Below, in pieces: positions 1 to 51,745 of a DNA stretch of 51,745 bases (position 1 is the first letter of the stretch; each line of letters opens with the position of its first letter). The position numbers and the translations under genes were made by a program. The notes beneath the pieces are model-generated. The model ran no database searches. It worked only from the letters and a program-made list of their open reading frames with translations, and was not told the DNA's origin. The stretch is taken from positions 1-51,745 of the IMG/VR virus record IMGVR_UViG_3300047565_000218, one strand, 5' to 3'. Source of the DNA: a virus. Its lineage: Duplodnaviria > Caudoviricetes.

Positions 1-2
1 GT

Positions 3-551
3 GTATGTTATGGAGGTATTATAATTGCAAGAAGGTTATATCAATTTATAGATATTAATTCAGAATATACAAATAAAGAATTAGAAGATATCTGTCCTTG
101 TACAGCAGATGTTATAAGCAGAAAAATCTCGAAATTATTAACAAAAATTATTTTTGTTAATCAAGCGTCTCTGTATTTACCAAGAAAATTAATATCTTTC
201 TTTCCTACTTGGAATTACTGCATTGGAAAAATAAAAAAAGTAAGTATAGATGCTCAAGAAGTAGAATTATTTTTTCCTATTCCAGGTTTAGATATAAGTG
301 GCACAATAATTTTTATCAACCTTTCTAAAGAAGAATTTAATTTATTACGAACAATTAATAACCAAAAATATCATCTGATTTATTATCAGGTGCTGGATAC
401 ACCCTATCAATTTGATAAAGTAAGTAATGTAATCATTAGAGCAACAGCTCCTTCTAAAATTATCCCTATTAAAGAACTTGGTTTTAACATTAATGATCAA
501 GAACAACCTTACTTAATTAACAAGGATTCTATATACGAGGAGGAAGCATGA
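3..551 (+). CDS. 5'-truncated hypothetical protein (>=182 aa, VCYGGIIIARR...YEEEA)
   Basis: Frame 3 is open from the window edge to TGA 549-551, which overlaps the next ATG (ATGA); absent from ORF track. Confidence 0.7.
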   Translation, partial: VCYGGIIIARRLYQFIDINSEYTNKELEDICPCTADVISRKISKLLTKIIFVNQASLYLPRKLISFFPTWNYCIGKIKKVSIDAQEVELFFPIPGLDISGTIIFINLSKEEFNLLRTINNQKYHLIYYQVLDTPYQFDKVSNVIIRATAPSKIIPIKELGFNINDQEQPYLINKDSIYEEEA

Positions 552-694
552 CCCCTCTTTTCTCTTTCCTCCTGCAAAAAATCCAAGAATGGCTAGACAT
601 CAAAGCTGAACATAAACGCATTAAGGCAATAAAGGAAGCTCTGCGGGGTTATGCGGCAAGGCGTGGGATTAGTCAGAATAACCAAAACAACTAA
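548..694 (+). CDS. Small hypothetical protein, 48 aa (MTPLFSFLLQKIQEW...)
   Basis: GAGGAGG RBS, ATGA coupling, stop 5 nt before the next ATG. Confidence 0.6.
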   Translation: MTPLFSFLLQKIQEWLDIKAEHKRIKAIKEALRGYAARRGISQNNQNN

Positions 695-699
695 GGAAT

Positions 700-978
700 A
701 TGAACAAGGCACAAGACATCAAGGTAATAGCTTCAAGAATGAGGATGGTTTTAAGACAAACTGAAGGGATGCCCATGGAGGCAATGTTTTGGCAAGATTT
801 AAAGACTCTGCTTAACTTGATTTTAGAAGTAGGAGTCAATAGTGCAGACATTAAAACGATAGCCGAGAGGTTAAGAAGAATGCTTAAGGCGGGAGAGCAA
901 GTACTACTCCACGGAGTTTTCTGGGATGATCTAAATACATTGTTGAATTTAATTTTAGAAGAGGGGAAGGATGAGTAA
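700..978 (+). CDS. Hypothetical protein built from two ~44-aa repeats
   Basis: DIKxIA..R...FWxDLxTLLNLILE occurs twice; AAGGA RBS. Confidence 0.75.
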   Translation: MNKAQDIKVIASRMRMVLRQTEGMPMEAMFWQDLKTLLNLILEVGVNSADIKTIAERLRRMLKAGEQVLLHGVFWDDLNTLLNLILEEGKDE

Positions 979-2530
979 GGCTGTAATTAAGTCTATATCT
1001 ACTGTTGAGAAAAAAAATGCTCTTCCTACTCTTACTAGGAAGCACCAGTTATACAAGTTGATTGTAGATTCAAGAGGAAGAGCTGATACATTGGCTATCA
1101 ACTTATATTGGGATGAATTTAGATCATGGTACAACGATAAAAAGCAATACAAAAGTGGAAAAGTTGTGAGTTTTCCAAAATTGCACTCACAAGGTATTCA
1201 TGTTTGTTACAGATTTTTGGCAGATAGGTATGGAGTTGCAGAAGAAACTATTAGAAGAAAAATAGTTAAACTGGAAAAACTAGGACTACTTAGCAGGGAT
1301 TTTGAACAAAATATAAACTATGGTAAGGCTTTATTTAACCAACTTGTTATTTATATCTGGCAACAAACTGATTATTTTTATAATCCTATAGGGGTAGATA
1401 GAGCTAAAATAGGTGAGTTAAAACCATCAACAAATCATCAGTACATATCATCAAAATATAATACACCTCATATCCACACGAACGAGGATAGGGGGTATCC
1501 ACAAAATGTTGATACCTATGGTACTGACGAGTGGATAGGTATCCACTTGGAAGATGATACTAAAACACTAAGACCAGTACTAAAAGAAATACCCCCTAGC
1601 TACGCTAAGGGGGGTATTTCTGTGTCTAGTATTATAAAAACGGAGACTAATACGCCTGCGCGCGACCCTATCCAAAAAAATCAACAAGACCAGCACGCAA
1701 CTTTTGCTCCTTGCTCTCTTACGGAGCTGGAGCAAGTTGCTCTTAAGTCAGAAAATCAAAATAAACCAAGCCAGTCTGTCACAAATTGTGACGGGCTTCA
1801 ACCATCAAAGGAAATCCCAGAAATGAAACAAGACGATATCATGCAGGCTACCGATGAGCAGACAAGAAAAATGCTACTCTCTCAAGCTCTATGGAAGGCT
1901 TTAGGAACACAGCGATCAGGTGAAGTACAGGATAGCTGGATATTCCAAGAACTTGAGCCTGACAAAGTTGGTATTTACATGGGATCAATACGTTTTAGCG
2001 ACATGGAGAAGGAAAAAGTCCCTGAAGCTATTAAGTCGGTTTATGGCCAGAATGTTAAAATTATTGGAATAAAGATTGGTTCTAAAGGCAAGCAACAGGA
2101 GCCTCCTACTAACGAGAACGTAAAAGCTCCAATCTACCCTATAAGCAAAAACAAAAAGGCAACTTGGCTTGATTTTAAAGCCACGATAAGAATTACTAAC
2201 CTGATCAACATGCTAACCAACCCAGTACTAAAAATTATTGAAACACCAGGCAAGGTGATTATAGAAACCGTACCTTTCCTGATTGAGCGATTAACTGCTC
2301 CAGGACATTTTGACGAACTAGAGAGAGTAGTGTTTCAAACAGGTTTGACCTTGGAACTACATAACACCAATCCTCATCCCGAGTATAAGAATTTTCACAA
2401 AGACCCGATAGTTATAAGTCCTAGCAAGATACTGGAAGATCAGGAATTTAGACAAACCTGCGAGCCTCTAGTTTTAAGTGAAATACTTGAAGAAGCAAGA
2501 AAAAATAAGGAGGAACAAAATAATGAATAA
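971..2530 (+). CDS. Replication initiator-like protein (wHTH, possible DnaA_N-like C-terminal regions)
   Basis: YRFLADRYGVAEETIRRKIVKLEKLGLL helix-turn-helix; internal iteron-like repeats; early-module position. Confidence 0.65.
   Translation: MSKAVIKSISTVEKKNALPTLTRKHQLYKLIVDSRGRADTLAINLYWDEFRSWYNDKKQYKSGKVVSFPKLHSQGIHVCYRFLADRYGVAEETIRRKIVKLEKLGLLSRDFEQNINYGKALFNQLVIYIWQQTDYFYNPIGVDRAKIGELKPSTNHQYISSKYNTPHIHTNEDRGYPQNVDTYGTDEWIGIHLEDDTKTLRPVLKEIPPSYAKGGISVSSIIKTETNTPARDPIQKNQQDQHATFAPCSLTELEQVALKSENQNKPSQSVTNCDGLQPSKEIPEMKQDDIMQATDEQTRKMLLSQALWKALGTQRSGEVQDSWIFQELEPDKVGIYMGSIRFSDMEKEKVPEAIKSVYGQNVKIIGIKIGSKGKQQEPPTNENVKAPIYPISKNKKATWLDFKATIRITNLINMLTNPVLKIIETPGKVIIETVPFLIERLTAPGHFDELERVVFQTGLTLELHNTNPHPEYKNFHKDPIVISPSKILEDQEFRQTCEPLVLSEILEEARKNKEEQNNE
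1470..1620. repeat. Putative origin: TATCCAC/GTGGATA repeats plus hairpin
   Basis: TATCCAC at 1471, 1496, 1540; GTGGATA at 1531; GAGGATA at 1484; inverted repeat gaaataccccc/gggggtatttc 1586-1620. Confidence 0.55.
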
Positions 2531-3110
2531 ATGGAATAACTTTAACGATGCCGAAGATCAAATGTCTTACGAGCTAATACCGCATAAAACCATAGCAAAG
2601 GTCAGATTATTACTTAAAAAAGGTAACCATACTACAAAAGAGTGGCCAGATGGATGGGCTACTAAGAGTAAATCTGGAACTAGTATATATCTTGCCTGTG
2701 AGTTTGTAGTGCTAAGTGGCCAGTATGAGCATAGGAAAATTTGGAGCAAGATCGGTCTTCATAGCGATAATTCCCCGTTATATGCTAAAATCGGAAGGAG
2801 CATGATTAAAGCCATTCTTAACTCTGCTCGTGGTTTGCATTCAAAGGATAAATCACCGGAGGCAGAAAAGCAGAGACAGATTAAGAGCTTTGCCGATCTT
2901 GATAACCTTATATGTGTAGCTGAAATTACTATCAATGATAAAGGTGATAAGCCTTGCAATGAGATCAAGACCATAATTACGCCTGATCATGCTAGATATG
3001 GTGAGTTTATGGACGAGAGAAGCGGTAAATTTCCGATTAACTATAAACAGGCTAGTGATAAACAAACTGATAGTACCTTTGAAGAAGAAGATAAATTGCC
3101 GTGGGCGTGA
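2523..3110 (+). CDS. DUF669-like / SSB-like phage replication protein
   Basis: AGGAGG RBS before ATG 2523; OB-fold-like pattern (YLACEFVVLSGQYEHRKIW); acidic SSB-like tail EEEDKLPWA. Confidence 0.6.
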   Translation: MNKWNNFNDAEDQMSYELIPHKTIAKVRLLLKKGNHTTKEWPDGWATKSKSGTSIYLACEFVVLSGQYEHRKIWSKIGLHSDNSPLYAKIGRSMIKAILNSARGLHSKDKSPEAEKQRQIKSFADLDNLICVAEITINDKGDKPCNEIKTIITPDHARYGEFMDERSGKFPINYKQASDKQTDSTFEEEDKLPWA

Positions 3111-3147
3111 TGATTAATTGTAAAAAAAAGAAATGAATGTTTAGAAT

Positions 3148-4089
3148 ATGAACTTAATTATTAACGAAGAATTTGCACGGCTTATTCCTCCATTATCTAG
3201 TGATGAGTTACATAATCTAGAGCAGTGTTTACTTAATGAAGGTTGCCGCAATGCGCTGGTGGTATGGAATAATACCATAATAGACGGACACCATAGGTAC
3301 GCCATTTGCACTAAGCACGGCATAAGCTTCAATATAATAGAAAAGACAGAGCTAGAAACTGAACTGGACGTAAAGCTCTGGATGATCAATAACCAGTTTA
3401 GTAGAAGGAATTTACCTACTGAAACTAGGTTAGCACTAGCTTATAGATTTAAGGAACTGGAAGCCCAGAAGGCTAAGGAGAGGCAAGGTGCTAGGAATGA
3501 CTTAGTAGAAAGTGATACTAACATTGCCCAACTAGTTGGTAGAAGTAAAACTTTTGAGTATGAAAGCAGAGGAAGAGGTACTTTAGGAGAAATTGCTAAA
3601 AAAGCGGGTGTAAGTCACACTACCGCCGAGCAATATGATGCTATCCAGCGTAAAGGCACTGAAGAACAAAAAAACGAAGTTGCAGAAGGTAGATCAAGTA
3701 TTAAGAAAATTTATACCGAAATTAAAAAGGCAAATAGATTAGAAAAAGCTGTCGATAACGATGATATAAAATTACCAGATAGCGAGATAGTTATCATTCA
3801 ACAACATATAACTAGTATTTACAATGAGCTAGATAATTATGCCCTAAGTAAGGATATAGTTGCAATCCGCTATTGGCTTTTACATAGCCCACTTAGTCAG
3901 AATGATAATTTTTCCTTTACTGTATCTAGTGTAGATAAACAAAAGAAAGTAGTAATTCGAAATCTAACTCAGTTATCAGAGTCCGTAGATGATTTAGAAT
4001 TATTAGTAAATCAATGCAAACACTTAGCTTTAATAGAAACTAAAAAAGATAAAAATTTTCTAAATGAGTATAAGAAATATTATGGCTAA
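3148..4089 (+). CDS. ParB/Srx-like N-terminal domain protein
   Basis: IIDGHHRY and NQFSRRNL motifs, then an HTH (LGEIAKKAGVS). Confidence 0.75.
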   Translation: MNLIINEEFARLIPPLSSDELHNLEQCLLNEGCRNALVVWNNTIIDGHHRYAICTKHGISFNIIEKTELETELDVKLWMINNQFSRRNLPTETRLALAYRFKELEAQKAKERQGARNDLVESDTNIAQLVGRSKTFEYESRGRGTLGEIAKKAGVSHTTAEQYDAIQRKGTEEQKNEVAEGRSSIKKIYTEIKKANRLEKAVDNDDIKLPDSEIVIIQQHITSIYNELDNYALSKDIVAIRYWLLHSPLSQNDNFSFTVSSVDKQKKVVIRNLTQLSESVDDLELLVNQCKHLALIETKKDKNFLNEYKKYYG

Positions 4090-4136
4090 ATGGAGTAAAA
4101 AATTAATAACTGTAGTCCAAAATCCCTATAGAGAAT

Positions 4137-4706
4137 ATGAAGGAAAAATTAATAAAACAAGTTACTTCAGGTAGACCGACAAAATATGTTCAAGAACAAC
4201 ATATTGGGTTGTTGTTTGATATTTTTAACCAAAGCGAGGGGGTAATGGCCTTTTGTGCTGAAGCTATGATTAGTCAAACTACATTTTTTACTTGGTTAAA
4301 AAAATATAAGGAATTCAAGGAAGCTTATGACATTGTAATTAATATAGCAGGCAGGCAGTGGGAGAAGCTTCCACGAGAGAATCCTGATTTTAATTTTCCT
4401 TACTGGTCTACGATTATGAGGAATCGTTTTGGGTTCGGTAAGTCAAGGATTCATTTAGATAAAGAGGCTACACCTCTGGAAATGTTTAAGGTAATCAAGC
4501 AGGGTTTAACCGATCAAGAGATTAGCGTACAGGACGCCGTACAACTTACTACTATTGCCAAAAACGAGGCAGATGTAAAAAAAGGCGTGATAGAAGACAA
4601 AGCAGTATCAGAGCAGATGAGTATAGATGAGGCCAAGGCATTTGCAATAGAACTAGATCAAACTCTACAGAAATTGGATTTGTTAGAAAAAAATACGAAG
4701 AAATAA
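4137..4706 (+). CDS. Terminase small subunit-like protein
   Basis: GRPTKY followed by HTH (ISQTTFFTWLKKYKEFKEAY), typical of TerS. Confidence 0.6.
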   Translation: MKEKLIKQVTSGRPTKYVQEQHIGLLFDIFNQSEGVMAFCAEAMISQTTFFTWLKKYKEFKEAYDIVINIAGRQWEKLPRENPDFNFPYWSTIMRNRFGFGKSRIHLDKEATPLEMFKVIKQGLTDQEISVQDAVQLTTIAKNEADVKKGVIEDKAVSEQMSIDEAKAFAIELDQTLQKLDLLEKNTKK

Positions 4707-4719
4707 TTATGTCAAAAAT

Positions 4720-4860
4720 AAAATAACTATTTCTTTATATTAATATTACATAATATATATATTGTATTTAAAGTGTATATCTTTATTTAGTTATATAAAA
4801 ATAGCTTTACATATTAAAGTAATATGATATATATCTTTAACTAAAGTTATAAAGATATAT
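4720..4860. promoter_or_regulatory. Candidate par operator/centromere
   Basis: Very AT-rich with direct and inverted CTTTA/TAAAG units directly upstream of parA. Confidence 0.35.
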
Positions 4861-5484
4861 ATGAAAATAGTTTCCATACTAAATCAAAAAGGGGGAGTAG
4901 GTAAAACTACGCTTGCAACAAATATAGCAAGTAAACTTCACTTAAATGGTTCAAAAGTGTTGCTTGTTGATTCAGACCCTCAAGGCTCTGCTAGAGATTG
5001 GCATGCAGTAGGTAATAGTGAAATAGCTGTTATAGGAATGGACAGACCAACTCTTGAAAGGGACGTAAAGAAAATAGCTAATGATTTTGATTGGGTTATC
5101 ATTGACGGCGCACCTCAATTAACCAACATGGCGGTATCTGCTATAAAATGTTCTGATTTAATCATTATACCTGTACAACCGTCACCATACGATATATGGG
5201 CATCTGAAGAGCTGGTAGATGTAATAAAACATAGGCAACAAATTACTGATGGAAATCCAAAAGCTTATTTCTGTATTAGCAGAAGAATATCTACAACTTC
5301 TTTAAGTAACGAAGTAACCGAAGCTTTAAAAGGATATTCCATGCCGATAATGAAAAGTTATACATCCCAAAGAATTGCATATGCCAAATCAGCGGCAGAG
5401 GGGCAATCTGTTTTTGACACTACTAATAATGATGCGATATATGAGATTACAAATATAGTAAATGAGATAAAGGAAATAATATGA
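4861..5484 (+). CDS. parA: Type Ib ParA partition ATPase
   Basis: NQKGGVGKTT deviant Walker A, DSDPQGS, IIDG; short, no N-terminal HTH. Confidence 0.92.
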   Translation: MKIVSILNQKGGVGKTTLATNIASKLHLNGSKVLLVDSDPQGSARDWHAVGNSEIAVIGMDRPTLERDVKKIANDFDWVIIDGAPQLTNMAVSAIKCSDLIIIPVQPSPYDIWASEELVDVIKHRQQITDGNPKAYFCISRRISTTSLSNEVTEALKGYSMPIMKSYTSQRIAYAKSAAEGQSVFDTTNNDAIYEITNIVNEIKEII

Positions 5485-5702
5485 GTGCACTAAAAACCGG
5501 TCGTCCATCAGTAAATAAAGAGAAAGCACTTAAACAATTAGAAGAAAATAAAAATGCTAATCTGGTTGTTAAAATTAATAAGGGATTCCATAAGGAAATA
5601 AAGCGTTATGCACTAGAGAATGATATCACTCTTAGTGAACTGGTGCATAAGTCTTTAATGTTTTATATAAATAAACACAGTAATAAAGAAATACAGCAGT
5701 AA
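5481..5702 (+). CDS. ParG-like ribbon-helix-helix partition protein
   Basis: Coupled to parA; LVVKINKGFHKEIKRYAL..ITLSELV RHH pattern. Confidence 0.75.
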   Translation: MSALKTGRPSVNKEKALKQLEENKNANLVVKINKGFHKEIKRYALENDITLSELVHKSLMFYINKHSNKEIQQ

Positions 5703-5737
5703 AGATATAATGTAGGTATTAAAAGAGGTTACAAGCT

Positions 5738-5941
5738 ATGCTCTTGAATTTAATAATTACAATAATTGTTGGTTGTATAATATTTATATTATGGGTATTA
5801 AAAGGAGTTTATACTTGCATAAGTACTATGGATCAATTAATAAAAAAACTTGCAAAAGTAACTGATCTTTTACACGATAGACTTTTAGATGTAGAAAAGG
5901 TAATAGTTGATCGAGAAAAAGTAAAAAAGAACAACGACTAG
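5738..5941 (+). CDS. Small membrane protein with coiled coil
   Basis: N-terminal hydrophobic helix; GAGGT RBS. Confidence 0.6.
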   Translation: MLLNLIITIIVGCIIFILWVLKGVYTCISTMDQLIKKLAKVTDLLHDRLLDVEKVIVDREKVKKNND

Positions 5942-5943
5942 CA

Positions 5944-6282
5944 ATGAGTAAGGAATATAATTCAAAATCTACAATTAATAAATATACACCAGAAGAGATA
6001 CAAGAATTTCTAAATAGCGGTGAATCCAAGTCATCAATTATTGAAAGACTTGGGTGGTATATGGAAGCGCTTAACAAATATATAAAAGAGCATAACTTAA
6101 CTTATAATCCTTCTAAAAGGAGAGGATACACTAAAAAACAAGTAAAAAAGCATAAGGAGAAAGAAATAAGGACTTTAGATTACAATAAAACAGAAGCCCC
6201 ACTTAAGAAGTTTTACGAAATGCTGGCTAGGAAGAAAGAGAAAAGAACTTTGCGTGAACTTAAGAACCCTTATGATTGGTAA
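5944..6282 (+). CDS. Basic hypothetical protein, possible HTH regulator
   Basis: ORF in operon; SKSSIIERLGWYMEALNKYI is HTH-like. Confidence 0.55.
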   Translation: MSKEYNSKSTINKYTPEEIQEFLNSGESKSSIIERLGWYMEALNKYIKEHNLTYNPSKRRGYTKKQVKKHKEKEIRTLDYNKTEAPLKKFYEMLARKKEKRTLRELKNPYDW

Positions 6283-6354
6283 AGTTTAATATTGACAACT
6301 AATATGTGATAAAGTATATATTATTTGCTATTTGTAACATTAAAACTAGAAAAG

Positions 6355-6382
6355 AGACAGATTAACTCCCTGTCTTTTTTTT
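6355..6382 (+). terminator. Intrinsic terminator
   Basis: AGACAG-9nt-CTGTCT followed by a T run. Confidence 0.55.
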
Positions 6383-6526
6383 ATGCTTAAAGTACAAGAA
6401 AAACGGCCGTTTTCTGGACACGTTAAAAACTTCCTCTTTATAAGCCTAAAAGCATCCGATAACCCATTCCAATTATCTATGCTAGTTTTACCCTTATGTT
6501 TTATCTTTTCTTGTAGTATAAATTAG

Positions 6527-6555
6527 TTGACTAACATAAGTAATTACTTTATAAT
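6527..6555 (+). promoter_or_regulatory. Sigma70 promoter and operator of mazEF
   Basis: TTGACT-17-TATAAT with palindrome AAGTAATTACTT in the spacer. Confidence 0.75.
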
Positions 6556-6585
6556 AACTTTTATCAAGTAATTAAAAAAATAATA

Positions 6586-6825
6586 ATGCACTTAATAAAT
6601 ATAGGAAATTCCAAAGGAATTAGATTATCAAAAAATATTATAAACAAATATCATTTTGAAGATGGTTTAGATTTAATAGAAAATGAAGAAGGGATACAGC
6701 TTATTCCTCTTAAAAAGAAGTTACGTAAAGGTTGGAATGAGTTTTTTTCAAAATATCATGATCAAGTTGACGTTGACTTAGAATTTCTTGAATTTGATAT
6801 TGAGCGTTGGTGTGAAGATATTTAA
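6586..6825 (+). CDS. mazE: AbrB/MazE-family antitoxin
   Basis: IGNSKGIRL AbrB motif, directly upstream of toxin. Confidence 0.85.
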   Translation: MHLINIGNSKGIRLSKNIINKYHFEDGLDLIENEEGIQLIPLKKKLRKGWNEFFSKYHDQVDVDLEFLEFDIERWCEDI

Positions 6826-7138
6826 GCAGTTTGATGTTTGGTTGGTAACTTTAAATCCTACTGTTGGTAGCGAAATGAGTAAAACTAGACCATGTGTAAT
6901 AATCTCTCCTAATGAAATGCACTGGTTAAATACTGTAATAATTGCTCCATTAACAACTAAAGGGGTAAAAGCTCCTACAAGAGTGTCGTTTATTTTAAAA
7001 GGAGTAGAAAATTCGGTTGCATTAGATCAGATCAGAACTGTAGATAAAACAAGGATGATAAAGAAACTTGATACTATTCATTCTTCTACACAGAAAAATA
7101 TATCTAACGTTTTAATAGAAATGTTTTCGTTAGAGTAA
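6812..7138 (+). CDS. mazF: MazF/PemK endoribonuclease toxin
   Basis: LNPTVGSEMSKTRPCVIIS, IIAPLTT, LDQIRTVDK; likely GTG start at 6812. Confidence 0.92.
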   Translation: MKIFKQFDVWLVTLNPTVGSEMSKTRPCVIISPNEMHWLNTVIIAPLTTKGVKAPTRVSFILKGVENSVALDQIRTVDKTRMIKKLDTIHSSTQKNISNVLIEMFSLE

Positions 7139-7162
7139 AATTCTATAAATAGAAAAGAAAAA

Positions 7163-7354
7163 ATGAGCGAAAGATTAAAACCTAATAATTTACTACCATT
7201 TCTTGATAAAGAACAAAAGGAGGCGATTAAAAAAATAGAACAATATTTAGGTTATCCAATTAAAAAGCCTTTTAATGCTGTTAAGTCTTTTGATAACGAA
7301 ATTGCTGATTTATTATATAGGATAGTTAAAACGTCAGAAGACAGAAATGACTAA
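7163..7354 (+). CDS. Hypothetical protein
   Basis: ORF track only. Confidence 0.5.
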   Translation: MSERLKPNNLLPFLDKEQKEAIKKIEQYLGYPIKKPFNAVKSFDNEIADLLYRIVKTSEDRND

Positions 7355-7389
7355 AAAATACTGAACTAAGTTATTTAAGAGGTAACAAA

Positions 7390-7536
7390 ATGAACAACAC
7401 AAAAGTAAAAGAATCAGAAAATGAAATAGTAGATTTTATTATGGATAATTGGAACAGTAATGAAACGGAAACAAAAATAAATTACCTTAGGTTGATATTA
7501 AAAAAATATAATGAGGAAAGAAATGAACGTAATTGA
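7390..7536 (+). CDS. Small hypothetical protein, 48 aa (MNNTKVKESENE...)
   Basis: GAGGT RBS; overlaps the next start. Confidence 0.5.
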   Translation: MNNTKVKESENEIVDFIMDNWNSNETETKINYLRLILKKYNEERNERN

Positions 7537-7903
7537 AGCATTTAAACTATTACAGGATGGCAAGAAGATTTATCACGAAATTACGCCTTATGTAATATAT
7601 CAATTAATAGATCAGGAATTAAAAATGTATCGTCAATATGATGAATATAACCACTTTGTATTACTTGATATTGATATGAATATTATTACGATAGATTGTA
7701 AAAGAATGATGGAGGGTTGGAATCAAAGAATAGAGCCTGTACCTATAACTTTTAATGTAGCTAAAATATTTTATAAAAACGGTAAAACAATAAAAAGAAT
7801 AGGAAAAGGTTTAATTTATAATAACACTGATTTAGTTCAGATACCTTTAAGTATGGAAGATATAGAAGCTAATGATTGGGAAATAGTAGAGGTAATAAAA
7901 TGA
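7523..7903 (+). CDS. DUF2829/Tad2-like protein with two repeats
   Basis: MNVIEAFKLLQDGKKI, ITFNVAKIFYKNGKTIKR and terminal SMEDIEANDWEIV. Confidence 0.55.
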   Translation: MNVIEAFKLLQDGKKIYHEITPYVIYQLIDQELKMYRQYDEYNHFVLLDIDMNIITIDCKRMMEGWNQRIEPVPITFNVAKIFYKNGKTIKRIGKGLIYNNTDLVQIPLSMEDIEANDWEIVEVIK

Positions 7904-8094
7904 GAAAGTTTACAAAGCAACAAGTAGAGTTTATTTGCTACGAAATAGGCGAGTGGTATCTAGAATGGAAAAATCAGTTAATTGATTATGATAATAAGCA
8001 ACATAGGCTAGGATATGCCAAAGAATTATTAAAAGAAAAAATTTGCGGTAAAGAGTATGAGGATTTAGAGGATGAATATGATAAAAATTGTTAA
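7900..8094 (+). CDS. Hypothetical protein
   Basis: GAGGT RBS, ATGA coupling. Confidence 0.6.
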   Translation: MRKFTKQQVEFICYEIGEWYLEWKNQLIDYDNKQHRLGYAKELLKEKICGKEYEDLEDEYDKNC

Positions 8095-8405
8095 AGATGT
8101 GTAGTGATTATGAGTAGTAAATTTTTAATTAATTTGCTTTTTTATTCTTAACTTTTAACGTGATAAATTAGCAATACTTTCCATAATCAATGTTATGTAT
8201 ACAAAATTCGACGCTTTTTTCCTAAACTGTTTTTTTAATTTTTTAAAATTGGAAAACTAAACTTTTAGAAAAAAAAACGAACCCTATAAATAAAAAAGGA
8301 AATATCTAAAAAAATAAGGTTCGCTTTAATAGATGATAACTATAAAAATCATAGTTATATACATATCAAATTTTTTGTGGGGACGTCAAGACCTATTTTA
8401 GTTTA

Positions 8406-9680
8406 TTAAATAGACAATTTAACCCCAACTAGCGCTACAGTACCTTTTACTTTTTTTGCCTTTAAATTAGGATAGAACTCAGGCTTACCTTTAAGAGTAT
8501 AGGCATGAACCTCGGCATAAGGCTTTAGTCCTGGTGCAAGTACGTGGCTAACACCTAATTTTATTGAGTTTACTTTATTCTTAAACTTCTCTGAAGCAAA
8601 ATATTGTGAATAAATTGTTGTATCCTTATTATAAGTATAGGCAATACCCCCGTTATAATAATGAGACTTATTACCGGCCTTATGTAGTTCTTTATTAGTT
8701 AAACTTTTACCAAAAGAGCCATAACAAGCATTATACTTAAAATCACCTATTTTTAATTCGCCGCCAATATTATAAGCCTTTAGGCCACTAAGTTTATATT
8801 CCGATGGATTATTATCATCCTTATTGGCAAATTTCTTAATTTTGCCTACAGACTTACCATGTTCACCGGTTACAGCTAGTTTTAATTCTGCTTCTTCTGT
8901 TAATTTTTGCTCAAATACGATTCCACCAGTTACGGCATCTTTAACTGAGTTATCAATTTCAAATCTATCGATAGCCGCTTCTTCTATTGCGTATTTTGCT
9001 ATCCCATCTGATTTATCTGATGGTTTTTCTATACCTGTATTAGCAGAATCAGGAGTGTATGATATACCAAGCTGTAGTTTACTAGAATCGGTTAAATCAA
9101 ACTTAGGAGTATAATAATTTATTGTTCTTGGCGGTTCGCTGCTATAAGTAGCAGAATCTAAACCGGCAGTTATTGAATCACCAAGGATAGTTTCTTCTGA
9201 GGTTAAGAAAGATGGTTTTGCTTTTGTACCTTGTTGTAAATACTGGATACCTGTTTTTATGTATGCAATAGGGATAGCACCATCGGTTAATGCCATATTT
9301 CTAGCAACCGGTATAGGCGAACCTGCTTCAATTTTCCCGAACTCATGTTCTAAGAATACATGAGAACCATTATAATCATTGTTTACTTTTCTTTTTGTCG
9401 TAGGAACTAAAACAATTTTAGCACCATAAGTAATATCATTTGCCGTATTTGAAATATTAGCAACAAAAGCAGTGTTATTGAAGAAAGCCATGCCTTTTTT
9501 ATTCGCTGATATGTTCTTCTCTGAACCTTTTAATTTCTCTTGCTTAGCAAATCCACTTTCAAAAGCAGCAAAAGCTCCAAATTTAATGTTTAAACCTGAT
9601 GCAACAGGTAGGGCTTCACTTGCTAAGGCAGTACTGCAACTAAGTATTATCGTTGATAAAAGATATTTTCTGATTTTCAT
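8406..9680 (-). CDS. Outer-membrane porin (alphaproteobacterial type), moron
   Basis: Signal peptide (ALA-SE), FGKIEAGS, INYYTPKF, LGISYTP, amphipathic strands, terminal strand VGVKLSI. Confidence 0.8.
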   Translation of the reverse strand: MKIRKYLLSTIILSCSTALASEALPVASGLNIKFGAFAAFESGFAKQEKLKGSEKNISANKKGMAFFNNTAFVANISNTANDITYGAKIVLVPTTKRKVNNDYNGSHVFLEHEFGKIEAGSPIPVARNMALTDGAIPIAYIKTGIQYLQQGTKAKPSFLTSEETILGDSITAGLDSATYSSEPPRTINYYTPKFDLTDSSKLQLGISYTPDSANTGIEKPSDKSDGIAKYAIEEAAIDRFEIDNSVKDAVTGGIVFEQKLTEEAELKLAVTGEHGKSVGKIKKFANKDDNNPSEYKLSGLKAYNIGGELKIGDFKYNACYGSFGKSLTNKELHKAGNKSHYYNGGIAYTYNKDTTIYSQYFASEKFKNKVNSIKLGVSHVLAPGLKPYAEVHAYTLKGKPEFYPNLKAKKVKGTVALVGVKLSI

Positions 9681-9753
9681 AATTTTACTCCTTATAGTTT
9701 TTTAATTAGATAATAAATAACATAAATAATCTCAAGACCAAAATCAAAAAATC

Positions 9754-9790
9754 ACGAGAAAATCAAGATTAGAAAGTAGTGTGTTATAAT
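9754..9790 (+). promoter_or_regulatory. Putative late promoter 1 (before terL)
   Basis: ACGA-N22-TGTGTTATAAT. Confidence 0.6.
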
Positions 9791-9824
9791 TATTTAAGTG
9801 GAAAATAATACTTAAATAATTTTG

Positions 9825-11405
9825 ATGCATCAGGAAGAGATAGAAAATCAAAGAGCAAAGCTTTCCTCTTTAAAAGAACGATACTTGGCTGCAGGCTCTT
9901 TATATGACTTCTTTAAATCGAGCTGGCCTTATATTGAGGGTAATATGCCCTATGTTGATAGCTGGCATATTGAGGCAATAGCTGAGCATTTAGAAGCAGT
10001 ATATAAGAGAGAGATCAAGAAGCTTATTATTAATGTTCCGCCCCGCACGGGCAAGACCAATTTAATATCGGTAGCCTTTCCTGCGTGGGTGTGGATACAT
10101 AACCCGAGTGAGCGGTTCTTAACTGTATCCTGCGTGAATTCCTTAAGCCTTGAGCATGCACAGAAAAACAGAGCTTTACTTGAAAGCAACTGGTATCAGG
10201 ATAATTGGGGATATAGATTCCCACTTCTTAAAGACCAGAACGTTAAAAGCTTTTTCCAGAATACAAAAACAGGATATAGGCAATCAACCAGCGTAGTATC
10301 TAAAACTGTCGGTAAAGGCGGTTCAATCATTATTATTGATGACCCTAACGACCCAGGGGATTTATCTGAAATAAAACGTGAGAACGTAATTAACTGGTGG
10401 ACGCAAAGAATGTCTACCCGTTCAAATAACCCTGCTAATGACTGCCGAATAGTTGTCCAGCAAAGAACACACGAGAATGATCTAACTGGTTATATCAGAA
10501 AGAATGACAGCGAGGGTGATTGGGTAGAGTTAGTGCTACCATTAGAATTTGAGGAAAAGCGCAAGTGTATTACTGTCCCTCTTGGCATAGATCAGGTTAT
10601 TTGGGAAGACCCCCGAAGCAAAGAAGGAGAAGTGCTAAGTAGCTTACGCTTTGGCGAGAAGCAAGTAAATGAGTTGAAAAAATTACTCGGTTCTTATGGT
10701 TATGCCGGGCAGTGCCAGCAAAGACCATCTCCAATTGGCGGCGGAATAATCAAGAAAAAATGGTTTAAGCTCTGGACTAGCCCGATTAAGCCTAAATTTG
10801 ATTATATTATCCAGAGCTGGGATACGGCAATCTCTGATGAGCCGACAGCGGCCTATTCTGCCTGTACTACGTGGGGAGTATGGGGAGAAAAATCCGAGGA
10901 TGAGCTATTTAGGATGATGCTACTTTCCGTTTGGCGGGATCGTGTAGGCTATCCGGAGCTCCGAAGCAGGGCTCAAAGACTTGCCAAAGATTATAAGGAT
11001 ATAGGTGAGCATAAGAACCCAATGCCGGCTCAAAAAACTGTTGATTGTTGTTTAATAGAAGCAAAAGCAACGGGCGATCCATTAATTCGGGATTTAAGGC
11101 TTGGAGGAGTTCCTGCTATAGGGTATGTGCCAAAAGGCGATAAGAATGCAAGAGTACAGAGAGCAGCACCTCTTATTGAGTGCGGGCTTTTATATTTACA
11201 GGCCGAAGAGAAAAACCCTGAAAGGCTAACTCTTATGGCAGAGGAGTTTTTAGAGACAGTGATAACTTTTCCAAACGGAGAATCAAAGGACTTGGTTGAT
11301 TCGATGACTCAGGCAATTCTTTACCTTAGGGATTATGACACTTTAATTCATACAAGCGATGTTAAGGAAGATGACACCATTACTAAACTCAAGAAATTAT
11401 ACTAA
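9825..11405 (+). CDS. terL: Terminase large subunit
   Basis: NVPPRTGKT Walker A, IIIIDDP Walker B, QSWDTA and DLVDSMTQA nuclease motifs. Confidence 0.95.
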   Translation: MHQEEIENQRAKLSSLKERYLAAGSLYDFFKSSWPYIEGNMPYVDSWHIEAIAEHLEAVYKREIKKLIINVPPRTGKTNLISVAFPAWVWIHNPSERFLTVSCVNSLSLEHAQKNRALLESNWYQDNWGYRFPLLKDQNVKSFFQNTKTGYRQSTSVVSKTVGKGGSIIIIDDPNDPGDLSEIKRENVINWWTQRMSTRSNNPANDCRIVVQQRTHENDLTGYIRKNDSEGDWVELVLPLEFEEKRKCITVPLGIDQVIWEDPRSKEGEVLSSLRFGEKQVNELKKLLGSYGYAGQCQQRPSPIGGGIIKKKWFKLWTSPIKPKFDYIIQSWDTAISDEPTAAYSACTTWGVWGEKSEDELFRMMLLSVWRDRVGYPELRSRAQRLAKDYKDIGEHKNPMPAQKTVDCCLIEAKATGDPLIRDLRLGGVPAIGYVPKGDKNARVQRAAPLIECGLLYLQAEEKNPERLTLMAEEFLETVITFPNGESKDLVDSMTQAILYLRDYDTLIHTSDVKEDDTITKLKKLY

Positions 11406-13792
11406 TGGCACTAAATAGTAGAGCTTTAAAAGAAGCAAGATTAAATGGTCCTGTAAAAAGACGCAAGGCTCGTAGGAAGAAAGAAAAGGATATTTTGGAT
11501 TTATCCATTCCTGCTACCATAAAGCCGAATTACTATAACATAACGCAAGAAATCCCTATAGAAGAAGAGATATTACCTGAAGAAATTGTTTCTTTAGAAC
11601 CGGAGGAGGAAATTCCTGTTTCTTTGGAAGATGAACTTTTATCTCGTATAGATACGCAAAGCGAAGAATTATCTCCTACTGCTACCCCGTTTAATAGTAA
11701 TTTTGCAAGTGAGATACCAGAAGCAGTTAGGGATAAAATAGCTGCTTACTTAGAAGAGGTAACGGCAAAAGATAAAAAAAATCGTCAGCCATGGCTTGAT
11801 ATAATCGAAAAGGCTAAAACTCTACTTGGCTTTAAAATTGAGGAAATACAAGACCCCAATAATGTCAAATCTAAATCCAATTCTTCTACCTGCAACGCTG
11901 CGCAGGTTAAGACTTACGATACTACTTTCTCTAGCAGTGTGCTCCGGCTCTGGGCAACTCTTCGCTCCGAGTTGCTTCCATCAACCGGTCCTGTAGGATT
12001 TAAAATACCTTCATATTTTGACCGCCCTCTTAATGAGAATGAATCAAATCGTCTAACTCCTAATGAAGATTACGAATTAAAAGGCGAGATGGTTAGGGAT
12101 GCTTTAAATGAGTACTTAACAGTAGAAGATAAGGGTTTTTATCCAGACTACGATCGGTTCTTATTGTACTTAATTTTATATGGGTGTGTATTTCGTAAAA
12201 TCTACTATGACTCTATTACAGGTAAGCCCTTAAGTAGGTTTATTATGCCAGAGGACTTTTTATTTGATAATAACTGCTCAAGTATTACCGAATCAAATCG
12301 TCTAACTCATATAAGGTATCTCTCAAAAAGAGAAATCCTTTTTAACATGCAGAGCGGGATATTTTCAAAAGTTGATCTTGATTACCTAGATAGCGTAGGA
12401 AGCAGCGATGGGGAAGAAGCAACGGACGACTCTAAAGCAAAACAGGTAGACCCAACAAATTCCCGTTTTCCTTTTTATGAGACGCACGAATATCTGGTTT
12501 TGAATGATTTTTTTGATAATAACAATGCATCTGAAGACTATAGTATACCATTACCTTATGTTATTACCAGATGCGGTAGCAGTAATCAGATCGTATCACT
12601 TACGCCAAACTGGGATGAAAACGATCCAACCAAAACAAGGATTAACTGCTTTATTCATTATAATTTATTCCCCGGGTTTGATGTTTTTGGACTGGGGCTT
12701 GCTCAAATACTAGGCTCTAATTCAAAGAGTTTAACTTCCATGCAGCAAATGGCAATTGATGCAGCTATTTTCCAGAATTTCCCAGGAGGAATGAAGGCTA
12801 AGGGAATAAAAACTACTAATAATGATTTGAATATATTACCTGGTCAATTCGTAACTGTTGAAACCGGTAATTTGTCCTTGCGTGATTCAATCATGCCTCT
12901 TCCTTATAACGGACCATCGCCGGCTTTGCTTGAATATATTAACCGGATAACTGCTCAGACACAGGAGCTAGCCTCCGCAACAGAGATGGGACTTACTGAA
13001 AATAATCAGAATACGCCTGTTGGTACTACCATTGCTTTGCTTGAAGTATCAAATAGGATGCAATCGGCAATAATGAGAACAGTCCATAGTAGTTTTAGTG
13101 AAGAACTACAACTCTTTTATAAAATGTTCAATTTGCCATCTCTACCTCGGGGTAATGAGAGTTTGAAAGTCATACCTGTATCTGATCCGTCTGTTGAATC
13201 TTCTACGCAGAGAATAATCAAGGCAGAGAGTATTTTAAAGTTAGCTAGTAGTAGCCCTGAGCTACATAACATGCGAGAAGTATATTTAAAAGTATATCAA
13301 GCACTCGGAGTTGGCGACATTGATAAGATATTGCTACCTGAAACACCGCCGCAAGAACAGCAGGAACAGCAACCTATAGACCCAGCCCTGCAGGTACAGA
13401 TTGCCGATATTGAGCAGCGACGACTTGAAGTAGAGTCAAGAGAACGTATAGCTCATTTAAATATTGAAGCTGATGGATATAAAACTCAAATGAACATTGA
13501 GTTAGACAAAGCGAAGATGGAATTGGATCGTTATTTAGCTGAACTTAAAGTCAAAGAACAAGAACAGATTGCTAATTCAAAATATCAAGTTGAACTTATG
13601 AAACTCGAACTAACTGAGAAAGAAAAAGTAATAGATACGCTAACCAAGGAGCAGGAAATAAACAGTAAAAATGAGCTTGAATTACTAAAACTAGAATTTA
13701 AAGCTAAAGAAACTGAGCTAAGAGCACAAGTAGAAGCTTTAAGATCAGAGTTATCATCCGTACCAAAAAAAGAGGAGGTTATTTATGGATAA
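11405..13792 (+). CDS. Portal protein (podovirus type, long C-terminal coiled coil)
   Basis: Follows TerL; GLGLAQILG, PVGTTIALLE, IPVSDP motifs. Confidence 0.88.
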   Translation: MALNSRALKEARLNGPVKRRKARRKKEKDILDLSIPATIKPNYYNITQEIPIEEEILPEEIVSLEPEEEIPVSLEDELLSRIDTQSEELSPTATPFNSNFASEIPEAVRDKIAAYLEEVTAKDKKNRQPWLDIIEKAKTLLGFKIEEIQDPNNVKSKSNSSTCNAAQVKTYDTTFSSSVLRLWATLRSELLPSTGPVGFKIPSYFDRPLNENESNRLTPNEDYELKGEMVRDALNEYLTVEDKGFYPDYDRFLLYLILYGCVFRKIYYDSITGKPLSRFIMPEDFLFDNNCSSITESNRLTHIRYLSKREILFNMQSGIFSKVDLDYLDSVGSSDGEEATDDSKAKQVDPTNSRFPFYETHEYLVLNDFFDNNNASEDYSIPLPYVITRCGSSNQIVSLTPNWDENDPTKTRINCFIHYNLFPGFDVFGLGLAQILGSNSKSLTSMQQMAIDAAIFQNFPGGMKAKGIKTTNNDLNILPGQFVTVETGNLSLRDSIMPLPYNGPSPALLEYINRITAQTQELASATEMGLTENNQNTPVGTTIALLEVSNRMQSAIMRTVHSSFSEELQLFYKMFNLPSLPRGNESLKVIPVSDPSVESSTQRIIKAESILKLASSSPELHNMREVYLKVYQALGVGDIDKILLPETPPQEQQEQQPIDPALQVQIADIEQRRLEVESRERIAHLNIEADGYKTQMNIELDKAKMELDRYLAELKVKEQEQIANSKYQVELMKLELTEKEKVIDTLTKEQEINSKNELELLKLEFKAKETELRAQVEALRSELSSVPKKEEVIYG

Positions 13793-13958
13793 ACAAGCAA
13801 GAGAATGGGCATTAAATAAAATGCGAGAAAAAGCCAAAGCCCGTGGTGAAGATTGCAGTCGTTATGCTGCTGGTGGTAGTACTAAAATTAGAAAAGATGT
13901 TGCTACCAAGAGCGGAGCGGCAGTAAAACCTAGAAATATGGGGAGGAGTGGTAAATGA
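13785..13958 (+). CDS. Small basic head-module protein, 57 aa, with YAAGG
   Basis: GAGGAGGT RBS; overlaps both neighbours; absent from ORF track. Confidence 0.7.
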   Translation: MDKQAREWALNKMREKAKARGEDCSRYAAGGSTKIRKDVATKSGAAVKPRNMGRSGK

Positions 13959-14170
13959 ACCGAAATAACATTTATAGCCGAGGCTCTTTTACCTCCGGCT
14001 TTATAGGAAGTATTGAAGCTGAGATTGATAGATACAGGCGCATTTTAAGTAATCCGGCATCAATTTCTACGCTAGAGGATTACAAATATCATGTGGGATT
14101 AATTGAGGGACTTGAGAGTTCCCTTGAACTCTTTAACAGGCACATAATAGAGGTAAATAACAATGATTAA
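13955..14170 (+). CDS. Head-module hypothetical protein
   Basis: GGAGG RBS; EDYKYHVGLIEGL; sits before groES-like gene. Confidence 0.75.
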   Translation: MNRNNIYSRGSFTSGFIGSIEAEIDRYRRILSNPASISTLEDYKYHVGLIEGLESSLELFNRHIIEVNNND

Positions 14171-14591
14171 CCATGAAATAGCCAATTACAAACCGGAAGA
14201 TTTTAAAACCAAAGGAATTGATCTGGAAGCTTTTAATAAGGAAGCAATGATAGAGAGATTTAAAGAGGTGTCAGTTACCGGAATCAATGTATTAATTCTT
14301 ATTTACAAACCGCCTGTTGAAGAGGTTACAAGAGGAGGAATTATAAAACCGCCAAGCGCCGTCCAAGATGATCTGGAATATAATTCAATGGTTGGAATGG
14401 TATTAAAGCTTGGCCCCGATAGTTATAAAGGTGATCAGTTTCCAAGCGGTCCTTATGTCAAAGCTGGAGACTGGGTTATATTCCCCCGTGGTTCATCATT
14501 GCAGTCAAAATATGAGGGTGAGCCGATAATTATGGTAGAGGATTTTAAAATCAAGCTACTAGTTGATAATCCATCAAAAGTATCAAGGTAA
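14163..14591 (+). CDS. groES: GroES-like co-chaperonin
   Basis: EEVTRGGII, VGMVLKLGPDSY, VKAGDWVIF. Confidence 0.8.
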   Translation: MINHEIANYKPEDFKTKGIDLEAFNKEAMIERFKEVSVTGINVLILIYKPPVEEVTRGGIIKPPSAVQDDLEYNSMVGMVLKLGPDSYKGDQFPSGPYVKAGDWVIFPRGSSLQSKYEGEPIIMVEDFKIKLLVDNPSKVSR

Positions 14592-14595
14592 GAAT

Positions 14596-15582
14596 ATGTT
14601 TAAAATAGATATTGAAAATACAACCGATTTAAACGCTGCTATTCCTCCTTTAAAAGAAGTGACTGAAAATAAGGACGAGAAAGGTGATGATAAAGAAGTG
14701 CAAGCCGCTGTTGAAGACTTAGGCGAAGATATACAAGCTCTAGATAGCAATGCCGATAAAAGCGATATTCCCGAGGATACCACAAAGCTAGAGGAAAAAG
14801 CTGCTAAAACATCTACACCTGACAAAGATAAGGAAAAATACTGGTCTAAATTAAAAAAAGAACGGGAAGAAAAAGCCGCAATGGCCGAGCAGTTAGAGCA
14901 GTTACATAAGGAAAAACTGCAAATGGAACAGTTACTTGCTCAGGCAATAAATACCGGTTCTACTTATTATAAGAACAATGTAGCCAGCGAACTTGAAATG
15001 GCTCAGGCAAGGTTGCAGTTAGCACTGGAAAGCGGAGATGCTGCAGGAGTTAGCAGAGCTACGGCTGACATTTCAAAAGCATCGTATGCCCTAAATGATG
15101 CCGCTAAAATAGGTAGTTTTCCTAAAGAAGAATACTCACAAGAGCATCTAAATCAGATTAGGGCAAAGGAATATCAAGATAGGTTATATAGCTGGCTTGA
15201 AAGTAATCCTGAAGTAGATAGAAACGCCCCTGAGTATGATGAGAAGCTAGCGGCATCAGTATTATCCTTTATTACCAAACTGGATCGTAAATACCAGACC
15301 GGAGGAAAGGAACATCTAATAGGCTCTGGTAGTTATTACGGCATGATAGATGATTATATTGATAATTTAAAAATGCCAGATACTTCCTCTGCAAGTATTC
15401 CTGCCAAACATTTTGGAGCGGTTCGAAGCCGCGCGCCACGAGAATCAATACCTGATCCAAAAACAAGGGAATTAAGCGATAGAGAGAAAAAGGCAGCTCT
15501 TGCTTTTGGTATGTCTTACGAGAGGTACCGGGAGCTTCTAGATCAACGTAACAAAGAAATGAGGTCAAAAAATGGCAATTAA
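14596..15582 (+). CDS. Probable scaffolding protein
   Basis: Acidic N-terminus, coiled coil, C-terminal LSDREKKAALAFGMSYERY; head-module position. Confidence 0.7.
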   Translation: MFKIDIENTTDLNAAIPPLKEVTENKDEKGDDKEVQAAVEDLGEDIQALDSNADKSDIPEDTTKLEEKAAKTSTPDKDKEKYWSKLKKEREEKAAMAEQLEQLHKEKLQMEQLLAQAINTGSTYYKNNVASELEMAQARLQLALESGDAAGVSRATADISKASYALNDAAKIGSFPKEEYSQEHLNQIRAKEYQDRLYSWLESNPEVDRNAPEYDEKLAASVLSFITKLDRKYQTGGKEHLIGSGSYYGMIDDYIDNLKMPDTSSASIPAKHFGAVRSRAPRESIPDPKTRELSDREKKAALAFGMSYERYRELLDQRNKEMRSKNGN

Positions 15583-16027
15583 ATATAAACAAGACAAAAA
15601 TAATGAATTTCTATCTATTAATAGAGATATCAGGGAGCATGAACTTGAAGGAAGTGATTTTGATTTAATGTTCACCGATTCAACCTGTCCTTTTAAAGCT
15701 TTAATTGATGAGATAAAACAACCGGGTGAGGAATATTATTTTGCTCTTAACTCTCCTGAACGCATTAACAGGTTACTGGCAAAGAAGTGGTATATCGTAT
15801 CTTCTGATAGGCTTAAAAACAAACGTACTTATAGAGGAAATTTAAGAGAGGAAAATGATTGTATTACTACTGGTGATACTATCCTCTTGGCAAGAGATGA
15901 ACGTTACGGCCTAAAAGAACGAGCATATTATGAAGGAAAAGCGGTAAAAGTCATGAGAGATACTTTGCAGAAAGTACAGACCGATATCTACAATCCGGTC
16001 ATGCCGTTTTCTGATAGAGCAATGTAG
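15572..16027 (+). CDS. Head-module hypothetical protein
   Basis: Coupled ORF. Confidence 0.7.
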   Translation: MAIKYKQDKNNEFLSINRDIREHELEGSDFDLMFTDSTCPFKALIDEIKQPGEEYYFALNSPERINRLLAKKWYIVSSDRLKNKRTYRGNLREENDCITTGDTILLARDERYGLKERAYYEGKAVKVMRDTLQKVQTDIYNPVMPFSDRAM

Positions 16028-16036
16028 AAGAATATC

Positions 16037-17134
16037 ATGTCATATTCTAAAATCATACTTAATAGAGATATTAAACTATCATGGGCTTATCCTTTTACGG
16101 GAGGAGAAATAATCAACGATTTTAATGATATTGAGCCAACGGAAAGTAACTATACTCTTTCTCTACCTCCTGCAAATGTTGTATCAACTGGTACTAATTT
16201 TGTAATTAATAATGTCGGTATCGATGATTTTGTTCTTTTAGATAATGATGGAATACCATTACCAATATCTTCTATCGCAGGAGGAGAAATAAGACAATTA
16301 TATTTAACGGATTCTTCAACTGCTGCAGGTTTATGGCAGGTAATACCTTTTGGTGGAGGTACTAGCGGTCTTGTTAGTTTCTCAGTTGAGAGTTTGAATC
16401 AGTCTTTAAGTGTAAAGCCTGGTACTATTATTCCTCCTAGTAATTTAAACATTCAATTTGCCTTATCTGATTCATTAAATAATTTAAATAATCTAACTAC
16501 TCAGGTACAGAATGGGTTTTTAGTAATAACGGGTAATACTCCGCTTTCCTACGTTAGCAGAAAAATAGGAGGTGGGACTAATATAGATGTACAAAGTGGT
16601 GATGGAGCTACCAATGATGTAATTATTAATTTAGCCGATTCTCTAGTTGGATTATCAAGTATTAATGTCGGTAATCTGTCAATATCGGTAAATACGATCA
16701 CAACAGCAACTGGTAGTCAGGATATTAACCTAGCTACTGTAGATGATGGAGTAATTAATTTAAACAGTACTCAAATTGATGGCAGCGGTAATATGACAAT
16801 ACCGGGGAAGATTATAAATCCTGCTACTGCTAAAGCTTATTGTTTCTTTTACGATAATAATGCCGCAAGTAACAATATTCAGATAGAGAGCAGCTTTAAT
16901 ATAGCCTCGGTTAGTGGAGCGCAAGGGTCATATGTTATAACGTTTGCTACTCCTTTTCCTGATGGTAATTATTTAGTATTACCGGCACTTAGCAGAGGAA
17001 CGGAAGTCATAGCGCCGTTTCAGGTGTTCTTTAGGTCTAAAACGGCAACAGAAGTCATCATTTTTACAGTCGATACACTTGGTAATTTGCTTCCCGTACT
17101 TGATGGTGTATCCGTGGTGGTATTTGGTAATTAA
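16037..17134 (+). CDS. Virion fibre/appendage-like structural protein
   Basis: Beta-rich G/T/N/S sequence; LSLPPA..GTNFVINN and C-terminal SFNIASVS..GSYVITF motifs. Confidence 0.6.
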   Translation: MSYSKIILNRDIKLSWAYPFTGGEIINDFNDIEPTESNYTLSLPPANVVSTGTNFVINNVGIDDFVLLDNDGIPLPISSIAGGEIRQLYLTDSSTAAGLWQVIPFGGGTSGLVSFSVESLNQSLSVKPGTIIPPSNLNIQFALSDSLNNLNNLTTQVQNGFLVITGNTPLSYVSRKIGGGTNIDVQSGDGATNDVIINLADSLVGLSSINVGNLSISVNTITTATGSQDINLATVDDGVINLNSTQIDGSGNMTIPGKIINPATAKAYCFFYDNNAASNNIQIESSFNIASVSGAQGSYVITFATPFPDGNYLVLPALSRGTEVIAPFQVFFRSKTATEVIIFTVDTLGNLLPVLDGVSVVVFGN

Positions 17135-17209
17135 AGAGGTATAATTAGCCTACTATTTTCTAATAAAACATGTTATACTTATTTAAGGTAATAATTAAGA
17201 GAGGTTAAT

Positions 17210-17506
17210 ATGAAAAGATTAAGCATAGATATACCGAATGAATTACACCATATGTTAAAAGTTCATACTTCTTATAAAGAGTGTAAAATAAAAGATTTTG
17301 TTACAAAGGCAATTCAAAACAAAATAAAGCTTGAACAACAAGTACATATATCAAAAAATATTCCTAATGCAGAGACTATTAAAACTTTTGAAGAATCAGA
17401 TCAAGGAATTGGTATTACAAGTTTTAATTCTAAAGAAGATTTTTTTAAACATCTTGATAAATTACAGATGGAAGTAGAACAAGAATTAGTTAAAGAAAAT
17501 AAATGA
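17210..17506 (+). CDS. RHH antitoxin (DinJ/RelB-like)
   Basis: MKRLSIDIPNELH RHH and IPNAETIKT; precedes YafQ. Confidence 0.8.
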   Translation: MKRLSIDIPNELHHMLKVHTSYKECKIKDFVTKAIQNKIKLEQQVHISKNIPNAETIKTFEESDQGIGITSFNSKEDFFKHLDKLQMEVEQELVKENK

Positions 17507-17796
17507 ATATTAATATAATTTCTACTACTAAATTTGACAAAGAATTTAAATTGTCTCTAAGACGAGGTAAAAAGAAAGAGAATTTAGATAAGATTATAAA
17601 TTTATTGTTGGATAATATTAATAAGGGTATAGAACCTCATTTATTGCTTCCAACTAAATACAAATTACATAAATTATCTGGTAAGTATGTAAATCATTGG
17701 GAATGTCATATAGAACCTGATTGGCTACTTGTATATTATTTAGATGATGAAGTGCTTAGACTAGAACGAACCGGTACTCATAGCGATATTTTTTAA
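17503..17796 (+). CDS. yafQ: YafQ-family mRNA interferase
   Basis: HKLSG..WECHIEPDWLLVY..LERTGTHSDIF. Confidence 0.92.
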   Translation: MNINIISTTKFDKEFKLSLRRGKKKENLDKIINLLLDNINKGIEPHLLLPTKYKLHKLSGKYVNHWECHIEPDWLLVYYLDDEVLRLERTGTHSDIF

Positions 17797-17807
17797 GTTA
17801 TGGATTT

Positions 17808-17954
17808 ATGACAAAGAAAATCAAGTATACAAAAGGTGAAATCGGTAAAAATGATTTAGAACTTGCTATTTCTGGACTTCGTAATGATAACAAATGGCTT
17901 AAGGGGCTAATGTTTGTCATTATTGGTTTATTAGTAAAAGTAGCGTTTTTTTAA
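17808..17954 (+). CDS. 48-aa peptide with C-terminal transmembrane segment
   Basis: MTKKIKYTKGEIGKNDLE...WLKGLMFVIIGLLVKVAFF; possibly a remnant. Confidence 0.4.
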   Translation: MTKKIKYTKGEIGKNDLELAISGLRNDNKWLKGLMFVIIGLLVKVAFF

Positions 17955-17969
17955 AAATGAAAGTACGAT

Positions 17970-17998
17970 TTGATTAATCAAATATTTTATAGTAATAT
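17970..17998 (+). promoter_or_regulatory. Promoter for capsid operon
   Basis: TTGATT-17-TAATAT; palindrome ATTTGATTAATCAAAT over the -35. Confidence 0.5.
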
Positions 17999-18004
17999 TT
18001 AGTT

Positions 18005-18160
18005 AGATAAAATGATAAGTCCTTACAATTGGTTCTACAAGAATTGTCGTCATTGCTAGACGTTAAAAGGCTAGTTTTGAAACTTATCTATAACAAAGTT
18101 TATCGTCATAACTAGACGTTAAAAGGTCTCCTGAGCTTGAATTAGCTTATCTTTTTTTAA
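18005..18160 (+). ncRNA. Structured leader with two pseudoknot-like repeats
   Basis: TCGTCATnnCTAGACGTTAAAAGG at 18047 and 18103 with a compensatory change. Confidence 0.5.
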
Positions 18161-18208
18161 ATTTAAAATATTTACGTTTTTTAATAATTAACAATATACG
18201 AGGAAATT

Positions 18209-19024
18209 ATGTCTAACGGCATTAACGCTCCTTATGGATTGGCAGTTGTTCAATCTCAAATAGGAAACGGCGGAACACAAAAATTAGGTCAATATAATAT
18301 TTACGCTGACCCTAATGGTCAAAATACTCCCGCTACCAGTATCTTTAAAGGTGATATGGTTAAATACACTCCTGCATCAACAGATTTTACTACAAATGGT
18401 TACGGAACTATAGTTGCAGGTCTTACTCCTCAAGTTGGAGCTGGTGCTAAGGTAGTTGTAGGCTTACCAGTAGGGATCTTTATGGGTTGTCAATATACTA
18501 GTGCTCAAACTGGTTATCAGATAAATTCCGATTATTGGCCAGGAGGTACACAAGTAAAAAAAGGTACATCAATTACTGCCTGGGTTAACGATGATCCAGA
18601 AGTAGTATTTAAAATGCAGATTTCTACTTCAACAGATAACACTCCTGTTGCTGCTCAAAACAACGTTGCTCCATCTATATTTCAAAATATATTTCGTGGA
18701 CAAAATGCTCAGGTACAAGTTGGTGGAGTAGTATTTACTAAGCCAGATAATGCATTACCTACTCAAAATCCAGCGACAGGTAATACTTTAACTGGACAAT
18801 CAGCTTATTATCTAGATGGTAGTTCAATAACTTTAGCGAAAGCCAATTCTGGTAATTCTGCTTTTGAAATAAAAATTATCGGATTAGCAGGAACAATACA
18901 GTCTTTGCCAAATCCAACAAACTTAGTTCCAGGCACAAACATGCCTTTTGTTGATGTGTTATGTAAATTTAACGTACATATACACGGATCAGTTGGAACT
19001 CCAGGTGTATTCTTTACGACTTAA
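18209..19024 (+). CDS. Capsid-associated (decoration/cement-like) protein
   Basis: APYGL, SIFKGDMV, VGIFMGCQY, VNDDPEVVF; upstream of capsid gene. Confidence 0.7.
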   Translation: MSNGINAPYGLAVVQSQIGNGGTQKLGQYNIYADPNGQNTPATSIFKGDMVKYTPASTDFTTNGYGTIVAGLTPQVGAGAKVVVGLPVGIFMGCQYTSAQTGYQINSDYWPGGTQVKKGTSITAWVNDDPEVVFKMQISTSTDNTPVAAQNNVAPSIFQNIFRGQNAQVQVGGVVFTKPDNALPTQNPATGNTLTGQSAYYLDGSSITLAKANSGNSAFEIKIIGLAGTIQSLPNPTNLVPGTNMPFVDVLCKFNVHIHGSVGTPGVFFTT

Positions 19025-19029
19025 AGATT

Positions 19030-19143
19030 ATGTCAATAGTTACAACAGGCAATATAAACTCTCTTTTAGAAAAAGGATTATATGTGCCAAAGAAAAAGGT
19101 GGTTAAACAAAAACCGATAAAAAAACCTAAAACTAAAAAATAA
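19030..19143 (+). CDS. 37-aa capsid N-terminus paralogue with Lys-rich tail
   Basis: MSIVTTGNINSLLEKGLYVPKKKVVKQKPIKKPKTKK versus capsid MSIITTGDIPSLLWPGLY. Confidence 0.6.
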   Translation: MSIVTTGNINSLLEKGLYVPKKKVVKQKPIKKPKTKK

Positions 19144-19155
19144 AGGTAATTAATT

Positions 19156-20088
19156 ATGTCTATTATAACAACTGGTGATATTCCAAGTCTGCTTTGGCCA
19201 GGTCTTTATGAGGTAAAATCTCAGTATGATCGGTTTAAGGGCGAATACACTAAAATTTACGAACAATCTAATTCCGTCAAACATACTGAAAGGATGGTTG
19301 ATATTAGAGGAACAGGCTACGCTCTTGAGAAAACCCAAGGTGCTCCTATTAAAATGGATAGCATGGCTGAGCGGTTTATTTATGAATTTGTCCATCGGGA
19401 ATTTGCCCTCGGTTTTCAGATTACTAATATTGCCATGGAAGATGATCTTTATGCCGATCAGTTCTTTAATGGTACAAAATCTCTTACTACTTCCTATGAA
19501 CAAACCAGAGAAGTAGTAGCTATGAATCCTTTTAACCAAGCGTTTAACACATCAGCGGTTCAAGCCAATGGACAACCTCTTTGTTCTCCTGCGCAACCTT
19601 ACGATGGTGGTGTTTATTCTAATCAAGTTGCTTTTACTCCTGGCGGTCCTGTTGTTAATGTCGACTTTAGTGAGGCAGGAGTTGAACAGGCAGTAATTCT
19701 TGCTGGTAAAATGAAAGATCAGGCAGGACTGCTAATTAATGCTCAAATTGATAGATTGTTACTCCCACAAGATTTAATGTTCTCGGGTTGCCGGTTACTT
19801 GAATCTGTATTTAGAACAGGGACTGCTAACAATGACATAAATGCAATTTATAACATGAAAGCTATTCCAAATGGTTATGAAATAAGTCATTTCTTAACAA
19901 GTCCTAGTAACTGGTTTGGATTAACTAACGTTAAGGGAACACGTAAACATTTTGTAAGGCGCCCACTTAAAGTAAACGTAACAACCGATCCCGTAACTGA
20001 CACCATGTCAGTACTTGCATCTGGTCGTTATTCTTTTGGTATGTTTACTCCTCTTGGGGTAATTGGTGCAACAGGATCAACCGCTTAA
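19156..20088 (+). CDS. Major capsid protein
   Basis: LLWPGL, FALGFQIT..MEDDLY, RTGTANNDINA, RYSFG motifs; 310 aa. Confidence 0.9.
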   Translation: MSIITTGDIPSLLWPGLYEVKSQYDRFKGEYTKIYEQSNSVKHTERMVDIRGTGYALEKTQGAPIKMDSMAERFIYEFVHREFALGFQITNIAMEDDLYADQFFNGTKSLTTSYEQTREVVAMNPFNQAFNTSAVQANGQPLCSPAQPYDGGVYSNQVAFTPGGPVVNVDFSEAGVEQAVILAGKMKDQAGLLINAQIDRLLLPQDLMFSGCRLLESVFRTGTANNDINAIYNMKAIPNGYEISHFLTSPSNWFGLTNVKGTRKHFVRRPLKVNVTTDPVTDTMSVLASGRYSFGMFTPLGVIGATGSTA

Positions 20089-20116
20089 ATAAATCAATAA
20101 ATTAGGAGAAAATATC

Positions 20117-20317
20117 ATGCAAGAAGAATTAAATAAATTATTAAACGAAGCAGAAGTACAACATGAAAAGCTTGTTGTACTTTATGCGCAAGCAAATGAG
20201 CAGATTAATAAGTTACAATCGGAAAAAGAAAAGGTTGTACAGTTGTTAAGTGCGACTAAAGGAGAAATCCAAAGTTATAAAAAAGTATTAGAAATCGCAA
20301 GTAACGAAAAGGTATAA
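20117..20317 (+). CDS. Small coiled-coil protein
   Basis: AGGAG RBS, heptad pattern. Confidence 0.65.
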   Translation: MQEELNKLLNEAEVQHEKLVVLYAQANEQINKLQSEKEKVVQLLSATKGEIQSYKKVLEIASNEKV

Positions 20318-20319
20318 TC

Positions 20320-20988
20320 ATGTCTCAATTTTATCAGTTTAATTGGCCTGTTCCAGTTACCGATGGAGTAGCTAAAGCTCAAGCTATAACTAAAAATGTT
20401 CCTTTAATATTAAATGGATCTTATGCTAACCAGACTACTGGTACTGTTAATTTTTCGCAGCAGTTTAATATCGTACCGAAAATTACATTAACTTCAACAA
20501 GCAATTTATCTGGTGTTGAATTTTTGATTAATGGCTATCAGAATGGAGTTTTTATTAATGAAACCTTAACTGGGCCAAATAACACAACAGTTTCAAGTAA
20601 CAATTGTTTTGATGTAATACAATCAATAATGCCAAGTGTTGCTGATGCTGATAATATTAAGGTCGGCGTAGCTTCTACTGGGTATTTTCCTATTATCCTG
20701 CTTAATACGGCAAAATCAAATGTATCTTCATTGAGTTATGCTTTAAATATGATAGCAGCAGGAGATAGTGATAAAGATTCTGCAACTTATACAATATATT
20801 TATCGCTGGAAAATACTATAGGAATCGGGAAATACGATGATCTAATCACTAAAGGTATTTTTGCTGAGTGGGAAAATCCTTCTATTGTTTCTCAACTGAT
20901 ACAATCTAGTGATTTAGCACAGAATTTGCTAATTAAGATTAATCCTAATCCAGATGTGAATCTTAAAGCTCAATTCCTGCAATTGTAA
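20320..20988 (+). CDS. Virion structural protein
   Basis: DGVAKAQ..., INETLTGPN..FDVI beta-rich; post-capsid position. Confidence 0.6.
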   Translation: MSQFYQFNWPVPVTDGVAKAQAITKNVPLILNGSYANQTTGTVNFSQQFNIVPKITLTSTSNLSGVEFLINGYQNGVFINETLTGPNNTTVSSNNCFDVIQSIMPSVADADNIKVGVASTGYFPIILLNTAKSNVSSLSYALNMIAAGDSDKDSATYTIYLSLENTIGIGKYDDLITKGIFAEWENPSIVSQLIQSSDLAQNLLIKINPNPDVNLKAQFLQL

Positions 20989-21018
20989 GAGGATGCCACA
21001 AGTAAAAAGGGGTAGGAA

Positions 21019-22089
21019 ATGCCAGCGACTAGTGGAAGTTACAGCTTTAGTAACATAAAAGGAGAGCTGATTATCAGAAAGGCTTATGAGTTAATCGGCA
21101 TGCCTCTTAGCATGGTAACTGCCGAGCAATATAATTCAGCACTTAATATTATCAATTTTATTTTAAGTGATTGGGCTAACTCTAACGTTAATTTATGGAC
21201 ACTAAAGTTAAATCCTGTTTTTTTAACTCCAGGGCAAGCATCCTACCCTTTGCCAAGCAACATTACTAAAATATTTCAGGTATTCTTAAGAAGCAACGTA
21301 AGACAATTAAATGGAACACCGCAATCAAATACTGCAAATACTTATGATGGAAACGGTAAAGGAATTGCTGCTTATGCTTTTGATGGTAATCCACTGACAA
21401 GATGTACACAAGACGTTCAAAACGGCAATATTTCTTATGATTACGGTTTAGGGGTAACAAAGCAAATCAGCATTATCGGCATTCAAAGTTATGTTTCTAA
21501 TCGTCCATATAGCTTAGTTTTAGAAGCATCACAAGATACGGTTACTTGGTTTAATGTCTTTACTCTTCCTGCTTCATATTCATATACGGCTAATATAGTT
21601 GCATGGTTTTATGTACCTGATCCAATTTATGCAAGGGCATATAGAATTAGAGAAACAGGCGGGTACACACTTGATATTGAAGAACTTTATTTTAATAGTA
21701 TAAGCCAGGATACTACCATGAGTGAAGTATCTAGATATGAATATTTAACCTATCCAAATAAATCGCAAATCGGTAGACCTACTATTTACTACGTTGACTA
21801 CCAGCGGACTCCGTCTTTGTATATATGGCAGACTGCTGCTCCAATGTATAATTTAATAATGTATAGCGGTCAAAGTAGTATAGAAACGCTAGAGAATTAC
21901 ACGCAAAGTATTGATATTCCGTCATATTTTTATACTCCTCTAATATATGGGCTAGCCAGCATGCTAGCAGCACAATACGCTCCTGAAAAAGAAGAAGGCT
22001 TAAAAATGAGATATCAGGAAACTTTAAATCCGGCAGTGATTAATAATACAACGGAAGTACCGCTTAAACTGGAGGTATATGGCAACTAG
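21019..22089 (+). CDS. Head-tail adaptor with inserted discoidin/F5-8C-like domain
   Basis: TSGSYSF..WANSNVNLWT..YPNKSQIGRPT frame; insert has AFDGN, LEASQD..W, ARAYRI. Confidence 0.65.
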   Translation: MPATSGSYSFSNIKGELIIRKAYELIGMPLSMVTAEQYNSALNIINFILSDWANSNVNLWTLKLNPVFLTPGQASYPLPSNITKIFQVFLRSNVRQLNGTPQSNTANTYDGNGKGIAAYAFDGNPLTRCTQDVQNGNISYDYGLGVTKQISIIGIQSYVSNRPYSLVLEASQDTVTWFNVFTLPASYSYTANIVAWFYVPDPIYARAYRIRETGGYTLDIEELYFNSISQDTTMSEVSRYEYLTYPNKSQIGRPTIYYVDYQRTPSLYIWQTAAPMYNLIMYSGQSSIETLENYTQSIDIPSYFYTPLIYGLASMLAAQYAPEKEEGLKMRYQETLNPAVINNTTEVPLKLEVYGN

Positions 22090-22516
22090 TTTAAAGAACA
22101 CTCCTGTAAATACTCAACTTGGAGAATACGTTAAAAAGAACGTAATCGAACCCGTTGGAGTTTGTGATTATTCAGGGTTTTTCTTTAGCAGGTCTGATCT
22201 AGTTAAGCAACGTGAATGGCGAGGGAATCAATTAGTCTGGACAGGAGCAATAGTTGGGCGACCTTTTGTTGATGAGCCAAATGAGCAGAATAGGCCACCG
22301 CAAATAAAAGGTGATCCGAAAGCCGTACAAAATCCTCGCCCCTTTGGGATAGAGACACCTCAAGGTCCTGAGGTTAGTGGTAATACTTCGCCGTTAATAC
22401 TAGAAAATGTAAGTTTTACTACCGAAGAAGCTGTACCAAATTTACCTGATTTTGCAGGAGAAGATATCAGTGGAATAAGTGCTGATGCACGTTTGAAACT
22501 GCTGGAGAATATTTAA
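22079..22516 (+). CDS. Neck-region hypothetical protein
   Basis: GVCDYSGF, DPKAVQNPRP motifs; coupled ORF. Confidence 0.65.
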   Translation: MATSLKNTPVNTQLGEYVKKNVIEPVGVCDYSGFFFSRSDLVKQREWRGNQLVWTGAIVGRPFVDEPNEQNRPPQIKGDPKAVQNPRPFGIETPQGPEVSGNTSPLILENVSFTTEEAVPNLPDFAGEDISGISADARLKLLENI

Positions 22517-25227
22517 TGGCCGACAATTTTAATCCTGGGTTTGACAGAGAAAAAAAAGCTTTTATAGATTTAGCTAATAGAGGTGAAGGACTCGCTCCAA
22601 TTAACTATTTATTTGCCGATGAAGCTAATTTTGAAAGTGTGCTGGCTTCTTATGTAACAGGAGGAATGTTTGATGTTAATATGCTCTACGCTACTGCTAT
22701 CGAAGCAAAAAATATTATTACTACAACAATAACAGCTGATACAGCTTATATTGATACAATTTATGTCAATAAAATTGAAATAAAAAAAGCTTATGTTGAT
22801 TATCTGTACGCTGATCATGTCATGATTTACGATGATTTAACAGTAGGAAAAGATGATAGAGCCGATGCTATCTTTTATACTAGTGAGTTTAAAGTAGATT
22901 CTGGGGTTGTCCATTTTGATACAATGAATACATCACATATAGGCGATATAGTTGATTTTTCAATTAAGTCGAATAGGTTTGATTTACTAACGACTACTTT
23001 TGTGGGGATAGAATCACCAGCGATAACTTTAGGATCTGAAGCTCTTTTACTATCAGCTCCGTTCGGAACTTTGTCGATTAATGCTCCTATAATATCAATT
23101 AATGTTCTTGAATCTACAGTAGTGCCTACTGGAATTATAACTATGTATAGTGGTGGAGGTATTACAATTTCCTCTCCTATTATAAGCATAGGAAGTGGGA
23201 GTGCTCTACCTCTAGCTCGTCCTCGTCTGTTAGAACTTTATTCTCAGGGGATAATAAATATCGATGCTCGTAATCTAATAAGTATCGTATCAAATGATGT
23301 AACTAACATTCGTGCTATGACATCTCTGTCTTTAACATCAGCTGCTACTATAGAGATTCTAGGTGATGAACTAATAACAATAGAGGCTGAAGAAGGGGTA
23401 ATAAATATTAGAGCACCAGAAACGAGTATTACCGGTACTGAAATATTAAATCTGCTATCGCCTCTAGAGATACACATAGGATCTCCTGAGACAGAAATAC
23501 TAACAGCTAGAGCAGTAACAACGACTATTACTGCTACTACAGTATTAAATCTGCTATCGTCTCTAGATATAAAGATAGAAGCTCCACAAGGAACAATAAC
23601 AGCTACATCCCTACTAACAACTATTACTGGTACTGAAATATTAAGGCTACTATCGCCTCTAGAGATACACATAGGATCTCCTGAGACAGAAATACTAACG
23701 GCTAGCGCAGCAACAACATCTATCACTGGTACTACGCTATTAAATCTATTGTCAGATACAGAGCTAAATATTCGTTCTAACGCCGCACTAACAGCTAGAG
23801 GAGTAACAACAACTATTACTGGTACTACATTATTAAATCTATTGTCAGATGTAGATGTTAGAATAAGATCAGATACAAATGTAAGCGCTATAGCACCATA
23901 TACATCTATCACCGGTACTACCTCATTAAGTCTAACATCAGAGACAAGAATAACAGCTACAACACCAGAAATGAATATTACCGGAAATGATTTGTTAAGT
24001 TTGAGGTCGGTAAAGGAAATAAATGTTCAAGCAGCAAAAGTAAATATCGGTGGTAATTATATATTGTTAAGAGCCGTCCAAGCAATAGCTATAGATTCTG
24101 ATCAGAACTTGTCTGTTAGAGGACAAAATGCACTTATCACTGGGACTGATTTGTTAGGTTTTAAATCAGAGGGGAAAATAACGGGTACTGCTCCAGAGAT
24201 AAATATTACTGGTACTGATTTGTTATCTCTAAACTCAGAGACAGAGATAAAAGCTACAGCAGCAGAAACATCTATTACCGGTACTACGCTATTGGAACTG
24301 TTATCAACGGCAGAGATAAAAGCTAGAGCAACCAGAACATCTATAACGGGTACTGATTTGTTAAATCTATTGTCAGATGGAGAGATAAACTTAACATCTG
24401 AAGCAAGAATAAATGCTAGAGCTGGTACGGAATTACATCTAGACGGAAGTGAGCTGATAAGCATAGCAACTGCCGAGGCATTAAGAGGGGCAGGAAAAAC
24501 AATAATTATCGGTGCTACTGAGCTATTAGAGTTGAGATCAACTAAGACAACAACTATTACTGGTACTGAAGTATTAAATCTGAAATCAATTCGAGACATA
24601 AACTTAACATCTGAAGCAAGAATAAATGCTAGAGCTGGTACGGAATTACATCTAGACGGAAGTGAGCTGATAAGCATAGTAACTGCCGAGGCATTAAGAG
24701 GGGCAGGAAAAACAATAAGTATCGGTGCTACTGAGCTATTAGAGTTGAGATCAACTAAGACAACAACTATCACTGGTACTGAAGTATTAAATCTGAAATC
24801 AATTCGAGACATAAACTTAACATCTGAAGCAAGAATAAATGCTAGAGCACCAGAAACGAGTATTACCAGTACTACGGTATTAAATCTGAAATCAGAAGCA
24901 AAGATAAATATTGAGGCTGTTGAAGAAGCTAAGATGCAGGCAGAAAAAGTTAATATTAATGGTTTCACAGAAATTAATATGGATGCAGATAAGGTTAGTA
25001 TAAGGGCTAGGCAGAATATCACTATTGAGTCTATAGATGGTAGAATATCTTTAATCTCTCCAGGCACTTTAGTTCCTAGCATCGAAGTCATGGAAGGAGA
25101 TGGAGATTTAAATTGTGCTGTCGGGCCGGTGGTAGGAGTTATTACTTTTGAATTACCTAATATGGTACAGTGTATAGAAGGCGTTTTAAAAACGGTTGAT
25201 ATTACAGTTGTTTGTCCTGTAGAATAG
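22516..25227 (+). CDS. Long gp5/VgrG-C-like beta-helix repeat protein (putative needle/spike)
   Basis: Hundreds of residues of ~8-aa alternating repeats (TSITGTELLNLxS). Confidence 0.65.
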   Translation: MADNFNPGFDREKKAFIDLANRGEGLAPINYLFADEANFESVLASYVTGGMFDVNMLYATAIEAKNIITTTITADTAYIDTIYVNKIEIKKAYVDYLYADHVMIYDDLTVGKDDRADAIFYTSEFKVDSGVVHFDTMNTSHIGDIVDFSIKSNRFDLLTTTFVGIESPAITLGSEALLLSAPFGTLSINAPIISINVLESTVVPTGIITMYSGGGITISSPIISIGSGSALPLARPRLLELYSQGIINIDARNLISIVSNDVTNIRAMTSLSLTSAATIEILGDELITIEAEEGVINIRAPETSITGTEILNLLSPLEIHIGSPETEILTARAVTTTITATTVLNLLSSLDIKIEAPQGTITATSLLTTITGTEILRLLSPLEIHIGSPETEILTASAATTSITGTTLLNLLSDTELNIRSNAALTARGVTTTITGTTLLNLLSDVDVRIRSDTNVSAIAPYTSITGTTSLSLTSETRITATTPEMNITGNDLLSLRSVKEINVQAAKVNIGGNYILLRAVQAIAIDSDQNLSVRGQNALITGTDLLGFKSEGKITGTAPEINITGTDLLSLNSETEIKATAAETSITGTTLLELLSTAEIKARATRTSITGTDLLNLLSDGEINLTSEARINARAGTELHLDGSELISIATAEALRGAGKTIIIGATELLELRSTKTTTITGTEVLNLKSIRDINLTSEARINARAGTELHLDGSELISIVTAEALRGAGKTISIGATELLELRSTKTTTITGTEVLNLKSIRDINLTSEARINARAPETSITSTTVLNLKSEAKINIEAVEEAKMQAEKVNINGFTEINMDADKVSIRARQNITIESIDGRISLISPGTLVPSIEVMEGDGDLNCAVGPVVGVITFELPNMVQCIEGVLKTVDITVVCPVE
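24385..24848 (+). repeat. 213-bp in-frame tandem repeat (~2.2 copies)
   Basis: ataaacttaacatctgaagcaag at 24385, 24598, 24811. Confidence 0.95.
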
Positions 25228-25237
25228 TTGTTATCCT

Positions 25238-26332
25238 ATGAAAACAATACGTATTTTATCTTTAGATGGTGGTGGTATTAGAGGATTGTTTAGTGCTACA
25301 TTTTTAGAAAGATTTTGCAGTGATGCTGGAATTGATGGTAGTAAATTATGGGACTATTTTGATGTTATTTGTGGAACAAGTATTGGCGGGATAGGTGCTA
25401 TAGCCTATGCATATGGTTTATCTCCTACTAAATTCATTAAATTATTAAAAGATAATGCCGAAGATATTTTTACTATTAGATCAGCAATTTATCCAATCAC
25501 AACTCTTGGTCCTGCAGGACCTACTACTTTAGGGATTGTACTAGCAGCTCCGCTATATGATCCTTATATTTACGATTCAGGACCTCTGCGAAAGGTGATA
25601 AGTTCTATTGTAAAAGATACTAAAATGTTTCAATTAAAAACTAATACTTTAGTAACGGCTGTAGGGTTTCAAGGAGGAACCAAAAGTGATGATCTTGTTT
25701 TTCCTTATGGCGATCTTACAAATAGCCAGTATTATCAATTTTCTAATGTCTCAATTCCTAGTTTTACTAGCGGACAAAATTGTAAATGTGTTGATATTGG
25801 TGTTGCTACAGCTGCGGCACCGGTATTTTTCCCTCCGACTACTATTCCAGGATTACCTTCCAATCCTGATACCCCTACCTATTTTATTGACGGAGGTTTA
25901 TATCAAAATAATCCAACCGCCCTTGGTTATGCATTTTCTAATATGTTATTCCCTGGAGATTTTAAAGTTTGTATTCTTTCAGTCGGTACAGGTTATTCTA
26001 TGCCTGATGTCGAAGTAAGTACATCGTCAGATAATTTAAAAGTAGCTCCTAATAATGGATTAAGTTTACTTGGCAATTGTACGGATTTAACCTTAAATGG
26101 GGCAACAGATGCAGTAGAGCGTCAATTTCAAATCATGTCTCTATATAAAGGTGCAACAAATAATTTATTTTACTATAGATTCCAGCGTTTGCTTAAGGAT
26201 AAAGAATTAAGTAAACTCGATAATCCTACCCCAGAAGCTATAACATATTTACAATCTCAGGCAAACCTTCAATATGCCCAAGATGCCATAAAAATACAGG
26301 CTTTTATTCAAAAGTGTAATTTTTCAAATTAG
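25238..26332 (+). CDS. Patatin-like phospholipase
   Basis: LSLDGGGIRG, GTSIG, AAAPVFFPP, DGG all intact. Confidence 0.95.
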   Translation: MKTIRILSLDGGGIRGLFSATFLERFCSDAGIDGSKLWDYFDVICGTSIGGIGAIAYAYGLSPTKFIKLLKDNAEDIFTIRSAIYPITTLGPAGPTTLGIVLAAPLYDPYIYDSGPLRKVISSIVKDTKMFQLKTNTLVTAVGFQGGTKSDDLVFPYGDLTNSQYYQFSNVSIPSFTSGQNCKCVDIGVATAAAPVFFPPTTIPGLPSNPDTPTYFIDGGLYQNNPTALGYAFSNMLFPGDFKVCILSVGTGYSMPDVEVSTSSDNLKVAPNNGLSLLGNCTDLTLNGATDAVERQFQIMSLYKGATNNLFYYRFQRLLKDKELSKLDNPTPEAITYLQSQANLQYAQDAIKIQAFIQKCNFSN

Positions 26333-26380
26333 CTTAAGTTTTAGATATTATCTGCATTGTTTAAAACAATTTCAAATTAT

Positions 26381-26417
26381 ACGATTTTTCAGAGATGAAA
26401 ATAATCTGTGTTATAAT
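26381..26417 (+). promoter_or_regulatory. Putative late promoter 2
   Basis: ACGA-N22-TGTGTTATAAT. Confidence 0.6.
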
Positions 26418-26436
26418 AAAAGAAAAAGAAAAAATT

Positions 26437-26886
26437 ATGTCAGATTTATCAAATATTACTCAGTTTAGCGGCATTACTATTACTAGCGATCAAACAACCG
26501 GCACTAATAATCCTAACGCTACTTTTACAGTTGCAAATCTTACTCAAGAACAAATTAAGAATCTTCAAAATGTTACTAAGTACCAAATAAATAACACAGG
26601 GAATTTTTATACAGTAAAGCCTGGAACTATGGTTTTTAATATTACTTCTAATGTCTTTCAAATCTTTATTAATGGACAGTGGCAAAATCTATTTTCGGTA
26701 AATACAACTGCTAAGGGATCCGGTCTTACTAACGGAGCACCTCTTGTGTATCCATCAGGTACAGCAGAAAGTGTTGAGGGAAACGATAAGGGTAATGAGG
26801 TGGCAGGATTTACTTATTATGCAACAGATACTAATACTCTAAAATATTACAATGGTACTGCCTGGAAAACAGTTAGTACAGTTTGA
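26437..26886 (+). CDS. Small fibre-related protein
   Basis: Shares ITQxSGxxI and GTMxFN..W motifs with the next gene; ends YYNGTAWK. Confidence 0.6.
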   Translation: MSDLSNITQFSGITITSDQTTGTNNPNATFTVANLTQEQIKNLQNVTKYQINNTGNFYTVKPGTMVFNITSNVFQIFINGQWQNLFSVNTTAKGSGLTNGAPLVYPSGTAESVEGNDKGNEVAGFTYYATDTNTLKYYNGTAWKTVSTV

Positions 26887-26926
26887 TGTTTGATGTAAAT
26901 GTTGAAACAAATCATTAAATATTATC

Positions 26927-29900
26927 ATGCCAATAGATAAAGGAACTACATTACCAATTACTCAGTTAAGCGGATTACAGATTAATTATAAGGATTCTAA
27001 CAGTTGTTTTAATCTACCGATTATGACAACAGACGAGAGGGATGCTTTAATTAATACTAATGATCCAGCAAATCGCATTAAAAATGGAACGATGATATTT
27101 AACAGTGATAATAACCTTGTTCAATATTATCAAATCAAAAATGGAGTAGGAGTATGGATATCCGTAGCGAAAGGAGCTGGTACAGGTGATGTAGTAGGTC
27201 CTAACTCTTCTACTACTGGCAATCTTGCTTCTTTTAGCAATGATAGTGGAAAAGAAATACAGGATAGTGGAATAAAGGTTGTACAAAAAGAAGATGCTGC
27301 TTCAATCCTTACTGATACTCCGTTATATGAACTTAGCAATTTAAAAATACTACACTTTGGCAATATAGATGTACCTGGGAGTATTGATACTGCTACTATA
27401 ATGATGGACGGATTTACTCCTATTACTTTTCAAACTCAAAAATTATCTCCTGCAGAAGAAATAATCTGTTCTGTATTTAATGGTGAACTAGGTGCTGGTT
27501 CATCTTCCCCATCTGCTATTCTTGAAATTAATTCAACTGTTGGAGCATTTCTAAATGCTCGTCTGAATATTGCTCAAAGAGATGCTTTAGTTAGTCCGCA
27601 AGATGGTATGTTAATATTCAATACTGAAAGCAAAACTCTTGAATCCCGACAAAATGGAGAGTGGATAACTTTGGGAACGGGTAATGGAGATGGAACAGTT
27701 ACAGCAGTTGGTTTAATCAATAACGATAGTAACTTAACCATCACTGGTAGTCCTGTTACTGAAGCAGGAGATATTGAGGTTAATTTAAAGCCACAATTAG
27801 CTATAAAAACCATTACTTTAAATAATACAAACAATCATGGTTATACATTAAGCTCTCCAGCTAGTTTAGCACAGAACCTTACATTAACATTACCGGATAA
27901 TTCTGGCACAGCAGGACAAATACTCTCTACTGACGGAAAGGGCAATACTAGCTGGGTAAATGATATCGCTGGGGGTACTGTTACTTCTGTCGGTCTAACA
28001 AACACTGATAGTAACTTAACCATCACTGGTGGTCCTGTTACACAAGCTGGGAATATTGAAGTTGATCTAAAATCACAAATAGTCTTAAAGACTGTTACTT
28101 TAAATAATACAAGTGGTTATGGCTATACATTAAGTTCTCCTGTAGGACTTGGTAGTAGCATAAACTTTACACTTCCAACTAGTTCTGGAATTAAGGGACA
28201 AATACTCTCTACTGACGGACAAGGTAATACTAGTTGGGTTGCTGATATAGCTGGGGGTACTGTTACTTCTGTCAGTCTAACAAACACTGATAGTAACTTA
28301 ACCATCACCGGTGGTCCTGTTACACAAGCTGGGAATATCGAAGTTGATCTAAAATCACAAATAGTCTTAAAGACTATTACTTTAAATAACTTAAATAATT
28401 ATGGTTATACATTAGCTTCACCAGCGGGATTAAATAGTAACAAAAGCTTTGTATTACCTTCTACTAGTGGAATATCAGGACAAATACTTTCTACCGACGG
28501 ACAAGGTAATACTAACTGGGTTGATGATATTGCTGGGGGTACTGTTACTTCTGTAGGCCTAACCAACACTGATAGTAACCTGACTATTACCGGTAGCCCT
28601 GTTACTACCTCGGGTAATATCGCAGTTAATTTAAATCCAATACTTAACGGAATAACTTCAGTTAATTTAGCTAATAACGGTAAAGCTATTAGTTTAAGTG
28701 CTCCGTTAGGATTAAGTAACAACCTAACTTTTGTATTACCCGGTACTAACGGAACAGTTGGACAAATACTCTCTACTGACGGAAAGGGTAATACTAGCTG
28801 GGTTAATGATATTGCCGGCGGTACTGTTACTTCTGTCGGTCTAACAAACACCGATAGTAACTTAACCATCACTGGTGGTCCTGTTACACAAGCTGGGAAT
28901 ATTGCTGTGAATTTAAAACCGCAATTAGCTATAAAAAGCGTTACTTTAAATAATACTAATAATTATGGTTATACATTAAGCTCTCCTAATGGTCTTGGTA
29001 GTAATTTAAATTTTACACTTCCAACTAGCTCAGGAATTAAAGGTCAGATACTCTCTACTGATGGACAAGGTAATACTAACTGGGTTGATGATATTGCTGG
29101 CGGTACTGTTACCTCTGTCGGTCTAACAAACACCGATAGTAACCTGACCATCACTGGTAGTCCTGTTACTACCTCGGGCAATATTGCTGTGAATTTAAAT
29201 AAAAATCTTAATAATATTAATACTTTAAATTTAAGTAATAGTAACAATAAAGCTATTAGTTTAAGTGCTTCATCAGCATTAAGTAGTAACTTAAATTTTG
29301 TATTACCTAGCACTATCGGAACATCAGGGCAAGTACTCTCTACGGATGGACAAGGGAATACTAGTTGGGTTAATAACACAGGAGGAAGCGGCACTGTTAC
29401 TTCTGTAGGCCTAACCAACACCGACAACAACTTAACCATTACGGGTAGTCCTGTTACTACATCAGGTAGTATCTCTGTGCAGTTGAGTAAAGCATTAACA
29501 ATTACTACACTAAATACTAATAATGTGAACGCTGATTCAGTTGAGTCTAATGTAATTTTGGGTAACTATCTTACTATATCCAAAGCAATACAATTCCCCG
29601 GATCTGGTGGTAATAATGTATCCTTTTCAGGACCTACTACGATTCCTTCTTCTGGGACTAATTTTGTTTTACCTAACACTAACGGAACGGCTGGTTATGT
29701 ATTATCTACCGACGGAAAGGGTAATACTAGTTGGATAACTACAGCTTCTGCTAATAGTACTTATTTACTTACTCAAGCCGATGCAAGTCTTCCAAAAGCA
29801 ACAGTATTACCAGTGATAAATTCTAATGACAACTTAGGAATAGGTTATCAAGCTTTAAATGTTATAGATTCTAAGTCTTCAAATAATACTGCAATTGGTT

Positions 29901-30541
29901 CTCAAGCATTCTCAAAATTAACGAGTAGTAAGCAAAATAATACTGCATTAGGATACCAAGCCGGTTTTAACCAATCATCGTATGGAAATTGCACTTTTTT
30001 AGGTGCTAATGCAGATGCTAGTGTATCAGGTTTAACAAATGCAATTGCGATAGGTTATAATGCAAAAGTTTCGCAAAGTAATTCGATAGTATTGGGTGCT
30101 GTATATGGAACAATTGGAAGTTGTACTGTGGGAATCGGAACTACAGCTCCAAGATATCCGTTACATATAGCGAATAGTAATACTTCCTTAAGCCTGAACA
30201 GTGCTATTGGTTTGAATGAGACAAGTAATAATCCTCCCCCTCCTTCAGGAGCAAATGATATCGCTATTTTTGCAAAAAAGGGAAATGATTATGGGGCTAT
30301 GTATATGATCAATAGCAAAGGATCAATTTACAAATTTGATAGCACTAATATATCTGCACCAGCATCAGAACCTAAAATCCCAGTATTAACTGCTGACGAA
30401 ATCCAGAATCTTCAAGAAATCGCCCTTGGTGCGATTGTTTATGATAGTACAAACGATACAGTTATTATTAGTACTAAAAGCGGATGGCAAAATTTAACTC
30501 GTAGCCTATATAATCCTCAAAGTGTAAGTGCTGAAATATGA
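26927..30541 (+). CDS. Long repeat-containing tail fibre
   Basis: 94-aa repeats (GTVTSVGLTNTDSNLT...GQILSTDGxGNTxW); YadA-head-like NTAIG/AIAIG repeats near the C-terminus. Confidence 0.8.
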   Translation: MPIDKGTTLPITQLSGLQINYKDSNSCFNLPIMTTDERDALINTNDPANRIKNGTMIFNSDNNLVQYYQIKNGVGVWISVAKGAGTGDVVGPNSSTTGNLASFSNDSGKEIQDSGIKVVQKEDAASILTDTPLYELSNLKILHFGNIDVPGSIDTATIMMDGFTPITFQTQKLSPAEEIICSVFNGELGAGSSSPSAILEINSTVGAFLNARLNIAQRDALVSPQDGMLIFNTESKTLESRQNGEWITLGTGNGDGTVTAVGLINNDSNLTITGSPVTEAGDIEVNLKPQLAIKTITLNNTNNHGYTLSSPASLAQNLTLTLPDNSGTAGQILSTDGKGNTSWVNDIAGGTVTSVGLTNTDSNLTITGGPVTQAGNIEVDLKSQIVLKTVTLNNTSGYGYTLSSPVGLGSSINFTLPTSSGIKGQILSTDGQGNTSWVADIAGGTVTSVSLTNTDSNLTITGGPVTQAGNIEVDLKSQIVLKTITLNNLNNYGYTLASPAGLNSNKSFVLPSTSGISGQILSTDGQGNTNWVDDIAGGTVTSVGLTNTDSNLTITGSPVTTSGNIAVNLNPILNGITSVNLANNGKAISLSAPLGLSNNLTFVLPGTNGTVGQILSTDGKGNTSWVNDIAGGTVTSVGLTNTDSNLTITGGPVTQAGNIAVNLKPQLAIKSVTLNNTNNYGYTLSSPNGLGSNLNFTLPTSSGIKGQILSTDGQGNTNWVDDIAGGTVTSVGLTNTDSNLTITGSPVTTSGNIAVNLNKNLNNINTLNLSNSNNKAISLSASSALSSNLNFVLPSTIGTSGQVLSTDGQGNTSWVNNTGGSGTVTSVGLTNTDNNLTITGSPVTTSGSISVQLSKALTITTLNTNNVNADSVESNVILGNYLTISKAIQFPGSGGNNVSFSGPTTIPSSGTNFVLPNTNGTAGYVLSTDGKGNTSWITTASANSTYLLTQADASLPKATVLPVINSNDNLGIGYQALNVIDSKSSNNTAIGSQAFSKLTSSKQNNTALGYQAGFNQSSYGNCTFLGANADASVSGLTNAIAIGYNAKVSQSNSIVLGAVYGTIGSCTVGIGTTAPRYPLHIANSNTSLSLNSAIGLNETSNNPPPPSGANDIAIFAKKGNDYGAMYMINSKGSIYKFDSTNISAPASEPKIPVLTADEIQNLQEIALGAIVYDSTNDTVIISTKSGWQNLTRSLYNPQSVSAEI
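27689..29470 (+). repeat. 282-bp in-frame tandem repeat array
   Basis: Unit starts at about 27689, 27971, 28253, 28535, 28817, 29099, 29387. Confidence 0.9.
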
Positions 30542-32115
30542 GAAAAAACAAGAAAACTAAAATAAAAATGATTACTTCAGATAATAGTTTTAATGCTATG
30601 ACTGATAATCTTGTTGCATTTAATGATGAACAGGGAGTTACTTTAAAAAATACAAATATTAGTTCTACAAATCTTGTAACCTCTATAGAAGAAGGGATTG
30701 ACAGGCGAATTGCTATATTTGAAGGAAACTCCAAAAACATAAAAGACGGAGGCTTAAGTATAGCTGAAGTTATAGCAAATATTCCTACTACTTATCTTTC
30801 TTCAATAGAACAATATATCGTACAAGATAAAGACGTAATGATAATTGCTGCAAATAGTATGCAAATCATTTTACCTCCCGTTGCTTCTAATATAAATCGT
30901 CAATTAATTTTGAAATATCAAGAGAATCAAAGTCAAGAAATCACCATCAACGCTGTCGGCCTTGATAGTATAGATGGAACTCAAACAGTAATTCTAAATG
31001 GTAGTGGATACTTGCATCTGGTTGCTTCTAATGCCGGTGATAACAGATGGCATGTTATTTCTTCTTCTATTAACGAGGAAAATCCTAATCCGGTCTTTGA
31101 AACTATCACTTGTACAGAAAGCCCTTCTTCATTGCAAGATACTACTATTAACGGGTTGCTTACAGCAAATGATATTTCTTGTAATGGTAATGGCATATTT
31201 AATTCTATCCATAGCATAGGAAACATTACCAGTAATCAACTTGGATTATCTGGAAATAATAACAGTTATTTAGTTATAGCTGCTAATCCTAATCAAGAAC
31301 AAAACCTAACATTAACCTATCCAGATACTTTAGGAACATCAGGGCAAGTACTCTCTACGGATGGACAGGGTAATACTAGTTGGGTTAATAACGGAGGAGG
31401 CGGAGGGGGAAGCGGCACTGTTACTTCTGTCGGTCTAACAAACACTGATAGTAACTTAACCATCACTGGTAGTCCTGTTACTACCTCAGGGAATATTGCT
31501 GTGAATTTAAGTGATAATATCACTGCTAAACTCGGGACTTTTGATTATCTTGAAAGTAACTCAACAATCGTTAAAGGTCAGGTAATAGCAGATGACTTTA
31601 TTACTGATGGAGGTTTTGTAGCTGAAGGTACAGTTTCAGCAGGTACTCTAGTATCAAAAGGAGACATTACTGCTGCTAGCGATGTAACTAGTCTGCGTCT
31701 AAATTTGAATGTTAATGATACTACTCATTTAACATTAGAGCCAAACATTGCTCAAAAAAATAATTTAACACTGATTTTACCTCCAAATGCAGGAGAAGCT
31801 AATCAAGTTCTAAGTACTGACGGTTATGGAAATTTGGCTTGGGTAGATACTAATATTGTAATCAATAATTCTACTACAGGAAAAAGTACCCTAAATGGTA
31901 CTACTGGAGTCGTTATTAAAACATCAGCAATTACTACAAACTCTATAGTAAGCGTTACAAGAAATGCGGGACTGGGAATCCCGCAAGTTGTAAATAAAAC
32001 AGGAAATTTAACAGTAGGATCAATTATTAATGAAATATCTTTTACAGTCTACTCAACCACTGAAAACGATACAGATAACTTTGACTGGTTCATTTTAAAT
32101 CCTAAAATTTTATAA
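30538..32115 (+). CDS. Second tail fibre
   Basis: Contains one copy of the same repeat module; distinct C-terminus. Confidence 0.75.
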   Translation: MRKNKKTKIKMITSDNSFNAMTDNLVAFNDEQGVTLKNTNISSTNLVTSIEEGIDRRIAIFEGNSKNIKDGGLSIAEVIANIPTTYLSSIEQYIVQDKDVMIIAANSMQIILPPVASNINRQLILKYQENQSQEITINAVGLDSIDGTQTVILNGSGYLHLVASNAGDNRWHVISSSINEENPNPVFETITCTESPSSLQDTTINGLLTANDISCNGNGIFNSIHSIGNITSNQLGLSGNNNSYLVIAANPNQEQNLTLTYPDTLGTSGQVLSTDGQGNTSWVNNGGGGGGSGTVTSVGLTNTDSNLTITGSPVTTSGNIAVNLSDNITAKLGTFDYLESNSTIVKGQVIADDFITDGGFVAEGTVSAGTLVSKGDITAASDVTSLRLNLNVNDTTHLTLEPNIAQKNNLTLILPPNAGEANQVLSTDGYGNLAWVDTNIVINNSTTGKSTLNGTTGVVIKTSAITTNSIVSVTRNAGLGIPQVVNKTGNLTVGSIINEISFTVYSTTENDTDNFDWFILNPKIL

Positions 32116-32163
32116 ATCAAGGATTTAAGATATTTTTTAACATAATTTTATGAGGTTAATAAC

Positions 32164-32697
32164 ATGACTTTAAGTCAACTCATTACCACCATTGATATAG
32201 AATATAATAATATTGGTGTTGGTAATACTGTCGCTAGTGGTAGTTCAAATGCTGTAGCATTAGGTGATGGTCAAAATGTCGGTATCGGTACTGATAATCC
32301 ACTTGCTGGTTTACATATCGGCAATACCGAAAGTACTATCCCTGCTCTTTACTTAGCTGATGCTACTGGTAGTACTCTTCCAACTGTTGCTGCAGGTGAT
32401 GGTATATTTTCTGCTATGGATGGTGTACCTACTTTTACTGATAGCACCAGTTCTAAAACTCTTTTTACTGTTAGCAGTGATAATGTTGGTATTGGTACAT
32501 TAACCGATGGAACTGTAATAGTAGAAGCACCAATAGTTACTACATCTTCAAGAATTTCTTTAACTAGAACTGGAGATATTAACGATGTAGCAAGTATCGG
32601 TACTTTAAGCGCTGTTGCAAGCGCAGGCTCTTTTACAGTTAATTCAACTGTAGCAACCGATGTCGGCAGTTTTATATACTTTGTAATTAATATTTAA
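32164..32697 (+). CDS. Small fibre-tip-like protein
   Basis: NVGIGTDNP; C-terminal SFTVNST..D matches the previous gene's C-terminus. Confidence 0.6.
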   Translation: MTLSQLITTIDIEYNNIGVGNTVASGSSNAVALGDGQNVGIGTDNPLAGLHIGNTESTIPALYLADATGSTLPTVAAGDGIFSAMDGVPTFTDSTSSKTLFTVSSDNVGIGTLTDGTVIVEAPIVTTSSRISLTRTGDINDVASIGTLSAVASAGSFTVNSTVATDVGSFIYFVINI

Positions 32698-32729
32698 GAA
32701 TAAATACGTATATAAAAACAGCTTTCATT

Positions 32730-32770
32730 ACTACTCCATAGGCGTCTAAACTATGGAGTAGTTTTTAGTT
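32730..32770 (+). terminator. Intrinsic terminator
   Basis: ACTACTCCATAG/CTATGGAGTAGT 12-bp stem followed by T run. Confidence 0.8.
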
Positions 32771-32821
32771 TATAACTAATTCACGAAAATATTAAATAGA
32801 AACTTGTGTTTGGTTGATTTT

Positions 32822-33493
32822 ATGATGAATTATCAGAATCTTACTGCTCAGATAATAGCTTATGCCAATAGAGGAGGTAGCATTGAATTTGCTGCCGCTA
32901 TTCCTTACTTTATTGAGATGGCTCAGCAGAAAATCTGGAAGGAGTTAAATACCACAGGTTTTCAAAAAACTACACAGCTTAAAAAGTTTCAGGTAAATAA
33001 TGCCACTATTGAAAAATCTGCCGATTGGCAGGAAACCATCTCAATAATTTATGGTTCGAAAGATAACTTTTTTATCAATAACGTTGTCCTGTTTCCTAGA
33101 AGTTACGAGTTCTGTATAAATTACTGGCCAAACGTTAATTCAAGCGATCCTGCTAATCCTCCCCTCTTTTACTCAGATTATCAACCGGGACAAGAAAACG
33201 TAAGTCCTTATAAATATTATTTGATCGTTCCAACCCCGGATAAAGAATATAATTACCAAATAACCTACATAGGAAAACCTAATTTAATTACAACGACTAA
33301 TACAAACAACATACTAACAGACTATTACCCTGATCTTCTATTTTATGCCGCCTTTTTAGAGGCTCTTATTTATTTAAAGGATGATCAGAGAATGCCTGTC
33401 TATACAAAATTATATCAAGAAAGCTTAACGTCTGCTAATAATTTGACCAAAGATCGTTACATCGATCGCAGTGTAAAAAGAGATATAGGGTAA
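32822..33493 (+). CDS. Tail adaptor/tubular protein
   Basis: MNYQNL..IPYFIEMA..IVPTPD..YPDLLFYAAFLEA. Confidence 0.7.
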   Translation: MMNYQNLTAQIIAYANRGGSIEFAAAIPYFIEMAQQKIWKELNTTGFQKTTQLKKFQVNNATIEKSADWQETISIIYGSKDNFFINNVVLFPRSYEFCINYWPNVNSSDPANPPLFYSDYQPGQENVSPYKYYLIVPTPDKEYNYQITYIGKPNLITTTNTNNILTDYYPDLLFYAAFLEALIYLKDDQRMPVYTKLYQESLTSANNLTKDRYIDRSVKRDIG

Positions 33494-33496
33494 TTT

Positions 33497-35290
33497 ATGG
33501 CTACACAAAAACAGATATTTCCTATTACCTATAAGCCTGGGATACTCCGTGATGGTTCATTTTTTCAAGGAAGCTACTGCACGCGGGGGCAATGGGTAAG
33601 GTTTTTTAGAGGCCAACCCCAGAATATAGGCGGAATGAAAAATTATGTAATAAATCGATCCACAAAGCCTGAACTACTACCACCTAACTCTACTCCAACT
33701 GCAGCTCTTATATACTATGATAGTAACGGGAATAAACATATTTTAGTCGGGGTTTCTCTGAATAATAATGATGATGAATATAACGTAATAGATGCTACTT
33801 ATAGTAAGGATTCTCAAACCAACACTTATATTCAGAAATTCACTAATCCTACAAATATCTTGACACAATTTGTTGTAGTGATAAGTATTATTGACAATGT
33901 TAAAACAGAGCTAATATTGTGTTTAGGTATGAAAAATTACTTGAATATCAACAGTAGTGAAGCCATCGATACTATTTTTGGAAAATCCGCTATATATTAC
34001 CCTATAATAGAGGGACAACCAGATAAAAATAATTTTTTTAAATTAAATTTTAAAGCATCTCCAGTTCCAATTTATGCCGCTAATGGAACTATCAAGTCTT
34101 ATAAAGAGCCGAGACCTACAGAAGATGGTTTTATTTTTAAAGAAGCCACAGGGGGAATGCTTTACGTTGGAAATAGATTATTTTATTACGGCAACAATGG
34201 ACTTATTAGATGGTCTTCAGCCTCACAAGAGAAATCAAATAAAAAAACAAACTTGCAATGTCCGTTCTTATTTTTTGAAGATAAATATTCCATCAATATT
34301 AGCACCGATAAAGTAATCTACGGCGCAGAGTGGAGAGGAGGGGTAAATGCACCAACAATAATCTTCTGGACACTCAGCTCCGTTGTTCTTATTAGCAATA
34401 CTACAGGTAGCGATAATCAGATTATTGATGATCCTGATGACCTTTCTTTTAGCAAAAAGGTATTATCAAGGGATAGCTCCATTTTATCTTCAAATAGCGT
34501 AGTTGAATATGACGGAATATTCTATTGGCCTGGAACACAAAGATTTTTTGTATTCAACGGCGTAGTTCTTCCGCTTGAAAACAATCTTAATCGTCAGACT
34601 TTTTTTGATACTATTGATATGAGTAAGCGCCAAAAGGTCTTTGGCGTCAAAAACGTAAGCAGAGATGAAATATGGTGGTTCTACCCTGAAAAGGAGAAAG
34701 ATGCTAATGTTGGATGCACCAGAGCCGTTATTTACAATGTTGTAGATAATACCTGGTATGATACGGATATAGAAAGGGCAGCGGGTTATTTTGATAATAC
34801 TGGCGGTAACATGTATACTGTAGGAAAAAACCTGAGTCCTTACGAAGATGATAATAACAGTTATGTCTGGCAACATGAAGTCGGAAACGATCAGGTCAAT
34901 CTTTATAAAGCACCAGACCAGCAAACTAAAGCTATTCCTTCCTTCTTTACCACGCCGATAATTTCTTATGCTACCTTTAACCCACAAAAACAGGTGGCAG
35001 GAATTGATTACAACATAGGTATAGAGAGAATAGAGCCTAATATTGTCGGAACAAAAAAAATAAAGATGACTGTTAGTATCAATACGTATGAATATCCTGC
35101 AAGCACTCCTGTAACAGCTACTTATAACCTGACTGAGGATGGAGAAGTAGAGAATATTATTAGACCTGCTATTAATGAACGCAAACAAGGAAGAAACATT
35201 AATTTTACTTTCAAATCAGAAGGTATAGGTTCTGGTTACCAGATGGGAACTACCTTTGTTTTAGCTGAAATAGATGATGGTAGGGTATGA
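33497..35290 (+). CDS. Tail nozzle / DNA stabilisation protein
   Basis: KPGI..WVRF, EIWWFYP, AVIYNVVDNTWY, WQHEVG beta-propeller-like motifs. Confidence 0.7.
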   Translation: MATQKQIFPITYKPGILRDGSFFQGSYCTRGQWVRFFRGQPQNIGGMKNYVINRSTKPELLPPNSTPTAALIYYDSNGNKHILVGVSLNNNDDEYNVIDATYSKDSQTNTYIQKFTNPTNILTQFVVVISIIDNVKTELILCLGMKNYLNINSSEAIDTIFGKSAIYYPIIEGQPDKNNFFKLNFKASPVPIYAANGTIKSYKEPRPTEDGFIFKEATGGMLYVGNRLFYYGNNGLIRWSSASQEKSNKKTNLQCPFLFFEDKYSINISTDKVIYGAEWRGGVNAPTIIFWTLSSVVLISNTTGSDNQIIDDPDDLSFSKKVLSRDSSILSSNSVVEYDGIFYWPGTQRFFVFNGVVLPLENNLNRQTFFDTIDMSKRQKVFGVKNVSRDEIWWFYPEKEKDANVGCTRAVIYNVVDNTWYDTDIERAAGYFDNTGGNMYTVGKNLSPYEDDNNSYVWQHEVGNDQVNLYKAPDQQTKAIPSFFTTPIISYATFNPQKQVAGIDYNIGIERIEPNIVGTKKIKMTVSINTYEYPASTPVTATYNLTEDGEVENIIRPAINERKQGRNINFTFKSEGIGSGYQMGTTFVLAEIDDGRV

Positions 35291-35553
35291 TTAGCGTATA
35301 CCCCAAATATATTAGCATTAAATACTGGGCAGCTACTGTTTGCGATGATTATTCGGATTTTCCTCTTCCTGTGCTTCATGATGAAACAAAATGGGCAGCG
35401 TGGGCACAAAACTTAGTTGGTATTGAGCCGTTTGCAAGTAGAGGAGTACCAAGTCCTTACAAGGATGCTCGTAAAAAGGACGGAGAACTTGCTTTTAAAA
35501 GCTGGGAAGAATGGGCAAAAAAAGCTTATTTGGTTATGTTCTCGCAAGGATAG
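35287..35553 (+). CDS. Trp-rich small tail-module protein
   Basis: WAAWA..PSPY..FKSWEEWA; coupled. Confidence 0.65.
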   Translation: MISVYPKYISIKYWAATVCDDYSDFPLPVLHDETKWAAWAQNLVGIEPFASRGVPSPYKDARKKDGELAFKSWEEWAKKAYLVMFSQG

Positions 35554-35667
35554 TAATAATTCATCATAAGCCTCTTCGTCTTCTTTAGAAGACCATTCAA
35601 CCAGTAGATTTAATAAATAGTTCAAATATTCATAATCCATATAAGATAATTGATTCAGTAAAAATGA

Positions 35668-35949
35668 TTACAAACCTAATTCACTATGAGAACCAAGACG
35701 CACTAGCTCCAAAATATTGTCATTAATTTTTCTATAAATTAGCACTAAATCAGGTTTGATATGACAATCCCTACAATCCTTAAAATTACCAATAAGAGGA
35801 TGATCATGCATTAGCTCTGGTAATGGGATATCTGTAATTAATAATTGCAATATTACGAATAGCTTATTATCAAGAGTTGCTCTATGCTTTCCACGTTTTT
35901 CACGTTTGTAATCACGCTTATATTGAGTACTTCGTTTAATCGTCCGCAT
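35668..35949 (-). CDS. yafQ: YafQ-family toxin
   Basis: DHPLIG..RDCHIKPDLVLIY..LVRLGSHSEL. Confidence 0.92.
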   Translation of the reverse strand: MRTIKRSTQYKRDYKREKRGKHRATLDNKLFVILQLLITDIPLPELMHDHPLIGNFKDCRDCHIKPDLVLIYRKINDNILELVRLGSHSELGL

Positions 35950-36199
35950 TTAATTCGGTAAATAAATCATCTAAAGTACCAATGCTAATTAACTCACCTC
36001 TTCTTGCCTCTTCTATAGCCTTTATTGTTGTAGCATTTGGTATAAGAGGTTCAAAAGGTAATGCTTTCTCACGAGCAACACGAATTAATAGCAACCGAAA
36101 CGCATCTGATAGTGTAAGGCCTATTTCAGACAACACAACAGCAGCTTCTTCTTTTATCTGTTCATTTATGCGAGCACGCACAATAGAATTATTAAGCAT
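35936..36199 (-). CDS. dinJ: DinJ/RelB antitoxin
   Basis: VRARI..IKEEA..GLTLSDAFRL..LPFE..PNATT; operator palindrome GCTACATTGTAGC at 36227-36239. Confidence 0.92.
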   Translation of the reverse strand: MLNNSIVRARINEQIKEEAAVVLSEIGLTLSDAFRLLLIRVAREKALPFEPLIPNATTIKAIEEARRGELISIGTLDDLFTELNADD

Positions 36200-36270
36200 A
36201 AAATTATTATATTTTTATTATTTATAGCTACATTGTAGCACAATAAATATTTTTTACAAGCCAAACTTAC

Positions 36271-36307
36271 ACGATTTCTCAAGGCTACAAGTGTTCTGTG
36301 GTATAAT
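36271..36307 (+). promoter_or_regulatory. Putative late promoter 3
   Basis: ACGA-N22-TGTGGTATAAT. Confidence 0.6.
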
Positions 36308-36320
36308 AAAAAAGAAAAAA

Positions 36321-36803
36321 GTGAGCACATCAATAATTATGGCTCTAGACCTTGGTACTACTACCGGCTGGGCTATTAGAGAGGCAGCAGGCAACATAAC
36401 TTCTGGGACTGCCAGTTTTAAAACTGGGAGGTTTGAAGGTGGCGGCATGTCATTTTTACGTTTTAAACGATGGCTTACCGATTTAAAGGCGACTGTAGGA
36501 GTAATTGATGCGATCTATTTTGAGGAAGTAAGAGCCCATAAGGGAGTAGACGCTGCCCATAAATATGGCGGATTTCTTGCCCATCTTACCGCCTGGTGTG
36601 AACATCACCAGATACCTTATAGCGGTATACCTGTTGGAACGATTAAGAAACATATTACTGGTAAAGGTAATAGCTCTAAAGAGTCCGTAATAACAGCTGT
36701 TAGAAACAAGGGTTTTTCTCCAGCTGATGATAACGAGGCCGATAGTCTTGCTCTGCTTGATTTTGTACTAAATAATAAAAATAAGGAAATAACTTATGCG
36801 TAA
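36321..36803 (+). CDS. RuvC-like Holliday junction resolvase
   Basis: ALDLGTTTGWA, FEEV, IKKHITGKGN, DDNEADSLA. Confidence 0.88.
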   Translation: MSTSIIMALDLGTTTGWAIREAAGNITSGTASFKTGRFEGGGMSFLRFKRWLTDLKATVGVIDAIYFEEVRAHKGVDAAHKYGGFLAHLTAWCEHHQIPYSGIPVGTIKKHITGKGNSSKESVITAVRNKGFSPADDNEADSLALLDFVLNNKNKEITYA

Positions 36804-36969
36804 ATTTAAAATACTTGCTGGTCTTACATTAATAATAATTAGTTTATTAATCGCTTGTGACGACTTTTTCTCTCCAACTATTGAGATATTTAATGAGATA
36901 ACTACACCAACAAACGTAGAGCAACAGCAGAAAAAAGAGCAACAAAATAACACTGTACAGCAAAATTAA
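36796..36969 (+). CDS. Small lipoprotein, 57 aa
   Basis: MRKFK, hydrophobic core, LIA-C lipobox; AAGGA RBS; absent from ORF track. Confidence 0.7.
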   Translation: MRKFKILAGLTLIIISLLIACDDFFSPTIEIFNEITTPTNVEQQQKKEQQNNTVQQN

Positions 36970-36982
36970 TTTGAATAATCAC

Positions 36983-37005
36983 GACTGCCTATTTTCTAGG
37001 CAGTC
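36983..37005. terminator. Hairpin at convergence point
   Basis: GACTGCCTA/TAGGCAGTC stem; no clear U tract. Confidence 0.45.
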
Positions 37006-37075
37006 ACTAAAACCTTGAAAAACTAACCCCTGCAAGCATAATACACAAAGTTATTAAGGTTTTTTGTGGATTATT

Positions 37076-37282
37076 TTAGTCTAAATGTCTGATATCAATA
37101 GCATATACCTTTTCGCCTTTAGTAGCTGGTGTATATTCGACTTTCTGATTCTTTTTAATTTCTTCTATACCAGATTTTATAAGATTGCTCTGATGAAAGA
37201 AGACATCTTTTGAGCCATCATCAGGTTTAATAAAACCATACTTGCTTTCGGTAGAATAAAATTTAACAACTCCTCTTTTCAT
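37076..37282 (-). CDS. cspA: Cold-shock domain protein
   Basis: GVVKFY, KYGFI (RNP1), DVFFH (RNP2). Confidence 0.92.
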   Translation of the reverse strand: MKRGVVKFYSTESKYGFIKPDDGSKDVFFHQSNLIKSGIEEIKKNQKVEYTPATKGEKVYAIDIRHLD

Positions 37283-37353
37283 GAATATAATTTCATTAGT
37301 TAAATATCCAACCCAAAATATCAGATTTAACGTGTACTTAAAAGCATTTTTGG

Positions 37354-39159
37354 TTATTCCGGTAGGTTATTCATCTCCTGCAAATTTTTATTTAAAGCTA
37401 TAGCTGAGTATCCGGTAATTTCTTTAATACGATGATTTAAAGCGGTAGTAGTTGCAAGGTTATTAGGATTTTCTGCTAATTTTAAGGCTAAATCCAAAAA
37501 CTTTTTATCGGTTAATAACTTGGTCGCACCATATCCCCCGCCAAGAAGCTTGGCTGTGGTAATAGGATCATAAAACAATCCAAAAATTGCCGCGCTAATC
37601 CCACCAGTAGTAGCCGTCCCTGATGGATTAGGAATATTTTTACTCTTTATAGCCATAGCTTTAGCAACAGTGCCTAATTTTTGTATTTTTTTAAAAGTCT
37701 CAGGAGTAAGCTGTTTTCTAATAGATACACTATTTTTAGGATTGTTTATTGCTTTAGCAAGAGCGTTATAAGATAGACTTTCAGTAGCGTAATTCGTAGC
37801 TTTATGGCCGAGTATATTTTCCAGTTTTTCTCTTCTAGCTACATCCCCGTATAATTTATCGGCTTCCTTAAAAGCATCATACCACTCAGGATTAGTTTTG
37901 CCATACTCTTTAATATCCTGCGAAATCGCTTTTTGTATTTTCTTAAGCTGATTCTTAACCCCTGCGTCCGTATCCCATTTTATAATTGAATTGAGACTCT
38001 TTTTAGTCCCAACAAGTTTATTAACGTCATATTCTTGCAATGGTAGCTTTATAGGCCCATACTGACTTATTATTTTTGATGCAGGCTCTATTTCATTTTT
38101 AATAGTTTTAAGTGATTGCAGGAGGCTTTTTTCATCAGGGGAAAGAATAGCCGTATTGATTTTAATATCATCAATGGCCTTTTTAAGATTAGCAGGTAGT
38201 ACTTTTGCATCTGCCGGTAATGAAGTCTTTACTTTATCGTATAAACCGGCAATATGACCTTCTATTTCCGGAGTTCTCGCGGGACCGATTTCATCAAAAA
38301 TATCACTTAACACTTTTTGTGTCTGTTCTTCGGCAAGTGCATATTTATTTTTTAACTTGTCACCGAAAATAGGAGCTTTCCCCACGTACTGATCGGCTAA
38401 AGCGGTTAATTTGGAGTCGGTAACTGCTGCAGCAGGTAAATCTATACCTAAATCTCTTGCCGCCCCTGCTGCTTCAATATTCATACTCTTAGGCGTTAAC
38501 CCCATAAGTTTCATTGGTATTTTTGCGAGCGTCTGGCGAGGTTTCGTAAAGTTATTTAACAGGTTTTTACTTCCAGCAATAGCAAATGGAGCAGCAACGC
38601 TAGATATCAGATCAGATACAAGCGGATCAACTCCTGCTTCCTGCAGTACTCCTGACCCTGCACCTATGACAGCTCCCGTCCCTCCGAGCTTACCAAGAGC
38701 GCCTATTCCTTTACTAGCAGCTCCTGCTCCGCCAAATCCAAGTAATGAACCAGCAAATTCAGCTCCTTTAGATGCGATTCTTTGACCACTCGTTGTTGGA
38801 TGAGGTTCTAAATCAAATTCAGTTTTATTTTTTATTCCCATCCTTATATCTTCCGAGGACGGAATCTTTGAACTAATTATATCGATATCGGGTATTTCTA
38901 TTTCATCATTTGTAAAATCTGGCGCATATAATCCTCCTGGATTACGCCTTGCTTTACTTACTGCCATGCTTTCTAATCCTGAAGCAGCAAGTTTAGGTAA
39001 ATCAGCAATCGAACTTACTCCTTTTAAAGCAGATTTTCCTATTAATGCAGGCCAAGAATCTCCTTCTGGATTTGTCACTGGTTTTTGTACCAGGTATTTT
39101 TGCCATTTATTATTACTGGTAGAAACATTATCTACTTTGTACTTATCCCACTTACTCAT
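37354..39159 (-). CDS. Probable internal/ejection protein
   Basis: Repeated KWxKY N-terminus, Gly/Ala-rich hydrophobic segments, PNPSGTA. Confidence 0.6.
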   Translation of the reverse strand: MSKWDKYKVDNVSTSNNKWQKYLVQKPVTNPEGDSWPALIGKSALKGVSSIADLPKLAASGLESMAVSKARRNPGGLYAPDFTNDEIEIPDIDIISSKIPSSEDIRMGIKNKTEFDLEPHPTTSGQRIASKGAEFAGSLLGFGGAGAASKGIGALGKLGGTGAVIGAGSGVLQEAGVDPLVSDLISSVAAPFAIAGSKNLLNNFTKPRQTLAKIPMKLMGLTPKSMNIEAAGAARDLGIDLPAAAVTDSKLTALADQYVGKAPIFGDKLKNKYALAEEQTQKVLSDIFDEIGPARTPEIEGHIAGLYDKVKTSLPADAKVLPANLKKAIDDIKINTAILSPDEKSLLQSLKTIKNEIEPASKIISQYGPIKLPLQEYDVNKLVGTKKSLNSIIKWDTDAGVKNQLKKIQKAISQDIKEYGKTNPEWYDAFKEADKLYGDVARREKLENILGHKATNYATESLSYNALAKAINNPKNSVSIRKQLTPETFKKIQKLGTVAKAMAIKSKNIPNPSGTATTGGISAAIFGLFYDPITTAKLLGGGYGATKLLTDKKFLDLALKLAENPNNLATTTALNHRIKEITGYSAIALNKNLQEMNNLPE

Positions 39160-40091
39160 TATTCTCTTAATGTTAATCCATCATTTAATGCTTCATTTAA
39201 TTCGTTTGAAGGTATACGATATTCCTGACCTTGCGAATCAACCATCAAAACACTATCGCCGCCGTTACTGCTTTTATCCCCTTCATCAGCACTTATACCG
39301 AGCATGGCTCTTAAATCATTAATAACATTTAAGTTTGTTGCCATATCATTATCAGGCGATATCGTTGGTATGTGTTTAAATTCTTCCTGATTCGTATATT
39401 TAAAAGCTTTATTCAATTTCCCGCGTAATACCTCACCTATTGCCCAAATTTTTGCCTGATCCGGACTATATTCCTGATTACTGAATTTTGACCTGAAGTT
39501 TTTTGCCAGTAGCGACCTCTCCCCTTCAGAACCAAGGTTTGTAACTGTATTTTCTGCATGAGTCAGCATTCCTTTCAACTCTTCTAAAGCTTCTTGTTTC
39601 TCCTGATCTTTTTCATTTTTTTTAAAATTATCAAGTAAACTTTTCTGCTCTTTTTTATCTCTCCTGAAATTATCCAGTAAATTATGATGTCTCTTAGTTT
39701 CTTCCAGTTGCCTCTCTTGGAATTTATGATTCCAGGCTTTTTCCTCTTTGGCCGCTTCTAATGCTTCTTGCGCCCTTTGATGTTGCAGAATTTGATTTGC
39801 TAGTTGTTCATTTTCTTTAAAGGCAGCATCCTCGCTAGTATTATAAGCGGCCAAAGCCGGATTCATCGCCCGCCCTATAACTCCTAAATTATTTTTAAAA
39901 CCACGCACGATAGGTTCTTTTGCTAAACCATTACCAAGAGCAAGTAATGCATTATTTATCGCTCTATGCTCCTGATCCCGATTCATTCCTAAGTTGCTTC
40001 TAGAGCTACTAATCGCTTTTGCTATTCCCTCATCAAAAGGATTTCTTCTCTCGGGAAGAGCTTGCATGCGATTTAATATTTCTTCTTCCAT
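39159..40091 (-). CDS. Probable internal/ejection protein (coiled coil)
   Basis: Helical charged protein, LEETKRHHNL; coupled. Confidence 0.55.
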   Translation of the reverse strand: MEEEILNRMQALPERRNPFDEGIAKAISSSRSNLGMNRDQEHRAINNALLALGNGLAKEPIVRGFKNNLGVIGRAMNPALAAYNTSEDAAFKENEQLANQILQHQRAQEALEAAKEEKAWNHKFQERQLEETKRHHNLLDNFRRDKKEQKSLLDNFKKNEKDQEKQEALEELKGMLTHAENTVTNLGSEGERSLLAKNFRSKFSNQEYSPDQAKIWAIGEVLRGKLNKAFKYTNQEEFKHIPTISPDNDMATNLNVINDLRAMLGISADEGDKSSNGGDSVLMVDSQGQEYRIPSNELNEALNDGLTLRE

Positions 40092-40129
40092 ATAGTTAAT
40101 TATTATTACATTTACAAAAACACTCTAAA

Positions 40130-42331
40130 TCATTTTGACCACGCTTCTTGCCATTTTGCCGTTTGCTGTTGTCTTAGAGCTATATCATTAAACATTTTTG
40201 TTAAATTCTCCATGGATGGTAAAGGAGTATTAGGTTTACGATTAGGGTTGTTTACTATCTGCTGTATCCATTGTTCTTTGTTTAAACCGTTTACTAACAA
40301 AGGTTTAGGTTCTTCATATTGCGCCATAACTTCATCCAACTTTCTAAACAAAGCAGGATCAGAAACTGTCCCGTGTTGATCATAGGTAAATAAATTTTTA
40401 AATTGAGTGTTTTTTACTACATTACTAAAATCTCTTTGTAACTCACCATATTTCGGAGTATAAAAGGCATGCTTGCCTAAAGGATTATTAACAGAATGTA
40501 AGTGAGAATAATTAGTAACTACATTAAGAGCATTCCTTATATCCTGTATCTCCTTTAGTTTCTGTTGTTTATCATTAGCTTTTGCCTGCGCTTGCAATCC
40601 TGCCTGACGTTGTTGCTCTGCTATTCTCTCCTGCTCGGCTCTAACTTGCTCTTGCCGTATCCTTTCTGCTTGAGCGGTACGGGCTTGTTCTTGTTTGATA
40701 CGATTTTCTTCGGCTATTTTTAATATTCTTTGCCTTTCTTCCTCTTCTTTCCTTTTTTGCAGCTTAATATTCTCAAAATCGGCATAATTCTTGATACCCC
40801 CCATATCCTGATTTAGGTTACTCTCAAGCTCCGTTTCACTATGACTTACCGGCACAGTTTGCGCATATTGTGCCAAAGCATGAATATTAGGCCTTAAAGA
40901 CGGCGTATAAACAGAGGGGTTACTACTGACACCCGGATTGGCAAAAATACTGCTAATTTCTGGGCTTACATTGTATTTTACAATATCGCTACCCGAACCT
41001 TGTGGCCATTCCTGATTCCTCTCTTCTTCAAATCGCTCCCGTTTCTGGTTTAACTCATCTTGTGCATTTAGCCATTTGTCTACTCCGAGCTGGTTCATTC
41101 CGCTAATCTTGCCAAGTACGTCCTGATATTCGGACAATCCTTGCTGACCTAAACTATTTAACCGGTTTAAATCATTCATGTCACTTTTATTTAAACCGCT
41201 CATTCTCCCCCGAAGTACATCCTGGAGTAAGTTGTTTCTATTACCAAAACGGCTTTTAGCGATTCTATTAATAGCATCCTCGGTTTGTGATAAATGTGAT
41301 TGTGATCCATAAGTACCTTTTCGTTCATGATCCATACTGATTCTTGCTTTCTCTGACTTAATAAGACTTTTAGTATCGCCGTCTTGCTTGTTTACTTGTG
41401 GATCATAAATTGTAGGTAAATCGTTAATACTGCGTGTTCCGACATTCTCTCGCCCCATTAACGAGCCATAAAGCTTATCTCTTTCTTCCCTTGATGAATC
41501 ATTATAATCATGGCTCAAACCACCTAGCAGGCGATGCGATACTGCTAATTCTTCAGGCACATTAGCAAGCTGCTGACCATTGTAAGTAGGAGTCGGACTA
41601 TTATAAAGATTTAGTCCCTTCTCTAATGTTTTAACAGCTGCTACCTCACCATAAGGCCCCATGTTATCAGGATTACCACCGCTATTTACTATATTGTACA
41701 AAGCCTTCATCTTTTGTTTTGGGGCGTTTAATTCTTCATAAAACCTATTCTTATCTGCCGAATTTGCTAGATGTGAATATATATGTTGCTGATTGCCAAA
41801 TTGTCCCAGCATATTAGTAAGTCCTGCTCTCTTTGCTTTTTCTGCGTTACCAAGTGCATTTAAACTATTTCCAAGTCCCTGATTGAACTCAGACTCGTAG
41901 CTTTTAGCATCGTTACTTAAGGCATCTATACCAACACGGGATAAATCAAGCCCCTTATTTAGGTTCTTATCAAATTTATTATAAAAACCGGTTTGTCTAC
42001 TACCAGTTCTATCTCCAAACTGTTTTCCCATCATCCTCCATCCGGTATTACCCACCCCTCTTTGACCTGATGAGAGTATATCTAGTAAAGAGGTCTTTTG
42101 CCCCTCATTAAAACCTTGCGGAGTTCTATTAAAAACGCTGCTTGCCTCTTGCGAATAAGGAGCAGGGCTATTGCTAAACTGATCTTCCAGCGTTCGTTTC
42201 TTCTGTGTTAAAGAAGACATCGGAACGCTGGTCTTTCCTCTATATACAGGTGTGGAATTGCCTACCATTCGTCCTACATCACGATTGATAATGGCAAGTG
42301 CCTGCTCTCTTAGGTCATTTAAGTTTTTCAT
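40130..42331 (-). CDS. Probable DNA-transfer/pilot protein
   Basis: Q/G/N-rich, YRGKTSVPMS and YNGQQLA repeats, GTYGSQ; EQ-rich linker before the C-terminal domain. Confidence 0.55.
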   Translation of the reverse strand: MKNLNDLREQALAIINRDVGRMVGNSTPVYRGKTSVPMSSLTQKKRTLEDQFSNSPAPYSQEASSVFNRTPQGFNEGQKTSLLDILSSGQRGVGNTGWRMMGKQFGDRTGSRQTGFYNKFDKNLNKGLDLSRVGIDALSNDAKSYESEFNQGLGNSLNALGNAEKAKRAGLTNMLGQFGNQQHIYSHLANSADKNRFYEELNAPKQKMKALYNIVNSGGNPDNMGPYGEVAAVKTLEKGLNLYNSPTPTYNGQQLANVPEELAVSHRLLGGLSHDYNDSSREERDKLYGSLMGRENVGTRSINDLPTIYDPQVNKQDGDTKSLIKSEKARISMDHERKGTYGSQSHLSQTEDAINRIAKSRFGNRNNLLQDVLRGRMSGLNKSDMNDLNRLNSLGQQGLSEYQDVLGKISGMNQLGVDKWLNAQDELNQKRERFEEERNQEWPQGSGSDIVKYNVSPEISSIFANPGVSSNPSVYTPSLRPNIHALAQYAQTVPVSHSETELESNLNQDMGGIKNYADFENIKLQKRKEEEERQRILKIAEENRIKQEQARTAQAERIRQEQVRAEQERIAEQQRQAGLQAQAKANDKQQKLKEIQDIRNALNVVTNYSHLHSVNNPLGKHAFYTPKYGELQRDFSNVVKNTQFKNLFTYDQHGTVSDPALFRKLDEVMAQYEEPKPLLVNGLNKEQWIQQIVNNPNRKPNTPLPSMENLTKMFNDIALRQQQTAKWQEAWSK

Positions 42332-42332
42332 G

Positions 42333-44900
42333 CTAACCCATCAAATAACTCTGTAGAGATTTTGCTCGAGGCGGTAATGTAATTTTACCTCCTCTCTTAT
42401 GCTCTCTAATGTTACGTCTAAAATTATCAAGCTTGCGTGCCCCAGCAGCATTATTACCATCTCCTAAATCAGCAACAGTAGCTGCATCTATTACATATTC
42501 GCCATCGCTAAGCTTTGCATCAATTAAATCGTCCTGACCTCCACTATCTCCGTTTAAATAATGTAAGGGGCTTGCAGTAGGATAACGAACTTCTTCTACC
42601 AGATAATCATAAGGACTACGCATCAGGCCACCGCTTTTCATCCTAACTGGCCTACCTTCATCATCCTCATACTCAAGCCAGCGTCCAGTCCTTGCAAACT
42701 CTTCTGGTGATACAACTCGCCTGCGAACAGAACCCATGTTCTTTATATCTTCATCTAAACGCTTGTTTTTATGCTTTTTCTTTAAATCTTTACGGGCAAT
42801 CTCTAGAGCCTCGTCAGCTTCTACTTCAGCAATAGTCTTGCGACTTGCGTTTCTATACCTTCTCTCTTCTTCGGCTATTTTCTCTGGACTCTTTGGTTTT
42901 TCTCTACCTAAATACTGAGCAGCAGTAGTACCAAGCGTTAGTAAATTACTTGGTTGGGTTAGATAATCTTGTAATTTATCGGTAAAACCCATATTGTCTT
43001 GTTTTTTCTGTCTATCAAGCATGTAATTATAATAGTTCTCTGCATAATCCCCGCTACTGACACCTAAACCTTGACCTCTTCCTGTACCCATACCAGAAGA
43101 AAGCGCAGTTGCAGCACTAAGTCCACCATTTACATAAGGATTACTTCCTCCAAGCCCAAATAATCCGCTACTACTACCTGAACCACCAAGACCTAAGGCA
43201 GGCAATATTGCATTAGTAGTACCATAATTACTAAGGCTAGAACCAAGAGCTGTAGCCCCTAACTTACTTGCTCCCCATCCAAGCCCTGATGCCATAGATG
43301 GAAGAGCTGCTCCCATACCTGCTCCTTTTAAAGCTCCTTGTAGAGGATCTTTACCTCTTATTGCATTTTGAGCTCCTTGACCAATAGCCCCTCCTATAAT
43401 ACCACCTGCGCCTGGTAAAATCATGTTACCAAGTAAAGCTCCTGCTCCACCTCCTATTACACTTCTTATTGCTTTCCATGGTTTTTTCCAGAAACTATAT
43501 TCACGAAGTCCGGTAGCAGGATTTATAGTACCACTTCCTCCTAAACTTTTTAATATATGAGCTTCTATAGGATTAATATGGGCAAGCTCGGTATCGCCAT
43601 TTCTGCCGTGTCTTCGAATCAGATCGGCAAGCTTCGGTAAGTCCTCATCACCGACAGAGCCTCCTTCTCTAAAAGAATATTGTTGCCCATCATCATCGTA
43701 ACCATTCTCATAAGACATGTAAGGATCATTATAACCTCCAGTCTCGTCATAGCCAGAATCAGGCATTTGGTCAGTTAAATACTCAGAAAGCCTTAATGGT
43801 TCTGGGTAATTATAAGTGTTTAAATATGGATCGTAACTGTTATTACCGCTTACGTATCCTCCTCCTGCAAATTTTGCTATTTTTGTCGGCTCAGGATTTG
43901 GATTTTCTGTGATTCTTTTTAAGGGAAGATTTACTAAATCAAGCGATCCTAGTTGTGATATTATTGGATGATTCTGTTTCCACGTATCTGTATTCGTTAT
44001 AGAATTTCTTCTTTGTCGAATATAATTATTTACTGTTGGATAGTCATTTGCAGGATAGGCTTGTTCCATATTCCCTAAAATATCATGTAAAAATTCCTGC
44101 CCATTACTATCTACAGGATTTTCTCCTTGATCAGTCTTCCAAGAATTAGTTAAATTAGTAAGTGCAAAAGCTGGAAACTCTGAAGCATACTGACCCTTAA
44201 AATAAGGATTCTTATTAGGCAAAGAAGAAGATTTAGATCGTTTATAGTTAGGCTGATAAGAGACAAGATTATTCATTTCAGGTAATAATTTTGACCAGTC
44301 AGTAGTTGAATTATATTGTTCTTTTTGAGCCTTGTTAATCTCTTGGTCAAATCGGTTTAAGTCTGCTATAGCATCGTTTTTAGCACCTATACTAGGATTA
44401 TATGCATTAGCATCAAAAAAACCCTTTTGTATTTTTCCTTGAATATTCAATAAAGTATTAGTGAAATCCGTATCATTAGTATATTTTTCTCTTAGTTCTT
44501 GTAATTTTTTCCATATATCAGGGGTCATGCCATCCATTTGATGATCAGTAGCATGAACTGTTTCATGCGCCATAGTTTTAGGTTCTGGTATAGAGGTTTT
44601 AGTTATGCCCATCCCTTTTTTAATTTTTTGATTTGGTTTTTCCATATCACTTACAACCCAATATCCTCCTAAATCAGGTGGCTTACTAAAAGTCACTTGA
44701 TCTATTTTCCCTCCATTGTTGTTAAATTTTTTAAATATTTCCTCATATATACTTCTATCATCACCGTTAGGGGGATATATACTTGTAAACTCTTTTATCG
44801 GTTTCTTTTTTTGAAAGTTATTCTTATAAAGAAATTTAGCATATTCTGTGTCATCATCAATTTCAGATGATGGGAGATCCATTATTTCTCTGAGTTTCAT
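42333..44900 (-). CDS. Ejection-type protein with N-terminal HExxH domain
   Basis: GRNGDTELAHINPIEA..GGSGTINPATGLRE, Gly-rich hydrophobic segment, AKLSDGEYVI..LGDG; HETVH near residue 112. Confidence 0.65.
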   Translation of the reverse strand: MKLREIMDLPSSEIDDDTEYAKFLYKNNFQKKKPIKEFTSIYPPNGDDRSIYEEIFKKFNNNGGKIDQVTFSKPPDLGGYWVVSDMEKPNQKIKKGMGITKTSIPEPKTMAHETVHATDHQMDGMTPDIWKKLQELREKYTNDTDFTNTLLNIQGKIQKGFFDANAYNPSIGAKNDAIADLNRFDQEINKAQKEQYNSTTDWSKLLPEMNNLVSYQPNYKRSKSSSLPNKNPYFKGQYASEFPAFALTNLTNSWKTDQGENPVDSNGQEFLHDILGNMEQAYPANDYPTVNNYIRQRRNSITNTDTWKQNHPIISQLGSLDLVNLPLKRITENPNPEPTKIAKFAGGGYVSGNNSYDPYLNTYNYPEPLRLSEYLTDQMPDSGYDETGGYNDPYMSYENGYDDDGQQYSFREGGSVGDEDLPKLADLIRRHGRNGDTELAHINPIEAHILKSLGGSGTINPATGLREYSFWKKPWKAIRSVIGGGAGALLGNMILPGAGGIIGGAIGQGAQNAIRGKDPLQGALKGAGMGAALPSMASGLGWGASKLGATALGSSLSNYGTTNAILPALGLGGSGSSSGLFGLGGSNPYVNGGLSAATALSSGMGTGRGQGLGVSSGDYAENYYNYMLDRQKKQDNMGFTDKLQDYLTQPSNLLTLGTTAAQYLGREKPKSPEKIAEEERRYRNASRKTIAEVEADEALEIARKDLKKKHKNKRLDEDIKNMGSVRRRVVSPEEFARTGRWLEYEDDEGRPVRMKSGGLMRSPYDYLVEEVRYPTASPLHYLNGDSGGQDDLIDAKLSDGEYVIDAATVADLGDGNNAAGARKLDNFRRNIREHKRGGKITLPPRAKSLQSYLMG

Positions 44901-44915
44901 AATTTTTACTTGCTC

Positions 44916-45269
44916 TTATATATCGTTGTATTCACCCAATATCATAGATTCGATCTCATCGTGAAAAATAGGGTCAATAGAATAATCATAATATAATCTA
45001 CTTTGGCCAAGAAGTAATGCAATTAACGAGCTACCATTATCAATTAAAGATTGTATATCGTTTTGATAAGTTTCTTCATCAAAAGAATTTTTAATTATAC
45101 GCGATAAAGTATTTATATTATTTAAATCAACAGATTCTAAAACTACTTTTAATAATCCTTTTTCAAATTCCTTTTCATTAATTAATAATTTTTTTATTTC
45201 ATTAATATTACTTTTTATTTTCTTATTTATAATTAACGGCAACAATACTTTCCCTGATCTTAATTTCAT
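44916..45269 (-). CDS. Hypothetical protein (MKLRSGK...)
   Basis: AGGAGG RBS; extended -10 TGGTATAAT upstream at 45343-45351. Confidence 0.65.
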   Translation of the reverse strand: MKLRSGKVLLPLIINKKIKSNINEIKKLLINEKEFEKGLLKVVLESVDLNNINTLSRIIKNSFDEETYQNDIQSLIDNGSSLIALLLGQSRLYYDYSIDPIFHDEIESMILGEYNDI

Positions 45270-45381
45270 TTTTCCCTCCTAAGTTTCAGTGTTGAATATA
45301 GCACGCAAAAGGAAGCACCTTTTTGACAAAGGCTTTTACTTTATTATACCACAAATGTTTGTTATTTTAGATTTTTTGATA

Positions 45382-45705
45382 TTATTCTTTCTTGAAATAA
45401 GAATTTATAAAGTTTGATACAACTTGAATAAAAGCTAGTACAAGTATTAAAATTATGGATTCTAATTTTAAGGTGTTTATTGCATTTGCAACATCCGCTA
45501 ACAACCCAGTAAATATAAACGAATTATTGTATAGCGATAAAAAAACAGATATACCAAACAGAAATAATAAAATTATTAAAAATGAGCTATATGCTATACG
45601 ATATAAACTCCATAGTATATTTTCCACATAATAAAAAGATCGTAGCGAATCATTATGTTTATCATGTAATTCACTAGAATTAGTTTTAGGATCAAAAATG
45701 CTCAT
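45382..45705 (-). CDS. Two-TM membrane protein
   Basis: Two hydrophobic helices; coupled to the peptidase gene. Confidence 0.65.
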   Translation of the reverse strand: MSIFDPKTNSSELHDKHNDSLRSFYYVENILWSLYRIAYSSFLIILLFLFGISVFLSLYNNSFIFTGLLADVANAINTLKLESIILILVLAFIQVVSNFINSYFKKE

Positions 45706-46193
45706 TGTTTACCTAATAATGTTTTTATTCTCATATCTATTGCTAATGTTGATACTAAAAAATACCGAGATAAAGAAACTATACTTTTCAGCTCATCGTG
45801 CTTTTTTAGAAAATGTACTTGAGGCATTAGCAACTCTGCGGCAAAGTTATCCGCTTCTATTTCCTTATCACGAATAACAAATGATCTAGTACTACGTTCT
45901 AAAATCATTCCAGAAGAATCAAGAAAATCTTTATGAAGGCAATAATGTCCTAATTCATGTGCTACGGTAAATCTTCTTCGAGTAATAACGTGCCTACAAT
46001 TAGCTTCAATAAAATATTTATCGTTTGCACAATATATCCTTCCACTAATATCTTCACTCATTGGTAAGTAGGCCGCTTCTATTCCTAAGCTTGAACATAT
46101 CTTGCCAATAGGTACAGGATATATACTAATTAATTCTTTAAGGGCAGAACAATCATATTTATCTCTCAAACTTTTTAAGCTTATATTTTCCAT
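45702..46193 (-). CDS. ImmA/IrrE-family metallopeptidase
   Basis: RRRFTVAHELGH, EIEADNFAAELLMP. Confidence 0.9.
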   Translation of the reverse strand: MENISLKSLRDKYDCSALKELISIYPVPIGKICSSLGIEAAYLPMSEDISGRIYCANDKYFIEANCRHVITRRRFTVAHELGHYCLHKDFLDSSGMILERSTRSFVIRDKEIEADNFAAELLMPQVHFLKKHDELKSIVSLSRYFLVSTLAIDMRIKTLLGKQ

Positions 46194-46259
46194 ACTGAAT
46201 ATTCCCCGTGTTTACAACCCACTCTACAATATTAAAACGAGGCGGTCAAAAATAGATTT

Positions 46260-47144
46260 TTACGCCGCTTCCTCTATGCTTTGCGAATAATTATACTGCT
46301 TATTAATGTATTCTATACAGGCAAGTTGCCTTTCTTCCCCTAAATCAGCAATACTCTCTACTCCTGCTTTACTGCACCACTTGTTTATTATCTCGCTTGA
46401 TACATTATGCAATTTAATAAGTTCTATTAATTCAGACAAAGTTTCGCTCGGCTCTAGGTTTTTGACCTCCTCTTCCTGATGAGATAATACAGAATCAAGT
46501 TTGCTACTTATGCTTTGAGATTTTGGGGTTATATTTTTAACTTCTATTTCAAGCTCATTAAAAGGCTTGCCTTCCATTTCTTCAGCTGTCGGATGCTGAC
46601 TTACTATCTCGGGAAAAGCTTTACGCAAGGCTTGTGCTTCGGCACATTTGGCAAGTTGTCCATATGGTCTTTTTTGCCACATAGTATTAGGTGTAGCTGT
46701 ATCTTTTTTAGCAGCATAATTTTCTAACCAGTATTCTTTGGCAGTAAATTCAACAATAGTATTATTTACCAGCTTTTTAACTGTTACCTTACACCATTTT
46801 GGATAAGTAATCTCAGCACCCCCTAAATTACATGTTACATCTTCGCCAAATTCAGGCTCGCTTACACCCGCATATTGATTACTACGTGCCGCCTGTATCC
46901 TATATAAACCGACACCTGCCATAACTACGTCCTTGTACTCGTATTTGCCTGTAACGGCATTTTTTACACTCATTGGGACAATATGTACAGGCTTTTGCAT
47001 CGGGTCTAATTTTGCCGCCTTACAGTAATCAAGAACCATTTTTATACTTTCGTCTCTTGCCCCAGTATATAAGCTGTTTTTTAGTGCTGACCATATATGC
47101 TGATCAATTTCATTAGCGGTATTTATTGCTGCTATGTTACTCAT
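46260..47144 (-). CDS. bet: Bet/RecT ssDNA-annealing recombinase
   Basis: LDPMQKPVHIV, YRIQAARS, WQKRPYGQLAKCAEAQALRKAFP. Confidence 0.92.
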   Translation of the reverse strand: MSNIAAINTANEIDQHIWSALKNSLYTGARDESIKMVLDYCKAAKLDPMQKPVHIVPMSVKNAVTGKYEYKDVVMAGVGLYRIQAARSNQYAGVSEPEFGEDVTCNLGGAEITYPKWCKVTVKKLVNNTIVEFTAKEYWLENYAAKKDTATPNTMWQKRPYGQLAKCAEAQALRKAFPEIVSQHPTAEEMEGKPFNELEIEVKNITPKSQSISSKLDSVLSHQEEEVKNLEPSETLSELIELIKLHNVSSEIINKWCSKAGVESIADLGEERQLACIEYINKQYNYSQSIEEAA

Positions 47145-47229
47145 TTTCTTTAATCTCCTCCTCTTCTATTTTCTTGCTAAATTTTCTATACAAATTAAAC
47201 ACTTCTTTTATGGCTTCTATTACATTCAT
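47137..47229 (-). CDS. 30-aa peptide (MNVIEAIKEVF...)
   Basis: AGGAG RBS; overlaps the bet start. Confidence 0.45.
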   Translation of the reverse strand: MNVIEAIKEVFNLYRKFSKKIEEEEIKENE

Positions 47230-47240
47230 GTTTAATTCTC

Positions 47241-47333
47241 CTATTCCTTATCAAAAAAGTGTTTAAGTACTTTAACTGATACACCTATGAAAAACGCAAT
47301 TACTAAAAGTAAAACCATTATTTTTATTTCCAT
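47241..47333 (-). CDS. 30-aa single-TM peptide
   Basis: GGGAGG RBS; MEIKIMVLLLVIAFFIGVSVKVLKHFFDKE. Confidence 0.55.
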   Translation of the reverse strand: MEIKIMVLLLVIAFFIGVSVKVLKHFFDKE

Positions 47334-47345
47334 TCCTCCCCCTTT

Positions 47346-47558
47346 TTATGCATTAGATTGTATGATTAATTTATAGCGTTTTTTTAATTTTTCTATCAAA
47401 TCAGGATCAGTCCCTCTTTTGCCGTTTTCATACTCGCTGATCCTTGCTTTATTAGTATGTAAAGCCTCAGCTATTAGAGGAATTGTCATGCCCGCCTCTT
47501 GCCTTAATCTTTTCAATTCTTCTGCCTCTTCCTTAGTCGGTAGCGGATATTTTCTCAT
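47346..47558 (-). CDS. XRE-family HTH protein
   Basis: LKRLRQEAGMT..IAEAL..ISEYENGKR. Confidence 0.85.
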   Translation of the reverse strand: MRKYPLPTKEEAEELKRLRQEAGMTIPLIAEALHTNKARISEYENGKRGTDPDLIEKLKKRYKLIIQSNA

Positions 47559-48466
47559 TTAATTAAAAACATTCTTGATTGCTTTCCCGTGTTTAGACAT
47601 TGTTCGTATGCGTCCTTAAACATTTCCTTTAATTTATTAACGTTAACAAGAGACTTCGGAGCTGTATTCTTCCATGTAGCTATTACGTTCCCCTGATTAT
47701 CAATTAGCACGTCATAATCTCTCATAAATTCCTGTATATCGGTCTTTAATTTCTCAATGGTATCGGCTATCCGTACTTCTTCCTCTTTAGCCACTTTAAG
47801 TTGTTCCCATTTTTCCAAAATGTTACTTTCCGCTACTATTTCGTGATAATTACTTTGAGGAAATAAATTAAATGTATCCCTAGTATTAACACATTTAGGC
47901 GGTATTCTTTTTTCTATATGGTTATGCCAGAAATTACAGGCTATCTTAATTAACTTCTCTTCTAACTCTTTGTTTCTATTGTAAGTATAGATTCTAAAAT
48001 CCTGTCCTGCGGCTAAAACAGCAATATCAGCTTTAGGAGTATCTGTAATTGCAACGTACCACGCTACTTGAGCCAACCAATAACTAGGTATTTGATCTGT
48101 TCCCACTTCACCTAATTGGTTAATCAATCTAGAACCTATGGTTTTACACTCTAAAATATACTCTCCATCATTAACCCATCTATCAATAGAACCTAATATA
48201 AAGTCGTATTCTTTATGCTGTAAAATATTTGGTTCGACCGATACTTTTACGTTTTGACGAATTGCATATTCATCAGCAATCACATCTTCTAATCTATTAC
48301 CCCAATATATAGGTTCTGAGGATATATCTTGTTGTTCTTCCTCTGATACTTTGTCTAAATAAACTTCTAAAGGCGAGCGATATGGATTTAAGAAACATAT
48401 CACACCAATATCGCTTCCCGTAATACCTTGCCGTCTTCTTTGATACCATTCTTTTGATTTATTCAT
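47555..48466 (-). CDS. YqaJ-like (lambda-exonuclease family) nuclease
   Basis: EWYQRRRQGITGSD, WGNRLE, GSIDR, LECKT, QVAWY. Confidence 0.92.
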   Translation of the reverse strand: MNKSKEWYQRRRQGITGSDIGVICFLNPYRSPLEVYLDKVSEEEQQDISSEPIYWGNRLEDVIADEYAIRQNVKVSVEPNILQHKEYDFILGSIDRWVNDGEYILECKTIGSRLINQLGEVGTDQIPSYWLAQVAWYVAITDTPKADIAVLAAGQDFRIYTYNRNKELEEKLIKIACNFWHNHIEKRIPPKCVNTRDTFNLFPQSNYHEIVAESNILEKWEQLKVAKEEEVRIADTIEKLKTDIQEFMRDYDVLIDNQGNVIATWKNTAPKSLVNVNKLKEMFKDAYEQCLNTGKQSRMFLIK

Positions 48467-48470
48467 GATC

Positions 48471-49139
48471 TTAATACCCACTTAATATAAAATCTTTTTT
48501 ACGAATTTTTTCTCTTCTTAAAGTGTTAGTAATTGTTCCTTTACTAATCTTGTAATATTTAGCAAGTTGAGATTGACTATTTCCTAGTAAATAAAGCTTT
48601 TTAAGTTCTTCTATATCTTTTATTTTTTTATTTATCTTTTGTGCACAACTACAAGAACAAAAGACATTTTTATATTTTTTTAGTCGATAATTTTCTGGAT
48701 AAAAAATTATTTCACAACTTGAGCATTTCATAAGTTTTTTAAGAGTACGCTTATCAAATTCTCTATGACATTTACGACATAATTCTATAAAATCTTGAGC
48801 ATCGTAATATTTACCTGATACATTAGCCCAATCTATTATTCCTTCAGTATTTCCACATTTTGAACACTGCGTAGCTTTTCCTTTAATCCTATATACTCTC
48901 TGATGAGCACTAATATAAGATATATCATTTCCTTTCCAACCAGGATGTTTGTCACCTTTAAATGATACATGTCCTTTTGGAAATTGAGTATTTCTACTTT
49001 TTATATTATGACGTTTCATAAAACTAGAAATAATACTCTGATGCACACCAAACATACTGCCAATTTCCCTCTGCAATAAACCTGAATTATACAAAGTAAT
49101 TATCTTTTCTTTTTGATCATCTTTTATACGCTTTTGCAT
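48471..49139 (-). CDS. HNH-type homing endonuclease-like protein with flanking HTHs
   Basis: HPGWKG..YISAH..CSKC..DWAN..LCRKCH, CSSC..FCSCSC. Confidence 0.75.
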   Translation of the reverse strand: MQKRIKDDQKEKIITLYNSGLLQREIGSMFGVHQSIISSFMKRHNIKSRNTQFPKGHVSFKGDKHPGWKGNDISYISAHQRVYRIKGKATQCSKCGNTEGIIDWANVSGKYYDAQDFIELCRKCHREFDKRTLKKLMKCSSCEIIFYPENYRLKKYKNVFCSCSCAQKINKKIKDIEELKKLYLLGNSQSQLAKYYKISKGTITNTLRREKIRKKDFILSGY

Positions 49140-49173
49140 TCTTACGCTCTCTTAACCATTCTTGCTTGTTCAT
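49117..49173 (-). pseudogene. Orphaned 5' end of the original yqaJ (MNKQEWLRERKN...)
   Basis: Own RBS (AGGT), coupled to the upstream gene; resembles MNKSKEWYQRRR of the intact copy. Confidence 0.7.
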
Positions 49174-49343
49174 TTCTCACCTACCTTTTTACATATAGAG
49201 TATTGCTCTGGTGGTATTATTACTTCGCCACTTTTAGAAGAGATTATAAAAGTTGGAGGAGAAACAAAGCTGGACATTATAAATAATAGCAAAAGACAAA
49301 ATGCCACCCCTGTTAATATTCCTCCGAAAAATTCTTTGTTCAT
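49170..49343 (-). CDS. 57-aa membrane protein (MNKEFFGGILTG...)
   Basis: One TM helix; ATGA coupling. Confidence 0.6.
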   Translation of the reverse strand: MNKEFFGGILTGVAFCLLLLFIMSSFVSPPTFIISSKSGEVIIPPEQYSICKKVGEK

Positions 49344-49449
49344 ATAAATAATTCTATATTTTTATAGTTATGTATTTATGTAGTTTTATAGTTATATAAT
49401 TTAATTTTTATATAAAGTTATAACTCTGTAATTTTATAAATTAATAATT

Positions 49450-49629
49450 CTATATTTCTTTATTTATTACTTGCTTTAAAGCTTCATCAATTTGCTTAGC
49501 TAATGAGGAACTTGCTACATATTCCTTATAGCTATCTTCCTGTCTTTTTACGTGTTGCCTACTTTTCCAATCGTCGTAACATACGTTTCCCATGTCGTAT
49601 AAAGACATATTTTTTATATCGTAGTTCAT
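49450..49629 (-). CDS. 59-aa hypothetical protein (MNYDIKNMS...)
   Basis: AAGGA RBS; open frame between two AT-rich tracts. Confidence 0.55.
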   Translation of the reverse strand: MNYDIKNMSLYDMGNVCYDDWKSRQHVKRQEDSYKEYVASSSLAKQIDEALKQVINKEI

Positions 49630-49724
49630 ATTAATATCCTTATTTATGTATATAATAATATCTGTATATAATATTTTTATTATTTACTAGTTTCAGTATT
49701 TACTGGTTTTATTATATTATTAAT

Positions 49725-49988
49725 TTATAAATATTTCTTTATAGCTACTATATTTCTCTCTAACATCTCTTTTATTGGTACAAACTTTGGGTCTGACTCT
49801 TCTTTAAGATGCCATTCAAAAAATTCAACTATTATAGAACAAAAACCCCTTGATACTACTACCCACTCGTCATCAGTCTTGGACTTAAGCCACGTTGACA
49901 AGTCATGCATTGATATTTTGTCGTTCATAATCCATAACAATTTAGATACATCTTCTTTAGTAATAAATTCATCGTTTTCTATAGCCAT
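49725..49988 (-). CDS. Hypothetical protein, paralogue B
   Basis: Shares LSxWLKSxTDDEWVVV..FC..IKKYL with its neighbour. Confidence 0.8.
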   Translation of the reverse strand: MAIENDEFITKEDVSKLLWIMNDKISMHDLSTWLKSKTDDEWVVVSRGFCSIIVEFFEWHLKEESDPKFVPIKEMLERNIVAIKKYL

Positions 49989-49998
49989 CTTGTATCTC

Positions 49999-50247
49999 TT
50001 ATAAATATTTCTTTATAGAATTAATTGTTTTTAACGCTCCTTTCTCGCCTACGATAAGATGATTAGTTTTTAATAATTCAATAAGTTTTATTAATAAATC
50101 ACAAAAAGTTTTTGGAACTACCACCCATTCATCGTCAGTTTGAGACTTAAGCCACATTGACAATTCATGCGTATCCACACCATCAATTTTAGTAAATAAC
50201 AACCTCATAAACTCTTCTTTCGGAATAAAACGATCTTTTATAGCCAT
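49999..50247 (-). CDS. Hypothetical protein, paralogue A
   Basis: Same motif; start MAIKD with GGAG RBS. Confidence 0.8.
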   Translation of the reverse strand: MAIKDRFIPKEEFMRLLFTKIDGVDTHELSMWLKSQTDDEWVVVPKTFCDLLIKLIELLKTNHLIVGEKGALKTINSIKKYL

Positions 50248-50248
50248 C

Positions 50249-50545
50249 TCAAATCTCCAATGTTTTATATTGTGCAAATTTGATATTCTTAAAACACAAA
50301 TCCGCCCTAAAAGTTATCGCCCCGTCTTCTCCTACCATGCTGTTTTGTTCTAAAAGTTTATACCCAGCATAACTAATCATGATAGCATGGCTAATCCTCT
50401 CGCCGTTCTTATTCCTCACATCCCATATCTTTACGTCAATAGGCGCTTCTCTCATATCCTTGTATTCCTTAACTACAGAACTTACATAACCGATAAATAT
50501 TTCTTGCTCACTTTGTAATTCTTCAAACGCTTTTAAATCAGACAT
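50249..50545 (-). CDS. Hypothetical protein
   Basis: GAGGT RBS; tightly packed operon. Confidence 0.7.
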   Translation of the reverse strand: MSDLKAFEELQSEQEIFIGYVSSVVKEYKDMREAPIDVKIWDVRNKNGERISHAIMISYAGYKLLEQNSMVGEDGAITFRADLCFKNIKFAQYKTLEI

Positions 50546-50546
50546 T

Positions 50547-51209
50547 TTATACCTCTACCCCTCTTGATTGTGAAAAATACGAACGTAACTCCTGATCGGC
50601 CATGTAAGCATTATGCTCAGCTTCTTCTATTACCTGTTCTAAAGCCACAAGGTCATATTCGCTACTATCCCAATCTACACAATAGTCGTTTGCCTTTCCA
50701 AGTAAATACTCGTATTTATCAATATCAATCATTAATTGGTAATAATTCTCACCATAACTTTTATAGGGAATGTTATAAAAGCTAGCTCTCTCAATCTGCT
50801 CCTCTATAAAGGCTTCTCTTGCTCGCTCGCCTATTCTAGCAAATGTTTCTTTGCTAGATGCTGATAATTCTACAGGTTCACTTCTAGCCTCATGAAACTT
50901 AGGAGCTTCGGTTATGTTAGCTGGTAATTGCTCTTTAGGAGTGCGTTCATTGTAGATTTTTACTGCTAGCCTTGCTTGCTCAAGATTAGAAAATACTTGT
51001 ACCGCTTCTTTTGAGGGCAGTAGCATTTTTCTTAAAGTTTCCTTAGCCTTGGCAACGCTTAGTTCTTCTAGTTTAAGCACAGCAGATAATTCAAAAGTTG
51101 CTGGTTCTATTGTACCATAACTTGCTAGATTATTAATGTTTTTACGATTTTTTTCGTAAGAATTTCTACCTTGACATAATGGTAGCCTTGAGATATTTTG
51201 CATATACAA
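50547..51209 (-). CDS. Hypothetical protein, first gene of left operon
   Basis: Long ORF downstream of a strong promoter; start may be ATG 51203. Confidence 0.7.
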   Translation of the reverse strand: MYMQNISRLPLCQGRNSYEKNRKNINNLASYGTIEPATFELSAVLKLEELSVAKAKETLRKMLLPSKEAVQVFSNLEQARLAVKIYNERTPKEQLPANITEAPKFHEARSEPVELSASSKETFARIGERAREAFIEEQIERASFYNIPYKSYGENYYQLMIDIDKYEYLLGKANDYCVDWDSSEYDLVALEQVIEEAEHNAYMADQELRSYFSQSRGVEV

Positions 51210-51326
51210 TCTCTTTTTAATTTATTGAGAAAAAGTAAGAATTTTTAGCGTCGTAACTGGAAAATTCTTACAGCTTTATATAAGGATTCCAAAACGTCTT
51301 AAGCTAGTAACTTAAGGCGTTTTTTT
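51205..51326 (+). ncRNA. Candidate antisense RNA to the left-operon leader
   Basis: TTGACA(51171)-17-TATTTT; two hairpins whose G-U pairs work only on +; U7 tail. Confidence 0.5.
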
Positions 51327-51342
51327 ATTGCCTTATGAGATG

Positions 51343-51371
51343 AGTATAGAGGGGAAAAATAGAATAGTCAA
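51343..51371 (-). promoter_or_regulatory. Strong leftward sigma70 promoter
   Basis: TTGACT-17-TATACT on the - strand. Confidence 0.8.
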
Positions 51372-51409
51372 GTATTTATTTAAAAAATTTTTTAAATAAA
51401 CTTTAGTCT

Positions 51410-51742
51410 TTATTTTTCTTTGGATAATATACCTTTAGATATCTCAAGTTTATTATGGTATTCGCATATTTCAGACAATTTAATTTGGTTTAACTTAAAA
51501 TATGTTACTCTCTCCCCAGACTTTTTAAATCTTTCAACGGTATTATCTTTTTCTATATATTTCAATGCGTTATATACGCCTTGTTTTGATAATTTAGATA
51601 AATCTGCTAAAGCATTTATGCTTATTTTAGATACCTTTTCCTGTTCTGAATATATCGTTACTAGTGATTTTAATACCGATTTGGTTGCGGTGTTATATAC
51701 GTCATAACTATTTATAGCTTCTAATATCATATCTCTCTCCAT
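51410..51742 (-). CDS. Winged-HTH DNA-binding protein (candidate repressor)
   Basis: ISINALADLSKLSKQGVYNALKYIEK; start may lie outside the window. Confidence 0.7.
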   Translation of the reverse strand: MERDMILEAINSYDVYNTATKSVLKSLVTIYSEQEKVSKISINALADLSKLSKQGVYNALKYIEKDNTVERFKKSGERVTYFKLNQIKLSEICEYHNKLEISKGILSKEK

Positions 51743-51745
51743 ATC

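Follow-up and report, generated by a model that had tools for sequence, protein, structure and literature searches.

Introduction

How phages cross the eukaryotic cell around an obligate intracellular bacterial host is an open question. In phage WO, which has an intracellular Rickettsiales host, a patatin conserved next to the tail genes has been the main candidate for this crossing since 2011; a role in entry or exit has been proposed for it (PMC9203015, PMC3173496). Rickettsia parkeri Pat1 is described as mediating escape from the host vacuole (PMC9237051). Phospholipases also accompany contractile machines. Escherichia coli VgrG1 has a DUF2345 beta-helix and a small C-terminal domain, with an adjoining gene for Tle1, a PLA1 that according to these accounts is loaded by its N-terminal strand and delivered by contraction (PMC10715212, PMC6960284). 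Among podoviruses, the trimeric needle of Kuravirus SU10, gp18, is 26 nm long, has a C-terminal beta-prism like that of myovirus central spikes and a long coiled coil, and is numbered directly after the nozzle gene (PMC9509320). MAnkyphage_25.80 (OP381185), a podovirus, carries a patatin gene beside a fibre gene. Precedents therefore exist for each half of the locus described here, in the beta-prism of the SU10 needle and in the MAnkyphage patatin-fibre pair.

We analyzed a stretch of 51,745 nucleotides, hereafter the window, comprising positions 1-51,745 of the Caudoviricetes record IMGVR_UViG_3300047565_000218 (one strand, 5' to 3'). It encodes a predicted gp5/VgrG-type spike followed by a patatin.

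Results

Spike periodicity and predicted structure

The features of the locus are collected in Table 1. A sequence-only reading of the window had described about 750 aa of spike-like 8-residue repeats, close to the ~740 aa that we measure. Hydrophobic autocorrelation over residues 150-850 of the spike has maxima at lags 8 and 23 (z 6.6 and 6.5, respectively), with 300 shuffles as the reference for z; in residues 110-290 the lag 8 signal falls to z 2.5, and the period in residues 40-110 is 5 residues, not 8. The Pfam DUF2345 match covers residues 736-849 and exceeds the curated cut-off, and comparison with the PDB gave weak VgrG matches (E 0.007-0.009). The repeat tract is extended by tandem duplications (99 bp x3.3, 69 bp x2.7, and 213 bp x2.2 at 98%), and if beta-helical throughout it would be up to ~44 nm long, versus 11 nm for T4 gp5C as given in PMC3004832. 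A search of 50,697 phage records returned no match for the spike. In the ESM Atlas, the best score for the C-terminal part was 0.86 (Gp5_C clusters 0.82) and that for the anchor 0.84, all under the 0.9 bar and treated as leads.

Table 1. Features of the locus, in window coordinates
Feature	Position	Strand	Remarks
Major capsid protein	19156..20088	+	Genes on two closed plasmids match it at ~93% identity
Conserved structural gene	21019..22089	+	Weak F5/8 (discoidin) match
Small conserved gene	22079..22516	+	Patatin-independent marker for collecting relatives
Spike protein, 903 aa	22516..25227	+	Anchor, 5-residue repeats, 8-residue-repeat tract, small beta tip
Spike residues 1-65, anchor	22516..22710	+	Common to spike-type and coiled-coil-type relatives
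Spike residues 112-850, hypervariable 8-residue-repeat tract (~740 aa)	22849..25065	+	Periodicity, DUF2345
Spike residues 851-903, tip	25066..25224	+	About three beta-strands, from a homologue's model
Patatin-like phospholipase, 364 aa	25238..26332	+	Pfam PF01734, E 5e-24; intact motifs
Small fibre-type gene	26395..26886	+	Usual downstream neighbour of patatin among related loci
Three more fibre-type genes (1204, 525 and 177 aa)	26927..32697	+	Weak YadA-head and K1-lyase C-terminal matches
SU10-type adaptor	32804-33493	+	Part of short non-contractile tail set (32804..35290)
Nozzle/hub-like protein	33497-35290	+	Part of short non-contractile tail set (32804..35290)

For the 903-aa protein, the analysis predicts a trimeric beta-helix spike of the gp5/VgrG type, as the sequence-only reading had supposed, with the trimer prediction covering residues 651-903. 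This region scored 0.92 as a homotrimer, compared with 0.00 for the best of three controls; the top contacts join residue i to i+8 of the adjacent chain, and the runs agreed on at least 93% of contacts with pLDDT of at least 93. In a calibration made for two copies and other alignments, rather than for the three-copy setting of the spike, 20 of 30 proteins with structures solved as one-chain pairs came up to the same mark, as did 1 of 23 solved as single chains. The pass may reflect resemblance to gp5/VgrG spikes of solved structure. The monomer AlphaFold2 model of a 345-aa spike homologue was weak (mean pLDDT 64), and a Foldseek search with this model returned nothing in the PDB and a single uncharacterised phage homologue in BFVD.

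The anchor is mostly 55-67% identical between spike-type and coiled-coil-type relatives and is likely the virion attachment domain. It is badly modelled (pLDDT <50) and has no known relative, matching no known family and giving no meaningful match in a PDB sequence search with its profile; the spike gene does not adjoin the hub gene. The 110 residues preceding the repeats form an anchor unrelated to a gp27-like hub or OB-fold, and no such family was recognised N-terminal to the helix with Pfam, PHROGs or NCBIfam. The tip profile likewise gave no meaningful PDB sequence match. The three Cys residues that the sequence-only reading noted in the tip are indeed present (867, 886 and 900, the only ones in the protein), but the triad is conserved in just 3 of 20 distinct tips, which rules out a conserved three-Cys metal site. 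Cys886 is conserved in 17 of the 20, 2 have no Cys at all, and the spike tip lacks His. This count omits 4 of 14 profile hits, namely the unrelated repeat proteins P0130, P0131 and P0133 and P0135, which ends short of the tip end.

The patatin gene

The sequence-only reading had noted an intact patatin 10 nt after the spike, and this arrangement is borne out by the open reading frames, the gap between them, the Pfam match and the complete motifs: DGGGIRG (10-16), GTSIG with Ser48 (codon 25379-25381) and DGG with Asp218 (codon 25889-25891). Both residues are invariant across 27 aligned homologues, a set of our own choosing. With an oxyanion loop, a G-x-S-x-G nucleophile and the catalytic Asp, the protein is a putative phospholipase, in which we found no signal peptide, extra domain or N-terminal extension. 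Its nearest solved structures and named plasmid matches are CBASS phospholipases (E 1e-24, ~30% identity), whereas its score against the NCBIfam CBASS_lipase model, 156 bits, is under the cut-off of 200. An assembly artefact at the junction of spike and patatin is excluded by a contig of another study, which covers 24819-26233 with 0 differences. A promoter scan gave no signal over chance (35 sites versus 39 expected).

Tail type and host

Among 54 ORFs, Pfam and PHROGs scans gave no match to families of sheath, tube, baseplate, tape-measure or PAAR proteins. Matches to endolysin and holin families were likewise missing, both in these scans of the window and in the gene table, itself incomplete, of the closed relative CP113869. 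The adaptor and the nozzle/hub-like protein were assigned from Pfam PF24175 and from PDB entries 9nwi_Y (E 1.7e-7) and 8zkm_E, a nozzle (E 0.0011). A phage without a contractile tail, as proposed earlier, agrees with the missing contractile parts and the podovirus-type adaptor and hub. The product of the gene at 21019 may be adaptor-like by resemblance. No holin-like or ankyrin gene was found beside patatin, whose neighbours are fibre-type genes; the closest small membrane-helix ORFs lie ~19 kb away. No cyclase family was found in the window.

The plasmids that carry the capsid relatives are two closed Ca. Megaera polyxenophila plasmids. An intracellular host, also part of the earlier proposal, is consistent with this match, which points to a Rickettsiales bacterium and likely to a Megaira bacterium living inside protists. 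A 2.8-kb contig in a Saccharibacteria bin, from the genome-collection scan, was left out of this assignment.

Relatives of the locus

With the upstream marker gene as the sole criterion, 80 loci were gathered; the spike tip occurs in 13 of them and a coiled-coil body in 65, and no locus combines the two. Patatin is present in 38 of the 39 loci that span the cassette. The spike occurs in 6 of these 39, and in the other 33 the same N-terminal anchor is fused to a coiled-coil fibre, with patatin in 32. The proposed spike-patatin pair thus stands as an arrangement, the spike lying directly before patatin in three deep lineages (window-like, L088 and L135; patatins mutually 42-51% identical), but it does not stand as a conserved unit, since the enzyme is nearly constant and the spike is not. 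In all 7 marker-selected spike loci with patatin in view, patatin is within one gene of the spike.

The window and locus L003 are 98% identical in the anchor region, 33-49% in the spike body and again 98% in patatin, and on one contig the 3' end of the spike is replaced and patatin retained. There are two patatin clades, each found with both body types; the spike-adjacent patatins are the earliest branch in one of them, and therefore the arrangement may be old. Tips and patatins are discordant in similarity: L043 and L088 have patatins 89% and tips 52% identical, whereas between the window and L088 the figures are 43% for patatin and 54% for the tip. Separate long fibres accompany 6 of 6 spike-type loci versus 4 of 30 coiled-coil loci. 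Across 21 loci, patatin similarity correlates weakly with the flanks (rho 0.29 for the anchor, 0.33 for the downstream gene), which linkage alone explains, and no specific patatin carrier emerges; the downstream gene is not claimed as such a carrier, its rho of 0.67-0.76 on 7 loci having fallen to that lower value on 21.

In other phage backbones, MAnkyphage included, a related patatin stands immediately before a fibre gene, and in most cases the two overlap by 4 nt. MAnkyphage gave the only patatin match among the 50,697 phage records, and the 19 phage records whose capsid protein is homologous gave none.

Discussion

The spike resembles T4 gp5 and T6SS VgrG (DUF2345-type extension; Francisella-type VgrG 6U9E) in its 8-residue strands, its predicted i:i+8 triple-stranded winding, its DUF2345 match and its weak VgrG matches. 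Unlike those systems, it occurs in a phage in which no gp27 hub, OB fold, PAAR, sheath or tube was found, and it has an anchor and tip of its own; no conserved metal-binding apex was recognised, given the lack of a PAAR gene and of tip His and the rarity of the Cys triad. Predicted trimerization of the C-terminal 253 residues aligns it with podovirus tail needles (P22 gp26, SU10 gp18, Pa223 gp58), and the window phage has an SU10-type portal and adaptor. In contrast to gp18 as described, the spike is encoded 8 kb upstream of the hub, has no long coiled coil and can be exchanged for a fibre. What appears to be new is a hub-less, PAAR-less spike, predicted to reach up to ~44 nm, in an exchangeable slot. 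MAnkyphage shares the podovirus type and host genus, and its patatin is 25-29% identical; however, its patatin comes first and overlaps the 'tail Fiber' gene whereas the window patatin follows the spike, its capsid and tail genes do not match, and it has no anchor, spike or tip match.

Reading frames, periodicity, catalytic motifs, podovirus-type tail genes, an anchor with two bodies and patatin retention are established directly. We infer from them a virion location for both proteins and a role in membrane crossing. On the short tail of a Megaira phage, the spike would be held in place by the conserved anchor at its N terminus and would serve as an exchangeable host-contact appendage. Patatin would belong to the fibre cassette throughout the family, separately from the spike, likely travelling with the particle's fibres and hydrolysing membrane lipid on the phage's way to or out of its intracellular host. 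Patatin is kept across spike-to-fibre swaps, and its role therefore probably relates to the tail fibres as a set and not to the spike alone. For this combination, a trimeric exchangeable spike on the tail and a separate cassette patatin acting on a membrane at entry or exit, we put the chance at slightly below even.

It is somewhat unlikely that the spike is an ordinary exchangeable appendage and patatin a soluble late enzyme of lysis or egress, acting from inside on Megaira or protist membranes. A lysis role would suit both the lack of recognised endolysin and holin families in the window and a patatin devoid of signal peptide or extra domain, and the WO patatin beside its tail module has been put forward as forming a lytic cassette (PMC9203015, PMC3173496). 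Yet WO, as described there, has holin-like and ankyrin genes beside its patatin, as well as baseplate and PAAR genes, none of which we find here; patatin instead sits among fibre genes, overlapping one by 4 nt in other backbones. MAnkyphage has an annotated lysozyme besides its patatin, and therefore patatin is no simple endolysin replacement there. The dedicated device of the sequence-only reading, in which patatin is loaded on the spike (e.g. at the tip, comparable to Tle1 on the transthyretin-like domain of VgrG) and the two together breach the vacuolar membranes of the protist, is quite unlikely. In its favor are the small beta domain after the DUF2345 match, likewise present in VgrG1, the direct adjacency in three lineages, the close linkage in all seven spike loci, and the separate long fibres of spike-type loci, which fit the spike not being the main receptor binder. 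However, most patatins are found with a coiled-coil body, both clades occur with both bodies, tip and patatin similarities disagree, and patatin persists where the spike 3' end is replaced. Relative to VgrG1-Tle1 as described, the window pair also lacks a Tle1-like N-terminal loading strand, a contractile drive and fixed pairing. The spike tip is thus not likely to be an obligatory enzyme carrier.

That patatin is instead a lysogenic-conversion gene of a plasmid prophage, giving Megaira an extra Pat1-like effector for vacuole escape, is very unlikely. Relatives do persist as closed plasmids in Megaera, and the vacuole-escape role of Rickettsia Pat1 provides a precedent, but the gene is embedded in the structural operon with only 10 nt between it and the spike, promoter sites are at chance level, and Megaera is described as already having a core patatin (PMC13134042). 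Extremely unlikely is a CapV-like abortive-infection effector against competing phages: the CBASS phospholipases that are its closest structural and plasmid matches suggest it, and the sub-threshold CBASS_lipase score, the lack of a cyclase family in the window and the constant position among fibre genes argue against it.

Our preferred reading, an exchangeable spike and a separate cassette patatin, concerns a phage family with closed plasmid-prophage relatives in cultured Megaera-protist systems, which retains an intact patatin among its fibre genes while the appendage swaps. The predicted spike would extend the gp5/VgrG helix to a hub-less, length-variable podovirus appendage. It is improbable that a virion bearing a non-contractile VgrG-like spike of up to 44 nm, itself loaded with a phospholipase, breaks out of the food vacuole of a protist that has swallowed it to reach cytoplasmic Megaira, as an ancestral arrangement later re-housed on coiled-coil fibres; if the vacuole-breakout reading were true, this would be a bacteriophage with a device for entering eukaryotes.

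Results

The spike and patatin ORFs of the sequence-only reading were confirmed at their coordinates (Table). Large hydrophobic residues of the spike recur with periods of 8 (z 6.6) and 23 (z 6.5; 300 shuffles) over residues 150-850, in agreement with the 8-residue repeats claimed there, and with period 5 instead over residues 40-110. The tract was lengthened by recent tandem duplication (213 bp, 2.2 copies at 98%) and also holds older 99-bp and 69-bp arrays; homologues span 345 to 903 aa, the window copy being the longest found. Residues 736-849 match DUF2345, described in PMC6960284 as a VgrG C-terminal domain, above the curated Pfam cut-off. Weak matches to VgrGs of solved structure (E 0.007 and 0.009) came from a profile built on the spike's C-terminal part. 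The three-Cys tip holds up in part: the Cys886 position is kept in 17 of 20 distinct tips, but three Cys occur in 3 and none in 2, so there is no conserved metal triad.

Complex prediction with three copies of residues 651-903 supports the proposed trimer, scoring 0.92 against 0.00 for the best control on a calibration that suits trimers only roughly (20 of 30 proteins whose structures are pairs of one chain reach the mark, as does 1 of 23 whose structures are single chains); likeness to solved spikes may be the source of this score. Between runs at least 93% of contacts agree, pLDDT is 93 or higher, and the best contacts pair residue i with residue i+8 of the neighbouring chain, which is the gp5 winding; the last 55 residues make few confident inter-chain contacts. 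A beta-helix rises 4.8 Å per strand. Were residues 112-850 helical at this rise, the spike would be about 44 nm long (the model covers the last third only), a calculated length that compares with 11 nm reported for T4 gp5C (PMC3004832). Searches for a gp27 hub, an OB fold or PAAR gave no hit, so the spike would work like a gp5/VgrG helix but is not a VgrG.

The patatin is intact, as had been claimed, with oxyanion loop, Ser48 and Asp218 all present, and the tip-patatin junction is bridged with 0 differences by a contig from a different study. The upstream marker gene alone was used to gather 80 viral loci. Of these, 13 encode the spike tip, and in 65 the same N-terminal anchor continues into an Ala-rich coiled-coil fibre, with more fibre genes behind it; no locus combines the two, and 2 are of insufficient length. 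Patatin is present in 38 of the 39 loci reaching past the cassette (6/6 spike-type, 32/33 coiled-coil), the exception, L083, differing in gene order after the cassette. The catalytic-motif filter was passed by 36 of the 38 (L016 and L018 failed), which, the loci being redundant, form 12 clusters at 95% identity. Patatin follows the spike directly in three clusters (window-like, L088-like and L135) and after one fibre gene in three; direct adjacency of the pair therefore recurs, but an exclusive pairing is not supported. In a patatin tree of 40 rows the spike-adjacent label requires three changes, and both clades (~35% identical) contain spike and coiled-coil loci. The arrangement may be old, since spike-adjacent rows branch first in one clade (midpoint root; L135 is a long branch).

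Compared with locus L003, the window is 98% identical in the anchor region, 92% in the last 108 spike residues, 33-49% in the body and 98% in patatin, and in one contig the spike's last 654 nt are replaced and patatin kept. Such variability would fit a host-contact appendage. Two coiled-coil bodies (L168, L004) are 90% identical with different N-terminal domains, in phages whose capsid proteins are ~30% and 92% identical to the window's, which points to recent cassette exchange. In coiled-coil-type relatives a fibre knuckle motif is apparently split between consecutive ORFs, its first half (GMIRFNT) closing one ORF and its second half opening the following one, which suggests a chain-like fibre assembled from separate polypeptides.

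Features of the window and of related viral loci
Sequence	Position (strand)	Feature	Remarks
Window	22516-25227	Spike ORF	903 aa
Window	25238-26332	Patatin	364 aa; 10 nt after spike
Window	5738-5941 (+)	67-aa ORF	One N-terminal membrane helix, charged tail; 19 kb from patatin
Window	6586-7138, 17210-17796, 35668-36199, 4861-5702	Three toxin-antitoxin pairs and ParA module	
Window	8406-9680 (-)	Porin gene (Gram-negative)	Head to head with terminase; porin at same place in CP113869
Window	14163-14591	GroES-like co-chaperonin	Head module
Window	21019-22089 (+)	Conserved structural gene	Discoidin (F5/8) insert varies among relatives
Window	37076-37282	Small ORF	Resembles cold-shock gene annotated at same place in both Megaera plasmids
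L143	367-1845	Third body type	Diverged anchor; ends in repeated Cys-containing motifs; patatin directly after
L004	3048-6209	Split fibre knuckle	Also L006, L010, L011
L004	3048-4190	Coiled-coil body	
L168	9026-10696	Coiled-coil body	
L004	6166-6624	124-162-aa gene, no known family	Also in relatives; immediately precedes patatin in nearly every coiled-coil-type locus, in no spike-type locus

Discussion

The window encodes terminase, SU10-type portal and adaptor, and a tail protein matching phage nozzle 8zkm_E and chain 9nwi_Y, the latter of 513 residues, the length given for the Pa223 tail hub (preprint 10.1101/2025.06.11.659172). A scan of 54 ORFs gave no family of the sheath, tube, baseplate or PAAR kind, in line with the earlier view that a contractile tail is lacking. 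Two closed Ca. Megaera polyxenophila plasmids carry genes 92.6-92.9% identical to the window's capsid protein; both also have the window's gene order, a patatin 71-72% identical and a coiled-coil body, not a spike. From these tail genes and likenesses, a podovirus-type phage-plasmid is the most likely identity of the window, with Megaira as its host by similarity; Megaera is described as living in protist cytoplasm (PMC13134042). The toxin-antitoxin and ParA genes agree with a plasmid prophage, and the porin could possibly serve superinfection exclusion or host modification.

Outside this family, among the matches listed (80 of 367 viral stretches in an alignment search), patatin is usually followed at once by a fibre gene, in most cases overlapping it by 4 nt; these fibre genes have an N-terminal motif in common. 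Upstream of the pairs lies a terminase, an ejection-type gene or the marker gene used above. Such a pair, plus a lysozyme, also occurs in MAnkyphage (OP381185), a podovirus of Megaira whose genes for capsid and tail have no match to those of the window. The 19 phage records with a capsid homologue yielded no patatin match; where their hosts are named, these are free-living bacteria, and for several no host is recorded.

The anchor most likely fixes a rigid beta-helix or coiled-coil chain to the short tail. Extra long fibres in 6/6 spike-type against 4/30 coiled-coil loci, from few independent lineages, fit a penetration or spacer role; a lateral fibre would agree with the distance between spike and hub genes. 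Membrane lipid is the likely target of patatin, either when the phage enters or when it leaves. Several backbones place this gene among fibre genes, which leads us to favour, tentatively, an enzyme that travels with the particle. A soluble egress enzyme, rather unlikely in itself, is nearly as good an explanation because no endolysin was recognised in the window's 54 ORFs or in the (incomplete) gene table of the Megaera plasmid CP113869. The 67-aa ORF is holin-like by criteria applied to phage WO but lies 19 kb from patatin. Loading on the spike tip would be analogous to VgrG1, reported to hold Tle1 by a small domain that follows its DUF2345 (PMC10715212), but is improbable here, where patatin begins at its own first catalytic strand and its similarity does not follow that of the tip (rho 0.24 with near-copies left out).

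A spike without a contractile tail has precedents in the myovirus-like beta-prism described for the SU10 podovirus needle (PMC9509320) and the triple beta-helix capsid spike reported for Pa223 (10.1101/2025.06.11.659172). Patatin is described beside tail genes in phage WO (PMC9203015, PMC3173496, PMC5062602), and an entry role is proposed for discoidin-patatin fusions of polinton-like viruses (PMC12220804). Our literature search found no description of this phage family or of the spike-patatin pair in the texts it covered. What is new is a long spike that lacks a hub and occupies an exchangeable slot, together with evidence that patatin is a core gene of the window's Megaira phage family.
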